Program-made: the position numbers and the translations under genes
Shown here: piece by piece, positions 1 through 64,000 of the stretch
Layout: each line of letters opens with the position of its first letter
How positions within the stretch are numbered: position 1 is the first letter of the stretch
NCBI GenBank assembly: GCA_963783835.1
Contig: CAWAOX010000011.1
Location: 1,859-65,858 of the forward strand
DNA: 64,000 nt
Reading direction: 5' to 3'
Source of the DNA: an uncultured Actinomycetota bacterium
Lineage (GTDB): Bacteria > Actinomycetota > Thermoleophilia > RBG-16-64-13
The notes under the pieces: generated by a model
What the model was told of the DNA's origin: nothing
Seen by the model: only the letters and a program-made list of their open reading frames with translations
The model's database searches: none

Positions 1-237
1 ACGGACGTTACGGCCCGTGCACAGCACGAGGAAGTCGGTGTAGGTGACCAGTTCGTGCATGTCCAGGACCTTGACGTCCTCGGCCTTGACGCCCGCCGCG
101 GCTCTCGCAGCGACAAGAGCGCGCTGGTGGATGGTCTCCAGGTCGACCGGCGCATCCGGGTCGCGCGGCCGTTCCCGCCGGGTGGCGGCCTCCATGAGCG
201 CGGAGAGATCCCCGGCATCCGGTTCAGGCAGATCCAT
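1..237 (-). CDS. rsfS: ribosome silencing factor RsfS (iojap), N-terminal part; the C-terminus lies outside the window
   Basis: Not in the ORF track because it runs off the window edge. A minus-strand ATG at 237 (3 nt after the guaA stop, GGGAG upstream) gives MDLPEPDAGDLSALMEAATRRERPRDPDAPVDLETIHQRALVAARAAAGVKAEDVKVLDMHELVTYTDFLVLCTGRNVR. The KAEDVKVLD ... TDFLVLCTG core is typical of RsfS. Confidence 0.8.
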   Translation of the reverse strand, partial: MDLPEPDAGDLSALMEAATRRERPRDPDAPVDLETIHQRALVAARAAAGVKAEDVKVLDMHELVTYTDFLVLCTGRNVR

Positions 238-240
238 CGG

Positions 241-1758
241 CTACTCCCATTCGATCGTGGAGGGTGGCTTGCTCGAAATATCGAGCACCACCCGGTTGAC
301 TCCCGGCACCTCGTTGATGATGCGCTGGGAGATGCGTTCCAGAAGGTCGTAGGGCAGACGGGCCCAGTCGGCCGTCATCGCGTCGTCGGACGTGACCGCG
401 CGCAGCACGATCGGATACGCGTAAGTCCGTTCGTCGCCCATCACCCCCACACTACGGATGGCAGGCAGCACCGCGAACGACTGCCAGACCTGGCGGTAGA
501 AACCGGCCTTTTCGATCTCCTGCAGGAAGATGGCGTCGGCCTCGCGAAGGACGAGCAACCTCTCTTCGGTCACGTCGCCGATGATGCGAATGGCAAGGCC
601 GGGTCCCGGGAACGGCTGCCTCCACACGATGTGCTCGGGCAGGCCCAGCTCTTCGCCGACTATCCTTACCTCGTCCTTGAACAGCATGCGCAGCGGCTCG
701 ACCAAGTCGAAGTCTATGTCCTCGGGAAGCCCGCCCACGTTGTGGTGAGACTTGATCTTGGCGGCCTCTCTCGTCCCCGATTCGATCACATCGGAATAGA
801 GCGTCCCCTGCACCAGGAAGGCCGCCTTGCCGATCTTGCGCGACTCTTCCTCGAACGTGCGGATGAACTCCTCACCGATTATCTTGCGCTTCGTCTCGGG
901 GTCCGACACCCCGGCGAGCTTCGTCAGGAAGCGCTCCTGGGCCCGGACGTGCACCAAGGGGACGTGGAAGTGGCGGCGGAACGTGTCCTCCACCTCGTGG
1001 CCCTCGTTCTTGCGCATCAACCCGTGGTCCACGAAGATGCAGGTGAGTTGGTCTCCCACCGCCTTGTAGGTCAAGAGGGCGGCGACGGCCGAGTCCACCC
1101 CGCCCGAGAGGCCGCATACCACGCGGTCGTCTCCTACCTGGGTCCGGATGCGCTCGACGGCTTCCTCGATGATCGACACGGGCGTCCAGGTGGGAGCGAT
1201 ATCGCACACCTTGTAGAGGAAGTTCTTGAGGATATCCTGACCGTGCGCGGTGTGCCGCACCTCGGGGTGGAACTGCACGCCATACAGCCCGCAGGACTCG
1301 TCTTCCATCGCGGCCACCGGCATGTGCGGACTGCGGGCCGTGGCCGTGAAGCCCGCCGGGACCTCGACCACGGAATCGCCGTGGCTCATCCAGCAGGCGA
1401 GTTCGGTGGGAACACCCGCGAACAATCTCCCTTGCTTGGTGACGGTGAGCGGCCTGCCGCCGTACTCGGCGAGTTCGGTCCTCTCGACCCGTCCCCCGCG
1501 CAGCTTGGCGATCAACTGGAGCCCGTAGCAGATGCCCAGGATGGGCACGCCCAGTTCGAAGAGGCTCGGATCGGGCAGTGGGGCGTCGTCCTGATTGACG
1601 CTGCTGGGTCCGCCCGAGAGGATCAGCCCAGCCGGTTTTCGCGCCCGTATCTCCGCCATCGGAGTGTCGTATGGGATCAGTTCCGAGTACACCCGACATT
1701 CGCGCACGCGCCGAGCTATCAACTGAGCGTACTGACCGCCGAAATCCAGCACCAGCAC
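241..1758 (-). CDS. guaA: GMP synthase (glutamine-hydrolysing)
   Basis: Track ORF 241..1944. It has the GATase core [19 protein letters not shown], the ATP-pyrophosphatase P-loop LSGGVDSAV and the C-terminal PPSTIEWE. The first 62 codons of the track ORF overlap pfkB and look non-coding. The first in-frame start beside the conserved core is GTG at 1758, so the start is less certain than the identity. Confidence 0.93.
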
Positions 1759-1780
1759 GGTAGCGACGCCGTCAACCTTG

Positions 1781-2729
1781 CTAGTCAGCGGACACCTCCT
1801 CGAGTTCCACCTGTTTTGCCAGTCTGTCCGCATCCGAGGAGAGGAACACCCCGGCGCCATAGCGGGTGAGATTCGCGGCGGCACAGCCGAGGCCAAACCG
1901 CAGGCACTGCTCGGGCGGTTGTCCGTCCATGAGTTTGACCGCATAGCCGCCTACGAGAGCGTCCCCCCATCCCAGTGGCGAGAGCGTCTCCACATCCGGC
2001 ATCCTCCCTATGAACGTACGATAGGTGCCTCCGTGATCCAACTCTGCGACGCAACCGAAGCGGAAGGTCATGACTACCGATCCCGCCCCCATCTCCCGCA
2101 TGCGCCGCGCCGCGAGGATGCGGTCCTCCATACTGGTGAACTCGTATCCAATGACCTTCTCAGCCTCGATCAACTTTGGAAAGATGTAGTCGGGTCGGGC
2201 CTTGATGCCCAGCCGGAGCGGGTCGGCGAACGTGTAGAAGAAGGTCTTGACCCCAAGCGGCCGCACCTTCTCGATAAGACGCGCGTAGCAATCGTCGTCG
2301 AGCCCCAGGGGCACGCTGCCCGCGAACACCACGACCTCCACCGCCCGGCCGAGGTAGTCGAGCTTTTCGTACAGCGCCTCCAGCTCTTCGGGCTGGATCT
2401 CGGGCCCCTGCTCGTTGATCTCGGTTATTCGGTTCGTGGCCGAGTCGACGACCGCCGTCGAGATACGGGACTCGCCCGCGACGCGGACGAAATCGCACAA
2501 GATGCCCTCGCCGTTGAGGTCGGCTACGATCTGCTCGCCCTTGCGCCCCCCCACGAATCCGGTCGCTATGACCGGCCTTCCCAGCGCCTTGACCGCGCGG
2601 GCTACGTTGACGCCCTTGCCTCCGGGCAGGATGACCGTCTCGAGTGGCGCGATGCCGCATACCCACCTGGAAATTGGGGACGGTCATAGTGCGGTCGAGC
2701 GCCGGATTGAGAGTCACGGTCAGTATCAT
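1781..2729 (-). pseudogene. pfkB: 1-phosphofructokinase / PfkB-family sugar kinase with the reading frame broken near 2640 (pseudogene or indel error)
   Basis: The N-terminus MILTVTLNPALDRTMTVPNFQVGMRHRAT (start of ORF 2160..2729) continues in another frame as ETVILPGGKGVNVARAVKALGRPVIATGFVGGRKGEQIVADLN (frame of ORF 1781..2554, open upstream to 2683). The rest is full-length PfkB-like, including [10 protein letters not shown]. Confidence 0.85.
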
Positions 2730-2746
2730 GCCGCGGTCGCCGCCAT

Positions 2747-4000
2747 CTATCCGATGCCCAGAGCGGCGCCGAGACGGTGCCAGTAGTAGACGAGCTTCGA
2801 GCCTAACGTGGGAGCGGAGAAGGACTTCGTGGCGACGAGGTCGACTCTGCCTATCTCTTCGCCGCCGGCGCTGGCCACCACATGCCCGTATGTCTCACCC
2901 GCGGCTATGGGCAGATCGAGCGGACGCTCCACCGTGATCTTGGTGGTCACGACATCGTCCGTCCCCAACTCGGTCTCCAAAGCCCCGTCGGTGATCAGTT
3001 CGACCTTGCCGTCCATCTGATAGGGGACGTTCGCCTCGGCCAGCGTCACCCCTTTGTCCATCAGGGTCACATGCCGGAACTGGTCGAGGCCGTACTGCAG
3101 CAAGGCCTTGCTCTCCTTGAAGCACGTGTCGGTGTCCGGTTGGCCGAGAACGACGCTTATGACCTCGCGTCCGTCCTTGGTCCCCGACGCCACCAGACAA
3201 TGGTCCGCGTTGGGGGTGGACCCGGTCTTGACACCCGTGACCCAATCGTACTGCCGGAGGAGCTTGTTGGTGTTGGTGAGGAGCAGCGGCTCCTCCCCGT
3301 CGACGGACAACGTGTACTTCGCCGTGTCGACGATGTCGCGGAACTTCTCGTTCTTCATCGCGTAGCGGCCGAGCAGCGCCAGATCGGCCGCCGTGGAGTA
3401 GTGACCGTTGGCATCGAGGCCGTTCGTGGTCACGAAGTGAGTGTCGTCCATGCCGAGATCCTCGGCCTTGCGGTTCATCTTCTCGACGAACGCGCTGACG
3501 CTCCCCGCGTCGTTCTGGGCAAGGGCCACCGCCGCGCCGTTGGCGCTCCGCAAGAGCAGCGCGTAGAGGAGCTGTTCCACCGTGAGCACGTCCCCCGCCC
3601 TCACCCATGCACTCGGCTCCCACGTTGTGGCCGCTTTGGCGGAGACGGTCACCGGTGTACTGAGATCGACGCCCGACTCGAGGATGAGGATGGCGGTCAT
3701 TATCTTGGTCGTCGAGGCCATGGGCCTGCGGGTGTGGGCCTTGCGCTCGTACAGCACCTTGCCCGTGTCCATACTCACGACGATCGCAGCCGGTGATTCT
3801 ATGGCCGGCTTCGTCCCGCCGAAGCCTTCGAAATCAGAAGCACGTACTTCGAAGCTCTCCGTTTGCGAGGCGTCTACGGGCAGAGTGGTCGTCGTGGTTC
3901 CAAGCGCCACTCCCGCCAGGACCGAGCCGACGACCGCGAGCACCACGATAAAGAAGAGGAGCGGCAGGAGCCGTCCACGTCTTGTGTTTGAGCCCCTCAT
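2747..4000 (-). CDS. D-alanyl-D-alanine carboxypeptidase (serine-type, PBP5/6-like) with an N-terminal membrane anchor
   Basis: SxxK (STTKIM), SxN (SANG) and KTG (KTGST) motifs occur in the correct order. The N-terminal hydrophobic segment is LLPLLFFIVVLAVVGSVLAGVAL. Confidence 0.9.
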   Translation of the reverse strand: MRGSNTRRGRLLPLLFFIVVLAVVGSVLAGVALGTTTTTLPVDASQTESFEVRASDFEGFGGTKPAIESPAAIVVSMDTGKVLYERKAHTRRPMASTTKIMTAILILESGVDLSTPVTVSAKAATTWEPSAWVRAGDVLTVEQLLYALLLRSANGAAVALAQNDAGSVSAFVEKMNRKAEDLGMDDTHFVTTNGLDANGHYSTAADLALLGRYAMKNEKFRDIVDTAKYTLSVDGEEPLLLTNTNKLLRQYDWVTGVKTGSTPNADHCLVASGTKDGREVISVVLGQPDTDTCFKESKALLQYGLDQFRHVTLMDKGVTLAEANVPYQMDGKVELITDGALETELGTDDVVTTKITVERPLDLPIAAGETYGHVVASAGGEEIGRVDLVATKSFSAPTLGSKLVYYWHRLGAALGIG

Positions 4001-4067
4001 ACGGGCGAGTATAGCCTATACTTCCGGCCTGACGGCGTTTGACTGGGGAGGTGCGACCATCGCCGAG

Positions 4068-4814
4068 GTGCTTCGCCAGGCCGGCAAACGCCTGGTCCAC
4101 AAGCAGTGGCTGATCTTCTATCCGCTGGCGCTGGCCGTCATCAACACCCTGGCCTTTCTGGCCGTCTACGGTGCGAGCGGCGGAGACCTCCGTTGGAGCA
4201 AGTTCTTCGCCGCGAACCACCAGCGCTGGCAGTTCATGAACGATGAGTTCTTCAGCGGCTTCTCCTTCACCCCGGCCCTCGGCGTCGCCGTGTTCGCCGG
4301 CCTCGCCGTTTGCCTGTTCACCGCGATGCTCAAAGCTCCACTTTTTAGGGCCATCGCCGGCCCCGGCTACCCGTTAGCCCCCCGAAACTGGGAGGAGGCC
4401 GGGAGGCTGTCTCTCTTCTACGTGTTCTTCTACCTGGTGGTGCTGATACTGCCTCAAGCGGTCCCCCTCGGCACCGCCGTCGAACAGATCATCCAGATGG
4501 CGGCTCTCGTCGTCGCTCTTTTCCTCGTATACGCCGACTACGCGATCGTGCTCGAAGGCCTGTCGGTCATCCCCGCGCTCCGGCGAAGCGTGCGGCTGCT
4601 TTCCAAACGCTGGCCTCCGGTGCTGCTGATATTCGTGATCCTCCAACTCGTAGTTCTCACCCTCAACCGCCTCTACGGGATGTACTACGAGAACGCCGAA
4701 GGAGTCTCCTTGCTCGTGCCTTTGAGCGAGATCCTGGTGTGGTCGTTCATCGGCCTGGCCCTCGACCTCCTCTTCATCTTCCTCTACGAGCAGGTGAGGA
4801 ACAGCTCTTCCTAG
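4068..4814 (+). CDS. polytopic membrane protein of unknown function
   Basis: This is the 3' part of track ORF 3582..4814; the 5' part is antisense to the carboxypeptidase gene. I counted about six hydrophobic segments by eye. The GTG at 4068 is the first in-frame start after the divergent gene, so the start is tentative. Confidence 0.55.
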   Translation: MLRQAGKRLVHKQWLIFYPLALAVINTLAFLAVYGASGGDLRWSKFFAANHQRWQFMNDEFFSGFSFTPALGVAVFAGLAVCLFTAMLKAPLFRAIAGPGYPLAPRNWEEAGRLSLFYVFFYLVVLILPQAVPLGTAVEQIIQMAALVVALFLVYADYAIVLEGLSVIPALRRSVRLLSKRWPPVLLIFVILQLVVLTLNRLYGMYYENAEGVSLLVPLSEILVWSFIGLALDLLFIFLYEQVRNSSS

Positions 4815-5088
4815 ACCGGCGGGCAGGCTCGGCGCCCTCTAGGCAGGTGTGCCGGTCCCTCCCGGCTGTGGCCGCCGCTTGCCTGCCCTGCGGCTCGATC
4901 AACACCGTCGGCTGGGTAGTCGGCTGATCGCCGGGGGCCGCGTACGTCTTGCCGCCGCTGATCACCCCTCCGAACACGAGCGCGCTCACCACCGCCACCG
5001 CCACCACCCAGACGAGAACGGGCAGAACGAGCGACCTGAACCAGGGAGCCGCTCCCCGCTCCTCGAAGAAGGCGTCGTCCCTACGCAC
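4774..5088 (-). CDS. small membrane-anchored hypothetical protein
   Basis: The start overlaps the pyrF stop by 8 nt. One clear TM segment is present (LVLPVLVWVVAVAVVSALVFGGVI). The 3' end overlaps the convergent membrane-protein gene by 41 nt. No recognisable domain. Confidence 0.3.
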   Translation of the reverse strand: MRRDDAFFEERGAAPWFRSLVLPVLVWVVAVAVVSALVFGGVISGGKTYAAPGDQPTTQPTVLIEPQGRQAAATAGRDRHTCLEGAEPARRSRKSCSSPARRGR

Positions 5089-5986
5089 GACCGGCCACAG
5101 ACCACAGGGCGGCTTTCATGGCCGCCGCCTCGTCTCGCGCGGCATCGAGCCAATGCCGGCCCGGTGCCTTCCGGTAGGCGTACAAGATGGCGCGTGCCGA
5201 ATTGACCACCGCTCCCGTCCCGTCGGCATCAAACAGAGCGGCTAGGTCGGCGGCCGTGGCCCCCTGCGCGCCATAGCCCGGGATGAGGAAGGGCACGCCG
5301 CTCAGCCGCTTGCGCAGGCGCGCGCCCTGCCCGGGATGCGTCCCCCCGACAACAACTCCGATCGAGCGGTAGCCTCGAGCCCCGACCGTCTCCCGGCCCC
5401 ACTCGTCGACCAGTTCCGCGACCCGCGCGTAGACCGGTTCCCCGGACTCGAGCGGCACATCCTGTATCTCCGCGGAACTCGGGTTCGATGTCTTGACCAG
5501 CACGAACACACCCTTGCCCTCTTCCCGGCAACGCCGGAAGAAGGGCTCCAACCCGTCGCTCCCGAAGTAGGGGTTGACCGTGACTGCATCGGCGCCCGCC
5601 ACGTCGAGATGGGCCCGGGCGTACGCTTCGGCCGTGCTCCCGATGTCTCCCCTCTTCACGTCGGCGATGACGACATAGCCGAGGCCCTTCGCCACTCGGA
5701 CCATCTCCTCGTAGAGCGCGTAGCCGCGCGCCCCGAGAGCCTCGAAATAGGCGATCTGGATCTTCACGGCCGCCGCTTCGGCCGCCAGAGCCGGTAGCAA
5801 CTCCGTAAGGAAGTCCCGGTAGCACGCGACCTTCATCTCAGTCTCGTCCGCGTAGCGGTCCTGGGGATGGGCTGAGAGCAACTCCGGTGGCAAGGCCCCA
5901 TACTCGGGATCGAGTCCCACCACCACGTGGGAACGCTTGCCTTCTATCGCCTCGAGCAGCCGGTCACCAAAATGCCCTTCAGACAC
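5081..5986 (-). CDS. pyrF: orotidine 5'-phosphate decarboxylase, type 2
   Basis: Motifs VVVGLDPE, KIQIAYFEALG and IADVKRGDIGSTAEAYA are present. GTG start with a GGTGAGGGA ribosome-binding site. Confidence 0.93.
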   Translation of the reverse strand: MSEGHFGDRLLEAIEGKRSHVVVGLDPEYGALPPELLSAHPQDRYADETEMKVACYRDFLTELLPALAAEAAAVKIQIAYFEALGARGYALYEEMVRVAKGLGYVVIADVKRGDIGSTAEAYARAHLDVAGADAVTVNPYFGSDGLEPFFRRCREEGKGVFVLVKTSNPSSAEIQDVPLESGEPVYARVAELVDEWGRETVGARGYRSIGVVVGGTHPGQGARLRKRLSGVPFLIPGYGAQGATAADLAALFDADGTGAVVNSARAILYAYRKAPGRHWLDAARDEAAAMKAALWSVAGRA

Positions 5987-6018
5987 TTTCCCTCACCTCG
6001 CCCCGGTATTCGCCCGCC

Positions 6019-6047
6019 AAAAAGAAAAGGGCCGCGGTGAGCGGCCC
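6019..6047 (-). terminator. intrinsic terminator downstream of the HU gene
   Basis: The minus strand reads GGGCCGC-tcacc-GCGGCCC followed by TTTTCTTTTT, about 27 nt after the HU stop. Confidence 0.75.
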
Positions 6048-6073
6048 CTTGTGTACTCCTTTTCGCTCCCGCG

Positions 6074-6346
6074 TCACTTGACCGCGGTCTTTAGAGCGAC
6101 GCCCGCGCTGAACTTGGGGACTTTGCTGGCCGGGATGTTGATCTTGGCCTTCGTCTGCGGGTTGATCCCTTCCCGGGCCTCACGGTTCTGCACGTAGAAC
6201 TTCCCGAAACCAGTGAACTGAACGTCCTCACCCTTCTTGAGCGATTCAGTGATCACTTCCACGAAGGCATCGACCGTTGCGGCCGCATCCTTCTTAGTAA
6301 GACCACTTTTTGCGGCAAGCTTGTCGACAAACTCCGCCTTGGTCAC
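6074..6346 (-). CDS. hup: DNA-binding protein HU
   Basis: MTKAEFVDKLAAKSGLTKKDAAATVDAFVEVITESLKKGEDVQFTGFGKFYVQNREAREGINPQTKAKINIPASKVPKFSAG. The start is set to GTG at 6346, preceded by GGGAGGG; the track ORF begins further upstream. Confidence 0.93.
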   Translation of the reverse strand: MTKAEFVDKLAAKSGLTKKDAAATVDAFVEVITESLKKGEDVQFTGFGKFYVQNREAREGINPQTKAKINIPASKVPKFSAGVALKTAVK

Positions 6347-6447
6347 AGTAACCCTCCCTTTCGCTCGCCAGTACATCTCAACCTTACCAAATCCTCGCAC
6401 ACGTACAAGCACAATTTAGTGCAAATCTGGGCCAGAAGCCGAATGTT

Positions 6448-6996
6448 TCAGGGCTTTGGAGCGATGCCGAGTTCAGACGAGGTGAAGAGCGGACGAAGCG
6501 TGAGCCCGGCGGCGGCGGCCGCCGCCGCGCCTCCCTCTTGCCGGTCCACCACGCAGAAGAGATCCCGGACATCGAGACCCGACTCCCGCAACGCCTCCGC
6601 GGCCATGATGGCAGCCCCCCCAGAGGTGACGATGTCCTCGATGACCGCCACCCTCTCTCCCGGTTCGAACCTGCCTTCGATCTGCTTGGTCGTCCCGTAT
6701 TCCTTCGACTTCTTCCTGACGAGCAGCAGCGGGATACCGAGTTCCAGCGAAAGTCCGGCGCCAAGCACCACCCCACCCAGTTCGGGAGCGGCCAGCCGCT
6801 GGTATTGCGCCCCGGCCGCAAGCTGCTCGCGGACGAGCGCGGCGATCTCGAACACTATGCCTCGCAGCACTCGCGGCTCGGTCTCGAACAGGTACTTGTC
6901 CAGATAGTACTTGCTTCGCTTGCCGGAGCGCAGCACGAAGTCGCCCTCCAGATAAGCGGTCTCCAACAGTGACTTGCCCAATGTCTGCTTGTCCAC
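6448..6996 (-). CDS. pyrE: orotate phosphoribosyltransferase
   Basis: FVLRSGKRSKYYLDKY is present together with the PRPP loop VAVIEDIVTSGGAA. The start is set to GTG at 6996, after a GGAGGGA site. Confidence 0.92.
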   Translation of the reverse strand: MDKQTLGKSLLETAYLEGDFVLRSGKRSKYYLDKYLFETEPRVLRGIVFEIAALVREQLAAGAQYQRLAAPELGGVVLGAGLSLELGIPLLLVRKKSKEYGTTKQIEGRFEPGERVAVIEDIVTSGGAAIMAAEALRESGLDVRDLFCVVDRQEGGAAAAAAAGLTLRPLFTSSELGIAPKP

Positions 6997-7004
6997 GGTC
7001 CCTC

Positions 7005-8390
7005 CTACACGCCCGATACCGTTATCCGCTCGACCGCCAATGACGGGGTACAGACGCTTCCGTAGAGGGGGATCCACCGAGAATCCCCGGCCAGGTCGCT
7101 GACGGACCCCAAGAACGAGAGGAAGTCGGTCGCGACCGTCACCTCACGGACCGGGCGCCCTAACGCTCCGTTCTCGATGAGCCGCCCGGTGACACCGACC
7201 GACACTTCACCGCTGATGACGTTCACCCCCGAATGAAGACCCGCCGCGTTCTCGACATACAGGCCCGTTCCTACCCGGCCGAGCAACTCCTCGAGGGTGC
7301 CCGAACCCGGAGTAAGAACCAGGTTGCTGGCGGCCACCCGAGGGGCCGACCGGTAGGATCCCCGCTCCGCATTGCCCGTGGAAAGAACGTCTTCCCCTGC
7401 TTTGCGGGCCGTATAGCTGCCGTGTAAATACGCCTGCATGACCCCTGCTTGCAGGAGGGTCGTGCGTTGCCGCGGCACTCCCTCCCCGTCGAACGGGTTC
7501 GTTGCCATGCCGCCGGGGGCAAGACCGTCGTCGACGAGCGTCGCGAGCGCGGAGCCCACCGTCTGCCCTAGTCTGCCCGCGAACGGCGAGCGCCCCTTCT
7601 GCACGGCGTCGGCGCCGAACCCCTGGGCGATGTAGGAGAGAAGCGCGGCGGCCACCTCGTGCGATAGAACGACGGTATAGCTCCCCGTACTGCAGGGCTG
7701 CGCGCCCAGAAGGGCCGCGGCCTTCTGCCCGGCCTCGGCTCCCGCCGCTTCGGCGTCGAGTTCTTCGGGGTCCCGGGCGGCGCTGAAGCCCAAGCCGGAT
7801 TGGCGGTCGCCGTCGCGCCCCGCGTGGGCCTGAGCGTAGACGAAGCAGAACGAGTGCTCGGCCTCGGCTTGTACTCCGGTGCTCGAGCAGATAGCGACGC
7901 GGCTCTCCTCGTCGGAATACACGCTCTCTTCTACGGTGTCGACGTGAGGGCAGGCCAGCGCGCGCCGCTCCACGGCCATAGCCAGCCCCACCTTGTCCTC
8001 CAGACTCATCTGGCCCACGCCGGGACGCCACAGACCGGGGATCGACGGGTAAGGTACGGCCGCCCGCGCAGGCAGACCCGCGTACACATCGGCGTCGGTG
8101 ACTTCGACGTTGGCCAGTGCCCCGGCCAGGACCGCGTCCACCCCAGTGTCGGAGAGATCGGCGGTGAAAGCGTAGCCTACCTGCCCCTTCTTGACCGCCC
8201 TGACCCCCAGCCCCCGAGGCTGTGCGACCGAGATCGACTCCACCTCGCCGCCATAGACCTTGATCCCGACCGTCCGGCCGGCCTGATAGTAGATCTCGAG
8301 GTCGACCCCCAGACGGCTCCCCCGGTCGAGGGCCCGGCGGGCGGTCTGCAGAGGCGATGTCTGGCTGCTCGTGCCACCTGAGGGATTCAT
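7005..8390 (-). CDS. pmbA: metalloprotease PmbA/TldE
   Basis: This is the C-terminal 461 codons of track ORF 7005..8918. Its ATG at 8390 overlaps the tldD stop (ATGA). Sequence is PmbA_TldD-family throughout (GLGVRAVKKGQVGYAFT ... GLYVENAAGLHSGVN). Confidence 0.9.
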   Translation of the reverse strand: MNPSGGTSSQTSPLQTARRALDRGSRLGVDLEIYYQAGRTVGIKVYGGEVESISVAQPRGLGVRAVKKGQVGYAFTADLSDTGVDAVLAGALANVEVTDADVYAGLPARAAVPYPSIPGLWRPGVGQMSLEDKVGLAMAVERRALACPHVDTVEESVYSDEESRVAICSSTGVQAEAEHSFCFVYAQAHAGRDGDRQSGLGFSAARDPEELDAEAAGAEAGQKAAALLGAQPCSTGSYTVVLSHEVAAALLSYIAQGFGADAVQKGRSPFAGRLGQTVGSALATLVDDGLAPGGMATNPFDGEGVPRQRTTLLQAGVMQAYLHGSYTARKAGEDVLSTGNAERGSYRSAPRVAASNLVLTPGSGTLEELLGRVGTGLYVENAAGLHSGVNVISGEVSVGVTGRLIENGALGRPVREVTVATDFLSFLGSVSDLAGDSRWIPLYGSVCTPSLAVERITVSGV

Positions 8391-9808
8391 CCTAGACTTG
8401 TGCCCCCCACCGTGAGTTCGCGGATGCGCAGGGTGGGCTGCCCGCTGCCCACGGAGACGTGCTGGCCTTCTTTGCCGCAGGTGCCGGGCTTGATATCCAA
8501 GTCGTCGGCGATGGCGTCGATGTTGAGCAGGACGTCGACCCCGCTTCCAACCAGAGTGGCACCGCGGACCGGCGCGGTGATCTTGCCGCCCTCGATGAGA
8601 TACCCCTCGGCCACTCCAAAGACGAAGTCCCCGGTAGCCGGATTGACCTCGCCCCCCGACAACGACTTCGCGTAGAGGGCCCTCGGGGTGTCCCCGATGA
8701 TCTGGTCCGGCGTGTGCTCTCCAGGACCGAAGTAGGTGTTGGTCATGCGCGGGTAGGGAAGATGCCGGTAGTCCTGGCGCCTCCCGTTGCCGGTCAACGG
8801 CAACCCCAGGTGCTCCCCACGAAGCCGGTCGGTCAGGTAGCCGGTGAGGATGCCGGCCTCGATGACGGTGGTGCGCCGGCACGGCACGCCTTCGTCGTCG
8901 CAGTACGCGCTGCCCCACATCCCCGCGCCGACCCCGTCGTCGTACGCGAACACGTGCTCGCCTGCCACCCGCTGCCCTTTCTTGCCCTCCCAGACGCTGG
9001 TCTTCTTGAGGATGTAGTCAGCTTCCAGCCCGTGCCCGCAGGCCTCGTGGAACAGGACCCCACCGAAACCATTGGCAAGCACGACCGCCATGCGTCCCGC
9101 CGGCGCCGGGATCGAATCGAGCATGGTGAGAGCCTTCTGAGCGGCGGTGGACGCCAGCGCGGCGACCGCTTCCGCATCGAAGTCCGCGAGACTCCCCTGC
9201 ACGGCAAGCGCCTCCCTCCCCACCTGGAGTAGCGCTCCCCGTTGAGCCATCACGCTCACGGCCACCATCTTACGGATGCGCTCGTCGGAGTTCCACGACC
9301 CGTCGGAGGCGGCTATCCATACCCGTTGCCTCGACTCGCCATAGACCGCGACGACTTGGCGGACCTCTCCGGAAAGACCGCGGGCGGTCGCGTCGGCCAG
9401 CCGGAGCAGACCGGCGTTCGCGGCGACCCGCTCCCGCGCGGAGTGGCTTTCGAGGACCGGCCGCGCCGGTTCACCGGCATACGCCCTCACACCGGTGTCG
9501 CGAGGTTTCTCGGCGGCCGCATCGGAGCCCGACCGCGCAAGATCCTGGGCAAGGCCCAGGAGAGACGGCTCGTCCACGGCGTCGACATATCCGAACTCGG
9601 TAGACAGGCCGCGGATCACCCGCACAGAACCGCCCCGATCTACCCCGGACACCGCCTCCTCGATCTTGCCGTCCTCGAGGCGAAGCGACAGAGACGCCCG
9701 GTCCTCTACGAAGACCTCGGCCCGTTGCCCGTTACCCCGCATGGCAGTCTTGACGACAGCGTCGAGCAATTCGGGGTCAGGCCCGGTGAAATCGCTCCTG
9801 TTCGTCAT
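8387..9808 (-). CDS. tldD: metalloprotease TldD
   Basis: The HEACGHGLE zinc motif is present, and length and layout fit TldD (473 aa). Confidence 0.93.
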   Translation of the reverse strand: MTNRSDFTGPDPELLDAVVKTAMRGNGQRAEVFVEDRASLSLRLEDGKIEEAVSGVDRGGSVRVIRGLSTEFGYVDAVDEPSLLGLAQDLARSGSDAAAEKPRDTGVRAYAGEPARPVLESHSARERVAANAGLLRLADATARGLSGEVRQVVAVYGESRQRVWIAASDGSWNSDERIRKMVAVSVMAQRGALLQVGREALAVQGSLADFDAEAVAALASTAAQKALTMLDSIPAPAGRMAVVLANGFGGVLFHEACGHGLEADYILKKTSVWEGKKGQRVAGEHVFAYDDGVGAGMWGSAYCDDEGVPCRRTTVIEAGILTGYLTDRLRGEHLGLPLTGNGRRQDYRHLPYPRMTNTYFGPGEHTPDQIIGDTPRALYAKSLSGGEVNPATGDFVFGVAEGYLIEGGKITAPVRGATLVGSGVDVLLNIDAIADDLDIKPGTCGKEGQHVSVGSGQPTLRIRELTVGGTSLG

Positions 9809-9823
9809 GCCTGACGCGAGAGA

Positions 9824-10039
9824 TCAGTGCGCAAGCGGGCTCTGTGTGAGTATCTCGGCGGCCGCGGCGATGAAAGGAGCCGCCTCGTCGGTGTTGCCGG
9901 GGAAGGCCAGCATGGAACCGTCGTCGAAGTACAGTTCCACCTGCGGGCTGCGGGAGCGCACGAACAGGAAGTAGTAGGCACCCGCGATGATGCTGCCGAT
10001 GAGGGCGAATATCCCAAATACCTTCAACAAACGCTTCAT
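9824..10039 (-). CDS. small single-pass membrane protein (71 aa), unknown function
   Basis: The ATG follows the TAG stop of the Roadblock gene directly (GGAGGCCTAGATG). The TM segment is VFGIFALIGSIIAGAYYFLFV. Confidence 0.55.
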   Translation of the reverse strand: MKRLLKVFGIFALIGSIIAGAYYFLFVRSRSPQVELYFDDGSMLAFPGNTDEAAPFIAAAAEILTQSPLAH

Positions 10040-10435
10040 CTAGGCCTCCTCTCCCTGCTCGATTTTGGCTGCCGTGCCCGCCGCTTCGCGCGCGTCGCGC
10101 AGACAGGTCTTGAGATCGTAGAGAGCCAGACCCACCCGGCTGCCCTTCTTACCGGTCGCGACCGCGGTCATACCGTCGGGCCCCAACTCGCGAACCAGGA
10201 AGACGAGACCACCCGGCGCCTCCACCACCAACTGGGTGAGCGGCTGCGAACCCATCTTCTCGGCGCTCGCCTGACCCAGGCGCACCAACTCCTCGGCGTG
10301 CGTGACGGCGACGGAGAGGGCGGGCTCGCTCATGTTGGTCGCCACGACTCCCTCCGGCCCGAATACGACCGCCTTATCGATATCGGTCGAGATATCAAGC
10401 ATCTCCGCGAATGCGGCTTCAACCTCTTGCTTCAT
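10040..10435 (-). CDS. Roadblock/LC7 (MglB-like) domain protein
   Basis: 131 aa, with the alpha-beta-alpha pattern of Robl_LC7 (VVFGPEGVVATN ... LTQLVVEAPGGLVFLVREL ... AVATGKKGSRVGLALYDL). Confidence 0.75.
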   Translation of the reverse strand: MKQEVEAAFAEMLDISTDIDKAVVFGPEGVVATNMSEPALSVAVTHAEELVRLGQASAEKMGSQPLTQLVVEAPGGLVFLVRELGPDGMTAVATGKKGSRVGLALYDLKTCLRDAREAAGTAAKIEQGEEA

Positions 10436-10610
10436 CAGCGCCTCCGTTCCCAGAGATGGGCGACCCTTCCGCTTGCTGACCCAAGTTTACCACCGGGTCC
10501 GGACCCTCAAACGAGACGGGGCCGCCGCGGCCCCTGCGCACCTCTCGGTGCACCGGCCGTGGCGGCCCCGAACGGCGGCGCCTCGCGGCGCCCGCCGGCC
10601 GTTGTCTCTC

Positions 10611-12254
<1,644 letters not shown>

Positions 12255-12305
12255 TTACTTACTCTGAGGAACCGACGTCTCGAAAAGCATTGAACGCGAA
12301 GAGGG

Positions 12306-12602
12306 CTACTCTCCGGGCAGCACACCGATGATGTCGGTGAGGCCGCGAAGGACCAGGTACTCTTCCCCATCAAGCTTGAGCTCGGTGCCTGCGTACTTGG
12401 CGAAAACGACGAGATCGCCCGCCTTGACCGGCATGGGGATGAGATCGCCCTTTTCCGAGTATTTGCCCGGACCCACCGCTTCGACCCGCCCTTTGGACGG
12501 CTTCTCTTTGGCCGTGTCCGGAAGGACGATACCAGTCGCGGTCACCTGCTCCTGCTCGATGATCTTGACGACGACCCTGTCCTCGAGTGGCACTAGTTTC
12601 AT
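12306..12602 (-). CDS. groS: co-chaperonin GroES
   Basis: MKLVPLEDRVVVKIIEQEQVTATGIVLPDTAKEKP. The ATG at 12602 is preceded by GGAGGG at a 6-nt spacing; the track start at 12608 is a TTG. Confidence 0.97.
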   Translation of the reverse strand: MKLVPLEDRVVVKIIEQEQVTATGIVLPDTAKEKPSKGRVEAVGPGKYSEKGDLIPMPVKAGDLVVFAKYAGTELKLDGEEYLVLRGLTDIIGVLPGE

Positions 12603-12682
12603 GCGCAACCCTCCTATCCATAGCTTGTTTGACTCTTGCTCTCTTGTGCCTGGAACAGGCAGTTTAAACCTGCCTCACAGAA

Positions 12683-12709
12683 TTGGCACTCTAGCCCACC
12701 GAGTGCCAA
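12683..12709 (-). promoter_or_regulatory. CIRCE operator (HrcA binding site) of groES-groEL
   Basis: TTGGCACTC-N9-GAGTGCCAA is a perfect 9-bp inverted repeat with a 9-nt spacer. It is a close variant of the consensus TTAGCACTC-N9-GAGTGCTAA and lies about 80 nt upstream of groES. Confidence 0.85.
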
Positions 12710-12718
12710 CCGGCGCAT

Positions 12719-12747
12719 ATATTATGCCCAGAGCGAGGATTTGTCAA
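12719..12747 (-). promoter_or_regulatory. sigma-70-type promoter of groES-groEL
   Basis: The minus strand reads TTGACA - 17 nt - TAATAT, immediately upstream of the CIRCE element. Confidence 0.7.
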
Positions 12748-12750
12748 ACG

Positions 12751-14265
12751 TCAAGGGAGAGTGCCAACGGCCGTGGACCACCGGCCCAGAGGCAGCGAGG
12801 CGGAAGCGTCGACATCGAGATACTCGGGATAGGACAGGGATGGCCCGGCCAGAGCGGCGGCCCCGATCATTGCGGCGTTATCGGTGCAGTACGCGAAAGG
12901 CGGGACGACCACGTGCAGCCCGGCGGCCTCTCCCCTCTCGCGCAGTCGGCGCCTGAGGAGAGAATTGGCCGCTACCCCGCCGGCCACGCCCAGCGTACGC
13001 GCGCCTTCGCGCTGGGCGGCCTTCACCGATTTGCCCACGAGCGCTTCGACGATCGCTTCCCGGTAGGAAGCGGCCACGTCGGCCGCGCGGTCCGCCCGCT
13101 CTTGGGCGCTCATGTCCCGCAACAGGTAGTACAGCGCAGTCTTGACGCCGGAGAAGGAGAAGTCGGGCCGGGTCGACCGCTTGAGTCCCACCGGGAACGC
13201 GAAGGCCTTCGGGTCGCCTCTCTCGGCCAGTTCGTCAAGTTCCCGTCCGCCCGGGTAACCCAAGCCAAGCAGACGGGCTCCCTTGTCGAACGCCTCTCCA
13301 GCGGCGTCATCCAGGGTCTGTCCCAGCAGCCTGTAGGTCGTCCGGTCGTCAACGGCGACCAGCGACGTGTGCCCGCCCGACGCCACGAGGGTGACCATGG
13401 GAAGAGGTGCCTCGCCGTCCGCCAGCCAGACGGCCGCCAGGTGACCGTGGAGATGGTTCACCGGGTAGAGCGGCAGACGGCGGGCCCACGCGATGGCTTT
13501 GGCGGTCTGCACCCCGACGAGAAGAGCGCCGATGAGTCCAGGGCCGACCGTAACGGCCACTCGGCCCAGATCGCCCATACCCACCCCGGCTTGGTCGAGC
13601 GCCTCTCGGACCACGGCGCTCATCCTCTCGACGTGCGCCCGGCTGGCGACTTCCGGGACCACCCCTCCGTACCGCTCGTGGATGGAATCCTGGGAATGCA
13701 CGATATTCGAGAGCACCTCTCCGGAGGCCGACAGAACCGCCGCGGCCGAGTCATCACAGGAGGATTCGATGGCAAGCAGGGGTCCCTCCGGCAGGGGACG
13801 CCCGGGCTCGGCCGGTTGGGCGGTCCCGACCGCGCGCATCATCACCAGAGCGTCCTCCCCCGTGTCGGAGTAGTAGCGCTTGCGAGTGCCGACCTTCGAG
13901 AAACCCCATTTCGCGTAGAGGGCAAGCGCCTCGGTGTTTCGGGGCCTCACCTCGAGGAACACCGGACGGCCGGCTTTATCCGCGGCCCGGACGAACGCGG
14001 AGAGCAGCCGGCCCGCGACGCCGCGCCCACGCGCCCAAGGTGCGACGGCCACGTCCATAAGATGCCAGGCGTCCGGGTAGTCGCGCCCGATAAGGAAGCC
14101 GGCCACCTCCCCCCGCTCGGTCTGCGCGATCTCCCGCCAGCTCAGGACCTGTCGGAGCTCTTCCTCGAACATCTCGGGAGTCCAGGGCAGAGAGAATGAC
14201 TGGCGCTCTATGGCGATCACCGCGGGTACGTCGCCCGCGCACATCTTCCGGGTCGCGATAACCAT
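12751..14265 (-). CDS. tsaD: fusion protein: RimI-type N-acetyltransferase (N-terminal) plus tRNA t6A37 threonylcarbamoyltransferase TsaD (C-terminal)
   Basis: Residues 1-145 are GNAT (RGRGVAGRLLSAF, LEVRPRNTEALALYAKWGF). Residues 160-504 are TsaD/Kae1 (LLAIESSCDDSAAAV, NHLHGHL, GPGLIGALLVG). Both lie in one uninterrupted frame. Confidence 0.9.
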   Translation of the reverse strand: MVIATRKMCAGDVPAVIAIERQSFSLPWTPEMFEEELRQVLSWREIAQTERGEVAGFLIGRDYPDAWHLMDVAVAPWARGRGVAGRLLSAFVRAADKAGRPVFLEVRPRNTEALALYAKWGFSKVGTRKRYYSDTGEDALVMMRAVGTAQPAEPGRPLPEGPLLAIESSCDDSAAAVLSASGEVLSNIVHSQDSIHERYGGVVPEVASRAHVERMSAVVREALDQAGVGMGDLGRVAVTVGPGLIGALLVGVQTAKAIAWARRLPLYPVNHLHGHLAAVWLADGEAPLPMVTLVASGGHTSLVAVDDRTTYRLLGQTLDDAAGEAFDKGARLLGLGYPGGRELDELAERGDPKAFAFPVGLKRSTRPDFSFSGVKTALYYLLRDMSAQERADRAADVAASYREAIVEALVGKSVKAAQREGARTLGVAGGVAANSLLRRRLRERGEAAGLHVVVPPFAYCTDNAAMIGAAALAGPSLSYPEYLDVDASASLPLGRWSTAVGTLP

Positions 14266-14272
14266 CTCCGTC

Positions 14273-15172
14273 CTACCGGTCCGGGACCGGGGCGGCCCAC
14301 GGATCTCTCATCTTGGTGATGTGGATGTCGGCGTCGGGCGAGCGGACGTAGATGGGCTTGACCGCCTCGGGGCTTCCCGGCTCGCCTATCCCGCAGATCT
14401 CCCGCCCGGCCGCCGAGCGGCCGGAGAGGACGGCTTCGATCCAGGGGCCCAGCCGAGCCCCCCCCACTTCGCCCGGTTCCCCCAGCCGGCTCTGCCCGGC
14501 CAGCAGGCGTTCCGCTCGCACCTCCTGCGCTAGCAGGGCGATAGCCGGGCTCACGCCGGCGCCGCCCACCGAGAGTCCGCCGACGTCGCCTACGACCAAC
14601 GCCCGGGACTCGCCCTGCGACGTGCCGCTCACTGCCGCCAACTGCGCCGCGAGGGAATCACGATCGCAGGCCGCAAACGGCTCGCTCCGAGCGTACGCGG
14701 ACCCTTCCGCATGGTACAGGCCGTAGAACACCTGGCCTCGGCGGGCGTCGACAACGGGAACGATAAGGTCCGCGCGGTCCTCCTGGTCCCCGTGGTCTAG
14801 TTGCGAGGCCGCTTCGGCCGCCAGCGCGCTCAAGGTGCTGATGCCGATCACGGGGATGGCGAGAGCGAGCGCGAGCGCGCGCGCCGTGGCCACCGCGATC
14901 CTCACCCCGGTGAAGGTACCCGGCCCTATACCGGCGACTATGGCGGCGATGTCGGCCGGCGTCCTTCCGGTCTCGTGCAGCATGTCGTCTACCAGGCGCA
15001 GAAGCACGCGGGCCTGCCCCCGGCTGTCGATATCGGTGCGATGCGCCAGCACCTGCCAGCCGCGGGCCCTCTCGTCGCCGGGCGCCGGGTGTGGCGCTCC
15101 GGCGGCGGCAAGCAGAGCCGTCGTCGAAGCGCTGGTCGAGCCATCCATGGCCAGGACCAGTCCCCTGCTCAT
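14273..15172 (-). CDS. tsaB: tRNA t6A37 complex subunit TsaB (YeaZ)
   Basis: VLAMDGSTSASTTALL, VAGIGPGTFTGVRIAVATARALA and the C-terminal PIYVRSPDA are present. At 299 aa it is longer than usual. Confidence 0.9.
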   Translation of the reverse strand: MSRGLVLAMDGSTSASTTALLAAAGAPHPAPGDERARGWQVLAHRTDIDSRGQARVLLRLVDDMLHETGRTPADIAAIVAGIGPGTFTGVRIAVATARALALALAIPVIGISTLSALAAEAASQLDHGDQEDRADLIVPVVDARRGQVFYGLYHAEGSAYARSEPFAACDRDSLAAQLAAVSGTSQGESRALVVGDVGGLSVGGAGVSPAIALLAQEVRAERLLAGQSRLGEPGEVGGARLGPWIEAVLSGRSAAGREICGIGEPGSPEAVKPIYVRSPDADIHITKMRDPWAAPVPDR

Positions 15173-15176
15173 GGTT

Positions 15177-15647
15177 TCACGCCGCCTGCCAGCGCTCTCT
15201 GGCCTCCTCTGTCATCGCCTCGATCTCGACCGAGCGCTCGCGCGGCGACACGTGGTCCAAGCGCACTTTCCAGGCAGGCGCTCCCAGCCGCCCGATGCCC
15301 GCCTGAGGCCATTCCACGAGCGTCACCCCCTCGCCTCCCACGTACTCCTCGAGTGCGAGGGCATCATCATCGCCTATCTCATCCAGCCGGTACAGATCCA
15401 GGTGTTGGATGAGCAACGTGCCTGCGTAGATGTTGGCGAGCGTGAACGAGGGACTGCGAACGGGGTCCGTGACCTCCAGGGCTTCGGCGATGGCTCTGAT
15501 GAGTGTGGTCTTTCCGGCGCCGAGAGGCCCGTAGAACAGCACGAGATCGCCCCGCCTCAGCGCTTTCGCCAGCCTGCGCCCGATCCGCCTCAGCTCGCCC
15601 AGACCCACACTTTGCCGGCGCAGCACCAGGTGAGTCCCGTCTACCAC
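15177..15647 (-). CDS. tsaE: tRNA t6A37 complex ATPase TsaE
   Basis: LVLFYGPLGAGKTTLIRAIA, SPSFTL and HLDLYRL are present. The start is set to GTG at 15647, which overlaps the UDG stop; the upstream part of the track ORF overlaps UDG. Confidence 0.88.
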   Translation of the reverse strand: MVDGTHLVLRRQSVGLGELRRIGRRLAKALRRGDLVLFYGPLGAGKTTLIRAIAEALEVTDPVRSPSFTLANIYAGTLLIQHLDLYRLDEIGDDDALALEEYVGGEGVTLVEWPQAGIGRLGAPAWKVRLDHVSPRERSVEIEAMTEEARERWQAA

Positions 15648-16378
15648 AGAGGCAGCTGCTCCACGCGGTTGGAAGTGGCACCCAGGTTCTTGGGCGTGTC
15701 GGCGGTGCGCACCTCGGTCCCGCCCGAGGCGGCCGGGCTGCCGCATTCCTCCTTCTCCACCTCGTCCGGCCGCGAAGCCAGGCCGTGAGAGAGGAGGTAC
15801 CGCAGTTTGGCGAAATCCTGCTCGAGGACCTGACGGTTGGAGGGCGCGTACAGCGCTGCCGCGGGATGGAAGACCGGAAAGACGATGGTATTCACTCCCC
15901 CGATCTCGCGCTGCTTGGCCTTCCCGTGAACGGCGGTCATGCTCAGCTCGGTCTCGGCCAACAACTTGGTGGCGAAGCGCCCGAGGGTGCAGATGACCCG
16001 CGGCCTGATGATGGCTATCTGGTCCATGAGATGCGGAGTGCAGGCCTCGATCTCGTCGGGGACGGGGTCGCGATTGTCGGGGGGACGGCACTTGACGACA
16101 TTGGCGATGTAGACTTCGGCTCTGGTCAGGCCTATCTGGCCCAAGAGTTCGGTGAGCAGCTTGCCCGCGGCCCCCACGAACGGCTCGCCCTGCTTGTCCT
16201 CATGAAAGCCGGGGCCCTCGCCTACGAACAGCAGTCCGGCGTCTGGGTTTCCCACTCCGAACACCACCTGGGTGCGGCCTTCGCAGAGCCTGCAAAGACG
16301 GCACTCACGCACCGACTCCTCAAGCGCGCGAAGAGGCTCCGCCCCGCTGTTTCCGCCTATCTCCCTAGTCTCGCCCAT
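15641..16378 (-). CDS. uracil-DNA glycosylase, family 4
   Basis: Cys pairs CRLCRLC and the GEGPG ... EPFVGAAGKLL motifs are present. Confidence 0.9.
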   Translation of the reverse strand: MGETREIGGNSGAEPLRALEESVRECRLCRLCEGRTQVVFGVGNPDAGLLFVGEGPGFHEDKQGEPFVGAAGKLLTELLGQIGLTRAEVYIANVVKCRPPDNRDPVPDEIEACTPHLMDQIAIIRPRVICTLGRFATKLLAETELSMTAVHGKAKQREIGGVNTIVFPVFHPAAALYAPSNRQVLEQDFAKLRYLLSHGLASRPDEVEKEECGSPAASGGTEVRTADTPKNLGATSNRVEQLPLW

Positions 16379-16446
16379 GCTGCTGTCAGGGTATCAGAAG
16401 AGACAAGGGCACGACGCCGAGATGGCGCGCGTTACAGTCACCGCCG

Positions 16447-16475
16447 TTGTCCGGCGGTAGGGCGGCTGTTATGCT
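16447..16475 (+). promoter_or_regulatory. candidate promoter of the DUF2520 / HPS-RraA operon
   Basis: TTGTCC - 17 nt - TATGCT, with a TGt extended -10. It is followed by a leader of about 155 nt. Confidence 0.5.
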
Positions 16476-16635
16476 ACCCGGGCACCGCGCGGGGAGCCGA
16501 GCGTCGATCTGTGGCCGGACCGCCTACCTTACGGAGGCGTAGCCGGCAACGCAGGACCTGGGTGAACCTTGCGGTCGAGGGAAGGACCGAGCCACGTCTG
16601 GTATCTCTGGGCAGAACTGGAACAGGCAGGTATCC

Positions 16636-17592
16636 ATCGAAGCCTCAGCTACATCTCTACGCTTCGCCGTCATCGGCGCCGGCCGCCTCGGCGCCAGCTT
16701 GGCTCTTGCCCTCCGCCAATGCGGACAGACGCTTGTGGGTTTCACCGCGGCCTCTGCTCCCGGCAGGGCGAAAGCCGAGGGATGGCTGGGCCTCCCCGCA
16801 TCGCCCGCCCTCTCCGACCTGGTGAAGGCGCGCCCCGACGTGTACTTCGTCTGCGTGCCCGACGGCGCGGTCACCGACGTTGCCGCGGCGCTGGGAGCGG
16901 AACTGCGCCCGGCGACCGGAGTCACCCCAGGCGGCGCGGACACCTTGCCGCGCACGGGGGCCGGCGCTGCCCACTGCCCTGTCGTGGCGCACACCAGCGG
17001 AGCCACCTCCGTCTCGGCGCTGAGGTCCTGCGAAGAAGCGGGCGCGGCGACCCTCGTGTTCCACCCTCTTCAGACCTTCCCCGAGCCTCTGACCGGCGCC
17101 ACGCGGTTCGCCGGCGCCGGGGTTGCGATAACCCCGGGCCCGGCCGACTCCGACACAGCCGGGACGCTGGGGATCAAACTCGCCGGCCTCCTCGGGATGC
17201 GGTCCTTTTTGCTCGCCGACGACAAGCGCGGCCTCTATCACGCCGCGGCCACGGTCGCCTGCAACTATCTGGTTACTCTGGAGTACCTGGCCGACCAGCT
17301 CTTTGCGAAAGCGGGCGTGCCGGAGCGGGTCGCCCTGTCCCTTTTCCTGCCGTTGGTCAGAGCCACGCTCGAGAACCTGGCTGCCCGCGGACCGGTGGAT
17401 GCGCTCACCGGGCCTCTCAGCCGGGGCGACGCGGCCACGATCTCGAGGCATCTCGAGGCACTGGCTGCCGACGCCCCCGAGATACTCCCGGTGTACCGCG
17501 CGCTCGGCCTGGCGACCCTCGACCTGGTCGCCGCCCGGCACGAGGTGGATCCCGTGGCGATTGCCCGACTGCACGGCCTCCTGGCCGAGTGA
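16636..17592 (+). CDS. Rossmann-fold oxidoreductase of the DUF2520 / ProC-like family (possibly PanG-type ketopantoate reductase); start codon unresolved
   Basis: The track ORF starts at TTG 16699, but the dinucleotide-binding motif FAVIGAGRLGAS (16663..16698) lies upstream in the same frame. That frame has no ATG, GTG or TTG back to the stop at 16540. ATC at 16636 is used here only as a placeholder. The C-terminal LTGPLSRGD matches my recollection of DUF2520. Confidence 0.7.
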   Translation: MEASATSLRFAVIGAGRLGASLALALRQCGQTLVGFTAASAPGRAKAEGWLGLPASPALSDLVKARPDVYFVCVPDGAVTDVAAALGAELRPATGVTPGGADTLPRTGAGAAHCPVVAHTSGATSVSALRSCEEAGAATLVFHPLQTFPEPLTGATRFAGAGVAITPGPADSDTAGTLGIKLAGLLGMRSFLLADDKRGLYHAAATVACNYLVTLEYLADQLFAKAGVPERVALSLFLPLVRATLENLAARGPVDALTGPLSRGDAATISRHLEALAADAPEILPVYRALGLATLDLVAARHEVDPVAIARLHGLLAE

Positions 17593-17632
17593 GACTATGG
17601 CGGAAGACGTACGCAAACAGGAAGGAACTCGA

Positions 17633-18085
17633 ATGTCAGTAGCGCCTGGAACATCAGGCCCCGTGACGGTGGTCACCGACACCATCCTCTTCAACTCCAA
17701 CGGCGACGCCGACATGGTGAACCTCACCGAGGATGTCCGCCGCCTGGTGAGCGAGACCGGCCTGCGCGCCGGGACCGTGACGGTCTTCGTCCCCGGCGCC
17801 ACAGGGGCCGTCACCACGCTCGAGTTCGAGCCCGGGGTCGTGCAGGACTTCCGCGACCTCTTCGACCGCATCGCCTCTTCTGGAGAGCACTACAACCACA
17901 ACGACACCCATCCGGATGTCAACGGGCACGCGCACGTGCGCGCCGGACTCCTGGGGCCCTCTCTGGTGGTCCCCTTCGACGACGGGAAGCCCTGCCTGGG
18001 CCGCTGGCAGGAGATCTGTTTCGTCTGCTTCGACAATCGCCCCCGCGAGCGCACGGTGATCGTGCAGACGCTTGGAGTCCGCTAG
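17633..18085 (+). CDS. YjbQ/UPF0047 family protein (secondary thiamine-phosphate synthase-like)
   Basis: FVPGATGAVTTLEFEPGVVQDF ... HNDTHPDVNGHAHVRAGLLGPS is typical of YjbQ. The ATG at 17633 is preceded by GGAAGGA; an in-frame ATG at 17597 is an alternative start. Confidence 0.82.
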   Translation: MSVAPGTSGPVTVVTDTILFNSNGDADMVNLTEDVRRLVSETGLRAGTVTVFVPGATGAVTTLEFEPGVVQDFRDLFDRIASSGEHYNHNDTHPDVNGHAHVRAGLLGPSLVVPFDDGKPCLGRWQEICFVCFDNRPRERTVIVQTLGVR

Positions 18086-18106
18086 ATCATCGAGGAGGAC
18101 AGTTAT

Positions 18107-19393
18107 ATGAAACCGGTTCTGCAGTTGGCTCTTGACTTCGTCGACCTCCCGCGCGCGCTTCTGGTCGCGGAAGAAGCCGTGGCAGGAGGGGCCGACTGGC
18201 TCGAAGCCGGGACGCCGTTGATCAAGAGCGAGGGCCTCCAGGCGGTCCGCGAACTGAGGGCCCGCTGGCCGGAACACGTCGTGGTGGCCGATATGAAGAC
18301 CATGGACGCCGGACGGGCGGAGGTGGAATACGCGGCCAAGGCCGGGGCCAAAGTGGTGGGCGTGCTCGGCGCGGCCTCGGACGCCACCATCCAGGAGTGC
18401 GTGGAAGCGGCCCGCAACTATGGGGCCGAGATCATCGTGGACATGGTCCAGGTCGAGGACGTCGTCGCCCGCGCCAAAGCGGCAGAGCAGATGGGCGCGA
18501 GCTACATCGGGATCCACATCGCCATCGACGAGCAGATGCAGGGCAAGACCCCCTGGGACACACTCCGGCAGGTAGCGCAGGCCGTTTCTATCCCGATCGC
18601 GGTCGCCGGGGGCATCAACTCCGAGACGGCCCCGCTGGCGATCGAAGCAGGCGCCTCGGTCGTCATCGTCGGCGGCGCCATAACGAAGGCCGCCGATGCC
18701 ACCGCGGCGACCCGGACCATCAAGCAGGCCATGGAGACGCTCGTCCCTGCCGAATCGGAGTTCTTTGTGCGCGCCACCGGTCCGGACGTGCGCGACAAGC
18801 TGGCGCGGGTCTCAGCGGCGAACGTCTCCGACGCCCTCCACCGCACCGGCGATATCCCGGGGCTGCGGCCGCTGGCCCCCGGCTCCAAGTTGGTCGGTCC
18901 GGCGCTTACCGTCCGCACCTATCCCGGCGACTGGGCGAAACCGGTCGAGGCCATCGATCACGCGCAGCCCGGCGATGTGATCGTCATCGACGCGGGTGGC
19001 GTCCCTCCCGCCATCTGGGGAGAACTGGCGACGAACTCTGCGATACAGCGGGGCGTCGCCGGCGTGGTTATCTTCGGCGGGGCTCGAGACACCGGCGATA
19101 TCCGGGCCCTCGGCTTCCCGCTCTTCTGCTCGCTCGTGACCCCCACGGCCGGTGAGCCGAAGGGTTTCGGCGAGATCGGGATCCCGATACGGATCTCCGG
19201 AGTCCGGGTATCTCCTGGAGACTGGATCATCGGTGACGACGACGGCGTCTGCGTCATCCCTCGGGAGAAGGCCGTGGAATATACGAACAGGGCGATGGAC
19301 GTGCTCGAACGTGAGAACCGGCTCCGCAAGGAGATACAGGCGGGCAGCACGCTCAGCCAGGTCGGATATCTGCTGCGGTGGGAGAAACGGTGA
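18107..19393 (+). CDS. bifunctional 3-hexulose-6-phosphate synthase-like (OMPDC fold) / RraA-family aldolase-decarboxylase-like protein
   Basis: Residues 1-210 are HPS/KGPDC-like (LQLALDFVDL, VVADMKTMDAG, IAVAGGI). Residues 225-428 are RraA-like (GELATNSAIQRGVAGVVIFGGARD, DDDGVCVIP). It is a single frame of 428 aa. Confidence 0.85.
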   Translation: MKPVLQLALDFVDLPRALLVAEEAVAGGADWLEAGTPLIKSEGLQAVRELRARWPEHVVVADMKTMDAGRAEVEYAAKAGAKVVGVLGAASDATIQECVEAARNYGAEIIVDMVQVEDVVARAKAAEQMGASYIGIHIAIDEQMQGKTPWDTLRQVAQAVSIPIAVAGGINSETAPLAIEAGASVVIVGGAITKAADATAATRTIKQAMETLVPAESEFFVRATGPDVRDKLARVSAANVSDALHRTGDIPGLRPLAPGSKLVGPALTVRTYPGDWAKPVEAIDHAQPGDVIVIDAGGVPPAIWGELATNSAIQRGVAGVVIFGGARDTGDIRALGFPLFCSLVTPTAGEPKGFGEIGIPIRISGVRVSPGDWIIGDDDGVCVIPREKAVEYTNRAMDVLERENRLRKEIQAGSTLSQVGYLLRWEKR

Positions 19394-19419
19394 CCCTCTG
19401 GGCGAGGTGGTGACCTGCG

Positions 19420-20004
19420 ATGTCGTTCTTCGGCCTGACTGCTCCCCTCTTCAAGCTGAGCCGGCACCGTTGGGCGGAGTCCGATTTTGAGCACCTCGCG
19501 GAGTTTGTGCGGCCATGCGTGCCCCCGGGGGGTCTCCTTCTGGACCTGGGCGGCGGGACCGGTGACCTCGGCCTCGGGATGGGCCGGGTGCTGGGGGCCC
19601 GGGTAGTGGTGGCCGACCTGACTCCGGAGATGCTGCAGCGCGTGTCTCCCGATCCATCGGTGTCGGTCCGACTGACGGCCGCCGAAGCACTGCCGTTTCC
19701 CGATGGGCACTTCGACGGGCTCCTGTGCTCGGACGCCTTCCATCACTTCCGCGACCAGGACGCCGCCACCAGGGAGATGGCTCGGGTGGTCAAGCCCGGG
19801 GGCTGCGTGCTCGTCTTCGAGTTCCGCCGAGCCGGTCTCGGCAGGTTCCTCGTCTCCGCGGAGCGATTGCTCGGCGAGCCGGGAGCGTTCATGGAACCGG
19901 ATGAGTTGCGCGCGTACTTGGCCGCGCGGGGCATCGAAGGGAGCATCACCGATAGAGGCTTCATCGCCTACAGCTTCATCGGCCGCACGGCGGCAGGGGG
20001 GTAA
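19420..20004 (+). CDS. class I SAM-dependent methyltransferase
   Basis: Motif I is LLLDLGGGTGD and the post-II region is VKPGGCVLVFE. Confidence 0.85.
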   Translation: MSFFGLTAPLFKLSRHRWAESDFEHLAEFVRPCVPPGGLLLDLGGGTGDLGLGMGRVLGARVVVADLTPEMLQRVSPDPSVSVRLTAAEALPFPDGHFDGLLCSDAFHHFRDQDAATREMARVVKPGGCVLVFEFRRAGLGRFLVSAERLLGEPGAFMEPDELRAYLAARGIEGSITDRGFIAYSFIGRTAAGG

Positions 20005-20012
20005 ACGGAAGA

Positions 20013-21368
20013 ATGGCCACCATCGATCGCCACCTGCTTCAGACCCGCCTGGCCGACGAGCGCCGCCGTTTCGTGGACATCCACCCCAGATCCGCGCAAC
20101 TGGCCGCGCAGGCCAAGGAGAACCTACTCACCGGTGTTCCGATGGCCTGGATGACGCGCTGGGCCGGGAGCTTCCCTCTGTTCATGGACTCGGCGGTCGG
20201 CGCCCGGGTGACTGACGTCGACGGCAACGAGTACATCGACTTCGCCCTCGGCGACACCGGCGCAATGACGGGCCACGGCCTGCCATTCCTGGCGGACGTC
20301 TTGGCTGAGAGAGCACGCCGCGGCATCACCACGATGCTGCCCACCGAGGACGCCATCTGGGTAGCCGGCGAGCTGAAGCGGCGTTTTGGCCTGCCCCTCT
20401 GGCAACTGGCCCTTACCGCCACCGATGCCAACCGGTTCGCCCTTCGCATCGCCCGCTATCTCACCGGCCGCCCGAAGATCCTGGTCTTCGATTGGTGCTA
20501 CCACGGCAGCGTCGACGAGACCCTCGTCACCATGGGCCCCTTGGGCGAGACCGAACTGCGCGGATCGAACATCGGTGCGCAAGTCCACCCGTCACTGACC
20601 ACCAAGGTGATCGAGTTCAACGACATTCCCGCCTTGGAGGCCGCCCTGGCGCCCGGCGATGTCGCATGCGTATTGGCCGAGCCCGCTCTGACCAACATCG
20701 GTATCGTCTTGCCCGATCCCGGCTACCACGACGCTTTGCGGCAGATCTGCCGGCGAACCGGCACCCTGCTGATCATCGACGAGACCCACACCATCAGCGC
20801 CGGCCCTGGAGGAGCGACGGCCGCCTGGGGCCTGCAGCCGGACATGCTCACCATCGGGAAACCGATCGCCGGCGGCATCCCGGCGGCCGCCTACGGTATG
20901 ACCGCGGACATCGGCGCCGGGCTCGATGACTTCTTCAGCAGCGAAGGCGTCGATGTCAGCGGCATCGGGGGCACTTTGGCCGGGAACGCGCTCTCGGTCG
21001 CCGCGATCAGAGTCACCCTGGGTCACGCGCTTCGCGAACGCGACTACGACATCGCCATCCCGCTCGCCAAGCGCTGGACGGACGGCGTCGCCGCGGTGAT
21101 CGCGAGTTGCGCTCTGCCCTGGACGGTCCAGCGGCTGGGATGCCGGGGAGAGTACTGGTTCTGCGAGCCCCCGCGCAACGGTGCACAAGCCGCGGCGGCG
21201 ATAGACCCCGAATTGGAGGCATGGTTTCACCTGTTTATGATGAACAATGGAGTCTTGCTGACCCCGTTCCACAACATGGCCCTTCTATCCTCCAGCCATG
21301 TGGCCGCCGACGTGGACCGGCATACCGAGATCTTCGCGGACGCGGTCGAGCAGGTCCTGGCCCGATGA
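20013..21368 (+). CDS. class III PLP aminotransferase, glutamate-1-semialdehyde aminomutase-like
   Basis: IIDETHT is present, with the PLP-lysine context [10 protein letters not shown]. Length is 451 aa. Confidence 0.88.
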
Positions 21369-22177
21369 CTGCCAATGCGGTCCCGGAACCGTCGAAGTTG
21401 TTCGACTTGAGCGGGCAGACCGCCCTGGTGACCGGAGCGGGTAGCACGGAAGGCATCGGGATCGCAGCCGCTCGGCTCCTGGGCAGGATGGGCGCCGCCG
21501 TCGCGATCACTTCCACGACGCAGCGGATCCATCAGCGCGTCGAGGAGTTGACGCGCGAGGGCATCATGGCCATGGGCTTCGTCGCCGATCTGACCTCCGA
21601 GACCGACGTGGCCGCTCTCGCGGCTGCGGTTCAGGCTTGGCGACCAGCCGTGGACGTGGTCGTCAACAACGCAGGCATGGTCTCCCAGATCAGCGGGTGG
21701 GACGCCGAGAAACCCCTGGAGGAGCTCACGCTCGCCGAATGGGACGCCGCTTTGGCCCGCAACCTCCGCACCGCCTTCTTGGTGACCCGGGCGTTCCTCC
21801 CCGGGATGAAGACGCGCGGATACGGGCGGATCGTCCTTGTCTCGTCCACCACCGGCACTGTGGGGGCGATGCCGTTCCAGTCCACCTATGCGACCGCCAA
21901 AGCGGCCCTCACCGGTCTCGCCCGTTCGCTTGCCGTCGAATTGGCTCGCGACGGCATAACCGTGAACGCGGTGGGACCAGGATGGATCGCGACCGCCTCC
22001 GCCACCCCCGCCGAAGCGGAGGCAGCCCTGGCCTCACCCATGCGCCGTGCCGGCACGCCCGCCGAAGTGGCCGCGACTATCGCCTTCCTGGCTTCACCGG
22101 CGGCCTCTTACGTGACCGGTCAGCTAGTGGTGGTCGACGGAGGCAACGCCCTGATAGAGGACAAGGCACACGTCTGA
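21365..22177 (+). CDS. SDR-family oxidoreductase (FabG-like)
   Basis: [14 protein letters not shown] and YATAK motifs are present. The ATG at 21365 overlaps the upstream stop (ATGA); the 5' part of the track ORF is out-of-gene. Confidence 0.9.
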
Positions 22178-22187
22178 CTCCCGTGCC

Positions 22188-23042
22188 TCACGCCCCCACG
22201 GTGATGTTGTCGATCAGCCTCGTCTTGCCGAACCAGACGGCTATGGCGATCAGGCAGGGACCGGCAAGGACGTCGAGCGAGGTCAGGTCGTTTGAATCCA
22301 CGATCTCCACGTAGTCGATCTTCGCCAGGTCCGCCTCGGCGAGCACCGCGCAGATCTCGCCCTTGAGCCGCCCGGCGTCACGCTCCCCGTTCTCGACAAG
22401 CGTCAGCGCCGCCGACAGAGCGCGCTAGAGCACGGGGGCCTGTGCCCGTTCCTCCGCAGAGAGCCGGGCGTTCCGCGAGCTGAGGGCGAGGCCGTCGGGC
22501 TCGCGGACGGTGGCACAAGGCACTATCACCACGTGCATGTCCAGATCCCTCACCATCTTCTTGATCACGGCGAGCTGCTGAGCGTCCTTCTCGCCGAAGT
22601 ACGCCCGGTCCGGCCCACAGATGTTGAAGAGCTTGGCAACGACCGTGCAAACGCCCCGGAAGTGGTCGGGCCGCGCAGCTCCGCACAATCCCTGGGTAAG
22701 CCCTTCCACGTCCACCCATGTGGAGAAGCCCTTCGGGTACATCTCCCTCACCGCCGGGCCGAAGACGAGGTCGGCGCCGGCGGAACCCGCCAACTGCAGG
22801 TCCCGCGCGAGATCCCGGGGATAGATATCCAGGTCCTCACCCGCGCCGAACTGCGTGGGGTTGACGAAGATCGACACGGCGACAAGGTCGTTCTCGGCGC
22901 GCGCCTTGCGGATCAGGGAGAGGTGCCCCTCATGGAGGGATCCCATGGTTGGGACAAGCCCGATGGTCCCGCCGCGACTCCGAGCCTCTGCGACCACCGA
23001 CTTGACGCCGGCGATCGTCTCGATGCACGAGATGCCGGCCAT
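22188..23042 (-). pseudogene. panC: pantoate--beta-alanine ligase interrupted by an in-frame TAG at 22425..22427
   Basis: Track ORF 22425..23042 stops after ...[18 protein letters not shown]. The same frame then continues without a shift as RALSAALTLVENGERDAGRLKGEICAVLAEADLAKIDYVEIVDSNDLTSLDVLAGPCLIAIAVWFGKTRLIDNITVGA, ending at TGA 22188..22190. That is the normal PanC C-terminal domain. Confidence 0.88.
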
Positions 23043-24031
23043 CAGCTGTGGGCGCCCGGCGCGGTGTCGGCCCCCGCGGCTCGCCCGGCCCGATCGGAAA
23101 CCGACGGCGCTCCTCCCAGGCCCTCAGCCGCCCGAACCGCCCTGCGGATGCTCACGGCCACCGCTTCGGCTGCGGCCACCCCCACCTGGAACACGTTGCT
23201 CGTCCGGCGGCCGGTCGCCATCACGAAGACGCAGTCGCCGTCCCGGGGCGTGTGGACGGGGTCGATCGCCCGGGCCATGCCGTCATGAGCCATGCGGGCG
23301 ACGATGGCGCACTGCAGTTTGTCGAGTGCGGCGTCGGTCATGACCACCCCCAGGGTGGTACTTTCGATGGCGCCGAACACCGGCGCCGTAGTCATCGCGA
23401 GCAGCGAAGCCTTGCTGCCGGCGAATCCGACTCCGCGGCGCGCCCCCGCGAGTATCTCCCCCCGCTCGTCCAGAACGTCGCCCAGCGCGTTGACCACGGT
23501 CAGCGCGCTCACGGTCACGCCTCCGCCGATGTCCACGGAGGCCAGGCCCACCCCGCCTTTCATCAGTCCCTCGAAGTTGAGCAGCTTGCCGACCGTCGCC
23601 CCCGTACCGGCGCCAACCGACCCCTCCTCAACAGTCGACCCGGCGGAGGCAGCGGCCTGGTAGGCTTCCCGGGCGCGCGGGCACGCCTCGGCACTCCCGA
23701 GGCCAAGATCGTAGATGACTGCCGCGGCGACGAGCGGGATCTTCGCGAACGGGGTCTGGTAGCCGTGGCCGCCCTCCTGGAGAAAGGCGGTGACCCCGGC
23801 GGCCGCCGCGAGCCCCGGTGCGCTGCCACCCGTCAGAAGGACGGCGTGCAATTCCGCGACCGAAGCGTACGGAGACAGTAGGGCGGTCTCCAAGGTCCCA
23901 GGAGCTCCTCCCCGGATGTCGACCGACGCGACCACCCCCCGGGGAGCCAGCACGGCGGTGCAGCCGGTCAGTCCCTCCCGGTCGGAGTAATGACCGATGG
24001 AGATACCTTCGAGCGAGAGTTCGGCCCCCAT
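23042..24031 (-). CDS. S58 (DmpA/BapA-type, P1 family) aminopeptidase
   Basis: [23 protein letters not shown] and the self-processing region [10 protein letters not shown] are present. Its stop overlaps the panC start by 1 nt. Confidence 0.82.
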
Positions 24032-24060
24032 GTCGTCCCCGGCTCTTCTCGCGTCCGGGC

Positions 24061-25365
24061 CTAGCGGGAGTTCTTCCTCATCTGGTCGAGGAACTCCGTG
24101 TTGGACTTGGTCTCCTTGAGCTTCTGGATGAGCAGTTCGATGGCGGCGTTCGGATCAAGGGCGTGGAGCACCGACCGCAACTTCCAGACCATCTTGGCCT
24201 CGGCGGCATCCATAAGGAGCTCTTCCTTCCTGGTGCCGGAATTCTCGATATCGATGGCCGGGAAGATCCGCTTGTTCGCCAGTTGACGGGTCAGCCGGAC
24301 CTCCCAGTTGCCGGTACCCTTGAACTCCTCGAAAATGACCTCGTCCATGCGCGACCCGGTCTCGACGAGCGCCGTGGCAAGGATGGTGAGCGAGCCCCCC
24401 TCCTCGATGTTCCGGGCCGCCCCGAAGAACTTCTTGGGCGGATAGAGCGCGGTCGAGTCGACCCCGCCTGAGAGGATACGGCCGCTGGCGGGCGCCTGCA
24501 GGTTGTAGGCCCGGGCCATCCTGGTGATGGAGTCGAGGAGCACCACGACGTCCCTGCCCACTTCAACCAGGCGCTTGACCCGCTCCAGCACCAGCTCGGT
24601 GACCTGCACGTGGTTCTCGCCGGGCATGTCGAAGGTGGAACTGACCACCTCGCCCGTCACCGTGCGCTCCATGTCGGTGACCTCTTCCGGCCGCTCGTCG
24701 ACGAGCAGCACCAGCAGGTGCACCTCGGGGTTGTTGGTCGCGATCGCATGGGCGAGGTCTTTGAGGATGGTGGTCTTCCCTGCCTTGGGGGGAGATACGA
24801 TCAGACCGCGCTGGCCCTTGCCCAGAGGGCTCATGATGTCCATGACCCGGGCCGAGAGACGGTCGGGGGTGGTCTCGAGCCTCAGGCGCTCGTCGGGGAA
24901 GAGAGGCGTCAGCGAGTCGAACGTGGGGCGATGGCGCGCTTGCTCGGGATCCATGCCGTTGACGGTCTGGATCTTGAGGAGGGCATGGTACTTCTCGTTG
25001 TCACGCGGAGTCCGCACCTGGCCGTTGATCTCGTCGCCCCGGCGTAGCTTGAAGCGCCTTATCTGAGATAGGGACACGTAGATGTCGGAGTCGGACTGGG
25101 TATAGCCCTGAGTGCGCAGGAAGCCGTAGCCGTCCGGGAGGATGTCGAGCAGCCCGGTGCGGAAATGCAGGCCCCTGTCCTGGGACTGCTCGTTCAGGAT
25201 CTTCATGATGAGATCCTGCTTCGAGTACTTGCGGAAGTTCTTGATACCAAGCTCGCCTGCGACCATGTGCAGATCGGACAGAAGCTTGGGCTCTATCTCG
25301 CTCAGGGGGGTCGCCTTTGCCGTCGTGCGGCTTTCTTGTTCGTCGTTCTGGTTCATTCGCAACAA
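24061..25365 (-). CDS. rho: transcription termination factor Rho
   Basis: GYGFLR (RNA-binding domain), Walker [10 protein letters not shown] and the typical C-terminus are present. Confidence 0.97.
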
Positions 25366-25399
25366 TCTCTTCTTTCGTTGGTTCGTTCTTTGAGCCTGG

Positions 25400-26419
25400 T
25401 CATCTGATCCCGAGAGCCACCATCGGACCCCCGTTCTCGGTACGATGCAACGTCCGTATCGTGCGGATGGCGTGGCAGTTGGAGCACATCACCAGCGTCT
25501 CGGTCTGCACTCCGTCCGGCCGCACGTCGATGCCCCGAAGGAACCTGCCGCCGGTGACCGCTGTGGCCGCGAACAGGACACCATCGCCGGCCATATCAGC
25601 CGTGGTCAGGGGCGTCTCGACGTCGACGAGACCGGTCGCTCGCACCTGCTCCACCTGATGCCTGGAGACCGGCCAGAAGCGTGCGCGTATCTCGCCGCCG
25701 AGGCAACGCAGGGCCGCCGCGGCGATCACCCCTTCGACCGCGCCGCCTATCCCGATGGTCATGTGTACGCCGCTGTTCCGGGAGGCAGCCGCTATGCCGG
25801 CCGAGATGTCACCGTCGGCTATCAGCCTGAGGCGAGCACCCGCGGCTCGTATCTGAGCGGTCAACTCTTCGTGCCGGGGCCTGTCGAGGACGACCACCAC
25901 GAGCTCGCTCGGCGAGCGGCCGAGGGCGGCCGCCACGCGATGGATGTTCTCGCCCACGGACGCGTCGATGTCGACGGCGGCCGCGGCCTGGCCGGCGACG
26001 ATGACCTTCTGCATGTACATCTCTGGTACCCGCATCAGGCTTCTCTCGGGCCCGGCGGCTATCATCGCCAGCGCGCCCTCGGCTCCGCCGGCCAGAGCGT
26101 TCAGGGCTTCGAGGGGCTGCACGACCGCATCCCACACCTGGGTGAGCCCTTCGGCCTCCCGGGCCTCGCCGACCCAAGCTCCTGGGTCGCCGCCCAGCTC
26201 GTCGCCCGGCTGCAGGACGGCCGGCGACCGGCCGCTGCCCCGGCTCGCGACCACCCTGACCTTCACGGGACCCTGCGCAAGCGCGTCCGCCATGGCCATG
26301 CGGGCCGCCAACTCACCGGCCAGCCCATCGGCCCGGCCGATCCATTCCGCCGCCCCCAGAGCGGCCGCCTCGGACACGATCGCAAAACGAGCGCATATGC
26401 AGCGACCCTCAGCGTTCAC
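25400..26419 (-). CDS. GlpX-like (class II fructose-1,6-bisphosphatase family) protein with divergent N-terminal catalytic motifs
   Basis: VLDRPRH, LIADGDISAG and GIGGAVEGV are conserved. The DP[IL][DE]GT position reads QPLEAL and the GEGE loop reads SRGS. GTG start overlaps the upstream gene by 11 nt. Confidence 0.82.
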   Translation of the reverse strand: MNAEGRCICARFAIVSEAAALGAAEWIGRADGLAGELAARMAMADALAQGPVKVRVVASRGSGRSPAVLQPGDELGGDPGAWVGEAREAEGLTQVWDAVVQPLEALNALAGGAEGALAMIAAGPERSLMRVPEMYMQKVIVAGQAAAAVDIDASVGENIHRVAAALGRSPSELVVVVLDRPRHEELTAQIRAAGARLRLIADGDISAGIAAASRNSGVHMTIGIGGAVEGVIAAAALRCLGGEIRARFWPVSRHQVEQVRATGLVDVETPLTTADMAGDGVLFAATAVTGGRFLRGIDVRPDGVQTETLVMCSNCHAIRTIRTLHRTENGGPMVALGIR

Positions 26420-27386
26420 CAGCCGACACCTCAGTCTGTTCGATGACTCCGTACAGTGCGTCCACGACCGTCCCGACCGTGTCGTCGATGCTCATGTTGT
26501 CGACCACCAGCGTGCCCTCCGTGGCCGCCCGCTCGAGTATGAACCCTTGGATCTTCCTGATATCGGCGAACCCCCCCAGATATCGGGCCAGCACCCTCCT
26601 GCCGGAGGTCTGCTGTTCGCGCACCAGGAAATGGCTCCTATGAAGCTCGGGGTCGGTCACCGTCACGACCAGGGGTAGCAACAGTACGTCCGACATGCGT
26701 TCCTCGGCCGCTTCCGGAGCCAGCATCCCCGGCACCATGTGTACCCCTTCGACCACCAGACTCGTCCGCTCCTTGATCGCCCTGTCGATGATGGCCCGCA
26801 CACCCACGGCGACCATCTCGACCTGCTCCATGAACCCCAGCAGACCGGCGTCCAGCCCCGGGCCCACCGGCATCCTCACCGCCATCCCCGCCTCATACGA
26901 CGAGTAGTGGATGGAGGGCATGAGCGTCTTCGAGAAGAACGCCCTCATCGCCTCCCGAATGGAATCGGTGGAGATGATCCTCACGATCCCCAGCCTCTCC
27001 GCGACCTGGGCTGCAATGGTGCTCTTGCCCACTCCCGTCGAGCCGCCGATGAGCACGATGACCGGCCGGTCCTCGGCCGCCATCCGGTTCCAGATCCGGT
27101 ACCGCTGCAGATAGCGGTGCTCCCCACTGTCGGCAAGCACCTTCTCCACCAGAGTGCGGAGCTCGTCCACGCGGACCTCGCGCTCCGCGGCCTGCATCAA
27201 CTGCCACTCCACGTCCATCGCTACCACGTATGCCCGCTGCGGCGAAAGTCCGGTAGAGGTCAGAGCCGTCGCGAGAAGCCCCTTGGAGAACGGGACCTTG
27301 TGCCCCTCGCTCACCAACTGGATGGGAGGCCCCTCGGGCTTCCCGGTCGCCTCGGGCGACTCTTCTGTCCCCATGGGACCGCTCAA
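26409..27386 (-). CDS. 2-phosphoglycerate kinase-like protein (archaeal 2PGK family, COG2074-type)
   Basis: P-loop VLIGGSTGVGKSTIA, followed by IISTDSIREAMR and HYSSYEA. The N-terminal region of about 100 aa resembles an ATP-cone. Confidence 0.78.
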   Translation of the reverse strand: MSGPMGTEESPEATGKPEGPPIQLVSEGHKVPFSKGLLATALTSTGLSPQRAYVVAMDVEWQLMQAAEREVRVDELRTLVEKVLADSGEHRYLQRYRIWNRMAAEDRPVIVLIGGSTGVGKSTIAAQVAERLGIVRIISTDSIREAMRAFFSKTLMPSIHYSSYEAGMAVRMPVGPGLDAGLLGFMEQVEMVAVGVRAIIDRAIKERTSLVVEGVHMVPGMLAPEAAEERMSDVLLLPLVVTVTDPELHRSHFLVREQQTSGRRVLARYLGGFADIRKIQGFILERAATEGTLVVDNMSIDDTVGTVVDALYGVIEQTEVSAGER

Positions 27387-27390
27387 CTCC

Positions 27391-28791
27391 TCACGACCGC
27401 TGCTCGAACCTCTCTCTCGCCCTCGCGGCTAAGCCCAGGGCCAGGGCCTCCAAGCCGCTGCCCTTATCCGGTCCGCTTTCCGGAGAGACTTCCACCGGCA
27501 CGTTGTCCATGAAAATCACCGGGAGACCCCGTGCCGCCGCCTCTTCGGCCACCACGTCGATGGCTGCCGCCTTGATCTCGGTCACCACCGCGTCGACCCT
27601 GCCCATCGCCTCGCTCTGAAGGTCCTGCCTGAGTGCCACGCGATCAGCGAGATGGGTGGAAAACAACTCGACCCGGCATCCCCACCGCTCCTCCAGATGC
27701 CTGCGCAAGACCGCTTTCTGCACCTCCGGCGCCGTGGAGAAACAGGCCACCGTTCGGCCCCGCACGTCTTCGACGGGCTGCGGGCGAAACACGACGGGCA
27801 GCACCGGCATTCCCGGCCGTACCCTCTCCACTGCGTCCCTGACCATCTGGACCTTCTCCCCCGATGCCAGCGGTTCCTCGGCCATCGTCAACACCACCGC
27901 GTCGCTTATGAGCAGCCGATAGGCTCCCAGGTAGCCGGCGATGTCGTCTACCGGCTGCTGCGCCCCCGCCACCAGCAGGCGGACGTCGCTCGCGACCGGC
28001 GGCTGAGCGGCCCCGCTCCCTTCCAGCACGATCAACTCCGGCTGCAGGCTGTTCGCCAGCCGCACTCCATCAGCGACATTGGTCGCGAACGGCTGTCCCG
28101 CCATGCCACCCCCGCAGCGCCGGCACCCGACGGTGACCACTCCGCTGAGGACCGCATCCTCGAAGTGATCGGAGGCCGCGTGACGCCCCTGCCGGCTCCA
28201 GGCAAGCAGGTCCTCGGCTTTCAAGCGCCGCTTGGTCCCATCGATGACCTCGGGCCGCGCCGGTCCACCCCGACCCATAGCCACCACCACGATCCCCGGG
28301 CGCCCCTCCCGCGCAGGGACGGCCGCTTGAAGGACCCGGGCCACGTACCCGCAGATGGCGGTCTTCCCCACTCGCTTGCCGGTGCCGATGATGGCCAACG
28401 AGGGAGTCGCGCAAAGACGTTCGGAAGTCGCGGGGCTGAAGTGGAAATCGGGACCTACGTAGCCCACCTGGCGCGCCAGACTCTTGCTCGCAAGGCGAAA
28501 ACGTTCTGTATATCCTAGCACCGGTTCGTCGCTGAGGTCAACGACCACTTGCGGCCGGTACCGGTCGATGGCCGTGTCGAGCCCACGCGACCAGTCGTCG
28601 TCGAAGATCACCGGCAGCCCATACAGCTTCTCCGCCCCGTCTTCCAGGCCGTCCCGCCGTATCTTCTCGGTGCCTCCGAGGAACAGGGCCGCCCGGAACT
28701 CGAACCGGTCGGCCGCCTGCTGCAGCGCGTCGACGACAACCGGAGGGTAATGCTCGCCGTCGATCAGGACTACGGCGGAGAGCTTCATCAT
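27391..28791 (-). CDS. cpgS: cyclic 2,3-diphosphoglycerate synthetase-like protein
   Basis: About 466 aa starting MMKLSAVVLIDGEHYPPVV, with the P-loop AIIGTGKRVGKTA and overall cDPG synthetase (COG2403-type) layout. The ATG at 28791 overlaps the upstream stop. The first 75 codons of the track ORF are out-of-gene. Confidence 0.78.
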   Translation of the reverse strand: MMKLSAVVLIDGEHYPPVVVDALQQAADRFEFRAALFLGGTEKIRRDGLEDGAEKLYGLPVIFDDDWSRGLDTAIDRYRPQVVVDLSDEPVLGYTERFRLASKSLARQVGYVGPDFHFSPATSERLCATPSLAIIGTGKRVGKTAICGYVARVLQAAVPAREGRPGIVVVAMGRGGPARPEVIDGTKRRLKAEDLLAWSRQGRHAASDHFEDAVLSGVVTVGCRRCGGGMAGQPFATNVADGVRLANSLQPELIVLEGSGAAQPPVASDVRLLVAGAQQPVDDIAGYLGAYRLLISDAVVLTMAEEPLASGEKVQMVRDAVERVRPGMPVLPVVFRPQPVEDVRGRTVACFSTAPEVQKAVLRRHLEERWGCRVELFSTHLADRVALRQDLQSEAMGRVDAVVTEIKAAAIDVVAEEAAARGLPVIFMDNVPVEVSPESGPDKGSGLEALALGLAARARERFEQRS

Positions 28792-29543
28792 CCGGAAGCG
28801 CGATCGAATTCCACGATGCCCTCGCCGCCGTGGAATGGATAGCGCCGCGACACCGTCACGTGCTCGCCCTTGATCTCGACGACGTTGTAGCAGGGCTTCG
28901 TGTCGCCCCGTAGCCGGAGCGTGGCGACGGTACCGGCGTTGACGACATACATGTTCTCCAAACGCCAGGCGTACGGCACGTGCTTGTGGCCCGAGAGTAC
29001 GAGGTCCACTCCGCACTCCGCGAGGACCTCCAGGACGTCACCGGCGTCGTTCACGATGTTGCGTTCCCGTCCCGTGCCGGGGATCGGCAGCAGGTGGTGG
29101 TGGAGCATGAAGATCTTGACGTCGTCAGGACTGTCCATGAACGCTTCCCGGATCCACTGGTACCGGTGCCGGCCGATGCGGCCGTAGTCGAGGTCCGGCT
29201 CGGTGGAGTCAACGCCGAGCAGCGTCACCCCTTGCTTTCGTACGATCATCTGGCGGGTGGCGAACAGCCGCTCGAAATGCGCGTAGCCCACGTTGCGGCT
29301 GTCATGGTTGCCGGGTACCACGATGACGTCCGGGCACGTCAGCCGGTCGAGATACTCGCGCGCCTCCCGAAACTCCTGGCGGTACCCCATATTGGTCAGG
29401 TCGCCGGTGACGGCGACGATGTCGGGACCGAGGTCGTTGACCTCGACCAGCGTCCGGTCCAGCAGGTTGGGCACAAAGTACTGCGAGCCCAGATGCAGGT
29501 CGGACAGGTGAGCGATAACGCACGAGCGGGTCTGATCTCCCAT
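28788..29543 (-). CDS. calcineurin-like metallophosphoesterase
   Basis: DLHLG, GDLTN, GNHD, HHHL and GHKH motifs are present. The ATG at 29543 lies 5 nt after the thrC stop. Confidence 0.85.
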   Translation of the reverse strand: MGDQTRSCVIAHLSDLHLGSQYFVPNLLDRTLVEVNDLGPDIVAVTGDLTNMGYRQEFREAREYLDRLTCPDVIVVPGNHDSRNVGYAHFERLFATRQMIVRKQGVTLLGVDSTEPDLDYGRIGRHRYQWIREAFMDSPDDVKIFMLHHHLLPIPGTGRERNIVNDAGDVLEVLAECGVDLVLSGHKHVPYAWRLENMYVVNAGTVATLRLRGDTKPCYNVVEIKGEHVTVSRRYPFHGGEGIVEFDRASG

Positions 29544-29548
29544 CGTGA

Positions 29549-30625
29549 CTACTCCGATGTAGCTATGATCTCCTCGACTGCGGCAAGATCGGCCGGGCAA
29601 TGGATGATCGGGCGGGACTGGTCGATGGCGGTCTGCGGATCTTTGAGGCCGTGGCCGGTCAGCACGCACACCAGGGTGTCGCCCTTCGGGAGCCCGTTGG
29701 AACCATATTTGAGAAGTCCGGCGACGCTGGCCGCGGAGGCCGGCTCGCAGAACACGCCCTCTTTCTGGGCAAGCAGCCGCTGGGCCGCCAGGATCTCCTC
29801 GTCGGTCACATCGCGAATGACGCCGCCCGAGTCGTTGGCCGCGGCGAGGGCTTCGTCGCCCCGCGCCGGGTTGCCGATGCGGATGGCCGTGGCGATGGTC
29901 TCCGGCTTCTCCACGACGTGGCCGCACACCAGGGGGTTCGCACCTTCCGCCTGGAATCCCCAGACCACAGGCAGTCTACCCGCGAGCCCCCGGTCCTTGT
30001 ATTCGCGGAACCCCTTCCAGTACGAGGTGATGTTGCCGGCGTTGCCGACGGGGATGGACAGCATCGCGGGCGCGTCGCCCAGGGTGTCGACGATCTCGAA
30101 CGCCGCCGTCTTCTGCCCTTCGATGCGATAGGGGTTGAGCGAGTTGACGAGCGTGATCCGCTGCCGTTGGGAGAGTTCTTTGACGTACTCGAGCGCCAGG
30201 TCGAAGTTGCCCTCGATGGCGATAGCGACTGCGCCGTGCATCAGGGCCTGCGAGAGCTTGCCCATGGCGATCTTGCCCTCGGGGATAAGCACCACGCAGC
30301 GCAGCCCGGCTCGCGCGGCGTAGGCAGCCGCGGATGCGGAGGTATTGCCGGTGGAGGCGCAGATGACCGCGGTCGCCTCTTCTTCCAGGGCCTTGGTGAT
30401 GGCCATCGTCATCCCCCGGTCTTTGAACGAGCCGGTGGGATTGGCCGCCTCATATTTGAGGAACACTTCGCAGCCGAGCTCGCCGCTGAGCCACCTGGCA
30501 GGGACCAGCGGCGTGCTTCCCTCTCCCAGCGTCGCCGGGACGGTATCCGGCTTGAGCGGGAGGAACTCCCGATAGCGCTCGATAACGCCGAACGGCGCCG
30601 CCGCGAGAGCGCCGGCGGCTCTCAC
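29549..30625 (-). CDS. thrC: threonine synthase
   Basis: PLP site NPTGSFKDRG. The start is set to GTG at 30625, which overlaps the hom stop (GTGA); the track start at 30661 is a TTG inside hom. Confidence 0.94.
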   Translation of the reverse strand: MRAAGALAAAPFGVIERYREFLPLKPDTVPATLGEGSTPLVPARWLSGELGCEVFLKYEAANPTGSFKDRGMTMAITKALEEEATAVICASTGNTSASAAAYAARAGLRCVVLIPEGKIAMGKLSQALMHGAVAIAIEGNFDLALEYVKELSQRQRITLVNSLNPYRIEGQKTAAFEIVDTLGDAPAMLSIPVGNAGNITSYWKGFREYKDRGLAGRLPVVWGFQAEGANPLVCGHVVEKPETIATAIRIGNPARGDEALAAANDSGGVIRDVTDEEILAAQRLLAQKEGVFCEPASAASVAGLLKYGSNGLPKGDTLVCVLTGHGLKDPQTAIDQSRPIIHCPADLAAVEEIIATSE

Positions 30626-31899
30626 AGCACCCTCAGACTCATAGGCTCGCTTCTGCAGCAACTCAGCGCATTCGCCTCCCGGATGGCAGCGAAGAAGTTC
30701 TTTTCTTTGGTCGGGTGCGTGATCAACACCAACTCCGCCTCCGCGCCTCTGCCCTTCTGGATCATGCTCGCTATGGAGACCCCATGTCCGCCGAGCACCG
30801 AAGCGATGCGGGCCAACACTCCCGATACGTCCTCCACGTTCATCTTAATAAAGAACGCGGACTCCATCTCATCGGCCGGGTAGAACCCGATCTCCCGATA
30901 GCACGAGCAACTCTGCAGGAAGCCTACGTCCTTCGTGTTGGCGATCGACACGATGTCGCTGACCACCGCGGTCGCGGTCGGCACCCCTCCCGCGCCCGGA
31001 CCCATCAGCATGATCTCCCCGATCTCGTCTCCCCGAAGGAACACCGCGTTGTTGGAGCCGTTTATGGCGGCCAGCGGATGATCCACCGGCACAAGGGCGG
31101 GGAACACACGCACGCTGACTCTGCCTTCGATGAGCCGGGCCGCCCCGATGAGCTTGACGGCGAAACCAAGATCCTTGGCGTACCGGACGTCGTCCAGACT
31201 CACATTCTCTATACCCTCGTAGGCAACATCTGCAAGCCGTACCCGAGAGTGGAAGGCGATCGACCCGAGGATGGCCATCTTGGCGGCGGCGTCGGCCCCG
31301 CCGACGTCGGCAGTCGGGTCGGCCTCGGCGTAACCCAGTTCTTGCGCCTTGGCGAGGATGTCGGCGTAGTCGCCCTCGTTGTTGTGCATCCGGGTGAGGA
31401 TGTAGTTGGTGGTGCCGTTGACGATGCCATAGACAGTCTTGAGACCCGCCGCGATCATGCTCTCGCGCATGACCTTGATGATCGGGATGGCGCCGGCGAC
31501 CGCGGCCTCGAAGCGCAGATGCCGCTGCTCCTCTCGGGCCAGGGTGAAGAGGGCCTCGCCTCGGGTGGCAAGCAATTGTTTGTTGGCGGTCACCACGTTC
31601 TTGCCCTTGCGCATAGCCGCGTCGAGGAAGTCGAACGCCGCGCCCGTCCCGCCGATCACCTCGACCACGATATCAATGGAGGGGTCGTCCGCGATCTCAT
31701 TGAAGTGGGTGGTGAACAGGCCGTCAGGGAGGTCGCCCGGCTTCTTACTGGGATCGATCTCGAGCACCCTGGCCACCTGGAGGTCTACCCCGGTGCCCTC
31801 CAGGATCTGGTCGTGCTCTTTCTGGATCAGCCGGTATACGCTCGAACCGATCGTGCCGAATCCCAGCAGACCTATCCGCACGACCCTATCCCGGCTCAT
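30622..31899 (-). CDS. hom: homoserine dehydrogenase
   Basis: Rossmann motif IGLLGFGTIGSSV, a central catalytic domain and a C-terminal ACT-like domain. The ATG overlaps the lysA stop (ATGA). Confidence 0.95.
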   Translation of the reverse strand: MSRDRVVRIGLLGFGTIGSSVYRLIQKEHDQILEGTGVDLQVARVLEIDPSKKPGDLPDGLFTTHFNEIADDPSIDIVVEVIGGTGAAFDFLDAAMRKGKNVVTANKQLLATRGEALFTLAREEQRHLRFEAAVAGAIPIIKVMRESMIAAGLKTVYGIVNGTTNYILTRMHNNEGDYADILAKAQELGYAEADPTADVGGADAAAKMAILGSIAFHSRVRLADVAYEGIENVSLDDVRYAKDLGFAVKLIGAARLIEGRVSVRVFPALVPVDHPLAAINGSNNAVFLRGDEIGEIMLMGPGAGGVPTATAVVSDIVSIANTKDVGFLQSCSCYREIGFYPADEMESAFFIKMNVEDVSGVLARIASVLGGHGVSIASMIQKGRGAEAELVLITHPTKEKNFFAAIREANALSCCRSEPMSLRVL

Positions 31900-33237
31900 G
31901 CTCTCCCTCGACTTTCACTATCGTGCAGCGAACGGTGTTTGACGACCAGGTCAGCGTACGTCTCGCGCTCGACGATCACCCGGGCCCGCCCATCGCGGAC
32001 CAGGATGACCGCGGGGCGCGGGCTGCCGTTGTAGTTCGACGACATGGCGAAGCAATACGCACCGGTGGCCGGCATCACGAGAATATCTCCCGGCTCTGGC
32101 CGGGCAAGGATGGCGTCCCGGATGAGGATGTCTCCGCTCTCGCAATGCTTACCGGCCACCGTGACTCTGGTATCGGCAGCAACGCCAGCTTTGTTAGCCA
32201 GCATACCCTCGTAGAGCGCGTCGTACAGCATGGGACGGATATTGTCGCTCATGCCGCCATCGACGCTCACGTATGTGCGCACCCCTGGGATCTCCTTGAT
32301 GGTGCCCACGGTGTACACCGTGATGCCCGCCTTACCCACGATGGAGCGCCCCGGTTCGATGAGCACCCGCGGCATCGCCAGTCCCCGGGCCGCCATCTCT
32401 TCCCTCACGCCCTCCACCTTGACGGCCGCGTAGTCGCCGATGGACGACGGGGTGTCTTCCTCGGTGTACCGGATGCCCAGTCCGCCTCCGACGTTCAGAT
32501 AGCGGCACTCGAACCCCAGGCTCTCGTTCGCCTGCGCGATGAGGCCCACCAGGATGTCGATGGCCTTGCGAAAGCCCTCCAGTTCAAAGATCTGGCTGCC
32601 AATGTGGGCGTGCAGACCGATGAGTTCGAGGTGAGGGGCAGCCATCGCCCGCCGGATCGCCTCCATCGCCACCCCATCCTCCAAGCCGAATCCGAACTTG
32701 GAGTCGACCTGCCCTGTCTGGATGTAGGAATGGGTGTGGGCCTCGATGCCCGGCGTTATGCGTAGAAGCACCTTCTGGCGCCCACTTCGCGCTGCCACCA
32801 GTTCCTCCAGGAGACCCAGTTCCTGGAAGCTGTCGACCACCACGAAGCCAACGCCGCCCGAGAGGGCGTACTCGAGCTCTTCCCGGGTCTTGTTGTTGCC
32901 GTGGAAGAAGATCTTCTCGGGCGGGAAGCCGGCCACCTTGGCCACGTGATACTCGCCGCCCGAGGACACGTCGATCGACAGGCCCTCCTCGAGCACCAGT
33001 TGGGCTATCGCTACGGCCGAAAGCGCCTTGCTGGCGTAGATGATCTCGAAATCCTGGGTATGTTGCCCGAAGGCGGCCATGTAACGGCGTGCACTGATCG
33101 CGGACGGATCTCTCCTCGTAGACGAGCAGCGGCGTGCCGAACGTGGCGGCTAATTCGACGACGTCGCAGCCGTCGATCTCGAGATGCCCAGCGGCGTTGT
33201 GGGACGCGGTGATGGGATAGACGAGCGTGTGGGTCAA
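31896..33237 (-). pseudogene. lysA: diaminopimelate decarboxylase with a frameshift near 33109..33117 (pseudogene or indel error)
   Basis: The N-terminus MTHTLVYPITASHNAAGHLEIDGCDVVELAATFGTPLLVYEE lies in the frame of ORF 32584..33237. The protein continues in the frame of ORF 31896..33080 as DPSAISARRYMAAFGQHTQDFEIIYASKALS. The remainder is a complete LysA (GGGLGIRY, CESGD). Confidence 0.88.
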
Positions 33238-33450
33238 GACAGCCTCCAGACAGGAAACATGGGTACGTTACCACAGAGGCTACTGGAGAACGACGCCTCG
33301 CAGCGGGAGCGCAATGGGCGAGTGCGAGGGAAGGACGCAGGGAGCGTGAATAGCAGCGCTATTGGCGCGACTGAGGACACACTCTAGCGCCGTCCAGTGC
33401 GTTCCGGCGGCCGGGGCTTCGTTCTTCATTAGCCTGCAAAAAGAGCGGGC

Positions 33451-33459
33451 TGGTAGAAT
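33451..33459 (+). promoter_or_regulatory. extended -10 element TGGTAGAAT; transcript predicted to have almost no leader
   Basis: TGGTAGAAT ends 11 nt before the ATG at 33471, and no Shine-Dalgarno sequence lies between them. Confidence 0.45.
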
Positions 33460-33470
33460 GGACATCCAGC

Positions 33471-33827
33471 ATGACCGAAAAGCCGTCCATCTTCTCCTAT
33501 TACCGGGGCAGCAAAGAACCCAGTTTCGCCACCCGGACAGAGCTCGAAGCGGCCAAGCTGTTCGACTACCACCGCATCGCCTGGGAGTACGAGCCACGCA
33601 CGTTCATCTTGGAACAGGACGATCGGGGGAACATCCTCGAAGCGTTCACCCCCGACTTCTATCTGCCCGACCTCGAGCTGTTCATCGAGGTGACCGAGAT
33701 GAAACAGTCCCTCGTCACAGCAAAGAACCGCAAGGTCCGCAAGCTGAGGGAGAAATTCCCGGAGGTGCGCGTCAAGCTCCTCTACCGCAAAGACTTCGTC
33801 CGGATGGCCCAGAAATACGGCTTGTGA
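33471..33827 (+). CDS. small PD-(D/E)xK nuclease-fold-like protein (TnsA/Vsr-like core), function unknown
   Basis: 118 aa. ELEAAKLFD ... FTPDFYLPDLELFIEVTEMK fits an E ... PD ... E-x-K arrangement. The coding call is more certain than the fold call. Confidence 0.55.
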   Translation: MTEKPSIFSYYRGSKEPSFATRTELEAAKLFDYHRIAWEYEPRTFILEQDDRGNILEAFTPDFYLPDLELFIEVTEMKQSLVTAKNRKVRKLREKFPEVRVKLLYRKDFVRMAQKYGL

Positions 33828-33834
33828 GACCCTG

Positions 33835-34407
33835 ATGGAACCGCGTGCACCCGGCAGTCCCGAGATAGGCCCGATCTTCCTGGATGCGGACGCCATCTCC
33901 GCCCGGGTCGCAGAGTTGGGGGCCGAGATAAGCCGCGACTACCAGGGCGAGGACATACTTCTGGTGGGCCTGCTCAAGGGCTCGGTCTTCTTCCTTGCCG
34001 ATCTCGCCCGGGCGATCGACCTCCCGCTGGAGATCGACTTCCTCAGCCTCAGCTCGTACACCAAGGAGCACGACCAGACCGGCTCCAAAGCCATACGCTT
34101 CCTCAAGGACCTCGACCAGCCGGTCAAGGACAAGAACGTGATCGTCGTGCAGGACATGATCGACTCGGGACTCACGCTCCACTTCATCAATCGCTCGCTC
34201 AGCCTGCGGCGTCCCCGCACCCTCGAGGCCTGCATCCTCTTCGACCGTCCCCAGTTGCGCCTGGTCGATCTCGAAGTCCGCTACCGGGGGTTCGAGGTGC
34301 CGGACGATTTCTTCGTAGGCTACGGGTTCGACTATCAGCAGTTGTTTCGCAATCTCCCCTACGTGGCCTATCTGAAGGCCCACGATCACCAGCCTGCTCT
34401 CTTCTGA
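33835..34407 (+). CDS. hpt: hypoxanthine phosphoribosyltransferase
   Basis: LLVGLLKGSVFFLADL is present, with the PRPP loop VIVVQDMIDSGLT. Confidence 0.95.
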   Translation: MEPRAPGSPEIGPIFLDADAISARVAELGAEISRDYQGEDILLVGLLKGSVFFLADLARAIDLPLEIDFLSLSSYTKEHDQTGSKAIRFLKDLDQPVKDKNVIVVQDMIDSGLTLHFINRSLSLRRPRTLEACILFDRPQLRLVDLEVRYRGFEVPDDFFVGYGFDYQQLFRNLPYVAYLKAHDHQPALF

Positions 34408-34417
34408 GCACGCGGCG

Positions 34418-35219
34418 ATGCGAGCGACCGCCGTCCACCTACGCTCCATCCGGGCCTCAGAGCCGACAGCCGATATCGACCTTGCGGCGACCCTGTACCT
34501 CCCCGATAGAGCCGGACGGTCCTCCCGCCCCCGGGCTGATAGTCGGCCATGGCGCCGGCAGCCGCAGAACTCGCCACGAGGCCTTCTGCCGGGAAGCGTG
34601 CTCCAGTGGATTCGCCGTCCTCGCACTCGACTTCCGCGGCCACGGAGACAGTGGGGGCGCCGCGGACGGGCCGCTGGAGCAGGACATCCTTGCGGCTGCC
34701 GGCTTTCTCCGCGGCCATCCTGCCGTCGAAGGCGCCCACATCTGCTACCGGGGCTCGAGCATGGGCGGCTTCTACGGGCTGAAGGCGGCACCCGAGGCTG
34801 GTCTAACGGCGCTCGCGCTTGTCTGCCCGGCGAGCGAACGGGTGATCCTGGATGCGCTCGACGGAGCCGATGACGACGGGGCATATGCCGTGACACCCGC
34901 AGATAGGGGCGGCGCGACGCAGACCGCCGCCTCGACCCGGTGGGACGTGCCGTGCCTCAGGGCCTACTTCGAGCGGCAGGATAGCCTCGCGCTCGCCGCA
35001 CGGGTGCGGTGCCCGGTGCTACTGGTCCACGCCCGGGCGGACTCCGTGGTCCCGTTTGGGCACTCTCTCACGCTGGCCCGGCACCTGGGCGGCGATGTCA
35101 CTCTCCTTGGCCTGGCCCACGGGACGCACACGACCGCTCAGCACGACCCGGCTATCCACCGGTGGACCGTACGCTGGCTGCTCGACCAGGTCAAGGGCGC
35201 ATGCACTGAACGTACTTGA
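34418..35219 (+). pseudogene. alpha/beta hydrolase (dienelactone hydrolase / S9-like) with a probable frameshift near 34511..34521
   Basis: Track ORF 34482..35219 carries HGAGS, FRGHGDSGG and the nucleophile elbow GSSMGG. The expected N-terminal strands (VHLRSIRASEPTADIDLAATLYLPDRAG) are encoded from ATG 34418 in the -1 neighbouring frame and run into PPAPGLIVGHG. Alternatively the gene simply starts at TTG 34482. Confidence 0.6.
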
Positions 35220-35499
35220 AGAACACGTCGAAGGCCTTCTCCAGCGCGACCGGATCGAGCCGGGCACCGGTCTCGTCCTCGAGGCAATCCTTCATGTGAT
35301 GGCTGATGAGATGGGTGCCCACCCTATCAAGCGCGGACTTGACAGCTGCCAGTTGCGCGAGGATGTCCTCGCAGTCCTTGCCTTGCTCGATCATCCGCTG
35401 CAGGCCCCGCACCTGGCCCTCGATGCGGGCCAGACGGTTGAGTACGCGCGCGTCGTCCTTGCCCATGGCCCGCTTCGCGTCTGCTGCGTCAGATGACAT
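35191..35499 (-). CDS. csoR: CsoR/RcnR-family metal-sensing repressor (x-C-H-C fingerprint, Cu(I)-sensor type)
   Basis: 102 aa with RLARIEGQVRGLQRMIE, KDCEDIL and HHMKDC. The ATG at 35499 is preceded by AAGGAGGG. The upstream part of the track ORF crosses the tRNA gene. Confidence 0.85.
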   Translation of the reverse strand: MSSDAADAKRAMGKDDARVLNRLARIEGQVRGLQRMIEQGKDCEDILAQLAAVKSALDRVGTHLISHHMKDCLEDETGARLDPVALEKAFDVFFKYVQCMRP

Positions 35500-35617
35500 T
35501 CGACCCTCCTTAGCCCTGGGAGCGTTCTCGCCCCTGGTGCGATGATACTCACGGGGGTACCGGGGAAGCAAGGGACGGAGAGCAAGAGGAGAACAGACAG
35601 CCCTTGTGAGGGGAAGA

Positions 35618-35693
35618 TGGAGCGGAGTACGGGGGTCGAACCCGCGACATCCAGCTTGGGAAGCTGGCACTCTACCAACTGAGTTAACTCCGC
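35618..35693 (-). tRNA. tRNA-Gly (anticodon CCC), CCA end encoded
   Basis: GCGGAGTTAACTCAGTTGGTAGAGTGCCAGCTTCCCAAGCTGGATGTCGCGGGTTCGACCCCCGTACTCCGCTCCA folds as a cloverleaf by hand. It has a 7-bp acceptor stem, anticodon loop TTCCCAA, T-loop TTCGACC and discriminator U73. Confidence 0.96.
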
Positions 35694-35720
35694 CCGGCTA
35701 GAGACCCACTGGGAGCGCAG

Positions 35721-35729
35721 ATTCTACCA
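35721..35729 (-). promoter_or_regulatory. candidate extended -10 (TGGTAGAAT) for tRNA-Gly
   Basis: The minus strand reads TGGTAGAAT, and the hexamer ends 27 nt upstream of the mature tRNA 5' end. The 9-mer is identical to the one at 33451..33459. Confidence 0.35.
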
Positions 35730-35868
35730 CAACCCGCGCTTCGGCTGCCCCGCCCGAGGGTCTTGGGCCAGGCCGGCGGACGACCAGTACGCCGCAAGCG
35801 GACGGCGTTTCCGCTGCGGGTACTCGCTACCAGCGATATCTTTCCCCTGCAAAGAGACTCCCAGGGGG

Positions 35869-35896
35869 TTGACTGCCCCGCTAACCCGAGTACAAT
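35869..35896 (+). promoter_or_regulatory. strong sigma-70-type promoter with no protein gene downstream
   Basis: TTGACT - 16 nt - TACAAT. Confidence 0.6.
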
Positions 35897-35901
35897 ACTG
35901 T

Positions 35902-36058
35902 ACAGAGTCCCGAGAGTTCAGACGCAGCATCTGAGGAGCTTACAAGGGGACCCGTGGAGGAAACGCGAAGGCAAATGATCGCGGAGTACAGCGAAGCGGG
36001 AACGAAGTAAGAGCCGTTGAAAGATGAAAAGCGAGTTCACTCGGGGCTCGCTTTTTTT
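35902..36058 (+). ncRNA. candidate small RNA (about 150 nt), family not recognised
   Basis: The unit is bounded by the promoter at 35869..35896 and by a hairpin plus T7 run at 36027..36058. The 5' segment GAGUCCCGAG (35905..35914) is complementary to CUCGGGGCUC (36040..36049). No credible ORF is present, and the next gene (mutM) is on the opposite strand. Confidence 0.45.
36027..36058. terminator. intrinsic terminator, usable in both directions (sRNA candidate on +, mutM on -)
   Basis: AAAAGCGAG - loop - CTCGC followed by TTTTTTT on the plus strand. The reverse strand has the same stem followed by TTTT. It lies about 32 nt beyond the mutM stop. Confidence 0.6.
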
Positions 36059-36090
36059 GTTGCCTGCCACGCGTCATCGCCGCCGCCTTC

Positions 36091-36939
36091 TCACCTCTGG
36101 CAGTCGGGACAGTAGGCGGTGCCTCTCCCCCCGACCACCGCACGTACCATGATGCCCCCGCAACGCCGGCACTCAAGCCCTTGCCTGCCATACGCCTGCA
36201 GCCAGTCCTGGAAGCTCCCCGCCCGCCCCTCGGTGTCGACGAAGTCGGACAGCGTGCAGCCGAGCAGCCGCACTCCCTCCGACAGTCTGGTACGGATCTC
36301 GGCGGCCAGGCAGCAGACCTGTTCCTCAACGAGAGAGCCGGCAGCGCGCAGCGGCGAGAGCGCCGTCCACCACAGAATCTCGTCGGCATAGATGTTCCCT
36401 ATGCCGGACAGGTGCCTCTGGTCGAGTAGGAACGCCTTGAGCGGGGCAGAGCGGCCTCGCAGGCGGCTTTCGAGATATGCCGCGTCCCACTCCCCTCGCC
36501 ACGCGTCGGGACCGAGCAGAGCCAGCCGGGGAGCCGGGCCGCGCGCAGTCAGGTGCAGCCGGCCGAACTTCCGCATGTCTCGGAACTCGAGACTGACCTC
36601 CCGGCCGGTGGCCTCGCCCAGGCCGGTGCCGTCAGGCGCGCCGCCCAGGCGAAAGACGAAGCGCGTGTGCCCCCCGCCCTCCTCCGGGTCTATCAGCAAC
36701 TGCCCGGTCATGCCAAGATGAAGCGTAAGGAATAGATCGCCGTCCAGCGCGACGATGAGGAACTTGCCCAGCCGCTCCACCCGCTCGACGCGGTGACCCG
36801 GCAACGAGGAGAGCACGTCCTCCGGGCCGCAATCCCGGAGCATGAAGGGCTCGACCTGCTCGACCGAGATAAAAGTCAGGCCTTCCAGGCCGGCAGCAAG
36901 CTGGCCCCTGACGGTCTCGACTTCGGGCAGTTCGGGCAC
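36091..36939 (-). CDS. mutM: formamidopyrimidine-DNA glycosylase
   Basis: N-terminal PELPEVETVR and the C-terminal zinc finger CRRCGG ... CPDCQR. Confidence 0.95.
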   Translation of the reverse strand: MPELPEVETVRGQLAAGLEGLTFISVEQVEPFMLRDCGPEDVLSSLPGHRVERVERLGKFLIVALDGDLFLTLHLGMTGQLLIDPEEGGGHTRFVFRLGGAPDGTGLGEATGREVSLEFRDMRKFGRLHLTARGPAPRLALLGPDAWRGEWDAAYLESRLRGRSAPLKAFLLDQRHLSGIGNIYADEILWWTALSPLRAAGSLVEEQVCCLAAEIRTRLSEGVRLLGCTLSDFVDTEGRAGSFQDWLQAYGRQGLECRRCGGIMVRAVVGGRGTAYCPDCQR

Positions 36940-36952
36940 GGTTGATCGGCCG

Positions 36953-38743
36953 CTACATGCTCTCCGGGGCGCTCACCCCGAGAAGGTCGAGGCAACGGGA
37001 TATCACCGTCCGTGTCACCAGACACAACGCGAGGCGCGACGAGGCTTCGGCCGGCGGCACTCCTATCACGCGGCAGTGCTTGTAGAACACGTGAAAATCG
37101 GCGGCCAACTCCTGGGCGTATGCGGCGATGCGGTGCGGTGCGCGCCGTTCGGCCGAATCCTGGACGACCCAGGCGAAGGTCTCCAACCGCTTGATGAGAG
37201 CTCGCTCGTAGGCAGAGGCGAACACCGCGGGATCATCCGGGACCACGGCCGGGGTCTCGGCCGGCACGTTGCGCAGGATGCTCGCGATGCGGGCGTGCGC
37301 GTACTGAACGTAGTACACGGGATTCTCCTGCGACTGCTGCCGCGCGAGGCCCAGGTCCAGATCGAGCGTCTGGTCGTGCGAGCGCATCACCAGGAAGAAG
37401 CGGGCCGCGTCGACCCCTATGGCCTGCACCAGTTCTCCGAGGGTGACCATCTCTCCCCGCCGGGTCGACATCTGCCGCAGTTCGCCCTGTTCGAGCAGGT
37501 TGACGAGCTGCCCGATGACGACCTCGAGGGCGCCGGGCCGCCCGGCGAGGATCTCGACGGCCGCCTTCATGCGGGGGACATACCCGTGATGGTCGGCGCC
37601 CCAGATGTTGATGAGATGGTCGAAACCCCGCTCGAGCTTGCTCTCGTGATACGCGATGTCGGCGGCGAAGTAGGTCGGCCGCCCGTTGCTCCGCACGAGC
37701 ACCCGGTCTTTGTCATCACCGCGCGTGGTGGTCCGCAGCCAGACGGCGCCACCCTCCCGATAGGCCTCCCCCTTCTCTAGCAGCCCAGCGACGACCCGGT
37801 CGAGCTCACCGCCGACGTGGAGCGCGGTCTCGCTGAACCAGCAGTCGAACTCTACCCGGAACGCCGCCAGCTCTGCCCGCATCCCCTCCAGCATCAGGGC
37901 GCAGGCCCGCTGCCGGAAGAAGGCCACTGCCTCGTCGATGCCGGGATCGGCCGGCCACTCGGACTGCCCCTCCAGCTCATCGGCCTCCTCGGGCTCCTCG
38001 TCGGCGTCATCGAGGGTCGCCTCCGGCTGTCCGGCCGCCGAGACGTAGGCCGGCGCCATGTCTGCGCGGGCCGCCAAGGAGAGCGCGGCCAGGTACCGGT
38101 CGCCCACCTCGGTCTTTATCGTCTCCGCCACATCCTTGACGTACTCCCCCTGGTAGCCGTCGGTGGGGACGGCTACGTCGATATTGAACGACTGAGCGTA
38201 TCTTGCCGCCACGCTCCGGCCGAAGCGGTCCATCTGGCGACCGTAGTCGTTGATATAGAACTCGGCGGAGACCTTGGCGCCGCTGAAGGCCATCAGACGA
38301 TGCAGAGCGTCGCCATAGGCCGCATAGCGGCCGTGACCCACATGCAGCGGGCCGTTGGGGTTCACGCTGACGAACTCGAGGTTCACCCAGGGATGAGGAC
38401 GCTCCTCGTCACGACCGATCTGAGCTCCCTGACCGAGCATCTCGGTCATCACCTCGGCATAGGCAGCGCCGCTGAGCGTGAAATTGAGGAATCCCGGCCC
38501 CGCTACTTCTATACGCTCCACCAGCCGCGAGACGTCCGGGTCGGCGAGCAACCGATCTCGTAGCTCTTCAGCGAGTCCCTTGGGCGCGCGTTTGGCGGTC
38601 TTCGCCAGCTGCATGCAGAGCGGAGTCGCGTAGTCGCCGTGGGCCTCCTCCGCCGGGCGCTCGAGGCGGACCTCAGGCGTCTCCGCCCACCCCTGCTCCT
38701 CGGCCCAGCGGGCCGCCACTCTCTTCACGAGTTCGGTTATCAC
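36953..38743 (-). CDS. argS: arginine--tRNA ligase
   Basis: HIGH-type motif NPNGPLHVGHGR, QMSTRRG, and a C-terminal DALR anticodon-binding domain ending in M. An acidic low-complexity insertion lies around residues 240-265. Confidence 0.96.
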   Translation of the reverse strand: MITELVKRVAARWAEEQGWAETPEVRLERPAEEAHGDYATPLCMQLAKTAKRAPKGLAEELRDRLLADPDVSRLVERIEVAGPGFLNFTLSGAAYAEVMTEMLGQGAQIGRDEERPHPWVNLEFVSVNPNGPLHVGHGRYAAYGDALHRLMAFSGAKVSAEFYINDYGRQMDRFGRSVAARYAQSFNIDVAVPTDGYQGEYVKDVAETIKTEVGDRYLAALSLAARADMAPAYVSAAGQPEATLDDADEEPEEADELEGQSEWPADPGIDEAVAFFRQRACALMLEGMRAELAAFRVEFDCWFSETALHVGGELDRVVAGLLEKGEAYREGGAVWLRTTTRGDDKDRVLVRSNGRPTYFAADIAYHESKLERGFDHLINIWGADHHGYVPRMKAAVEILAGRPGALEVVIGQLVNLLEQGELRQMSTRRGEMVTLGELVQAIGVDAARFFLVMRSHDQTLDLDLGLARQQSQENPVYYVQYAHARIASILRNVPAETPAVVPDDPAVFASAYERALIKRLETFAWVVQDSAERRAPHRIAAYAQELAADFHVFYKHCRVIGVPPAEASSRLALCLVTRTVISRCLDLLGVSAPESM

Positions 38744-38760
38744 TGGCTGTCTGGTCCTCT

Positions 38761-39783
38761 CTAGGAGTCGACTTTGGCGGGAGCGACGATGAGCTCCTCG
38801 AGCTTGGTTATCTGGGCCGGGGTGCCGATGGCAATGATCCTGTCGCCGGTGTTCAGGTGCGAGTCGGGGGCGGGGTTGGTGGCAAAGACCCCTGTAGCGG
38901 CGCGCCTCACCGCCAGGATGGTGGCTCCCGTCCGGGAGCGGATCTCAAGGTCGCCGATAGAGCGGCCTATGGCGCAGCACTCTCCACCCAGCTCCAACTC
39001 CTCCACACGGAACTCCAACTCACCCCCGCCGGTCACCACCTCCAAGTAGTCGCTAACGAGCGGCTTGAGCATCAGGGTGGCCATCCGCTTGCCGCCGAGA
39101 CCGTAGGGGGTGACCACGTTGTCGGCGCCGGCCCGCATGAGCTTGCTCACGATGTCCTCCGAGCCCGCCCTCGCGACGATGAGGAGCTTCGGGTTGAGCA
39201 CCCGGGCAGAAAGCGTGAGAAAGATGTTGCCCGCATCCGATCCCAATGCTGCCACCAGGCCCTTCGCGCGCGCAATGCCCGCAATGTGCAGGACGTCGTC
39301 GGCGGTGGCGTCGCCGCTCACCGCCAGGAACCCATCGGCCTCCGCGCGGCTCACGCTCCCCTGATCGCTGTCCACGATGACAAACGGCGCGTTGTGCGCC
39401 GCGAACTGCCGCGCGACGGCCTCCCCTACCCGGCCGTAGCCGCAGACGATGAAGTGCGCGTCCAGCTTGTCCACCTGCCTCTTCACCGCCCTTCTCCGGA
39501 ACACGCCTGTGAGTTGCCCGCCGATAACAAACTCGACCATCCGCCCGATGCCGTAGAGGATGGTGCCCACGCCTCCGATGATCAGGAGCAGCGTGAAGAT
39601 CTGGCCCGCCTGAGAGAGCGGGTGCACCTCTCCGAACCCGACCGTGAAGATAGTGGTCACGGTCATGTAGAGGGAGTCTAGCAGGCTCCAGCCCTCGATC
39701 AGGGCATAGCCGACGGTGCCTATCACGATGATCGCAAGGATCGCCGCGATGACGATGAGCCCGGTCTTCAACTCCCCACGCAT
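38761..39783 (-). CDS. potassium channel protein with RCK (TrkA-N / TrkA-C) domains
   Basis: Two TM segments flank the pore signature TVGFGE. These are followed by the Rossmann motif VCGYGRVG and a TrkA-C-like C-terminus. Confidence 0.88.
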   Translation of the reverse strand: MRGELKTGLIVIAAILAIIVIGTVGYALIEGWSLLDSLYMTVTTIFTVGFGEVHPLSQAGQIFTLLLIIGGVGTILYGIGRMVEFVIGGQLTGVFRRRAVKRQVDKLDAHFIVCGYGRVGEAVARQFAAHNAPFVIVDSDQGSVSRAEADGFLAVSGDATADDVLHIAGIARAKGLVAALGSDAGNIFLTLSARVLNPKLLIVARAGSEDIVSKLMRAGADNVVTPYGLGGKRMATLMLKPLVSDYLEVVTGGGELEFRVEELELGGECCAIGRSIGDLEIRSRTGATILAVRRAATGVFATNPAPDSHLNTGDRIIAIGTPAQITKLEELIVAPAKVDS

Positions 39784-39799
39784 GCCGCCTCAGAACTGA

Positions 39800-40264
39800 C
39801 TAGTGGTGGTACGGCTCTCCGCGCTCGATGCGGATGGCCCGGTACAACTGCTCCAGAACGATACACCGTGCCATCTGATGAGGGAATGTCAGACGCGAAA
39901 GAGACCAGCGCTGGTCCGCCGCGGCGAGGACGCGCGCGTCAAGGCCCGAGGCTCCGCCCAGGAGGAACTGGAAATGACTCTGACCATGCAGCTTCCTCTG
40001 GGCGAGGAACGCGCTCCACTCCTCCGAGGAGTACTGCTGCCCCCGGCTGTCGAGAGCGATGGTATAGGCCCCTTTGCGCAGCAGGCCAAGCAACGCCGTC
40101 CCCTCTTTGGCCCGGGCGTTGTCCTCTCCCCCGGCAAGAGCCGTCTCGGTTACTTCGAAGACCTCGACCTCGGCGTACGGCCGCATGAGTCCCTCGTAGT
40201 GGCGCCAGGCAGGCTGATACTCCCGAGCGAGCCGCCCCACACAGACAAGAGTGAGCCGCGTCAA
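39800..40264 (-). CDS. rlmH: 23S rRNA (pseudouridine1915-N3)-methyltransferase RlmH
   Basis: 154 aa SPOUT protein with FLLGGASGL and the C-terminal IRIERGEPYHH. Confidence 0.9.
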   Translation of the reverse strand: MTRLTLVCVGRLAREYQPAWRHYEGLMRPYAEVEVFEVTETALAGGEDNARAKEGTALLGLLRKGAYTIALDSRGQQYSSEEWSAFLAQRKLHGQSHFQFLLGGASGLDARVLAAADQRWSLSRLTFPHQMARCIVLEQLYRAIRIERGEPYHH

Positions 40265-40282
40265 CCTCGCTCCCCGCGGCGT

Positions 40283-40981
40283 TTAGATGAAGGAGAGGTC
40301 GTCGGGGTCGTCGTCTTCGCGGACCACCGCCCGCTTGCGGCGGCGGCCCCCGAAACTGGAGTCCTTGAGGACGCTCGGCATGTTGCGCCACAGACAGATA
40401 TCCTGCTTGAGATAGCGCGCTTTGATCTTGTCGGAGCACTCCAACGTGCAGCTCAGGCACAGCTCTTCCTCGACGAGAACCTTCTCCCGGCGCGGCCTCT
40501 CCCCCTCGTCTACCCTTCGGTAGGCGTCAAGTAGCAGGTTCTCTACAGAGGTGGACGGCACCACCCGGAAATGGATGCCCCGCGCAGGCACGACGAACCG
40601 GAAGGTCCCCGTGCTCCAGTACATCAACTGCATCACTTGGTCTGCAGCATGCCGGTCGACGATAGACACCAGAGTCGGCGCGTCGGCGTGGGCCGCCTGC
40701 AGAAGGTGCGCCATAAGCGGCTGGCCCTCATCGTCGCTGGACCACCTCATCCAGCATTCCTTGACCTCGGTCTCGGTCAGCGCGCCGGCGGCGACAAGCC
40801 GGGGTCCGAGGTCCTCATCGGCCTGGGCAAGGCTGATCGCCTCGATCCGTCCCGCCGACAGGTACACGGCCCCTTGCTCCTCGAAGTCCTGTATCTCGAG
40901 CACGCCCGTCCGCCGCTGCGTCGCGAGGAACTGCAGCACACCAAAAAGCGGGAACTCGGCTATGTCTCCCCAGAGGATCAC
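40283..40981 (-). CDS. DUF4388 (PATAN-like) domain protein with a C-terminal four-Cys cluster and a basic/acidic tail
   Basis: The N-terminus GDIAEFPLFGVLQFLATQRRTGVLEI is the DUF4388 signature as I recall it. Cys residues are at 175, 178, 182 and 196 (CLSCTLEC ... C). GTG start lies 9 nt after a TAGAAT box. Confidence 0.65.
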   Translation of the reverse strand: MILWGDIAEFPLFGVLQFLATQRRTGVLEIQDFEEQGAVYLSAGRIEAISLAQADEDLGPRLVAAGALTETEVKECWMRWSSDDEGQPLMAHLLQAAHADAPTLVSIVDRHAADQVMQLMYWSTGTFRFVVPARGIHFRVVPSTSVENLLLDAYRRVDEGERPRREKVLVEEELCLSCTLECSDKIKARYLKQDICLWRNMPSVLKDSSFGGRRRKRAVVREDDDPDDLSFI

Positions 40982-41178
40982 TCTTCTCCGATTCTAACGC
41001 ATCAGCCTTTCACTCATATCGGCACGAAGCCGCGGTGGACTAGAGGCTGCAGGCAACCGGTCCGGGCCCCTTGACACGGGGAGTGACAGCACCGAAAATA
41101 CCCAGGGGCGTTTTTGCAAGCGGCAGAGACGTAAACCATAGGTGGCCCGATGCGGTCGCCTGTGCATTTGGGAGGGGG

Positions 41179-41466
41179 ATGCGCATGCTCCACGAGCCTG
41201 CAGCGGTACACGGCGTAGACGAGGCGGCTGCCTACAAGCGGCGCCTTGGACTCAAGATGCTGGCCTTCTACACCGTGCTCTACGTGATCTTCATCATCAT
41301 CAACGTCGTTTGGCCCAAAGCGATGGGCGTTATCGTAGTCGCCGGCCTGAATCTCGCGATCATCTACGGCTTCGCGCTGATCATCATAGCCCTCCTTCTC
41401 GCCCTCCTCTACAACTGGCTGTGCACCAGGCACGAGAAGACCTTCGAGACCGAGGGGAAGGCCTGA
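41179..41466 (+). CDS. yjcH: DUF485 (YjcH-like) small membrane protein, partner of ActP
   Basis: Two TM segments are present, and the stop overlaps the actP start region (TGACATG). The start is either ATG 41179 or ATG 41185, after GGGAGGGGG. Confidence 0.8.
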   Translation: MRMLHEPAAVHGVDEAAAYKRRLGLKMLAFYTVLYVIFIIINVVWPKAMGVIVVAGLNLAIIYGFALIIIALLLALLYNWLCTRHEKTFETEGKA

Positions 41467-41467
41467 C

Positions 41468-43450
41468 ATGGGGGAAGTCTCTGCTCTAGCCGTAGTAATC
41501 TTCATCGTAATAGTCGGGCTTGTCCTTTTCGTATCCTTCTACACAGCCCGGCGGTCTCGCTCCGCCAGCGGATACTACGCAGCGGGTGGACGGATCCACT
41601 GGGGGGTCAACGGCATCGCCTTCGCCGGGGACTACCTATCGGCGGCGTCCTTCCTCGGCATCTGCGGGCTGATCGCCACTGCCGGCTACGACGGCTTCCT
41701 CTACTCGATCGGCTACCTGGCCGGCTGGGTCGTAGCCCTTTTCATCGTTGCCGAGCCCATGCGGCGACTCGGACGCTACACCTTCACCGACGCGCTGGAC
41801 GCGAAGTTCAACAAGCGCAAAGTCAAGCTCTTCGCTGCTCTTGCGACCCTTATCGTCTCCATCTTCTACCTCATCCCGCAGATGGTAGGGGCCGGTGTGC
41901 TCATCGAGCCGCTGCTCGGCTTCCCGTACTGGGTAGGGGTAGTCCTGGTGGGCGTCATCGTCATAACGATCGTCGCTACAGCGGGCATGACGTCGACCAC
42001 GTACGTGCAGTTCATCAAGGGCTCCCTCCTGATCGTCTTCGCTCTCGTGATCGTGATCGCCCTCCTCGTGCGTGGTCTTTCGACCGCCCCCGATCAGGGA
42101 GGCAAAGTCCCGTTCTATGAGTACAAGACGATCACCGCGACCCAGACGAACGGCGTGATAACGCCTACCGACCCCGCCTACACTGTGGCCGGCACGCACG
42201 ACGTACAGGCGAAAGACAAGGTCACCACCTTCGTTCAACTCCAGCATGAGGGCGTCGCCACCTGGTGGAAGGCCACCGCCGCCGCGGATGCCGTGACCCT
42301 GCACGAGACCCAGGAGGTCGTCGTTCAGGAAGACGGCGCCAAGTACATCAACGGCGCGCCGGCGTCCGACGACAACCAGTTGCGGCTGGTAGGGAACATG
42401 AGCCGCATCGAAGGGGAAACGGAGGCCAACACCGGGGCTCTGAGTCCTTTCAGCTACCTGGCCAAGATCGGGGCGCCTGATAGCACGGTCGGTCTTTGGA
42501 AGAAAGCCGCCTGGACGGAAGCCGGTCAATCGATCTCGGTGTACTACGAGTCCCCCGTCCCGGGAGACAGGGTGACGCGGCCCGGCCTGAGCTTCAAAGT
42601 GGAGGGGTCCTGGGTCGACCGGCTCGATTTCGTCTCTCTGATGATCGCGCTGTTCTTGGGTACCGCGGCCCTGCCGCATATCCTCATCCGTTACTACACC
42701 GTTCCCAGCCAGAGGGCGGCGCGGAAGTCGACCGTGGTGGCCATCGCCGCCATCGGCTTCTTCTACGTTCTGACGCTCTTCCTCGGATTGGGGGCGATGA
42801 CCAACGCCACCATCAACGTGCTTGACAACAACATGTCGGCACCGCTGCTGGCGAAGTCGTTCGGGACCTTCCTCTTCGCGATGATCTCCGCCATCGCGTT
42901 TGCCACCGTGCTGGGTACGGTGAGCGGGCTCATCATCGCCGCCTCAGGTGCGGTCGCACATGACCTCATGGACCGCTTCGGAGGCCTTATCAAGACCGAG
43001 CGCCAGAAGGTCGTGGCCGGTCGCGTAAGCGCCTTCGTGGTCGGCGGCATCGCGATCCTCCTGGGACTCGCGTTCCAGGGAATCAACGTGTCGTTCCTGG
43101 TAGGTCTCGCCTTCGCCGTCGCGGCCTCGGCCAACCTGCCCTGCATCATCATGATGCTGTTCTGGAAGCGAACGACCTCCACGGGGATGGTCGCCTCGAT
43201 CATCGTGGGCATCGTCGTCTCGGTCGGTATCATCGTGTTCTCGCCCACCGCATGGGAACTGTACGGGTTGAACCCCGCCGATGCGCCGATCCCGCTCAAG
43301 AACCCGGGCATCATCTCCATCCCGCTGAGCTTCCTCGCCATCTATCTGGTGTCGAAGATGACAAAGCCGGACATGATGGAGGAGCACCGCGCAAGTGCCC
43401 CGAAGGTCACGGCACCGGAGCAGATCGCGGGAACCGTGCCGGCGGAATAG
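41468..43450 (+). CDS. actP: cation/acetate symporter ActP (SSS family) with an enlarged hydrophilic loop
   Basis: Typical ActP blocks are present (GGRIHWGVNGIAFAGDYLSAASFLG, GTAALPHILIRYYT, RKSTVVA). At 660 aa it is longer than usual because of the segment at residues 203-385. Confidence 0.92.
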   Translation: MGEVSALAVVIFIVIVGLVLFVSFYTARRSRSASGYYAAGGRIHWGVNGIAFAGDYLSAASFLGICGLIATAGYDGFLYSIGYLAGWVVALFIVAEPMRRLGRYTFTDALDAKFNKRKVKLFAALATLIVSIFYLIPQMVGAGVLIEPLLGFPYWVGVVLVGVIVITIVATAGMTSTTYVQFIKGSLLIVFALVIVIALLVRGLSTAPDQGGKVPFYEYKTITATQTNGVITPTDPAYTVAGTHDVQAKDKVTTFVQLQHEGVATWWKATAAADAVTLHETQEVVVQEDGAKYINGAPASDDNQLRLVGNMSRIEGETEANTGALSPFSYLAKIGAPDSTVGLWKKAAWTEAGQSISVYYESPVPGDRVTRPGLSFKVEGSWVDRLDFVSLMIALFLGTAALPHILIRYYTVPSQRAARKSTVVAIAAIGFFYVLTLFLGLGAMTNATINVLDNNMSAPLLAKSFGTFLFAMISAIAFATVLGTVSGLIIAASGAVAHDLMDRFGGLIKTERQKVVAGRVSAFVVGGIAILLGLAFQGINVSFLVGLAFAVAASANLPCIIMMLFWKRTTSTGMVASIIVGIVVSVGIIVFSPTAWELYGLNPADAPIPLKNPGIISIPLSFLAIYLVSKMTKPDMMEEHRASAPKVTAPEQIAGTVPAE

Positions 43451-43473
43451 CACCCGCCGCTGTCGCAGACAAG

Positions 43474-43518
43474 AAAAGCCGCCGGATGCGATCCCGCATC
43501 CGGCGGCTTTTCTCTTTT
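43474..43518. terminator. bidirectional intrinsic terminator between actP and the satP fusion gene
   Basis: A 13-bp perfect stem GCCGCCGGATGCG-atcc-CGCATCCGGCGGC is flanked by AGAAAA on one side and TTTTCTCTTTT on the other. Confidence 0.85.
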
Positions 43519-43541
43519 CCCGCGATTGTCTGGTCCTGCCG

Positions 43542-44597
43542 CTAGAACACGTCCTTCGCGCGCAACGGGTAACCCGTGTATCCCGCCGTGGCGTAGTACA
43601 CCGCCCGGTCGAAGAAGCGGCCGAGTTCCCGGTTCAGGTCCACCGCCCGCTGTAAGTCCATCGCCGACTCCCACACGCCGTGCGTCCGGGCCGACATCCA
43701 GATCTCGCGCTTGAGCAGGAGAATGGCACTGACCAGTTCGGGCAACGGCAAGCCCTGGGCCGCGCGAGTGGTGCCCAGCTTGTAGAAAAAGGTGCCGATA
43801 TCGGATTCGCTCGGCTTTCCGGTGAAGTACTCCTCGACCTGAGTCAATGCGAACTCACTGGCCGTGACCAACTCTTCATCGCTGACCACTCCGTATGAGG
43901 GGGTCTGCGGACTGACCCGGAGGGCGTCCAGCCACATAGTGGCGATCTCTTCCCCGAAGTCCTGGACGAAACCCGTGGGCAGTTGGCTGACCGGCCCGAG
44001 GGGAAGGAGCACGCGCTTGTAGGTCTCGTTGAGGATCTGGGCCATGGCTGCATACACCGCGGCGAGCCCGACAAAGATCCCCTCATATCCGGCGATCTTG
44101 CCCACCGTGGCCCCGGCGCCAAAATCACGAGCGGCGAGCAGGAAGAACAGGATGGTGAGCGAACCGAACACCACCTGCAGGGCCCGGTTCAACTTGAGCG
44201 TCCCGACGAACATATAGGCGGTGAAGACGCCCCAGGCCACGAAGAACCACGCCAGGGCGGTCTCACTGGTAGCGGTGGCGGCGCTGGCCCCCTCGAATAT
44301 CGTGGGGAAGAGCCAGATACCGGCCAGAGTGAGCCAGAAGAAACCGTAGGACGTGAACGCGAGCGTCCCGAACGTGTTGTTCTTCCTCCACTCCATCACG
44401 CCCGCGATGATCTGCGCCATCCCCCCGTAGAAGATGCCCATGGCGAGGATCATGGCGTTGAGTTCGAAGAACCCGGCGTTGTGAAGGTTGAGAAGGACAG
44501 TGGTAAGGCCGAACCCCATGAGCCCCAGAGGGGCAGGGTTCGCGTTCGTGTCCAGTAGTTTGGTGACTGTATCGGTGGAGGCGAATGGATTAGCCAT
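43542..44597 (-). CDS. satP: SatP/YaaH (GPR1/FUN34) acetate-succinate channel fused to a C-terminal RsbR-N-like (non-haem globin-like) domain
   Basis: Residues 1-200 carry [21 protein letters not shown] and six TM segments. Residues 205-351 are soluble and helical ([11 protein letters not shown] ... [27 protein letters not shown] ... [11 protein letters not shown]). Confidence 0.82.
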
Positions 44598-44810
44598 CTT
44601 TCGTGTCTACTCTCCTTTGCTCAAGCGGGTCCGGAACACTGCTGCCGGCCGCTTCCGCTACCCCCCCTCAGGGTGCACGTCCGAGCAGCGCGACAATATA
44701 CTTAGACAGACCGGGGTTGTCCACCTCTGCGCGGGATTCTTGTAGAATGTCCGCTGGTCTGGGTTCGACGCGAAGGAGCTTCTTGCTGGGCCGAGAGGAC
44801 GCCGTCTCCT

Positions 44811-45602
44811 GTGAGTGAAACGATCCGCATAGACTTGCACTGCCACTCGTCGGCCAGCGACGGCGATCACTCGCCGGCGAATGTGGCGAGGCGGCTGGCC
44901 GACATCGGGGTCACGTGGGCCTCCCTGACCGACCACAACACGGTGGAAGGGCAGGATGAGTTCCGAGCGGCCCTGGGACGACACGGCATCGCCTATATCC
45001 CAGGGGTCGAGATCGACGCCCGGTCGCCGTTCGGAGTTCTTCACGTGCTCGCGTACGGCATCGATCTGAATAACGCGCCCCTGCTGGCCGTACTGCGTAC
45101 CGTACGAGAGCCGTGGCGGTCATCGGCCCGCCGTTGGCTCGATAGGATCCGTTCCCCGCGTCGAGACTCCGAGTCGTTCGCGGCCCCCTGCGAACCGGCC
45201 GAAACGAACGGCGGACCGCAGGGCCCGCTGACCACACAGCGAGCCATCTGTCTTGTGCATGAGGCTGGAGGACTCACTTTCCTCGCCCATCCGCTCGAGA
45301 GTCTGCGAAGCTTCAAGAGGCTCGAGGAAGCCCTCGATCTCCTGCAGGCGGAGGGACTGGACGGACTCGAAGTTTTCCACAAGTCGTATCCTGAGGGCGT
45401 TCGGGCCGCGCTTCTGGCGCTGGCCGCGAGGCGGGGCCTCGTCCCTACAGGAGGCAGCGATTTTCATGGTCTGGCCCACTCCGACGGGGCAAGCCTCGGC
45501 GTCGACGTGCCCGTTGAAGAATGGGATCGCATGGTCAAGTATCTAGGGAAACTGCGGGGGCCGGTGTCTTTGGCGGCCTCCGGAAGCAAGAAGACGAACT
45601 GA
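44811..45602 (+). CDS. PHP-domain metal-dependent phosphoesterase (TrpH/YciV-like)
   Basis: IDLHCHSSASDG, LTDHNT, GVEID, FLAHP and GGSDFHG are present. GTG start. Confidence 0.85.
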   Translation: MSETIRIDLHCHSSASDGDHSPANVARRLADIGVTWASLTDHNTVEGQDEFRAALGRHGIAYIPGVEIDARSPFGVLHVLAYGIDLNNAPLLAVLRTVREPWRSSARRWLDRIRSPRRDSESFAAPCEPAETNGGPQGPLTTQRAICLVHEAGGLTFLAHPLESLRSFKRLEEALDLLQAEGLDGLEVFHKSYPEGVRAALLALAARRGLVPTGGSDFHGLAHSDGASLGVDVPVEEWDRMVKYLGKLRGPVSLAASGSKKTN

Positions 45603-45611
45603 GGAGGGGGT

Positions 45612-48548
45612 TTGGATACCACGGAGCAATCAAGGAGCGACGCCTCGCGAGCAAGACGCAGTTTTATCCTGCGGGTCGTGCTGCCTGCCGTTTTGGCGGT
45701 GATCCTGTTCATCCTCGCGACGTTCCTCCTCTTGATCCCGGCCGTCGAGAGCCAGATGCTCGAGGGCAAGAAGGAGACGACACAGGAACTCACCCGGTCG
45801 GCCATCAGCATCATCGATGAGTACTACCGCGAAGAGGTAGCGGGGATCCGCACCCGAGAGCAGGCGCAGGCAGAGGCCAAGGTCCGGATCGAGCAACTCC
45901 GGTGGGGAGACGAGGGTAAGGACTACTTCTGGATAACCGACATGCACCCCACCATGATCATGCATCCCTACCTGCCCGAACTGGACGGACAGGACCTGAC
46001 CAACTACACGGACAAGGCCGGTAACGAATTGTTCGTGGAGATGGTCGACGTTGTGCAGAAGGACGGATCCGGATACGTCGAGTACTACTGGCAGTACAAG
46101 GATGACCCCAGCCAAATCGTCCGCAAGCTCTCCTACGTCGAGGCCTTCAGTCCCTGGCAGTGGGTGGTCGGGACCGGCATCTACCTGGACGACGTGGACG
46201 CAGCGATCGCAAGCGTGCAGCGCAACCTGATCTATGTCTCCCTGGGGATCGCCATTCTTGTCGCCTTACTCCTGCTCTACAGCGGACGCCAGAGCCTCAA
46301 GATCGAGAGAAGAAGGGCGGCCGCCGAGAAGGGCCTCCACGAGTCCAACGAGAAGTACCGGGCGCTTGTAGAGGCTGCTACCGAGGGTCTTCTCATGGCG
46401 TTGGGCGGGAAGGCGACATACGCCAACGCGCCCCTACTCGATATGCTTGGCTACACGGCGGACGAACTCACCGACGTCGACGTGAGTGACCTGTTCGTTC
46501 CTGAAGAGACCGACGAGAAGCCGATCGCGCTTCTAACGAGCGGCGCTCAAGAGGGAGTGCCGGAGAACTTCGAGGCCACCCTGAAGACGAAAGACGGCCG
46601 GCCGCTCGACGTGCTCGTCGCTACGACGCCCATCTCGCTCGGCGGTAGGAACGGATTCATCCTCATGGTGCGAAGCCTGACCGCCCAGAAGGCCCTCGAG
46701 GCCGCCGACAGCGGCCAACCGTTCAAGACGATGTCCGACGCCCTCAGCCTGGGCGTCTTCCGCAGCACCTGGGGCCGTAAGACCGCCCTCATGGAGGTCA
46801 ATCCTGCCATGCGCTCCATACTCGGCCTCCCCGTGACCGCCAATATGACGGGTGCCGACTGGCTGGACAGGATCATCGAACCCGAGCAGCGAAGCGCCCT
46901 GGTCGCCACTCTGGGCAGAGACAAGGCGGTGCAGAACTACCACTTGGGCCTCCGCCGCGAGGATGGTGGGCGGGCCGACGTCTCGCTGTTCGCGGTGCTG
47001 GTCGAGCGACAGGACGGCCAGCCGGCCTACGTTGACGGCATCCTCGAGGACATATCCAGGCAGCGGAAGAGCGAGGAGGAGCGGGAGGCGCTGATAGCCC
47101 AACTTCAGACGTCGCTCTTCTTCCTGCGCGAGCCTCTCACTCAGGCGGTTACCCCCGCCCTCTCCGTCGACATGAACGAGACGGTGGGACGGACCGCGGT
47201 GCTGATGAAGAAGAACCGGACGACGGCCTCATTTGTGACTGGCCCCGACGGAACCCTCATGGGTATCGCCACGGATCATGACTTCCGCGAGCGCGTCGTG
47301 AGCGAAGGTCTCGACCCGCAGAGCCCGGTGCGCGCCATCATGAGCGCTCCCGTGGCTTCCATTGCGACCGACGCGCCCATCTATGAAGCACTCCAGCGGA
47401 TGCAGGAGCGCGACGTCGACCACCTGGCCGTGCTCGACGCGTCGGGCAAGCTGCAGGGAGCCGTCCACCTTCGTGACCTCACCCGCTACCAGCAGTCCTC
47501 GTCGGTGATCATCACCGATTCGATTCGGCGGGGTCGCTCGGTCGGCGACATAGTGGAGGCTCACGACCGCCTGCCTGGGCTGGTCACGGCCGTCGTCGAT
47601 TCTGGCGCCGACACGAGATATGTGAACAGGATCGTCTCAAACGTCTCCGACGCGGTTGTGCAGAAGCTCATCGACATGGCGATCGAGAAACTCGGTCCGC
47701 CGCCGGTGCGGTTCGCCTTCCTGACCCTCGGGAGCGAAGGTCGTGAGGAGCAGACTCTCCTTACCGACCAGGACAACGCTCTTCTCTACGACGATCCCGA
47801 ACCCGAGAAGTCCAAAGAGGTGGCCGACTACTTCCTCTCGATGGGAACGCTGGTCTGCGATTGGCTCGACGAGGTCGGTTACGCCTACTGCGAAGGCGGC
47901 ATCATGGCAAAGAACCCGCGGTGGAACCTGCCGCGGGCCCTTTGGCGCCAGCAGTTCTCGCACTGGATCCACAACGCCGATCCGCAGGAACTCCTGGAGC
48001 TCAACATGGCGTTCGACTTCCGCTGCGTAAACGGCGAGCAGCAGTTTGCGCGCGACCTCCGGGCCTGGGTATTCGACCAGATGGAGGACTACCCGCTCTT
48101 CTTCCTGCACTTCGCCCAGAACGCGCTGCTCTACAAACCTCCGATCACGTTGCTCGGGAATATCCAGACGACGTCTTCCGGTGACGGGACGAAGGCTCTC
48201 AACCTCAAAGAGGCGTTGATGCCTATCGTCAACTTCTCGCGGCTCTACGCTCTGCGCCACCGGATCGATTCGACCAACACCCTCGACCGGTTGACCGAGC
48301 TTCGCGATAGAGGCGTGCTCAGCCGGGAATCGTATGACCAGATGTTCCCCGACTACGAAAGTCTCATGCGCATACGGCTCCGCCGGCAGGCGGTCGCTAT
48401 CGAGGAGGGTGGCTCGCCCACCAACCTCATCACGCCGGAGGAACTCACTTCGGCCGAAGAGGCGAGACTCAAGCGCCTGTTCTCGGTCTCTGCCGACCTC
48501 CGCAAGAAGATCAGCTACGACTTCCTGGGAGGCATCGCCGGATTCTAG
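45612..48548 (+). CDS. membrane sensor protein: TM - Cache-like - TM - PAS - PAS - CBS pair - DUF294 nucleotidyltransferase
   Basis: 978 aa. Cache-like block YFWITDMHPTMIMHPY ... YVEYYWQYK. PAS-like blocks lie around residues 245-485. The CBS pair spans residues 505-625. The NTase motif is LGSEGREEQTLLTDQDNAL (47730..47774). The TTG start lies 9 nt after the PHP gene. Confidence 0.85.
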   Translation: MDTTEQSRSDASRARRSFILRVVLPAVLAVILFILATFLLLIPAVESQMLEGKKETTQELTRSAISIIDEYYREEVAGIRTREQAQAEAKVRIEQLRWGDEGKDYFWITDMHPTMIMHPYLPELDGQDLTNYTDKAGNELFVEMVDVVQKDGSGYVEYYWQYKDDPSQIVRKLSYVEAFSPWQWVVGTGIYLDDVDAAIASVQRNLIYVSLGIAILVALLLLYSGRQSLKIERRRAAAEKGLHESNEKYRALVEAATEGLLMALGGKATYANAPLLDMLGYTADELTDVDVSDLFVPEETDEKPIALLTSGAQEGVPENFEATLKTKDGRPLDVLVATTPISLGGRNGFILMVRSLTAQKALEAADSGQPFKTMSDALSLGVFRSTWGRKTALMEVNPAMRSILGLPVTANMTGADWLDRIIEPEQRSALVATLGRDKAVQNYHLGLRREDGGRADVSLFAVLVERQDGQPAYVDGILEDISRQRKSEEEREALIAQLQTSLFFLREPLTQAVTPALSVDMNETVGRTAVLMKKNRTTASFVTGPDGTLMGIATDHDFRERVVSEGLDPQSPVRAIMSAPVASIATDAPIYEALQRMQERDVDHLAVLDASGKLQGAVHLRDLTRYQQSSSVIITDSIRRGRSVGDIVEAHDRLPGLVTAVVDSGADTRYVNRIVSNVSDAVVQKLIDMAIEKLGPPPVRFAFLTLGSEGREEQTLLTDQDNALLYDDPEPEKSKEVADYFLSMGTLVCDWLDEVGYAYCEGGIMAKNPRWNLPRALWRQQFSHWIHNADPQELLELNMAFDFRCVNGEQQFARDLRAWVFDQMEDYPLFFLHFAQNALLYKPPITLLGNIQTTSSGDGTKALNLKEALMPIVNFSRLYALRHRIDSTNTLDRLTELRDRGVLSRESYDQMFPDYESLMRIRLRRQAVAIEEGGSPTNLITPEELTSAEEARLKRLFSVSADLRKKISYDFLGGIAGF

Positions 48549-48573
48549 GGACGGAATCTATCGACGGTTCTCC

Positions 48574-48612
48574 GAGCGGCCGGCGCCCAAGCGCCGGCCG
48601 CTCGCTTTTGTT
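48574..48612 (+). terminator. intrinsic terminator after the sensor-NTase gene
   Basis: GAGCGGCCGGCGC-ccaa-GCGCCGGCCGCTC followed by GCTTTTGTT. Confidence 0.75.
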
Positions 48613-48678
48613 GCGCCGTTCTCAGCCGCGAATGCCCGATCGCCCTACTGCGCCAAGGCTTAGCTGCTCAATTGCCTC

Positions 48679-49533
48679 TTAGCCGGCCTGCGCGCGAACG
48701 CGCCGCCTGGCCCGCCACACCACGCCCTTTCGCGGCGCGAACAGGAAGGCGATGACAAAGATGCACGTGGCGATGAGCACCATCGAGCCGCTCGTTGAGA
48801 CACCCAGGTAGTAGCTCGCGTACAGCCCACCCACTGCCGGGATGACACCAAGCAGCGCCGACAGGGCCATCATGGTGGGAAGCCGGCGGGTGAGCAGATA
48901 GGCCGTCGCCGGAGGAGTGATGAGCATCGCGGCGACAAGAGCCACGCCGACCGTCTGCAGCGCCACCACGATGGTGACCGCAAGCATGAGGAACAACCCC
49001 GTGCGCAGGGCGTTTGTGTGTAGACCCAAGGTCTTGCCCAGGATAGGGTCGAACGACACCACGAGCAGTTGCTTGTACAGCAGCGCAATCGCCACCAGCA
49101 CGCCGAGGGCCAGCAGTCCGGTCAGCCAGAGATCGGCAGCAGTCACGCCGAGGACGTTGCCGAAAAGCACGTGGGTCAGGTCCACCGCGTACGTGTGCAT
49201 CGTGCTGATGAGCACCACTCCCAGGGCCAGTGCGGCCGCGAAGAATATCCCGATAGCGGTGTCTTCCTTGATGGTGCCCGCCCGGGACACGTAGCTGATT
49301 CCCACGGCGACCAGTACCGCGGCGACCAACGCTCCTGCAATGAGGTTGACTCCCAGTAGGTACGCCACCGCGACTCCGGGCAGGATCGCGTGGGCCAGGG
49401 CGTCCCCGAGAAAGGCCATGGAACGGAGGACGATGTAGCAGCCGATGACCGCGCAGACGACGCCCACAATCACGGAAGCGATCAAAGCCTTCTGCATGAA
49501 GCCGAAGGTGAAGGGCTCGGTGAGCCAGGTGAT
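48679..49533 (-). CDS. metal (Zn/Mn/Fe) ABC transporter permease, ABC-3 family
   Basis: Polytopic, with LTEPFTFGFMQKALIAS at the N-terminus. The start is set to GTG at 49533, overlapping the ATPase stop (GTGA). Confidence 0.9.
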   Translation of the reverse strand: MTWLTEPFTFGFMQKALIASVIVGVVCAVIGCYIVLRSMAFLGDALAHAILPGVAVAYLLGVNLIAGALVAAVLVAVGISYVSRAGTIKEDTAIGIFFAAALALGVVLISTMHTYAVDLTHVLFGNVLGVTAADLWLTGLLALGVLVAIALLYKQLLVVSFDPILGKTLGLHTNALRTGLFLMLAVTIVVALQTVGVALVAAMLITPPATAYLLTRRLPTMMALSALLGVIPAVGGLYASYYLGVSTSGSMVLIATCIFVIAFLFAPRKGVVWRARRRVRAQAG

Positions 49534-50318
49534 CACCGCGGCTCCCCCCGACCGCTGTCGATTCCGCCGCAGCACTGATCGACGACGACCATCCTGCCGT
49601 CGACGACCACCATCTGCCCTCCGAAAGCTGCCTGCAGATTCCGTTCGGTGAACACTTCTGCCGGGCTTCCGGCGGCGATGAGGCGTCCGCTCAGGAGGAC
49701 CACCTGGTCGAAGCGGTCGGCGGCCAGATCGAGATCATGAGTCGAGACCAGGACCGTCACGCCGAGTGGCCGCAGCCCCGCCAGCACATCGAGGGTCGCT
49801 TCGCGAGTCCCGAGGTCCACGCCGGTGAAGGGCTCGTCGAGGAGCAGCGCCTGCGGCTGCTGGGCCAACGCCCTCGCCAGGAAGACACGCTGTTGCTGGC
49901 CGCCGGAAAGCTCGCCGATGGAGCGGTGCCCGAGATCGCCGATCCCCAACTGCTCCATCGACTCGTGGATGACCTGGCGGTCCGACCGCGAAAGGCGTCT
50001 GAGCCATCTGCCGGGACCGTAGCGACCCATCGCGACGACGTCGAAGACTGTGACGGGGAAGCGCCAATCGACTTCCTCGCGCTGGGGCACATACGCGATG
50101 TCCCGATGCTCGCCGAGAGGCGTGCCCCCGATGAGCATCTCGCCGGCCGCGAGGGGTAGCAGACCCACCATGGCCTTGAAGAGGGTCGATTTGCCGGCTC
50201 CGTTGGGACCGACGATGGCCACCTGTGCGGCCCGGTCGACGGAGAGCGACACCGAGTCGAGGGCCGGCCGGGTGCCGTAGAAGACCGTTACGTCGCGAAA
50301 CTCGATGCGCTCGCTCAT
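49533..50318 (-). CDS. metal ABC transporter ATP-binding protein
   Basis: Walker A GPNGAGKST, signature LSGGQQQR and Walker B LLLDEP. The ATG at 50318 overlaps the upstream stop (ATGA). Confidence 0.92.
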   Translation of the reverse strand: MSERIEFRDVTVFYGTRPALDSVSLSVDRAAQVAIVGPNGAGKSTLFKAMVGLLPLAAGEMLIGGTPLGEHRDIAYVPQREEVDWRFPVTVFDVVAMGRYGPGRWLRRLSRSDRQVIHESMEQLGIGDLGHRSIGELSGGQQQRVFLARALAQQPQALLLDEPFTGVDLGTREATLDVLAGLRPLGVTVLVSTHDLDLAADRFDQVVLLSGRLIAAGSPAEVFTERNLQAAFGGQMVVVDGRMVVVDQCCGGIDSGRGEPR

Positions 50319-51226
50319 CGGAGCGCCTCGACGATGCGGTCCACGTTCCACCTCATCATGTCGAGATACGTCGGAGCGTTCTCGGCCAAGGAGTGAGTGT
50401 ACAGGTCGGTCACGACCTTCACGCCGGTCTCACGCGCCACCTGGCTCGCCAGATCGGGATTGCTGCCCGTCTCGAGGAAGATTGCGGGGGCGCCGCTCGC
50501 CCGGATGTCGTCGATCAGCGTACCGAGCGCCTGCGCGGACGGCGCGCCCTCCGCGTCTCCGGTGGGAAACACCGTCCCCACCACCTCGAAACCGTAGCGG
50601 TCGGCGAAGTGGCCGAAGCTCTCATGGTTCGTCACCAGCAGTCTGCGCGATGCGGGGATGGTCGCGACCCGGGCGGTCGTCCAGGAATCGAGGTCGCGCA
50701 GTTGCCGCTCGTAGGCGGCGGCGTTCGCCGCATACTCGCCGGCGCCCTCAGGGTCGATCGCCGTGAGACCCGCCCGAATATTCTCGACATAGGTGATCAC
50801 GTCCATCGGGTCCAGCCAGAAATGCGGGTCGGCGTTCTCACCGGCCAACCCCTTCGCCGCGTCTATCACCGCCAGACTCCCGCCCCCAGCGCCGGCGATG
50901 AGTTTGTCGACCGGCGGCTCGAACCCCGGGCTGTTGATCACGATGGCCCGGGCTTTGGCCACCTTGGCTGCGTCCCGCGGCGTCGGGTCGAAACTGTGCG
51001 GATCGGTCCCCAGAGGCAGCAACGATTCCACCTTCACCCTGTCTCCGGCAACGTTCTGCGCTATGTCGGCTAGGTAGCTGGTCTCGGCCACGACGAACGG
51101 CGCCGAGGAGACCGGCTCGGACGTCGAAGGTCCCGAGGGCACGGAGCCGCCGCACGCGGAGACCACCGCGGCGGCCGCCAGAACAAGGACCATCACGAAA
51201 GTGTGTTTGATCGCGACAGCGTTCAT
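50315..51226 (-). CDS. metal ABC transporter substrate-binding lipoprotein (ZnuA/TroA/MntC family)
   Basis: Lipobox AVVSACGG is present, together with the DPHFWLDP motif. Confidence 0.9.
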   Translation of the reverse strand: MNAVAIKHTFVMVLVLAAAAVVSACGGSVPSGPSTSEPVSSAPFVVAETSYLADIAQNVAGDRVKVESLLPLGTDPHSFDPTPRDAAKVAKARAIVINSPGFEPPVDKLIAGAGGGSLAVIDAAKGLAGENADPHFWLDPMDVITYVENIRAGLTAIDPEGAGEYAANAAAYERQLRDLDSWTTARVATIPASRRLLVTNHESFGHFADRYGFEVVGTVFPTGDAEGAPSAQALGTLIDDIRASGAPAIFLETGSNPDLASQVARETGVKVVTDLYTHSLAENAPTYLDMMRWNVDRIVEALR

Positions 51227-51897
51227 AGCCGCGCGCGTGCCACTCGTTCGAGAAGCGCCCGGTCCTTGATGACTACCTTGCGGCCCGTGGTCTCGACCGC
51301 CCCTGCTCGGGTGAGTTGCTTGAAGGCCCGGGATAGCGTTTCGGGCACCGTGCCCACCGTGGCCGCCAACTCGCCCCTGGAGATCCCGAGGTCGACGGTC
51401 ATGGTGGAGGACTTACCCTCCGGGGCAAGCGACAGCAGGTAGGCTGCCAGCCGCTCCGCGACTCCCTTGAGCGACAGATCCTCGATGAGTGAGGCGAACG
51501 ATCTCAGGCGGGCAGAGAGAGCCGCGAGCAGGCGGAGTGCGACCTCCGGCTGGCTGCGGATCAGTTCGATGAAGGCGTCACGCGGCATGTAGAACGTCTC
51601 CGTGGTCTCGAGAGTCTCGGCGCTGGCCGGAAAACTCTCGCCCGACAGCGCCGCCACTTCCCCCACCGGTTCTCCGGGTCCCATCACCATGAGCGTCTGC
51701 GCCCGTCCTTGAGAAGAGCTCTTGAACACCTTGACCCTCCCGTGGATGACCACGTGGAGCCCCCTGGCGGCGTCGCCCTGGAGGAAGATCGCCTGACCGG
51801 CGGCAAAAAGACGGAGACGGCCCCGGCGCACGACTTCGAGAACGGCTGCCTCGTCCACCCCGGAAAAGAGGCTCCCCTGCCGCAGGATCCCGATCAA
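51223..51897 (-). CDS. Crp/Fnr-family transcriptional regulator without Cys (HcpR-like candidate)
   Basis: A cNMP-binding-like beta-barrel is followed by the HTH ISRGELAATVGTVPETLSRAFKQL (E--SR recognition motif). The protein has no cysteine, so it is not an Fe-S FNR. Confidence 0.88.
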   Translation of the reverse strand: MIGILRQGSLFSGVDEAAVLEVVRRGRLRLFAAGQAIFLQGDAARGLHVVIHGRVKVFKSSSQGRAQTLMVMGPGEPVGEVAALSGESFPASAETLETTETFYMPRDAFIELIRSQPEVALRLLAALSARLRSFASLIEDLSLKGVAERLAAYLLSLAPEGKSSTMTVDLGISRGELAATVGTVPETLSRAFKQLTRAGAVETTGRKVVIKDRALLERVARARL

Positions 51898-51982
51898 TTC
51901 CTGCTGCAGCGTCGTCGCCGGACGTGCGCGATCCTGGTTCGTCTTGCCACCCCCGTTTGAGTCCCAAAAGAACAGCGGACTA

Positions 51983-51998
51983 CTTGACTTAGGTCAAG
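51983..51998 (+). promoter_or_regulatory. FNR/CRP-type palindrome CTTGAC-N4-GTCAAG in the divergent crp-like / hcp intergenic region
   Basis: Perfect 6-bp arms with a 4-nt spacer, followed about 17 nt later by TATGTT. It lies about 104 nt upstream of the hcp ATG. Confidence 0.55.
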
Positions 51999-52101
51999 GG
52001 AAGGTCCGAGCGACTATGTTAGCCTCTGAGTGGGAAAAAGAGCACGATGCTCGCCATCACGGGGATGGCGGAGCGTTCTGCGCGAGAAATGGAGGACGCT
52101 G

Positions 52102-53733
52102 ATGTTTTGTTATCAATGTGAGCAGACGTCGAAATCGACGGCCTGTACGGTGAGGGGCGTGTGCGGCAAGAACGACGACGTGTCCGCCATCCAGGATGCC
52201 CTGGTGTACGCCCTCAAGGGCCTGGCGCTCGTGGCCGAAAAGGCCGCGCCTGCAGGCGTGGTGCCGGCCGATACCTATCCGTTCCTAGAGGAGGGCCTCT
52301 TCACTACGCTGACCAACGTCAACTTCGATCCCGAAGCCTTGACCGATTGGGTGCGGAAGACCGTGGACCGGCGGGAGAAGATCAAGACGGCTCTGGACGC
52401 CAAGCAGCCCGGCGTGACCTTCCCGGAGGGGCCGGCCACCTTTGTCGCCGGCTATACCTCGGCCGATGTCGCCGAGCAGGGCCGGGCGCACGACGTCAAC
52501 ATCGAAGCATCGACTGACGAGAACGTCCGCTCGCTGCAGCACACCGTCCTCTACGGCCTCAAGGGAGTGGCCGCGTACGCCCATCACGCTCACGAGCTCG
52601 GCTACCGTGACGAAGCCGTCGACGCCTATCACGTCGAGGCGATGGCCGACCTCGCTCGCTACGACGAGGGCGACCTGAACGATTGGCTCGGCAAAGCGAT
52701 GCGCTGTGGCGAGATGAACTACAAGACGATGGAACTGCTCGACCGGGCGAACACCGAGACCTTCGGAATACCGGTACCGACCGAGGTGCCGCTGGGCGTC
52801 AAGGCCGGCAAGGCCATCCTGGTCTCCGGACACGACCTCCTCGACCTCCAGGAGCTGCTCAAGCAGACCGAAGGCAAGGGCATAACGGTCTACACCCACG
52901 GCGAGATGTTGCCGACACACGCCTATCCGAAGCTCAAGCAGTACCCGCACCTCTACGGCAACTTCGGCACCGCCTGGCACAACCAGATCAAGGAGTTCCC
53001 CAAGTTCCCGGGCGCCATCCTGATGACCACCAACTGCATCCGAGAGCCGCAGGATTCCTACTTCGACAGCATCTTCACGCGGTCCACCGTCGGCTGGCCG
53101 GGAGTCACCCACCTCGACGGCCGCGACTTCACCGCCGTCATCGAGAAGGCTCTCGAGATGCCGGGCTTCCCCGAGGACGTCCCCGGCAAGACCGTGCATG
53201 TGGGCTTCATGCGGAACGCCGTTCTCTCCCACGCCGAAAAGATCATCGAGCTCGTCAAAGCCGGCAAGATCCGCCACTTCTTCCTGGTCGGCGGGTGTGA
53301 CGGCGCCAAGCCGGGCCGCAACTACTACACCGAGTTCGTGGAAAAATCGCCGGACGACACGATCATCCTGACCCTGGCCTGCGGCCGCTACCGCTTCTAC
53401 GACATGGACCTGGGTTCGATCGACGGCATACCGCGCCTGCTCGACATGGGTCAGTGTAACGACGCCTATTCGGCCATCCAGGTCGCGCTGGCCTTGGCCG
53501 ACGCGTTCCAGGTGGGAGTCAACGACCTGCCCCTCACCCTGGTCCTGTCCTGGTACGAGCAGAAAGCCGCGGCCATCCTGCTGACCCTGCTCTACCTGGG
53601 TCTGAAGGACATCCGGCTTGGCCCCACGCTGCCGGCCTTCCTCACTCCGGACGTGGCCAAGTACATCGTCGACACCTACAACCTGCAGCCCATCACCACG
53701 GCGGACGAAGACCTGGCGGCGATGCTCGCGTAG
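52102..53733 (+). CDS. hcp: hydroxylamine reductase / hybrid-cluster protein
   Basis: N-terminal Cys motif MFCYQCEQT ... ACTVRGVCGK, and 543 aa in length. The ATG at 52102 follows GGAGGA; the track start at 52030 is an upstream GTG. Confidence 0.96.
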   Translation: MFCYQCEQTSKSTACTVRGVCGKNDDVSAIQDALVYALKGLALVAEKAAPAGVVPADTYPFLEEGLFTTLTNVNFDPEALTDWVRKTVDRREKIKTALDAKQPGVTFPEGPATFVAGYTSADVAEQGRAHDVNIEASTDENVRSLQHTVLYGLKGVAAYAHHAHELGYRDEAVDAYHVEAMADLARYDEGDLNDWLGKAMRCGEMNYKTMELLDRANTETFGIPVPTEVPLGVKAGKAILVSGHDLLDLQELLKQTEGKGITVYTHGEMLPTHAYPKLKQYPHLYGNFGTAWHNQIKEFPKFPGAILMTTNCIREPQDSYFDSIFTRSTVGWPGVTHLDGRDFTAVIEKALEMPGFPEDVPGKTVHVGFMRNAVLSHAEKIIELVKAGKIRHFFLVGGCDGAKPGRNYYTEFVEKSPDDTIILTLACGRYRFYDMDLGSIDGIPRLLDMGQCNDAYSAIQVALALADAFQVGVNDLPLTLVLSWYEQKAAAILLTLLYLGLKDIRLGPTLPAFLTPDVAKYIVDTYNLQPITTADEDLAAMLA

Positions 53734-53771
53734 CACGGCCGGGCGCGGAAGCCGCGCGCAGAGGATATCCA

Positions 53772-53804
53772 GCCGCCGGAGGGCGCCCCGCGCCCTCCGG
53801 CGGC
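53772..53804. terminator. GC-rich hairpin between convergent hcp and hisG (no U tract)
   Basis: GCCGCCGGAGGGCGC-ccc-GCGCCCTCCGGCGGC has 15-bp arms. A terminator function is assumed from position only. Confidence 0.4.
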
Positions 53805-53805
53805 G

Positions 53806-54675
53806 CTACATCACGATCTTGTTGAGAGGATACTCGACGATACCCTGCGCGCCGGCCTCTTTCAGGCGCGGGATGATGACGCGCACTGTGGACTCGTCGA
53901 TGATGGTGTTGACCGCCAGCCAATCCTCATCGCTGAGGGTGGAGATGGTCGGCTTCAGGAGGGCCGGGAGCACGTCCAGGACGGCCGCCAGGTCCGCCCT
54001 GCGCACGTTCAGCATCAGACCGACCTTGCCAAGGGCGGCGATGGCGCCCTGGAGCAGCATGGTGATGTCCTCGAGCTTGCGCCTCTTGTCTGGGTCTTCC
54101 CAGGAATCGACGTTGGCGATCAGCTGGGTGTTGGACTCCAGGACCGTCTCGATGATGCGGAGCTTGTTGGCCCGCAAGGAACTCCCGGTCTCGGTGACCT
54201 CCACGATGGCGTCGGCCAACTCCGGCGGCTTCACCTCGGTCGCACCCCAACTGAACTCGACTTTGGCTTTCACCCCGTTCTCGGCCAAATACCTTTTGGT
54301 CGTGGCCACGAGTTCGGTGGCGATTATCTTGCCCTCCAGGTCCTGGACGGACCGGAACGGCGAGGCCTCGGGGACGGCCAGCACCCAGCGCACCTTGCCG
54401 AAACTCTGCTTGGCGTACACGAGGTCGCATACCGGCTGGACCACGGCATCGTTCTCCTGGACCCAGTCCAAACCGGTGATGCCGGCGTCGAGCAGACCGT
54501 TCTCCACGTACCGCGCCATCTCCTGCGCCCGGATGAGCACGCACTCCAGTTCGGGATCGTCGACCACCGGGAAGTACGACCGGCTGGAGGTAGTGACGTT
54601 GAAGCCGGCCCTCCGGAGCAGGTCGATGGTGGCGTTCTCGAGGCTGCCCTTGGGTATGCCGAGTTTCAGTATCAT
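53806..54675 (-). CDS. hisG: ATP phosphoribosyltransferase, long form
   Basis: [20 protein letters not shown] ... DLVATGSTL-like region ... C-terminal regulatory domain. 289 aa. Confidence 0.94.
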
Positions 54676-54712
54676 CAGTCGCTCTCCGGATCGGTGGTCA
54701 GGCGCGAGGGGA

Positions 54713-55885
54713 TTATAGCCCCGCCTCGCGGTGCTTGACGGCGATGGCTTCAGCCAGCGCGTCCACCTTGAGCAGGTCTTCGGCGGTCGGACATCCTTTG
54801 ACGATCACCGGCTCGATGACCTCAGCCTTCAGGCCGGTGGTGAGGCCCACGATGTGTTCCACGGCGCTCGTGGCCCAACCGTAGGTCACCATGGCCGACA
54901 GGAAGCGTACCTTGGGCTTGAGTTCATTGGCCAGATACAGGGCCGACACCATGAGCGGATGCGGATGGGTCATCACCGTCGGCGTAGCGGCCACCACAGT
55001 CGCGGCGTCCACCAAGACCGTCGCCAGTTTGCCCAGATCCGCTCCCTGGAGGTTCATCCGTTCCACCTTGACCCCCCGATCGATCAGAGCCCCGGTCAGC
55101 CGGTCGACCATAACGGCGGTGCTCCCATGCATCGTCACGAACGGTATGAGGACGAGGTTGTGCGGCGGCGCCTCGACCCAGTCCCGATAGGCGTCGATGA
55201 TGAACTGGGGGCGGCCGTAGGCCGGGCCGTGGCTGGGGCCGATGAGCTGGGCGCCCAGCGGCTCCACCTTGTCCAGGTTCTTCTTGAGCATAGGTCGGAA
55301 CGGCATCATGATCTCGGCGAAGTAGCGCTTTGCTGCCGGATACACCTCTTCCTCGGCGCCGAAGAGGTCGCTCGTGGCCAGATGCGAGCCGAACAGGTCG
55401 CAACTGAAGAGGACCTGGTCCTCGACGAGGAACGTGGACATCGTCTCCGGCCAGTGTGCCCAGGGCGTGTATACGAACCGCAGGGTCTTGCCGCCCAAGG
55501 ACAGCTCTTCGCCGTCCTCCACCGCCCTCACCACGTCGCCGGAGACCTGCACGTGCGTGGCCAGCAGGTCCACAGCCCTGGCGCTGCAGAGCACCTGCGC
55601 CTCAGGGTACCGGGAGAGGACCACCGGCAGGGAACCCGAGTGATCTTGCTCCACGTGCTGGATCACTACGTAGTCGATCCGGTCCACACCCCGGAGCTTG
55701 TCGAGAAGGACCGCGGTCATGGTCGGGTCTACCGTGTCGAGCAAGGCCGTCTTCTCGCTCCCGCTGACCAGGTACGAGTTGTAGCTGGTGCCCTCGGGCA
55801 GGGAGATGAGCGCGTCGAAGATCCTCCGGTCCCAGTCGACCGCGCCTACTGCGTAGACGCCCTCCCGCAGTTCACGTGGCTCCAT
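54713..55885 (-). CDS. flavodiiron protein (FprA family: metallo-beta-lactamase-like plus flavodoxin-like domains)
   Basis: Di-iron motif HVEQDHSG is followed by a C-terminal flavodoxin-like domain ([12 protein letters not shown]). Confidence 0.88.
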
Positions 55886-56007
55886 CCGCTATCACCCTCC
55901 TCGCCTCTCGTCGCGCATCTGACGCTCGTATATCTACCCCCCGGCAAACGTATCGAGGGGCGCGCCGTTGATACCGGGCCCATACTACGGGAATATGACT
56001 CCCTGAC

Positions 56008-57336
56008 ATGCCCGAAACCATTCTTCGCGCCCGCGAGATACTACGCACCTGGTGGCCGCTCGCCGCCAGTTGGATCCTCATGGGGTTCGAAGGACCCGCC
56101 GTCGCGGCGGTAGTATCCCGGCTCCCCAACCCTACCGTCAACCTTGCCGCCTGGGGCGGCGTGGTCTTCCCGCTGGCGCTCATGGTCGAGGCCCCGATCA
56201 TCATGATGCTCGCGGCATCCACCGCGCTGTGCCGCGACTGGGACTCCTACATCAAGATGCGCCGCTTCATGAACCAGTTGGGAGCCGGCCTGACGGCGCT
56301 CCACATCCTCATCGTGGCCACGCCGCTGTACTACGTGATCGCCGAGGACCTGCTCGGCGCTCCCAAAGCAGTCCTGGCGCCTGCCCGGATCGGCCTGTTC
56401 ATCATGATCCCCTGGACCTGGTCCATCGCCTACCGGCGCTTCCACCAGGGCATACTCATCCGCTTCGGCCACTCTCTCAAGATCGGCATTGGTACAGCCG
56501 TGCGTTTCTTGGCCGACGCCACGATGCTCGCGATCGGCTACTTCAGCGGCTGGCCGGGGATCGTCGTGGCGGGCTGCGGGATGATCGCCGGTGTGCTCAC
56601 CGAGGCCTTCTACGTCCATCTGGCCGTGCGTCCCACGCTGCGCGACCAGCTGAGACCCGCACCTCCGGTGAGGATCCCGCTCTCGACCCGGGCCATGCTC
56701 GACTTCTATATCCCTTTGTCGCTCACCCAGGTGCTGATACTCATCGCATACCCCATAGGCAGCGCGGCCATGAGCCGTATGCCGCTGCCGCTGCTCTCTC
56801 TGGCAGCCTGGCCGGTGGTGGGAGCCGTCCGGTATATCACGGGGAGTTTCGGCGGCGCCTACAACGAAGTGGTGGTGGCACTGGTGGAGCGCAGACAATC
56901 TTCCCGGCCCCTGTTCCGCTTCGCGGTAATCATCGCCGGCGTCGCCACGGCCTCTCTCGTCGTGCTCACCATCCCCGCGGTATCGACAGGAATCTTCGCC
57001 GATCTCATGGGTCTGGCCGCCCCCCTGCCGGCCATGATCCACAAGTCCTTGTACATACTCCTGCCCATGCCTGCCATCGCCGTGGCGCAGAGCTACTTCC
57101 AGGGAATGATCCTCCACAGCCGCCGGACGCGCAGCATCACCGAGGCAGTGCTGATCTTCCTGGGCGTGGTCACGGTGGCCCTCATCGCCGGCGTACTGTG
57201 GGGCGGCGCAGTGGGCCTCTACGTGGCGCTGGTAGCCTTCACGTTCGGAGAATTGGTGCGCACCTGCTGGCTGTGGTTGCGCAGCCGCGATGCCCGGCGG
57301 GCGGTGTCCGAACGGGACGCGTTGCCGGCCTCCTAG
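56008..57336 (+). CDS. polytopic membrane protein, MATE/MOP-superfamily-like
   Basis: 442 aa with about 12 hydrophobic segments. The N-terminal WWPLAASWILMG is reminiscent of MATE transporters. Family assignment is weak. Confidence 0.6.
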   Translation: MPETILRAREILRTWWPLAASWILMGFEGPAVAAVVSRLPNPTVNLAAWGGVVFPLALMVEAPIIMMLAASTALCRDWDSYIKMRRFMNQLGAGLTALHILIVATPLYYVIAEDLLGAPKAVLAPARIGLFIMIPWTWSIAYRRFHQGILIRFGHSLKIGIGTAVRFLADATMLAIGYFSGWPGIVVAGCGMIAGVLTEAFYVHLAVRPTLRDQLRPAPPVRIPLSTRAMLDFYIPLSLTQVLILIAYPIGSAAMSRMPLPLLSLAAWPVVGAVRYITGSFGGAYNEVVVALVERRQSSRPLFRFAVIIAGVATASLVVLTIPAVSTGIFADLMGLAAPLPAMIHKSLYILLPMPAIAVAQSYFQGMILHSRRTRSITEAVLIFLGVVTVALIAGVLWGGAVGLYVALVAFTFGELVRTCWLWLRSRDARRAVSERDALPAS

Positions 57337-57358
57337 GGTCGCGTTGCTCAGCAGCCTT

Positions 57359-57856
57359 CTAGCGCGTCCGTTCCTCCACGACGCGCTTCCGGATGTAGGG
57401 GATCAGCCCGCCCGCGTCGACGATGGCCTGCCGGGCCGGCGGCAGCGGCTCCACCGGGTAGCTCTTGCCGGTGGTGACGTTGGCCACCTCTCCCTCCTTG
57501 AACTCCAACTCGTCGCCCTCGGCTGCCTCGATATCGGGGCAGATGATCAGCCGAAGACCCAGGTTGACGGCGTTCTGGAGAAAGATGCGCGAGTAGTTGT
57601 TGGCGACCACCGTCAGGTCCCAGCCCTTGAGGCAGGAGGCCGCCTGCTCTCGCGACGAGCCGGTACCAAAATTGCGGTCCGCGACCACGACGCTACCCGG
57701 CGCGACGGCCCCGTCTCTGAGCTTCTTGTTGAACTCGGTCGCATCGGCGAAGCAGTATTGCGGAGTCTCGGTGGGAAGCACCGTGGCCATGAAGCGGCCC
57801 GGATAGATGGCATCGGTCGAGACGTCGTCGCCGAGGCGGAAGACCACCTTCGCCAT
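57359..57856 (-). CDS. aconitase-family dehydratase small subunit (LeuD/HacB-like, short archaeal-type form)
   Basis: 165 aa with DVSTDAIYPGRF and NFGTGSSREQAA. Confidence 0.85.
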   Translation of the reverse strand: MAKVVFRLGDDVSTDAIYPGRFMATVLPTETPQYCFADATEFNKKLRDGAVAPGSVVVADRNFGTGSSREQAASCLKGWDLTVVANNYSRIFLQNAVNLGLRLIICPDIEAAEGDELEFKEGEVANVTTGKSYPVEPLPPARQAIVDAGGLIPYIRKRVVEERTR

Positions 57857-57857
57857 C

Positions 57858-59147
57858 TCAGGCTCCTTTCCGGGGGTCGGTTATCTCCCCGCGCAGCGCG
57901 CTGACCGCCGCCGTACAGGGCGAGGCCAGGTAGACGGACGAGTTGGGGTTGCCCATCCTGCCCTTGAAATTACGGTTCGTCGTCGCGAGGGCCACCTCCC
58001 CGTCCCCCAGCGCGCCTTGGTGGATGCCGAGGCAACAGCCGCAGCCGGGATTCATGATCACCGCGCCGGCGTCGGCAAGGTCGCTCAGGTAGCCTCTGCG
58101 CATAGCTTCCCTCCAGATGCGCCAGGAAGCCGGAAAGACGAGCATCCGGGTGCTCGCAGGCAGCTTCTTGCCCCGAACCACCGCTGCGGCCGTCTCCAGG
58201 TCGTCCAGCCTGCCGTTGGTGCACGATCCGATGACCACCTGGTCGATCTTGATACCTTCGACCTCGCCGACCGGCACCACGTTGTCCACGGTGTGCGGCC
58301 GGGCGACCTGCGGCTCCAACCGGGTGACGTCGATCTCGACCACTTTCTCGTAGCCGGCGTCCGGGTCCGGGGCCACGGCCGTGAAGGGCCCTTTGGCGCA
58401 GGCTTCCTCCCGCAGGTAGCGGAAAGTCTCCTCGTCGGCCGGCACGATCCCGCAGGTGGCACCTGCCTCGACCGACATGTTGCAGAGCACCAGCCGGCCC
58501 GACACCGACATGTGTTTGATCGCGCGCCCATGGAACTCGATCACCCGGAAATTGGCGCCCTCCGCTGAGATCATGCCGATCAGGTAGAGGATGAGGTCCT
58601 TGGCCCCCACGTACGGTCTGAACTCCCCGTCGGCGACGACCTTGATGGTGGCCGGGACTTCCACGTTGACCATCCGGCCGAGAGCCCACACGCCCGCCAT
58701 GTCGGTCGCCCCCACGCCGATGGCCATCGCTCCCATGGCCCCATGGCTGCTGGTGTGGCTGTCGGCGCCGATGACCACCATGCCCGGCAGCACGTAACCG
58801 CTCTCGGCCAGGATCTGGTGGCAGATGCCGCCTGCGTCGCCCCGCACGTCGTGAAACTTCGTGATCCCCTGCTTGGCCACGAAGTCCCGGATCTTCTTCT
58901 GGTTGGTGGCCGTCTTGGCCGTCTCCGCGGGTACGCGGTGGTCGAAGATGATCGCGATCTTCGCCGGGTCCCACACGGCCGGCTCGAGGCCTGTCCCTTC
59001 GAAGATCTCGGCGTACTGGTTCATGATCAGCGCCGAGTTCTCGTGAGACATGGCCAAGTCGACCGCCGGCTCCACGACCATGCCGGGCGACACCTCCGCC
59101 AGCCCGGCCGCGCGGGCCAGTATCTTCTCAGCAACAGTCATTCCCAC
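57858..59147 (-). CDS. aconitase-family dehydratase large subunit (LeuC/HacA-like)
   Basis: GADSHTSSHGA, IGSCTNGR and PGCGCCLG (the three cluster cysteines) are present. The start is set to GTG at 59147, 7 nt after AGGAGA; the track start at 59180 is a TTG. Confidence 0.88.
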   Translation of the reverse strand: MGMTVAEKILARAAGLAEVSPGMVVEPAVDLAMSHENSALIMNQYAEIFEGTGLEPAVWDPAKIAIIFDHRVPAETAKTATNQKKIRDFVAKQGITKFHDVRGDAGGICHQILAESGYVLPGMVVIGADSHTSSHGAMGAMAIGVGATDMAGVWALGRMVNVEVPATIKVVADGEFRPYVGAKDLILYLIGMISAEGANFRVIEFHGRAIKHMSVSGRLVLCNMSVEAGATCGIVPADEETFRYLREEACAKGPFTAVAPDPDAGYEKVVEIDVTRLEPQVARPHTVDNVVPVGEVEGIKIDQVVIGSCTNGRLDDLETAAAVVRGKKLPASTRMLVFPASWRIWREAMRRGYLSDLADAGAVIMNPGCGCCLGIHQGALGDGEVALATTNRNFKGRMGNPNSSVYLASPCTAAVSALRGEITDPRKGA

Positions 59148-59220
59148 GGGCCTGTCTCCTTTCGGGCGTCCAATGGCCAATCAGGCCGGGCGGGCTCTCC
59201 GGGCCCCGGCCGCCGGGGTC

Positions 59221-60153
59221 TTAGCCGACGATCTTCTTCGCATCTCCGTACTTGGCCTCCATTCGCTGGTGCGGCAGGTACTCGTCTTCCATGCACTTGT
59301 ATTCCTTCAGCCCCACGAAGTCGGTGTACTCCTCGAAAGAACTGGCCCATTGGGTCTGCCCGGGCAGGGTGCCGGTCGGCGACGCCTTGAGGGCGGTGAA
59401 GAACTCCATGAGCGCCTTGTGCGCGACCATGATGGAGGCGACGGGGATAGAGACGCGGCCCACACCCATGGCCGCGAGCTCGGGGATGGGTATGAGCTCG
59501 GTCTTCATGCCGCTGATCGCGTCCATGAGGTTGACCGAGAGCGGCCCCTTGACTTCCTTGACCGCCCGCTCCACGTCGGCCCTGGTCCTGATGCCGTCGA
59601 TGAAGCCCAGATCGGCGCCCGCCTCCAGGTACAGATTGCACCGGGCGATGGCCTCGTCCAGGCCCAGCACGCTCGCCGCGTCGGTGCGGGCATTGATGAT
59701 GAAGTCGGCATCCAACCGGTCGCGAACGTCGGCGCAGGCCCTCACCTTGCCCGCCATCTCCTGGGCGTCGATGACTTCCTTGCCTGCCATGTGGCCGCAG
59801 CGTTTGGGAAAGACCTGGTCCTCGATGTTCATGCCCGCGACGCCCATGGCGATCAACCGCTCGGCGATCCAGGCCGCGTTCACCGCGTTGCCGCCGCCGG
59901 TGTCGATGTCGGCCATCACCGGGATGTCGACGGCCTGGGCGATGTTCCAGGTGACGTCCAGAACGTCCTTCATCTGCACGAGGCCAACGTCGGGCTTGCC
60001 CAGGACCGAGCCCGCAACGCCGTACCCCGACACCTGGATGGCCTCGAAGCCGCACTTCTCGATGACCATGGCGCTGAAAGCGTCGTGCGCTCCCGGCACG
60101 ACCACCGCCCGCCGCTCCATAATGGCCTTGCGCAGCACAGCCGACTTCTTCAC
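59221..60153 (-). CDS. isocitrate lyase / PEP mutase superfamily protein (2-methylisocitrate lyase or dimethylmalate lyase-like)
   Basis: VVPGAHDAFSA, DIDTGGGN and EDQVFPKRCGHMAGK (KRCGH signature) are present. Confidence 0.85.
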   Translation of the reverse strand: MKKSAVLRKAIMERRAVVVPGAHDAFSAMVIEKCGFEAIQVSGYGVAGSVLGKPDVGLVQMKDVLDVTWNIAQAVDIPVMADIDTGGGNAVNAAWIAERLIAMGVAGMNIEDQVFPKRCGHMAGKEVIDAQEMAGKVRACADVRDRLDADFIINARTDAASVLGLDEAIARCNLYLEAGADLGFIDGIRTRADVERAVKEVKGPLSVNLMDAISGMKTELIPIPELAAMGVGRVSIPVASIMVAHKALMEFFTALKASPTGTLPGQTQWASSFEEYTDFVGLKEYKCMEDEYLPHQRMEAKYGDAKKIVG

Positions 60154-60191
60154 TTCGTACCCTCCTCCCGGCGAACCGGGTCCCTGATTGC

Positions 60192-61310
60192 CTACAGCCT
60201 GGAGGCCACGGCCTCCGCCATCTCCATTGTCGTGTTTGCGCCATCCATGTCGTAGGTGCGCACTTTGCCCTCGGCGATGACCGCCGCCACCGCTTCTTCC
60301 AGCAGGGCGGCCTTGCCGCCCTCGCCCAGCCAGTCGAGCATCATCTTGGCGGCCAGGATCGTCGCGAGCGGGTTCACCTTGTTCCGGCCCGCGTATTTGG
60401 GCGCCGAGCCGTGGGTGGGCTCGAACACGGCCAGTTGGGCCCCGATGTTACCGGAGCAGCCGAAACCCAGCCCGCCGACCATCTGGGCGCACAGGTCGGA
60501 GATGATGTCCCCGTAGAGGTTAGGAGCGACCAGCACGTCGTAGTCGAACGGGTTCTTCAGCAGCCACATGCAGATTGCGTCGATGTTGGCGTCGTTCACC
60601 TGGATGTCGGGAAACTCCGTGGCCACGGAGCGCGCGGCATCGAGGAAGAGGCCGTCGGTGGCCCTGACTACGTTGGCCTTGTGGACGATGGTGACTTTTT
60701 TGCGCTTGTGGGCGCGCGCGAACTCGAAGGCCGCCCGGGCGATGCGCTCGGACCCGGCCCGAGTGTTGATCTTGCAGGAGACGGCGTACTCATCACCGGG
60801 CAACTTCTGGAAGGGAGCGAAGCTCTTGGAGAGATGCCCGAGGATGTCCGCCAATTCCTGGGGCACCGGGTTGAACTCGACGCCCGCATACAGATCCTCC
60901 GTGTTCTCCCGGAAGACGACCAGATCCAGCCCCTCTTTGAAGTTGATCGGATTGCCGGGGTAAGCCTTGCAGGGCCGCAGACACACGTATAGGTCGAAAA
61001 GCTGACGCATGCGCACGATCGGGGACCGGTAGACCAGACCCTTGCCTTGAAGCTCGGGCACCAACTCCGCCTCGGCGGCCTTGACCGGCTTGGAGGTGAT
61101 GGCCCCGAACAGAGCGGCATCGACGCTCTTTAGCAGGTCCACCGTCCGCTGCGGGAAGGCGTCGCCTTCCTGACGCCAGCACTCCCAGCCGATGTCACCT
61201 TCTACGTACTCGGCATCGAATCCCAGGCGGTCGAGGACCAGCCGAGCCGCCGCGCAGACCTCTACGCCTATCCCGTCGCCGGGCAACCAGCCGATCTTAT
61301 GCTTTGCCAC
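60192..61310 (-). CDS. isocitrate/isopropylmalate dehydrogenase family protein
   Basis: LPGDGIGVEV, LFDLYVCLRP, VFRENTEDLY and NLYGDIISD are present. Confidence 0.85.
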   Translation of the reverse strand: MAKHKIGWLPGDGIGVEVCAAARLVLDRLGFDAEYVEGDIGWECWRQEGDAFPQRTVDLLKSVDAALFGAITSKPVKAAEAELVPELQGKGLVYRSPIVRMRQLFDLYVCLRPCKAYPGNPINFKEGLDLVVFRENTEDLYAGVEFNPVPQELADILGHLSKSFAPFQKLPGDEYAVSCKINTRAGSERIARAAFEFARAHKRKKVTIVHKANVVRATDGLFLDAARSVATEFPDIQVNDANIDAICMWLLKNPFDYDVLVAPNLYGDIISDLCAQMVGGLGFGCSGNIGAQLAVFEPTHGSAPKYAGRNKVNPLATILAAKMMLDWLGEGGKAALLEEAVAAVIAEGKVRTYDMDGANTTMEMAEAVASRL

Positions 61311-61350
61311 TCTCTACTCCTCCCTCCACACAGAACCTGCATCAACCATA

Positions 61351-61863
61351 TCACTGAGGACTGTCGAGGAATCCTTTCCACCGGGCGATGTGCCCGTATT
61401 CGTCCGCCCGGTCCTTCTCGATGAAAACCCGGGTCTCGTCATCCCATTCCGCACTCGCGAGCAACTTGCCGTAATGTTCGACGGCCTTGTTCTCGACCCA
61501 GATGCCGGTCTTGAGCACCCGCTCGGCGCCCATCATCCGTGAGCCGAGACCGAACACGTAGCCGGCCAGCCAGAAGCGGCCGCGTAGCTTGGCCGGCTTG
61601 AAGCCATACTCGTAGAGCCGCGTCTGGAAGTCCTGCGTGTGCGTCATCTCGTTGGACATGGCGTTGATCAGGGCGGTGTTGAGGGGGGTGGCATCCTTGG
61701 TGATCTGGCACTTGTAGATGTTCGTCGCCATGATCTCCAGTGAGTGGAGCGTCCGAAGCCCTTTCTTCAGCGCCTTTCTCTTGTCTTCCCCGAGGTCCCG
61801 CCCTCTGGGCCTGACCTGCGCTTCCCTCATCTCCGGCCGGATGATGGTGATGTCGTATGTCAT
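61351..61863 (-). CDS. ferritin-like di-iron carboxylate protein (COQ7/demethoxyubiquinone hydroxylase-like family)
   Basis: 170 aa with E-x-x-H pairs (NEMTH, DEYGH) and additional Glu residues (LEIMA, VENKAVEH). The ATG at 61863 follows GGGAGG. Confidence 0.6.
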   Translation of the reverse strand: MTYDITIIRPEMREAQVRPRGRDLGEDKRKALKKGLRTLHSLEIMATNIYKCQITKDATPLNTALINAMSNEMTHTQDFQTRLYEYGFKPAKLRGRFWLAGYVFGLGSRMMGAERVLKTGIWVENKAVEHYGKLLASAEWDDETRVFIEKDRADEYGHIARWKGFLDSPQ

Positions 61864-62059
61864 CTGTGCCTCCCGTCGATGCTTCTCCCCGATTGCTCTA
61901 CCACTCAGCCTCTCGCGTCCCCCTCGTTCCGTCAAGCAAGTCATCGAGCGCCCACCGATCCAGCCCGATGCGGTTGCCGGAGGGCGGGTCGCGCGAGTAT
62001 CCTCGCATCATCATCATCAGACATCCGCTCTCCGAAGAGCCAAGGAGGATCACCAACGC

Positions 62060-62764
62060 ATGGAATGCCCGCATTGTGGCTCGGACTTCGAATCCACCCC
62101 CCATACGTTCTCTCTCGGGATCGACCAGGACGGTACCTGGCAGATCGCGAACTCAAGATGCCCCACCTGCGACCGCCTGATAGTCGCCGTCTGCTCCAAG
62201 GAGGGCAAGAAGTACCCCGCCTATCCGGCCGGCTCCCTTAGAGCCAGGCTCAGCGAGGACGTGCCCGCCGACCTGGCGTCCGAGTACTGGGCGGCCGGCC
62301 AGGTACTCCCTTACAGCGAGGAGGCGTCCGCCGCTCTCTCCCGCCGGCTGCTGCAGCGCGTGCTCTCGCGCCAGGCCGGCGCCGGCTACGGGGGTCTGGC
62401 CGAGCAGATAAGGCGGGCGGTCGCGTCCCCCGCGATGCCGCCCTATCTGAAAGAGGCCCTGGAGACGCTGGCCAAGGTAGCCAGGCTGGAAGCCGACGAG
62501 CCGAAGAGCTTTCACTGCGAGGTACTCGCCCCGGTGAACGAAGGAGAAGCGGAGTGGCTGCTTGACGTGCTCCAGCCGCTCCTCGAGTTCTACTACGTGC
62601 AGCCCGCCCGCCTACGCCGCAAGCGCTATGCCGTCGAGGATAGGATCGCACCGGCCCTGCCGGCGGAACTCGAAGACGCGGAGAGCGCCAGCGAGGGTTG
62701 GAGCGTCGTCACTGCCGAAGCGCCGACCGAGAATGCCGCCCAGGAGGCGTGCAATGAGCGCTGA
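62060..62764 (+). CDS. zinc-ribbon plus DUF4145-like domain protein
   Basis: 234 aa. The N-terminus has CPHC ... CPTC. A helical region (YWAAGQVLPYSEEASAALSRRLLQRVL ... EAEWLLDVLQPLLEFYY) fits my recollection of DUF4145. The ATG at 62060 follows AAGGAGGA. The 3' end overlaps the gabT start by 11 nt. Confidence 0.6.
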   Translation: MECPHCGSDFESTPHTFSLGIDQDGTWQIANSRCPTCDRLIVAVCSKEGKKYPAYPAGSLRARLSEDVPADLASEYWAAGQVLPYSEEASAALSRRLLQRVLSRQAGAGYGGLAEQIRRAVASPAMPPYLKEALETLAKVARLEADEPKSFHCEVLAPVNEGEAEWLLDVLQPLLEFYYVQPARLRRKRYAVEDRIAPALPAELEDAESASEGWSVVTAEAPTENAAQEACNER

Positions 62765-64000
62765 CCTGGATGGTCCCGGGATAAACCGCCTCCGCGCCGA
62801 GGCGTTGCCGCGCGGTGTGGTGAGCGCGACCACGTCGATCGTGGGCAGCGCGAAGAACGCCATCATCACCGATACCGAAGGCCGGGAGTTCGTCGACTTC
62901 GCCGGCGGCATCGGGGTCATGAACGTCGGCCACTCGCACCCGCGCGTGGTCGCTGCCGCCCGCGCGCAGATCGAGCGGTTCGCCCACACCTCCATCAGCG
63001 TCTTCCCCTGGGAGTCGTACATCAAGCTGGCCGCGCGGCTGAACGAGAAGGCGCCCGGAGCCACCCCAAAGCGCAGCATGTTCGTCAACTCGGGGGCGGA
63101 GGCCGTCGAGAACGCCGTCAAGATCGCCCGCTGCGCCACCGGGCGCCCGGGAATCATCGCCTTCGCGAACGGCTTCCACGGCCGCACCAACATGACCATG
63201 GGGCTCACTTCGAAGATCGTCCCCTACAAGAAGGACTTCGGCCCCTTCCCGGCCGATATCTACCGCATCCCGTACGCCTACTGCTACCGGTGCCCCCTCA
63301 ACCTCGACTATCCGGCGTGCGGAGTGGCGTGCGCGGAGCTTCTGGAGCAGGGTTTCGAGAACCAGTACCAGGCCGACAGGATCGCGGCCCTCATAGTCGA
63401 GCCGGTGCAGGGTGAGGGCGGCTTCATAGCGCCGCCACCCGAATACCACGCGAAGCTCAAGGCCATCTGCGAGGACAAGGGCATCCTGTTCATCGCCGAT
63501 GAGGTGCAGACCGGGTTCGGCCGCACCGGTACGCTGTTCGCCATGGAGCAGTACGGCGTGGAAGCCGACATCATGACCACCGCCAAGTCGATCGGGGCGG
63601 GATACCCCCTGGGTGGCATCACCGGCAAAGCCGAGGTCATGGACAGGCCCGACCCGGGCGGCATTGGCGGCACTTACGGCGGCAACCCGCTCGCGTGCGA
63701 GGTGGGGCTGGCCGTCTTCGACATCATGGAGGACGAGCGCCTGCCGGAACGCGCCGTCGAGATCGGGCGGCGGGTGACGGAGCGCTGGACTGCCATGCAG
63801 GAGCGCTTCCCGCAGATCGGCGACATCCGCGGGCTCGGGGCCATGATGGCCATGGAGCTTGTGGAAGATCCGAAGACCAAGAAGCCGGCCACCGCGCTTA
63901 CCAAGGCTTACAGGGTCAAGCTGTATCAGAACGGTCTGGTGAACGTCATCGCGGGCACATACGACAACGTAGTCCGCACTCTGATGCCTCTTACCATCGA
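62754..64000 (+). CDS. gabT: 4-aminobutyrate--2-oxoglutarate transaminase (class III aminotransferase), 3' end outside the window
   Basis: Not in the ORF track because it has no stop within the window. The ATG at 62754 follows AGGAGG. My own translation gives MSADLDGPGINRLRAEALPRGVV ... GGIGVMNVGHSHP ... GFHGRT ... EPVQGEGGF ... IADEVQTGFGRTG ... MTTAKSIGAG. Confidence 0.9.
   Translation, partial: MSADLDGPGINRLRAEALPRGVVSATTSIVGSAKNAIITDTEGREFVDFAGGIGVMNVGHSHPRVVAAARAQIERFAHTSISVFPWESYIKLAARLNEKAPGATPKRSMFVNSGAEAVENAVKIARCATGRPGIIAFANGFHGRTNMTMGLTSKIVPYKKDFGPFPADIYRIPYAYCYRCPLNLDYPACGVACAELLEQGFENQYQADRIAALIVEPVQGEGGFIAPPPEYHAKLKAICEDKGILFIADEVQTGFGRTGTLFAMEQYGVEADIMTTAKSIGAGYPLGGITGKAEVMDRPDPGGIGGTYGGNPLACEVGLAVFDIMEDERLPERAVEIGRRVTERWTAMQERFPQIGDIRGLGAMMAMELVEDPKTKKPATALTKAYRVKLYQNGLVNVIAGTYDNVVRTLMPLTI

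Follow-up and report, generated by a model that had tools for sequence, protein, structure and literature searches.

The minus strand of this actinobacterial contig contains three adjacent genes, coding for a metallophosphoesterase (MPE), a cyclic 2,3-diphosphoglycerate (cDPG) synthetase homologue (CpgS) and a 2-phosphoglycerate kinase (2PGK)-like protein. On balance we favor the reading that these form a bacterial cDPG module within a long co-directional housekeeping array, of which the GlpX-like protein encoded immediately downstream would not be a dedicated part. The sequence comparisons give good support to the existence of such a module in bacteria: the ligand residues of CpgS are conserved, the kinase matches the 2PGK family, and the gene order is kept among relatives.

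Organization of the locus

The array is as follows, in the direction of transcription; lysA, hom and thrC are assigned from ORFs, tblastn synteny and the Pfam labels on the corresponding array of a related locus (L081).

31896-33080, minus strand: lysA
30622-31899, minus strand: hom
29549-30661, minus strand: thrC
28788-29543, minus strand: MPE, 251 aa (Pfam Metallophos)
27391-28791, minus strand: CpgS homologue (cyclic 2,3-diphosphoglycerate synthetase), 466 aa (match to PDB 8ORK/8ORU)
26409-27386, minus strand: 2PGK-like protein, 325 aa (PRK04220, ATP-cone and P-loop)
25400-26419, minus strand: GlpX-like protein with a divergent class II FBPase fold, 339 aa (Pfam FBPase_glpX)
24061-25365, minus strand: rho transcription termination factor (ORFs and synteny)

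An earlier note on this DNA described four tightly packed minus-strand genes inside a hom-thrC...rho array, and direct reading agrees: all four are present at 25400-29543 as ORF calls with translations, every motif that it quoted is recovered, and ORFs and synteny place them in a lysA-hom-thrC...rho array. The TGA stop codon of the MPE gene shares bases with the cpgS ATG (ggATGAtgaag), 4 nt (GGAG) separate the cpgS stop from the TTG start of the 2PGK-like gene, and the GTG start of the GlpX-like gene overlaps the 3' end of the 2PGK-like gene by 11 nt. The upstream genes lysA, hom and thrC (29549-33080, minus strand) are co-directional with the module, and the MPE gene starts 5 nt beyond the end of thrC. 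Dense packing is common to the neighbors and not peculiar to the four genes; lysA/hom, hom/thrC and S58/panC also overlap, and the spacers are 34 nt between the GlpX-like gene and rho and 29 nt between rho and S58. Because the flanking genes are equally tight and there is no terminator-like site on the minus strand between lysA and panC (site counts equal the shuffled background), a four-gene operon is not delimited by spacing. No match to thrB or to an ApgM-like gene was found within the window, the whole 64,000-nt stretch analysed. The host is a high-GC soil actinobacterium, and its nearest related assemblies are environmental MAGs.

The cDPG synthetase and 2PGK homologues

A PDB search with CpgS returns the crystal structures of the Methanothermus fervidus cDPG synthetase (PDB 8ORK/8ORU) with an E value of 6e-114 across residues 7-441, and identity to 8ORK is 44.5% over 427 aligned positions. 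All 11 residues named for binding substrate, Mg or ATP are unchanged (E45, K46, K145, R146, K149, T150, D208, E305, T353, E404 and K406), the Walker A motif is GTGKRVGKT (residues 136-144), and the P-loop motif AIIGTGKRVGKTA is found in the translation. Its precomputed Pfam assignment is PF27272 (CpgS_N), and dN/dS values of 0.13-0.19 indicate purifying selection. The product of 27391-28791 is thus, as the earlier note had suggested, a full-length cDPG synthetase homologue as judged by these matches. The 'archaeal-type' label that came with that suggestion is misleading: at least 8000 clusters of homologues came back from the search, a one-genome-per-species collection holds at least 512 candidate stretches encoding a relative, 76 of the best 80 loci are bacterial, and many bacterial homologues already carry the name cDPG synthetase in JGI and NCBI annotation. 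Papers discussing the bacterial cpgS homologues were not found in the literature searched.

The best family for the product of 26409-27386 is 2-phosphoglycerate kinase by profile comparison, in line with the earlier assignment. NCBIfam PRK04220 (2PGK) matches with an E value of 8.4e-86 from position 10 to position 295 of its 306-position profile, and the score of 288 bits is short of the 343-bit cut-off; PRK04220 and PRK12337 are the best families (both at ~1e-85, full length), and the protein lies under both equivalog cut-offs. It has an N-terminal ATP-cone (Pfam 5e-10) followed by a P-loop kinase domain, and its translation contains VLIGGSTGVGKSTIA, ISTDSIREAMR and SSYEA. The ORF start is a TTG at 27386, with an alternative ATG four codons downstream at 27374.

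Conservation of gene order

Synteny was surveyed in the best 80 loci from related genomes, nearly all Actinomycetota, of which 79 are informative for the MPE and 76 for 2PGK. The order phosphoesterase-cpgS-2PGK is held across these genomes. In 70 of 79 loci the MPE gene is immediately 5' of cpgS, in most cases with an overlap of 4-14 nt, and the labels on these 70 span several actinomycetotal classes; 2PGK is immediately 3' of cpgS in 70 of 76, including the archaeon Methanolliviera. The gene upstream of MPE-cpgS varies (thrC, hom, SppA or coaX) while the MPE-cpgS junction stays, and in bacteria rho consistently marks the downstream side of the module. Exceptions include five bacterial loci with SppA in place of the MPE directly 5' of cpgS, Rubrobacter loci in which a GlpX-like gene directly follows cpgS with no adjacent 2PGK, and an Anaerolineae locus in which cpgS adjoins an iPGM-family gene. 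No MPE gene adjoins cpgS in the Anaerolineae locus or in the three archaeal loci, and no 2PGK adjoins it in Methanosphaera. The arrangement described in the earlier note therefore recurs for MPE-cpgS-2PGK and not for the GlpX-like gene, which accompanies the module in 26 of the 80 loci. The lysA, hom, rho, S58 and panC flanks are also syntenic among relatives, and the persistence of MPE-cpgS may thus in part reflect inherited gene order across the whole lysA...rho region and not function.

The metallophosphoesterase

The MPE matches Pfam Metallophos (4.5e-19) and retains all five metal-binding motifs, with DLHLG, GDLTN, GNHD and GHKH in its translation. Its closest PDB entries are GpdQ (5e-10) and Rv0805 (9e-8), matches that place it in the CpdA/Rv0805/GpdQ-like branch. 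Of the four genes it is under the strongest constraint (dN/dS 0.04-0.08), and 68 positions, seven of them Arg, are invariant in 71 orthologues. The invariant basic blocks RNVG..HF, PGTGRER and R.RG are absent from GpdQ, and would suit a polyanionic substrate.

The nearest solved structures, the Icc or CpdA names given to the orthologues by JGI, the shared synteny of the flanks and the five SppA replacements are all compatible with an ordinary Icc/CpdA-type cyclic-nucleotide or glycerophosphodiester phosphodiesterase that lies beside cpgS only through an old, slowly rearranging housekeeping array. We regard this as unlikely, however, since the MPE scores 46 bits, far under the CpdA and SpdA equivalog cut-offs of 225 and 400, the stop/start overlap with cpgS is present in most of the 70 MPE loci as the upstream neighbor changes four times, and GpdQ lacks the invariant basic motifs of the family. 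The MPE of the three-gene module is instead a good candidate for the hydrolysis of cDPG or 2,3-DPG. The earlier note had named both the phosphoesterase and the GlpX-like protein as candidates for turnover; the coupling to cpgS across Actinomycetota favors the first, and the second fares poorly (see below). Its statement that no gene is known to be assigned to this turnover agrees with the literature searched, in which no gene for cDPG hydrolysis was found; the MPE offers a testable candidate for this step.

Predicted role of the module

In the proposed pathway, the 2PGK-like kinase would convert 2-phosphoglycerate to 2,3-DPG, as its family assignment and adjacency to cpgS suggest, and CpgS, with its full-length homology and intact ligand residues, would cyclize 2,3-DPG at the expense of ATP, giving the cyclic pyrophosphate cDPG. 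Conserved gene coupling suggests that the most likely substrate of the soluble dimetal MPE, translationally coupled to cpgS, is cDPG or the 2,3-DPG formed from it, whose hydrolysis would return carbon and phosphate to lower glycolysis/gluconeogenesis. Expressed together, a synthetase and a hydrolase would run a futile cycle unless regulated. The ATP-cone of the kinase is a likely site of control by adenylate sensing. We assume that the host is not a hyperthermophile, because its nearest relatives are environmental MAGs, and cDPG would then more likely serve as a phosphate, energy and carbon reserve, or as a minor anionic solute, than as a thermoprotectant. Operons that pair synthesis with breakdown of a reserve include ppk-ppx, the glycogen gene cluster and cphA-cphB; if the MPE hydrolyses cDPG or 2,3-DPG, the genes for making and breaking down this reserve would likewise be in one operon.

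It is also conceivable, but rather doubtful, that the CpgS/2PGK pair builds no cDPG pool, and either supplies 2,3-DPG (for example to prime a cofactor-dependent phosphoglycerate mutase, or for regulation) or acts on another diphosphorylated acid, with cDPG at most transient. The assumed non-hyperthermophilic hosts, the sub-threshold 2PGK scores, the iPGM-family gene beside cpgS in Anaerolineae and the Rubrobacter loci without an adjacent 2PGK would fit such a role. So would the literature searched, in which cDPG is described as exclusive to methanogens, bacterial cDPG is not reported, and a solute survey of cultured Rubrobacter lists trehalose, mannosylglycerate and DIP and not cDPG. Against this, every 2,3-DPG-contacting residue of the archaeal enzyme is identical in CpgS, and an ATP-consuming cyclase kept under purifying selection makes little sense if only 2,3-DPG is needed.

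The GlpX-like protein

The GlpX-like protein has a full-length fold match to Pfam FBPase_glpX (4e-88) but scores 199.5 bits against TIGR00330, under the cut-off of 259.3. Relative to the catalytic residue set of class II FBPases (PMC5892879), the same changes appear in the alignments to 3ROJ, 6AYY and E. coli GlpX: two metal ligands are substituted (Glu57 by Arg and Asp85 by Gln) and the catalytic Thr90 is Leu, while the 6-phosphate-binding triad Tyr119/Arg164/Arg166, the DGD motif, Glu88 and Glu213 are kept. The catalytic Thr is missing in 23 of 24 orthologues (L018 has it), and dN/dS is 0.09-0.21, indicating purifying selection. Replacing this Thr with Ala inactivates the class II FBPases of M. 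tuberculosis and Francisella. A role as a 2,3-DPG phosphatase is therefore unlikely, because Thr90 and two metal ligands are lost.

Gene order points the same way. A transaldolase (TAL_FSA) gene takes the place of the GlpX-like gene in 38 of the 80 loci, and in B. subtilis, where the order is fbaA-ywjH...glpX-rho with read-through transcription, glpX and tal lie upstream of rho; the paper on that locus names neither a cpgS nor a 2PGK gene. The model of the earlier note, in which all four genes form one cDPG cycle with the MPE opening the cyclic pyrophosphate and the GlpX-like protein dephosphorylating 2,3-DPG, can draw on the four co-directional genes with overlapping or near-abutting junctions, the retained triad and DGD motif, purifying selection and the Rubrobacter gene order, but is very improbable given the limited co-occurrence, the glpX-rho adjacency at a locus without a named cDPG gene, and the lost catalytic residues. 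Within the three-gene reading, the GlpX-like protein probably descends, as a non-catalytic or re-purposed form, from a glpX anciently beside rho. It would have lost its catalytic Thr and part of its metal site in this lineage, and its probable function is to bind a sugar or glycerate phosphate with no canonical hydrolysis.

Comparison with known systems

Archaeal cDPG synthesis uses the same two enzyme families, with the Walker A motif and the 2,3-DPG, Mg and ATP contacts of CpgS identical and the ATP-cone and P-loop layout of 2PGK common to both. It differs in its host, here a high-GC actinobacterium with environmental MAGs as its closest relatives, and in that the archaeal cDPG loci examined have no adjacent MPE; here an MPE gene is joined to cpgS-2PGK, between threonine-pathway genes and rho.

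In Methanothermobacter thermautotrophicus a cDPG-hydrolysing activity is documented, with no gene named, and so is a role for cDPG in storing carbon and phosphate. The hydrolase (Sastry et al. 1992; reviewed in PMC1224877) is a membrane-bound enzyme that K+ and Pi inhibit. It performs the step proposed for the MPE (cDPG to 2,3-DPG), with the same idea of a store, but the MPE has no predicted transmembrane or hydrophobic segment, and so need not be the same enzyme.

The MPE shares its five metal-binding motifs with the class III phosphodiesterases (GpdQ of Enterobacter aerogenes, Rv0805 and CpdA/Icc), its best PDB matches, although only at E values of 5e-10 to 1e-7 and with the basic motifs of its own. 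The GlpX-like protein resembles class II FBPase GlpX (E. coli 3D1R, M. tuberculosis 6AYY, Synechocystis 3ROJ) in fold, phosphate triad, DGD, Glu88 and Glu213, and in its position beside rho as in B. subtilis, but differs at Thr90, Glu57 and Asp85 and in its sub-threshold TIGR00330 score. Finally, the module may be likened to ppk-ppx, the glycogen cluster and cphA-cphB in that a synthetase and a putative hydrolase of one compound would be co-transcribed, a likeness of analogy and not of homology.

Organization of the cpgS region

Four co-directional open reading frames lie on the minus strand between 25400 and 29543, and their junctions and translations confirm the packed arrangement and the motifs reported in the earlier note. 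They are as follows:

28788-29543 (-), metallophosphoesterase (MPE)
27391-28791 (-), homologue of cyclic 2,3-diphosphoglycerate (cDPG) synthetase (CpgS, gene cpgS)
26409-27386 (-), 2-phosphoglycerate-kinase-like protein (2PGK)
25400-26419 (-), divergent protein with the class II FBPase fold (GlpX-like)

Read directly, the MPE stop codon TGA overlaps the cpgS ATG (junction ggATGAtgaag), four bases (GGAG) separate the cpgS stop codon from a TTG start of 2PGK, which has an alternative ATG four codons downstream, and the GTG start of the GlpX-like gene overlaps the end of 2PGK by 11 nt. The MPE start is 5 nt beyond the end of thrC, the lysA/hom, hom/thrC and S58/panC pairs also overlap, and the glpX-rho and rho-S58 gaps are 34 nt and 29 nt respectively. 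Because tight spacing is common to the whole array, the four genes are part of a longer co-directional row, lysA-hom-thrC-MPE-cpgS-2PGK-glpX-rho-S58-panC, in keeping with the hom-thrC...rho setting previously noted, and a four-gene operon is not delimited by spacing. A scan of the window places no minus-strand terminator-like site inside the array, with promoter-like and terminator-like site counts throughout no different from the shuffled background. Rfam and tRNA scans for leaders and riboswitches gave a single find, a tRNA-Gly (35618-35693) distant from the array.

We note several other features of the array and its surroundings. The mechanically called thrC ORF (TTG start 30661) shares 40 nt (30622-30661) with the end of hom, and its true start probably lies further downstream. 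The panC gene (pantoate-beta-alanine ligase; 22185-23042, minus strand) has an in-frame TAG at 22425-22427, after residue 205; the frame continues past it and the C-terminus matches well the orthologue in a related locus (L081), which has Ala at that position. The TAG reflects either a nonsense mutation or an erroneous base in the assembly. On the plus strand, 18107-19393 encodes a 428-aa fusion protein in which an OMPdecase/HUMPS-family domain is joined to an RraA-like aldolase domain; genes for a methyltransferase and a class III aminotransferase come next, and the same three genes lie near the array in L081. Also on the plus strand, 41468-48548 encodes an SSF symporter and a PHP-domain protein and then a 978-aa Cache-PAS-CBS-DUF294 sensor protein, in which DUF294 is a putative nucleotidyltransferase; a GPR1/FUN34/YaaH (acetate-channel-like) gene lies between these genes on the opposite strand.

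CpgS and 2PGK

A PDB sequence search aligns CpgS residues 7-441 with chain residues 8-440 of the Methanothermus fervidus cDPG synthetase (8ORK/8ORU; E 6e-114), and identity to this crystallised enzyme is 44.5% over 427 aligned positions. The homology is full length and includes the unique N-terminal domain. According to the structure paper, 2,3-DPG in the M. fervidus enzyme is contacted by K145 and R146 plus E45/K46 from the partner subunit, Mg2+ by T150 and D208, and ATP by K149, E305, T353, E404 and K406. The window protein has a Walker A sequence of the form GxxGxGK[T/S] and identical residues at all of the named ligand positions (E42, K43, K139 and R140 for 2,3-DPG; K143, T144, D208, E305, T353, E405 and K407 for Mg and ATP), which supports its proposed place as a cDPG synthetase homologue. 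The assignment is based on the PDB search; the local Pfam and NCBIfam libraries are without a CpgS model, with zero such matches for 27391-28791, and in a large protein collection the window CpgS and its relatives fall in Pfam PF27272, named CpgS_N in gene tables.

The family is widely spread in bacteria. A search with the synthetase returned at least 8000 homologue clusters at E below 1e-10, many already labelled 'cyclic 2,3-diphosphoglycerate synthetase' (JGI) or '2,3-diphosphoglycerate synthetase [Thermoleophilia bacterium]' (NCBI), so the core of the system is not new. CpgS relatives are encoded in at least 512 candidate stretches of a one-genome-per-species collection; among the best 80 of these loci three are archaeal (two Methanosphaera and one Methanolliviera), one is labelled Anaerolineae, a few are labelled Eubacteriales or unidentified, and most others bear Actinomycetota labels (Thermoleophilia, Gaiellales, Rubrobacter, Coriobacteriia including Slackia, and Candidatus Aquicultor). 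The Slackia locus, L065, belongs to a Slackia heliotrinireducens MAG. The window array is closest, among the matches listed, to uncultured Actinomycetota MAGs (84-99% protein identity), and its CpgS is about equally similar to the M. fervidus enzyme (44.5%) and to Coriobacteriia homologues (about 50%). The earlier description of archaeal-type genes in a bacterium was therefore overstated.

The 2PGK protein has an N-terminal ATP-cone (residues 27-100; Pfam, 5e-10) and a P-loop kinase domain with GGSTGVGKST, and its best families are two 2-phosphoglycerate kinase models matched over their full length (8e-86 and 3e-85). Best family, domain layout and adjacency to cpgS all agree with the kinase assignment first suggested for it, but the scores against PRK04220 (288.1 bits; cut-off 343) and PRK12337 (286.8 bits; cut-off 603) are below the equivalog cut-offs. 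The gene appears split or frameshifted in two related loci (L001:7400-8381 and L072:7325-8354, the latter present but frameshifted), and these breaks are probably assembly errors rather than pseudogenes.

No homoserine kinase of the GHMP ThrB or ApgM-like type was found within the 64-kb window, in which lysA, hom and thrC are present (29549-33080); in related lineages a thrB or ApgM-like gene lies between thrC/hom and the module. Substitution for thrB by 2PGK or the module, for which a 17-bit P-loop match to NF040667 was the sole support, is rejected in view of the co-existence of the module with a GHMP thrB in 27 loci and with an ApgM-like gene in six.

Conservation of gene order

Gene order was compared by tblastn of the nine array proteins of the window against the best 80 of the at least 512 loci, followed by analysis of the junctions. 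Of the 79 loci whose sequence extends far enough upstream, 70 have MPE immediately before cpgS, with an overlap of 4-14 nt in most of the 70, and the proposed coupling of the two genes is borne out. In the remaining nine MPE is missing from this place: three are archaeal, one is the Anaerolineae locus, and five are bacterial loci in which SppA (an S49 peptidase) stands there instead. 2PGK is next after cpgS in 70 of 76 loci, and is absent from this position in three Rubrobacter MAGs, the two Methanosphaera loci and the Anaerolineae locus. The gene upstream of MPE varies: the window clade has thrC and some relatives have hom, Coriobacteriia and Aquicultor carry thrB followed by SppA, and a further Thermoleophilia-like group has coaX. 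Two MPEs 63-64% identical to that of the window, taken as starting points, both lie in the order coaX-MPE-CpgS_N-2PGK-TAL_FSA-rho. With the order of the trio kept and the upstream neighbour variable, MPE-cpgS-2PGK behaves as a unit, within a wider region that is also syntenic. Of the four-gene arrangement expected to recur elsewhere, it is thus these three genes that do so, whereas the GlpX-like gene accompanies them in 26 of these best 80 loci.

All four genes are under purifying selection. Against four relatives, dN/dS is 0.04-0.08 for MPE, 0.13-0.19 for cpgS, 0.12-0.19 for 2PGK and 0.09-0.21 for the GlpX-like gene.

Two variant arrangements were seen. In an Anaerolineae MAG (L063:5962-9017) cpgS adjoins neither MPE nor 2PGK, and is followed directly by an iPGM-family gene (Metalloenzyme plus iPGM_N) and preceded by a xylose-isomerase-like TIM-barrel gene, a different phosphoglycerate-linked context. 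In three Rubrobacter MAGs (L037, L053 and L057) the order is MPE-cpgS-GlpX-like-rho, without an adjacent 2PGK.

The phosphoesterase

MPE has a Pfam metallophosphoesterase match (4.5e-19), and among solved structures it is closest to GpdQ (5e-10) and Rv0805 (9e-8). Five metal-binding motifs (D15xH17, G47D48, G78N79H80D81, H148-150 and G185H186xH188) are invariant in 71 orthologues. Across the same set there are 68 invariant positions, with seven Arg in family-specific blocks; the blocks RNVG..HF, PGTGRER and R.RG have no counterpart in GpdQ, and such Arg blocks would fit, without proving, a small polyanionic substrate. No transmembrane segment is predicted (maximum Kyte-Doolittle 19-residue mean 1.16). 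The top NCBIfam name, an anti-phage phosphoesterase, reflects a partial match (81 bits against a cut-off of 420), and PADLOC gave only weak generic matches, and we have set aside a role in defence.

MPE might instead be an ordinary Icc-type enzyme that inherited gene order keeps beside cpgS. Synteny of the wider region is consistent with this, as is the general family membership, but the scores against CpdA (PRK11148; 46.2 bits, equivalog cut-off 225) and SpdA (45.7 bits, cut-off 400) are low, the Arg blocks are family-specific, and MPE stays with cpgS while the genes upstream of it change; we consider this explanation unlikely, though it survives better than the others. As gene coupling, the link between MPE and cpgS is strong, and MPE is a candidate hydrolase.

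A putative cDPG cycle

From the gene content and conserved residues, which are directly observed, we infer a scheme in which 2PGK would convert 2-PG to 2,3-DPG, CpgS would use ATP to convert 2,3-DPG to cDPG, in two phosphoryl-transfer steps like those described in the archaeal synthetase (structure paper), and the coupled, soluble dimetal MPE would hydrolyse the cyclic pyrophosphate or 2,3-DPG. The reading of the trio as a cDPG module is well supported by homology and synteny.

A different view is that the CpgS/2PGK pair supplies 2,3-DPG, or uses another substrate, without building a cDPG pool. The papers on cDPG that were consulted confine this solute to methanogens, and solute analysis of cultured Rubrobacter reports trehalose, mannosylglycerate and DIP, both of which count against bulk cDPG in bacteria; a literature search for cDPG synthetase in Actinobacteria, Thermoleophilia, Coriobacteriia or Rubrobacter yielded no relevant paper. 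With the 2,3-DPG contacts of CpgS all retained and this ATP-consuming cyclase kept under purifying selection, we think this view rather improbable, and favour the cDPG module.

The GlpX-like protein

The GlpX-like protein has a full-length GlpX fold (Pfam 4e-88, profile positions 5-307 of 307) but scores 199.5 bits against TIGR00330, below the cut-off of 259.3. The 26 of the best 80 loci in which it occurs are Thermoleophilia/Gaiellales-like and Rubrobacter, and in 38 other loci of this set a 217-aa transaldolase/FSA lies between 2PGK and rho. The Bacillus subtilis rho locus is arranged fbaA-ywjH(tal)...glpX-rho, transcription reads through into rho, and the paper describing it names no cpgS or 2PGK gene there; tal or glpX beside rho is therefore an old gene order independent of the cDPG genes.

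In class II FBPases the catalytic residues (E. coli numbering) are Asp33, Glu57, Asp85, Glu88, Thr90, Tyr119, Lys164, Arg166, Asp188 and Glu213, of which Asp33, Glu57, Asp85, Glu88, Asp188 and Glu213 are metal ligands (PMC5892879). Thr90 corresponds to Thr84 of M. tuberculosis, and replacing this Thr with Ala abolishes activity in both the M. tuberculosis and the Francisella enzyme. Alignments to Synechocystis 3ROJ and M. tuberculosis 6AYY (HMMER) and to the E. coli protein (MAFFT) all agree that the window protein has, in the same order, Glu, Arg, Gln, Glu, Leu, Tyr, Arg, Arg, Asp and Glu. The nucleophile Thr90 is thus Leu and two of six metal ligands are lost non-conservatively (Glu57 to Arg, Asp85 to Gln), with retention of the 6-phosphate pocket (Tyr119, Lys/Arg164, Arg166) and a DGD motif. 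Thr90 is absent from 23 of 24 aligned orthologues; the exception, in L018, keeps Thr90, Glu57 and Asp85, which points to descent from an ordinary FBPase at this position. The Rubrobacter proteins, from which Thr90 is also absent, have a Glu57 loop lengthened by an insert of about 11 residues. With catalytic residues lost and selection kept, the protein is constrained but probably non-catalytic or re-purposed, and is unlikely to act as a 2,3-DPG phosphatase. The four-gene cDPG cycle of the earlier note, in which the GlpX-like protein is a turnover enzyme, draws on its place beside 2PGK and its retained phosphate pocket, but it is the least probable of the alternatives and is not supported, given the occurrence in 26 of the best 80 of at least 512 loci, the older rho-linked glpX order and the loss of Thr90 and two metal ligands.

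Implications and comparison with known systems

Overall the module is a variant of a known pathway with core bacterial genes already named in databases; what is new is the conserved three-gene architecture, its occurrence in bacteria unlikely to be thermophiles, and the candidate hydrolase. In the literature cDPG is regarded as a methanogen-specific extremolyte, and it is under development as a biotechnological stabiliser. We tentatively suggest, as a possibility, that MPE is the first gene for cDPG or 2,3-DPG hydrolysis, that MPE-CpgS-2PGK constitutes a regulated phosphate/energy reserve cycle, ancestral and vertically inherited in several Actinomycetota classes (by hit label, Thermoleophilia, Gaiellales, Rubrobacter, Coriobacteriia including Slackia, and Aquicultor), that cDPG is widespread in bacteria and not a methanogen-only thermoprotectant, and that the Thr-less GlpX senses a sugar phosphate or phosphoglycerate without catalysis. 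If true, an Actinomycetota-wide module would alter expectations of where in nature cDPG occurs and what purpose it serves, favouring storage of phosphate or energy over protection from heat, and cultured genera are possibly available in which to seek it. The Thr-less GlpX is a separate small lead, a housekeeping phosphatase turned probable pseudoenzyme.

The cDPG-degrading activity of M. thermautotrophicus was described in 1992 and has been gene-less since. It hydrolyses cDPG to 2,3-DPG, is membrane-bound and inhibited by K+ and Pi, and was read as mobilising a store of carbon and phosphate (PMC1224877); we found no paper naming a gene for it, in agreement with the earlier note, and MPE is a soluble, easily expressed candidate. 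The M. thermautotrophicus activity is membrane-bound whereas MPE is without a hydrophobic segment, so the two may be analogues and not homologues. The pairing of a synthetase and a putative hydrolase in one operon recalls, by analogy only, ppk-ppx and the glycogen gene cluster.

Follow-up and report, generated by a model that had tools for sequence, protein, structure and literature searches.

A PHP phosphoesterase and a receptor-type nucleotidyltransferase as a possible writer/eraser pair beside monocarboxylate transporters

The window, the whole stretch of DNA that we analysed, comprises 64,000 nucleotides from an uncultured Actinomycetota bacterium. Its plus strand carries a DUF485 gene (41179..41466; Pfam E=3.2e-9, 37.1 bits versus a cutoff of 28) for a YjcH-like small membrane subunit of a symporter, listed with a promoter-like site at 41071-41099. 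The gene may start at 41185 (MLHEPA...), an N-terminal MLHEPA being kept in 45 relatives, and it ends 1 nt upstream of the actP ATG; its frame differs from that of the mechanical ORF at 41142-41489, which is spurious. There follows an ActP/MctC-like sodium:solute symporter of 660 aa (41468..43450, plus strand; Pfam SSF E=2.3e-71), whose NCBIfam matches to MctC (E=2.5e-130) and to ActP (E=2.3e-121) are each split into two stretches and score under the equivalog cutoffs, and which contains an insertion of ~165 aa that has no Pfam match and is probably extracytoplasmic. On the minus strand, 43542..44597 encode a SatP/AceTr acetate channel (NF038013 AceTr_1, 264 bits versus a cutoff of 50; Gpr1_Fun34_YaaH E=5.7e-38) with a C-terminal RsbRD_N-like domain (E=3.4e-4, and E=4.8e-5 in the orthologue L005).

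A PHP-family phosphoesterase gene (44811..45602, plus strand, 263 aa) starts with GTG, and its product contains the motifs HCHSSASDG, TDHN, EID, FLAHP and GGSDFHG. A gap of 9 nt, containing a GGAGG ribosome-binding site, separates its end from the TTG start codon, at 45612, of a gene for a sensor nucleotidyltransferase of 978 aa (45612..48548, plus strand); ORF coordinates, start and motifs thus reproduced those of the preliminary description. That description placed the pair directly after yjcH-actP and a satP fusion and named the genes correctly, but satP runs divergently from the PHP operon instead of preceding it in the same direction. A promoter scan of the divergent region (44598..44810) located a satP promoter on the minus strand at 44723-44695, and a conserved ATTCTTGTAGAAT at 44736-44748 is likely to provide the -10 TAGAAT of the PHP operon. 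Both elements are kept in 8 related loci, where the rest of the intergenic DNA has diverged. The operon ends at an intrinsic-terminator-like hairpin (48573..48604, plus strand) with a 14-bp stem, 13 of its pairs being GC, followed by CTTTTGTT.

The sensor protein is arranged as TM1, sCache_2, TM2, PAS, PAS-like, CBS pair, DUF294 and DUF294_C, with hydrophobic segments at residues ~18-45 and ~206-225. Pfam recovered every Cache, CBS, DUF294 and helical C-terminal domain proposed earlier: an extracytoplasmic sCache_2 (residues 51-204, 45762..46223, E=7.9e-41), two CBS (~515-627, 47154..47492, E=1.2e-17), which also match CBS proteins in the PDB, and, at 47568..48524, DUF294 (653-792, E=1e-46) and DUF294_C (829-971, E=2.7e-37). 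The two PAS-like repeats proposed fared unequally: within the cytoplasmic PAS region (residues 247-357 and ~387-482, 46350..47057), the first is clear (247-354, E=3.5e-16), but the second is weak and under the Pfam cutoff (E=0.005-0.009), with TIGR00229 giving two stretches. The nucleotidyltransferase motif previously located at 47730..47774 encodes exactly G707-D721, GSEGREEQTLLTDQD, and the catalytic residues G707-S708...D719-x-D721 and D802 are invariant in 18 diverse homologues.

The sCache_2 domain matches the PDB entries 5g4y (E=1.2e-35) and 4k08 (E=1.8e-32). Its pocket residues Y105, W107, H118, F141, Y158, W160 and K172 are identical in 7/7 positions to the ligand contacts listed for PscD, an sCache_2 sensor of propionate/acetate (PMC5062169), and are invariant in the family. 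The domain thus has a complete pocket for C2/C3 carboxylates, in line with the small-carboxylate input suggested before, and extracellular acetate-like acids are probably the signal sensed by this membrane receptor. The same seven contacts are shared with the C2/C3-carboxylate chemoreceptors PscD, McpP and Adeh_3718, although these have an MCP signalling domain as output, whereas the sensor described here, with its predicted ligand binding, has a nucleotidyltransferase.

The PHP product is a metal-dependent phosphoesterase with a barrel of the TrpH/RNase AM type and an insertion subdomain that is degenerate (Pfam PHP E=1.4e-8, 35.7 bits versus a cutoff of 26.4). All nine metal ligands (H10, H12, D17, H42, E67, H78, H160, D217 and H219) are present, and they are invariant across 11 split or fused partners. 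The best Foldseek match of its AF2 model (pLDDT 83) was 7ug9, a PHP-only RNase AM construct, with an rmsd of 1.9 A. It thus shares the barrel and the nine ligands with TrpH/YciV (RNase AM) and with the 3',5'-nucleoside-bisphosphate phosphatase Cv1693, but it is no more than 35% identical to them, scores under the equivalog cutoffs and belongs to a separate clade, set apart from housekeeping TrpH by a sharp fall in identity from >=45% to <=35%. Additionally, its insertion subdomain is ~35 residues shorter than that of TrpH/RNase AM, is modelled at low confidence and is missing from several fused forms, suggesting that substrate recognition likely differs from that of those enzymes.

The AF2 model of the nucleotidyltransferase module (pLDDT 89) significantly matched, in Foldseek, only DrrA/SidM and the AT and AR domains of GlnE (E ~1e-6, TM 0.59-0.62), a fold match in the model that, at TM ~0.6, indicates clan kinship with these AMPylases and says nothing on substrate class. 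The module shares with GlnE and DrrA/SidM a motif of the type G-x-G-R-x-E...[ST]-D-x-D and a KNTase_C-type helical domain; DUF294_C is a member of the KNTase_C clan, in which the substrates modified are proteins or small molecules. A profile search of the PDB with this module found nothing, and the sensor protein has no Pfam match to GlnE, GlnD or GlnD_UR_UTase. GlnD combines a nucleotidyltransferase and an HD hydrolase in one protein, as writer and eraser, and SidD reverses the DrrA modification; a writer with a hydrolytic eraser is a logic that our pair would share with these systems. It differs from them in lacking sequence-level membership and a PII, GS or Rab context, and in having an extracellular ligand as input.

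The same sensor nucleotidyltransferase is present in no fewer than 593 species genomes from about 15 phyla, mainly uncultivated Actinomycetota, Acidobacteriota, FCB, Desulfobacterota and others. A phosphoesterase partner, either fused or within 500 nt, was found in 65/83 loci: Metallophos in 29 (calcineurin-like, in three mutually non-similar groups and three different gene arrangements), PHP in 18, GAF-HD-GYP in 9, the EndoIV-like TIM barrel AP_endonuc_2 in 8 and a fused DnaQ exonuclease in one. The remaining loci (~18/83), several with short flanks, have no adjacent phosphoesterase. Partner type tracks sensor subclades that span phylum borders, and PHP is fused to the sensor N-terminus in many homologues (P0025, P0030, P0043, P0076-79, P0082, P0085-88 and others), with split and fused forms interspersed inside one clade. 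These fusions and the repeated non-homologous replacement demonstrate that the sensor nucleotidyltransferase is paired with a phosphoesterase. The pairing of DUF294 with PHP or DnaQ noted earlier is therefore borne out, and PHP, as a distinct clade co-inherited with the sensor across phyla, is a dedicated partner, though only one of at least five alternative phosphoesterases.

SSF is present in 57/83 sensor loci. Of the 45 loci that have 5 kb or more of flanking sequence on each side, 36 carry a DUF485/DUF4212-SSF monocarboxylate symporter no more than 5 kb away, often co-directional and at a median gap of 1.4 kb. The proposed link to a yjcH-actP-type transporter extends across phyla, the pair keeping its place beside acetate-type transporters in more than 15 bacterial phyla. 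COG2905 proteins of cNMP-binding-CBS-DUF294 architecture (PA3233, PP_0354, Pflu5625) have RNase T/DnaQ-like partners (PA3232, PP_0353); in Pseudomonas, Vibrio and Shewanella these genes are in the CrbS/R (MxtR/ErdR) acetate/propionate regulon, and the proteobacterial genes are cofit with SSF symporters. The background given earlier on DUF294 thus stood for the usual cNMP and CBS modules, the DnaQ/RNase T pairing and the actP adjacency; near the sensor loci, no acs gene was found. The PHP-sensor pair is a novel variant of this proteobacterial pair. Both have a CBS-DUF294-DUF294_C core (29% identity to a canonical member across CBS and the first part of the nucleotidyltransferase), a phosphoesterase or nuclease partner alongside and an adjacent yjcH-actP or DUF4212-SSF symporter; however, the cytoplasmic cNMP-binding input, for which our sensor has no Pfam match, is replaced by transmembrane sCache_2 and PAS modules, and DnaQ by PHP (elsewhere MPE, HD-GYP or EndoIV-like), often fused. 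MctS/MctR-MctP and CrbS/R also have a Cache-type or SSF-linked sensor adjoining a monocarboxylate SSF transporter, and residues 42-239 of our protein match the sensor region of MctS (E=6e-27), but these are histidine-kinase/response-regulator systems for transcription control, whereas our sensor contains no kinase, receiver or DNA-binding domain.

We tentatively favour, as possible rather than probable, a two-gene operon for a receptor-type protein nucleotidylyltransferase (writer) and a phosphodiesterase (eraser) that tune monocarboxylate uptake. A C2/C3 monocarboxylate (acetate, propionate, pyruvate or glycolate) would bind the sCache_2 domain, and the signal would be relayed via TM2 to the two PAS-type domains, with the CBS pair adding a cytoplasmic input, probably adenine nucleotides. 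Together, these inputs would set the activity of the GlnE/DrrA-like pol-beta nucleotidyltransferase, which most probably would place an NMP (AMP/UMP) on a protein hydroxyl in a transporter subunit, the sensor itself or another protein; the trinuclear-metal PHP enzyme would cleave that phosphodiester. The switch would serve the adjoining DUF485-ActP/MctC uptake system, plus SatP in this lineage, in whichever direction the regulation may run, and would adjust uptake to the supply outside the cell and the energy state inside it. We favour this reading because of the GlnE/DrrA fold match, the architecture and intact catalytic motifs, the fusions, the non-homologous displacement of partners, the distinct PHP clade, the SSF link, the PscD-like pocket, the precedents of GlnD and DrrA/SidD, and the proteobacterial genes in the acetate/propionate regulon that are cofit with SSF. 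Against it, the closest characterised relatives of the partners (RNase AM, DnaQ/RNase T, HD-GYP, YfcE-/EndoIV-like) act on nucleic acids or nucleotides and not on protein adducts. Also counted against it are the partnerless loci, a literature search that found no biochemical data for any DUF294 protein, and the lack of a conserved PII-like target gene in the sensor loci and of a conserved cytoplasmic Tyr in the DUF485 N-terminus.

The kinship of the partners with RNases and HD-GYP leaves room for RNA or nucleotide substrates. The nucleotidyltransferase could extend, at its 3' end, an RNA governing expression of the symporter operon, or an oligonucleotide, with the partner nuclease trimming it, which we consider unlikely. 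Several partners are kin to exoribonucleases or nucleic-acid end processors (RNase AM, RNase T/DnaQ, EndoIV-like and the Mre11 superfamily), and pol-beta nucleotidyltransferases are paired with PHP or DnaQ in PolX and Pol III, just as the CCA enzyme is paired with RNase T. A speculation by Price et al., that symporter expression needs the COG2905/RNase T genes, would also fit. However, our model resembles GlnE and DrrA and not CCA-adding enzymes, PAP or TUTases (TM 0.16 for the TUTase), the C-terminal domain belongs to a clan acting on proteins or small molecules, the locus yielded no structured RNA, and the frequent co-transcription of sensor and transporter better suits post-translational control.

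Similarly improbable is a diffusible nucleotide made by the nucleotidyltransferase in response to external acetate and degraded by the partner as a phosphodiesterase, for which the receptors would be Crp-type regulators, or the cNMP-binding domain in the case of the proteobacterial form. Every partner fold includes known messenger phosphodiesterases (HD-GYP, class III MPE-type, DnaQ/PHP oligoribonucleases), the HD-GYP partner has an intact motif, in ~12-17 Bacteroidota loci the sensor and the DUF485-actP operon are separated by a Crp-family gene, and canonical DUF294 proteins bear the cNMP-binding domain. Nevertheless, no known messenger synthase has a GlnE-like nucleotidyltransferase with KNTase_C, our model is dissimilar to cGAS/CD-NTases (cGAS, CCA and PAP enzymes were absent among its Foldseek matches), the Crp link does not extend beyond one phylum, nor the HD-GYP partner beyond one family, and the fusion of synthase and hydrolase in one polypeptide would fit a writer and eraser equally.

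We regard as very unlikely that a hydroxyl of a metabolite or toxin is adenylylated, as by aminoglycoside nucleotidyltransferases, and the adduct recycled by PHP: ANT(3'')(9), AadA and kanamycin nucleotidyltransferase, of the same KNTase_C clan, are second-tier fold matches, but weak ones (E>0.05, TM ~0.3), and the elaborate sensory input and transporter linkage speak for signalling over detoxification. Least plausible is an incidental adjacency of a housekeeping TrpH/pAp phosphatase and an inactive nucleotidyltransferase scaffold, for which the best NCBIfam matches of PHP (nucleoside-bisphosphate phosphatase and RNase AM) and the loss of DxD in one canonical paralogue (L085) could be cited, but which is largely refuted by the PHP-sensor fusions in many lineages, the PHP clade apart from TrpH, scores far under the equivalog cutoffs (103.7 versus 400) and the invariant catalytic residues of the nucleotidyltransferase.

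The two open reading frames (ORFs) of the preliminary description are present exactly where it had placed them, at 44811-45602 and 45612-48548, both on the plus strand. The first starts with GTG and encodes a 263-aa product with a Pfam PHP match above cutoff and the motifs HCHSSASDG, TDHN, EID, FLAHP and GGSDFHG. Between its stop and the TTG start of the second lie 9 nt that include a GGAGG ribosome-binding site, and the second encodes the 978-aa sensor-nucleotidyltransferase (sensor-NTase). The latter comprises an sCache_2 domain (PF17200; residues 51-204, Pfam E=7.9e-41) flanked by hydrophobic segments (residues ~18-45 and 206-225), a PAS domain (residues 247-354, Pfam E=3.5e-16), a weakly detected second PAS, with TIGR00229 giving two stretches, two Pfam CBS domains (residues ~515-627), DUF294 (PF03445; residues 653-792, E=1e-46, 158.6 bits against a gathering score of 21) and DUF294_C (PF10335; residues 829-971, E=2.7e-37, 128.2 bits against 22.5). 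Pfam recovered all the domain identities originally assigned (Cache, PAS, CBS, DUF294, DUF294_C and PHP), and found no cNMP_binding domain in the sensor-NTase, whose N-terminus is of the form TM-sCache_2-TM-PAS.

The PHP-sensor operon ends at a strong terminator-like hairpin (48573-48604). Two motifs of the 213-bp region between the divergent satP and PHP genes have been kept in eight relatives while the remaining intergenic DNA has diverged. The first of them is the satP promoter. The second, upstream of the PHP gene, is ATTCTTGTAGAAT (44736-44748), a 13-nt 5-3-5 inverted repeat containing TAGAAT, which is probably the -10 promoter element of the PHP operon and possibly also an operator. The two ORFs share one reading frame, split by one TGA plus 9 nt (45600-45611), and read-through at this point would restore a fused protein as in homologues. 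The split is genuine, because different frames are used at other split loci.

Homology searches returned 748 proteins at E<=1e-10, with the full architecture common to the best 120 (41-87% identity). Scanning one genome per species, we found at least 593 sensor-NTase loci, the best 80 of which span residues ~15-975. Homologues from the Actinomycetota/Thermoleophilia, the lineage of the window, are 68-81% identical; carriers also occur in Sumerlaeota, Myxococcota, Gemmatimonadota, Acidobacteriota, NC10, Bacteroidota, Ignavibacteriota, Chlorobiota, Calditrichota, Desulfobacterota, Elusimicrobiota, Spirochaetota and others, and their genomes are almost all MAGs. A profile of the NTase module matched 5,809 representative clusters among 1.84 billion proteins, in several length classes; close relatives of the module are also found in proteins of ~850 aa and ~1,060-1,120 aa, presumably with different sensor combinations. 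One homologous locus (L033), from a MAG labelled as a Merismopediaceae cyanobacterium, is syntenic with, and ~85% identical to, Desulfocapsaceae/Desulfofustis loci, and its contig is probably mis-binned. At another (L010, ~10001-12908), the sensor gene of a close relative is interrupted, by a frameshift, pseudogene formation or an assembly error, and the intact ORF covers only the 522-aa C-terminal part.

Many homologues of 1,190-1,260 aa carry PHP as an N-terminal fusion ahead of the first TM segment, which makes it cytoplasmic; fused and split forms are intermingled in the PHP-associated clade. Stand-alone PHP partners form a clade of their own (45-93% identity, 255-270 aa), from which generic TrpH proteins (280-300 aa) are set off by a sharp drop to at most 35% identity. 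All nine metal ligands of the partners are invariant and lie on the PHP barrel. The TrpH-type insertion varies among them and may be missing, as in two fused homologues (P0025 and P0086); in the PHP protein of the window, the insertion subdomain shows a ~35-residue deletion relative to 3e0f and is modelled with pLDDT 43-55 (residues 101-140). The best structural match of this model was 7ug9, the PHP-only construct of RNase AM (rmsd 1.9 Å), and the scores for NF041577 (103.7 against 400) and NF047791 (92.7 against 375) were both below the equivalog cutoffs. Compared with TrpH/YciV (RNase AM) and nucleoside-bisphosphate phosphatase, the partner shares the barrel and the nine ligands, but lacks the equivalog score and an intact insertion.

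To survey partners, every ORF from 83 non-redundant loci was clustered without prior labels, and the clusters were annotated with Pfam and NCBIfam. A phosphoesterase was fused to the sensor-NTase, or located within 500 nt, in 65 of the 83 loci. In other sensor subclades, the same position is occupied by a calcineurin-like Metallophos (MPE) partner in one of three arrangements. Its gene lies upstream and overlaps the sensor gene in 16 loci, is convergent with it on the downstream side in 12 Bacteroidota loci, and overlaps the sensor stop from downstream in Geobacteraceae and Leptospirales. BLAST shows no similarity among these three MPE groups, yet the DxH, GD, GNH[DE] and GH motifs are kept in all. 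Other partners are GAF plus a true HD-GYP (nine Desulfocapsaceae loci), a convergent EndoIV/CbiR-like AP_endonuc_2 protein (8-9 loci) and an N-terminally fused DnaQ domain (one locus, L073). The partner in the window is PHP, a fused DnaQ domain being limited to this one relative. Partner type tracks sensor subclades across phylum borders. The phosphoesterase is an obligate yet interchangeable partner of the sensor-NTase, and the repeated recruitment of unrelated phosphoesterases indicates that what is conserved is the need to hydrolyse a phosphoester associated with the NTase product.

The nearest solved relatives of the Cache domain are PscD-SD (5G4Y/5G4Z), Adeh_3718, whose crystals contained acetate (4K08), and a pyruvate-bearing Vibrio domain. 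In PscD, the residues Y90, W92, H103, F126, Y143, W145 and K156 make the contacts to its ligands glycolate, acetate, propionate and pyruvate (PMC5062169). These residues align to Y105, W107, H118, F141, Y158, W160 and K172 of the sensor-NTase, so that PscD-type sensors share with it all seven contacts as well as the location of sCache_2 between two TM helices. The seven residues are also invariant in an alignment of 18 diverse family members. From this identical and invariant pocket, the ligand is strongly predicted to be a C2/C3 monocarboxylate, and the full sequence match with PscD lends support to the carboxylate-type input proposed in the preliminary description.

On the output side, the NTase signature (G707, S708, R711, D719, D721 and D802), which includes the pol-beta G[SG] loop, the DxD and the third carboxylate, is invariant among the same 18 homologues. 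Phmmer and profile searches of the PDB returned no solved DUF294 structure, and the GlnE and GlnD_UR_UTase models of Pfam and NCBIfam had no matches in the sensor-NTase. With an AF2 model of residues 636-978 (pLDDT 89, pTM 0.86), the sole significant PDB matches in Foldseek were DrrA/SidM and both NTase domains of GlnE (6yx5_B, 3k7d and 1v4a; E ~1.7e-6, TM 0.59-0.62), whose NTase and helical substrate-binding domains have the same fold; the similarity to GlnE, GlnD and DrrA is one of fold, but not of sequence-family membership. DUF294_C is placed in the KNTase_C clan together with the C-domains of GlnD and GlnE. These fold matches and the common clan favour a reaction in which one NMP would be transferred to a hydroxyl group of a protein or, less probably, to a small molecule.

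Upstream of the pair, the window contains a DUF485/YjcH-like gene (~41179-41466, in the frame of 41071-41466), an ActP/MctC-like symporter gene of the sodium:solute symporter family (SSF; 41468-43450) and, on the minus strand, a gene for a SatP/AceTr acetate channel whose C-terminal domain is RsbRD_N-like (43542-44597). ORF 41142-41489 was discarded as yjcH, its product being Arg-rich nonsense with no Pfam match. An SSF transporter with a small subunit (DUF485 or DUF4212) was found in 57 of the 83 loci. Flanks of 5 kb or more on each side were available for 45 loci, and in 36 of these an SSF gene lay within 5 kb, usually co-directional and at a median distance of 1.4 kb; independent gene calls gave the same result. 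The link of the sensor-NTase to monocarboxylate symporters is general, and the actP-type context noticed in the window (41179-43450) extends to these 36 loci. Of the further associations suggested, that with satP was confined to the lineage of the window, and no conserved acs-sized cluster was found within 10 kb of the compared loci. In diderm phyla, the symporter is followed by a conserved porin-like gene of ~430 codons (22 loci, including L048, 7838-9139; L084, 14392-15492; and L085, 13431-14741), whose product has a signal peptide, a C-terminal Phe and weak DcaP and Porin_O_P matches, and is probably an outer-membrane carboxylate porin.

Two features of the transporters were considered in connection with a target. 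ActP homologues beside sensors have a median of 640 aa, as compared with ~550 aa for classical ActP, and that of the window contains an insertion of ~165 aa after TM6 (42068-42565), without a Pfam match and predicted to be extracytoplasmic. We rejected this insertion as a cytoplasmic target domain because positive-inside topology would place it outside the cell. No conserved Tyr that might act as acceptor was found in the DUF485 N-terminus.

The best supported reading, which we advance tentatively and as somewhat short of probable, is that an external carboxylate at the Cache domain, together with cytoplasmic inputs at PAS and CBS, would set the activity of the NTase, which would nucleotidylylate a protein connected with the neighbouring symporters, and that PHP or its analogue would strip the modification off. 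GlnD (NTase plus HD), GlnE and DrrA with SidD are precedents, and writer/eraser chemistry, with the NTase attaching and the phosphoesterase removing a nucleotide, is a plausible inference. It is possible, although less likely than not, that the family constitutes a novel class of transmembrane signalling enzymes, receptor AMPylases/UMPylases, in which external acetate or another short-chain acid directly gates protein nucleotidylylation, an interchangeable de-nucleotidylylase (PHP, MPE, HD-GYP, DnaQ or EndoIV-like) reverses it, and SSF symporters are controlled post-translationally across more than 15 phyla.

Two other readings, each of them clearly less likely than writer/eraser action, are that the pair tails and trims RNA ends, or that it makes and degrades a nucleotide messenger. 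Both remain live because, among characterised proteins, the partners are closest to RNases, to nucleotide phosphodiesterases and to enzymes that process DNA ends, and because polymerases too combine pol-beta NTases with PHP or DnaQ; among the Foldseek matches of the NTase model, RNA-specific NTases were absent or insignificant and cGAS-like enzymes were absent. Modification of a small molecule by the NTase is distinctly improbable, and aminoglycoside NTases ranked far behind in Foldseek (TM ~0.3). Incidental adjacency of the two genes is very hard to credit, the PHP-NTase pairing put forward in the preliminary description being supported by natural fusions, a separate PHP clade and partners at 65 of 83 loci. 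Anti-phage defence was rejected, with no PADLOC match for PHP or the sensor-NTase.

The closest known system is that of the canonical, cytoplasmic cNMP-CBS-DUF294 (COG2905) proteins, encoded with an RNase T-like neighbour beside actP-yjcH in Pseudomonas, Shewanella and Vibrio. It is under CrbS/R (MxtR/ErdR), induced on acetate and propionate and cofit with SSF symporters, and had no known activity as of a September 2026 preprint. The two systems resemble each other in their CBS-NTase core, in the logic of the partner and in having transporter genes nearby, but that of the window differs in its transmembrane Cache and PAS input, the fold of its partner (PHP instead of DnaQ/RNase T), frequent fusion and the lack of an N-terminal cyclic-nucleotide-binding domain. 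Both types occur side by side at locus L085, where the canonical gene (5438-7273) is directly upstream of the Cache-type gene and a DUF485-SSF-porin operon. The CBS pair directly preceding the NTase in the sensor-NTase aligns with that of this canonical paralogue, whose own NTase motif is degenerate (GAAGRRESGWPPRPAG) and has lost the DxD, suggesting that it is a pseudo-enzyme. The literature searched contained no account of either the Cache-type architecture or the alternative partners, and no characterisation of DUF294. The window system is a Cache-type variant of a known, uncharacterised system, and an unusually good entry to its function.

DUF294/COG2905 proteins have been predicted to be 'signal-transducing nucleotidyltransferases' since 1999, and their genes are among the strongest dependents on the acetate/propionate regulator in pseudomonads, with no activity, ligand or target known. 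The Cache-type branch offers three handles that are missing from the canonical proteins, namely an input ligand that can be predicted with confidence (C2/C3 carboxylates), a partner enzyme identified by natural fusions, and the repeated replacement of this partner by unrelated phosphoesterases, which make the function of the family directly testable. If the writer/eraser reading is true, nucleotidylylation would join the short list of bacterial receptor-coupled output chemistries, and many lineages, both anaerobic and uncultivated, would prove to have a post-translational layer in their uptake of short-chain fatty acids; a receptor AMPylase/UMPylase would give the entire DUF294/COG2905 family its first function.

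Downstream of the sensor operon and convergent with it, the window contains znuB, znuC, znuA, a Crp/Fnr-family regulator gene and the hybrid-cluster protein gene hcp (48679-53733), and hisG is also found downstream. The neighbourhood with SatP and znuABC is specific to the lineage of the window. We rejected a link with znuABC, since ZnuB and ZnuC occur together only in this lineage and two Desulfocapsaceae loci, other ZnuC matches being generic ABC ATPases. A link with Crp was likewise discarded: it is seen only in Bacteroidota, the Crp gene of the window lies beyond znuABC, and the compared loci L001 and L002 have no such gene. Rfam and ARAGORN searches for riboswitches or other RNA elements in the locus gave only a tRNA-Gly (35618-35693). 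The RsbRD_N-like (non-haem globin-type) cytoplasmic domain of SatP occupies its C-terminal part (43545-44000, minus strand), and this fusion is found only in the actinobacterial lineage of the window (nine loci). On the minus strand between argS and the yjcH-actP operon (38761-40981), there are genes for a Kch/TrkA-type potassium channel and a DUF4388 protein, and the channel-argS synteny is also present in L001 and L002.
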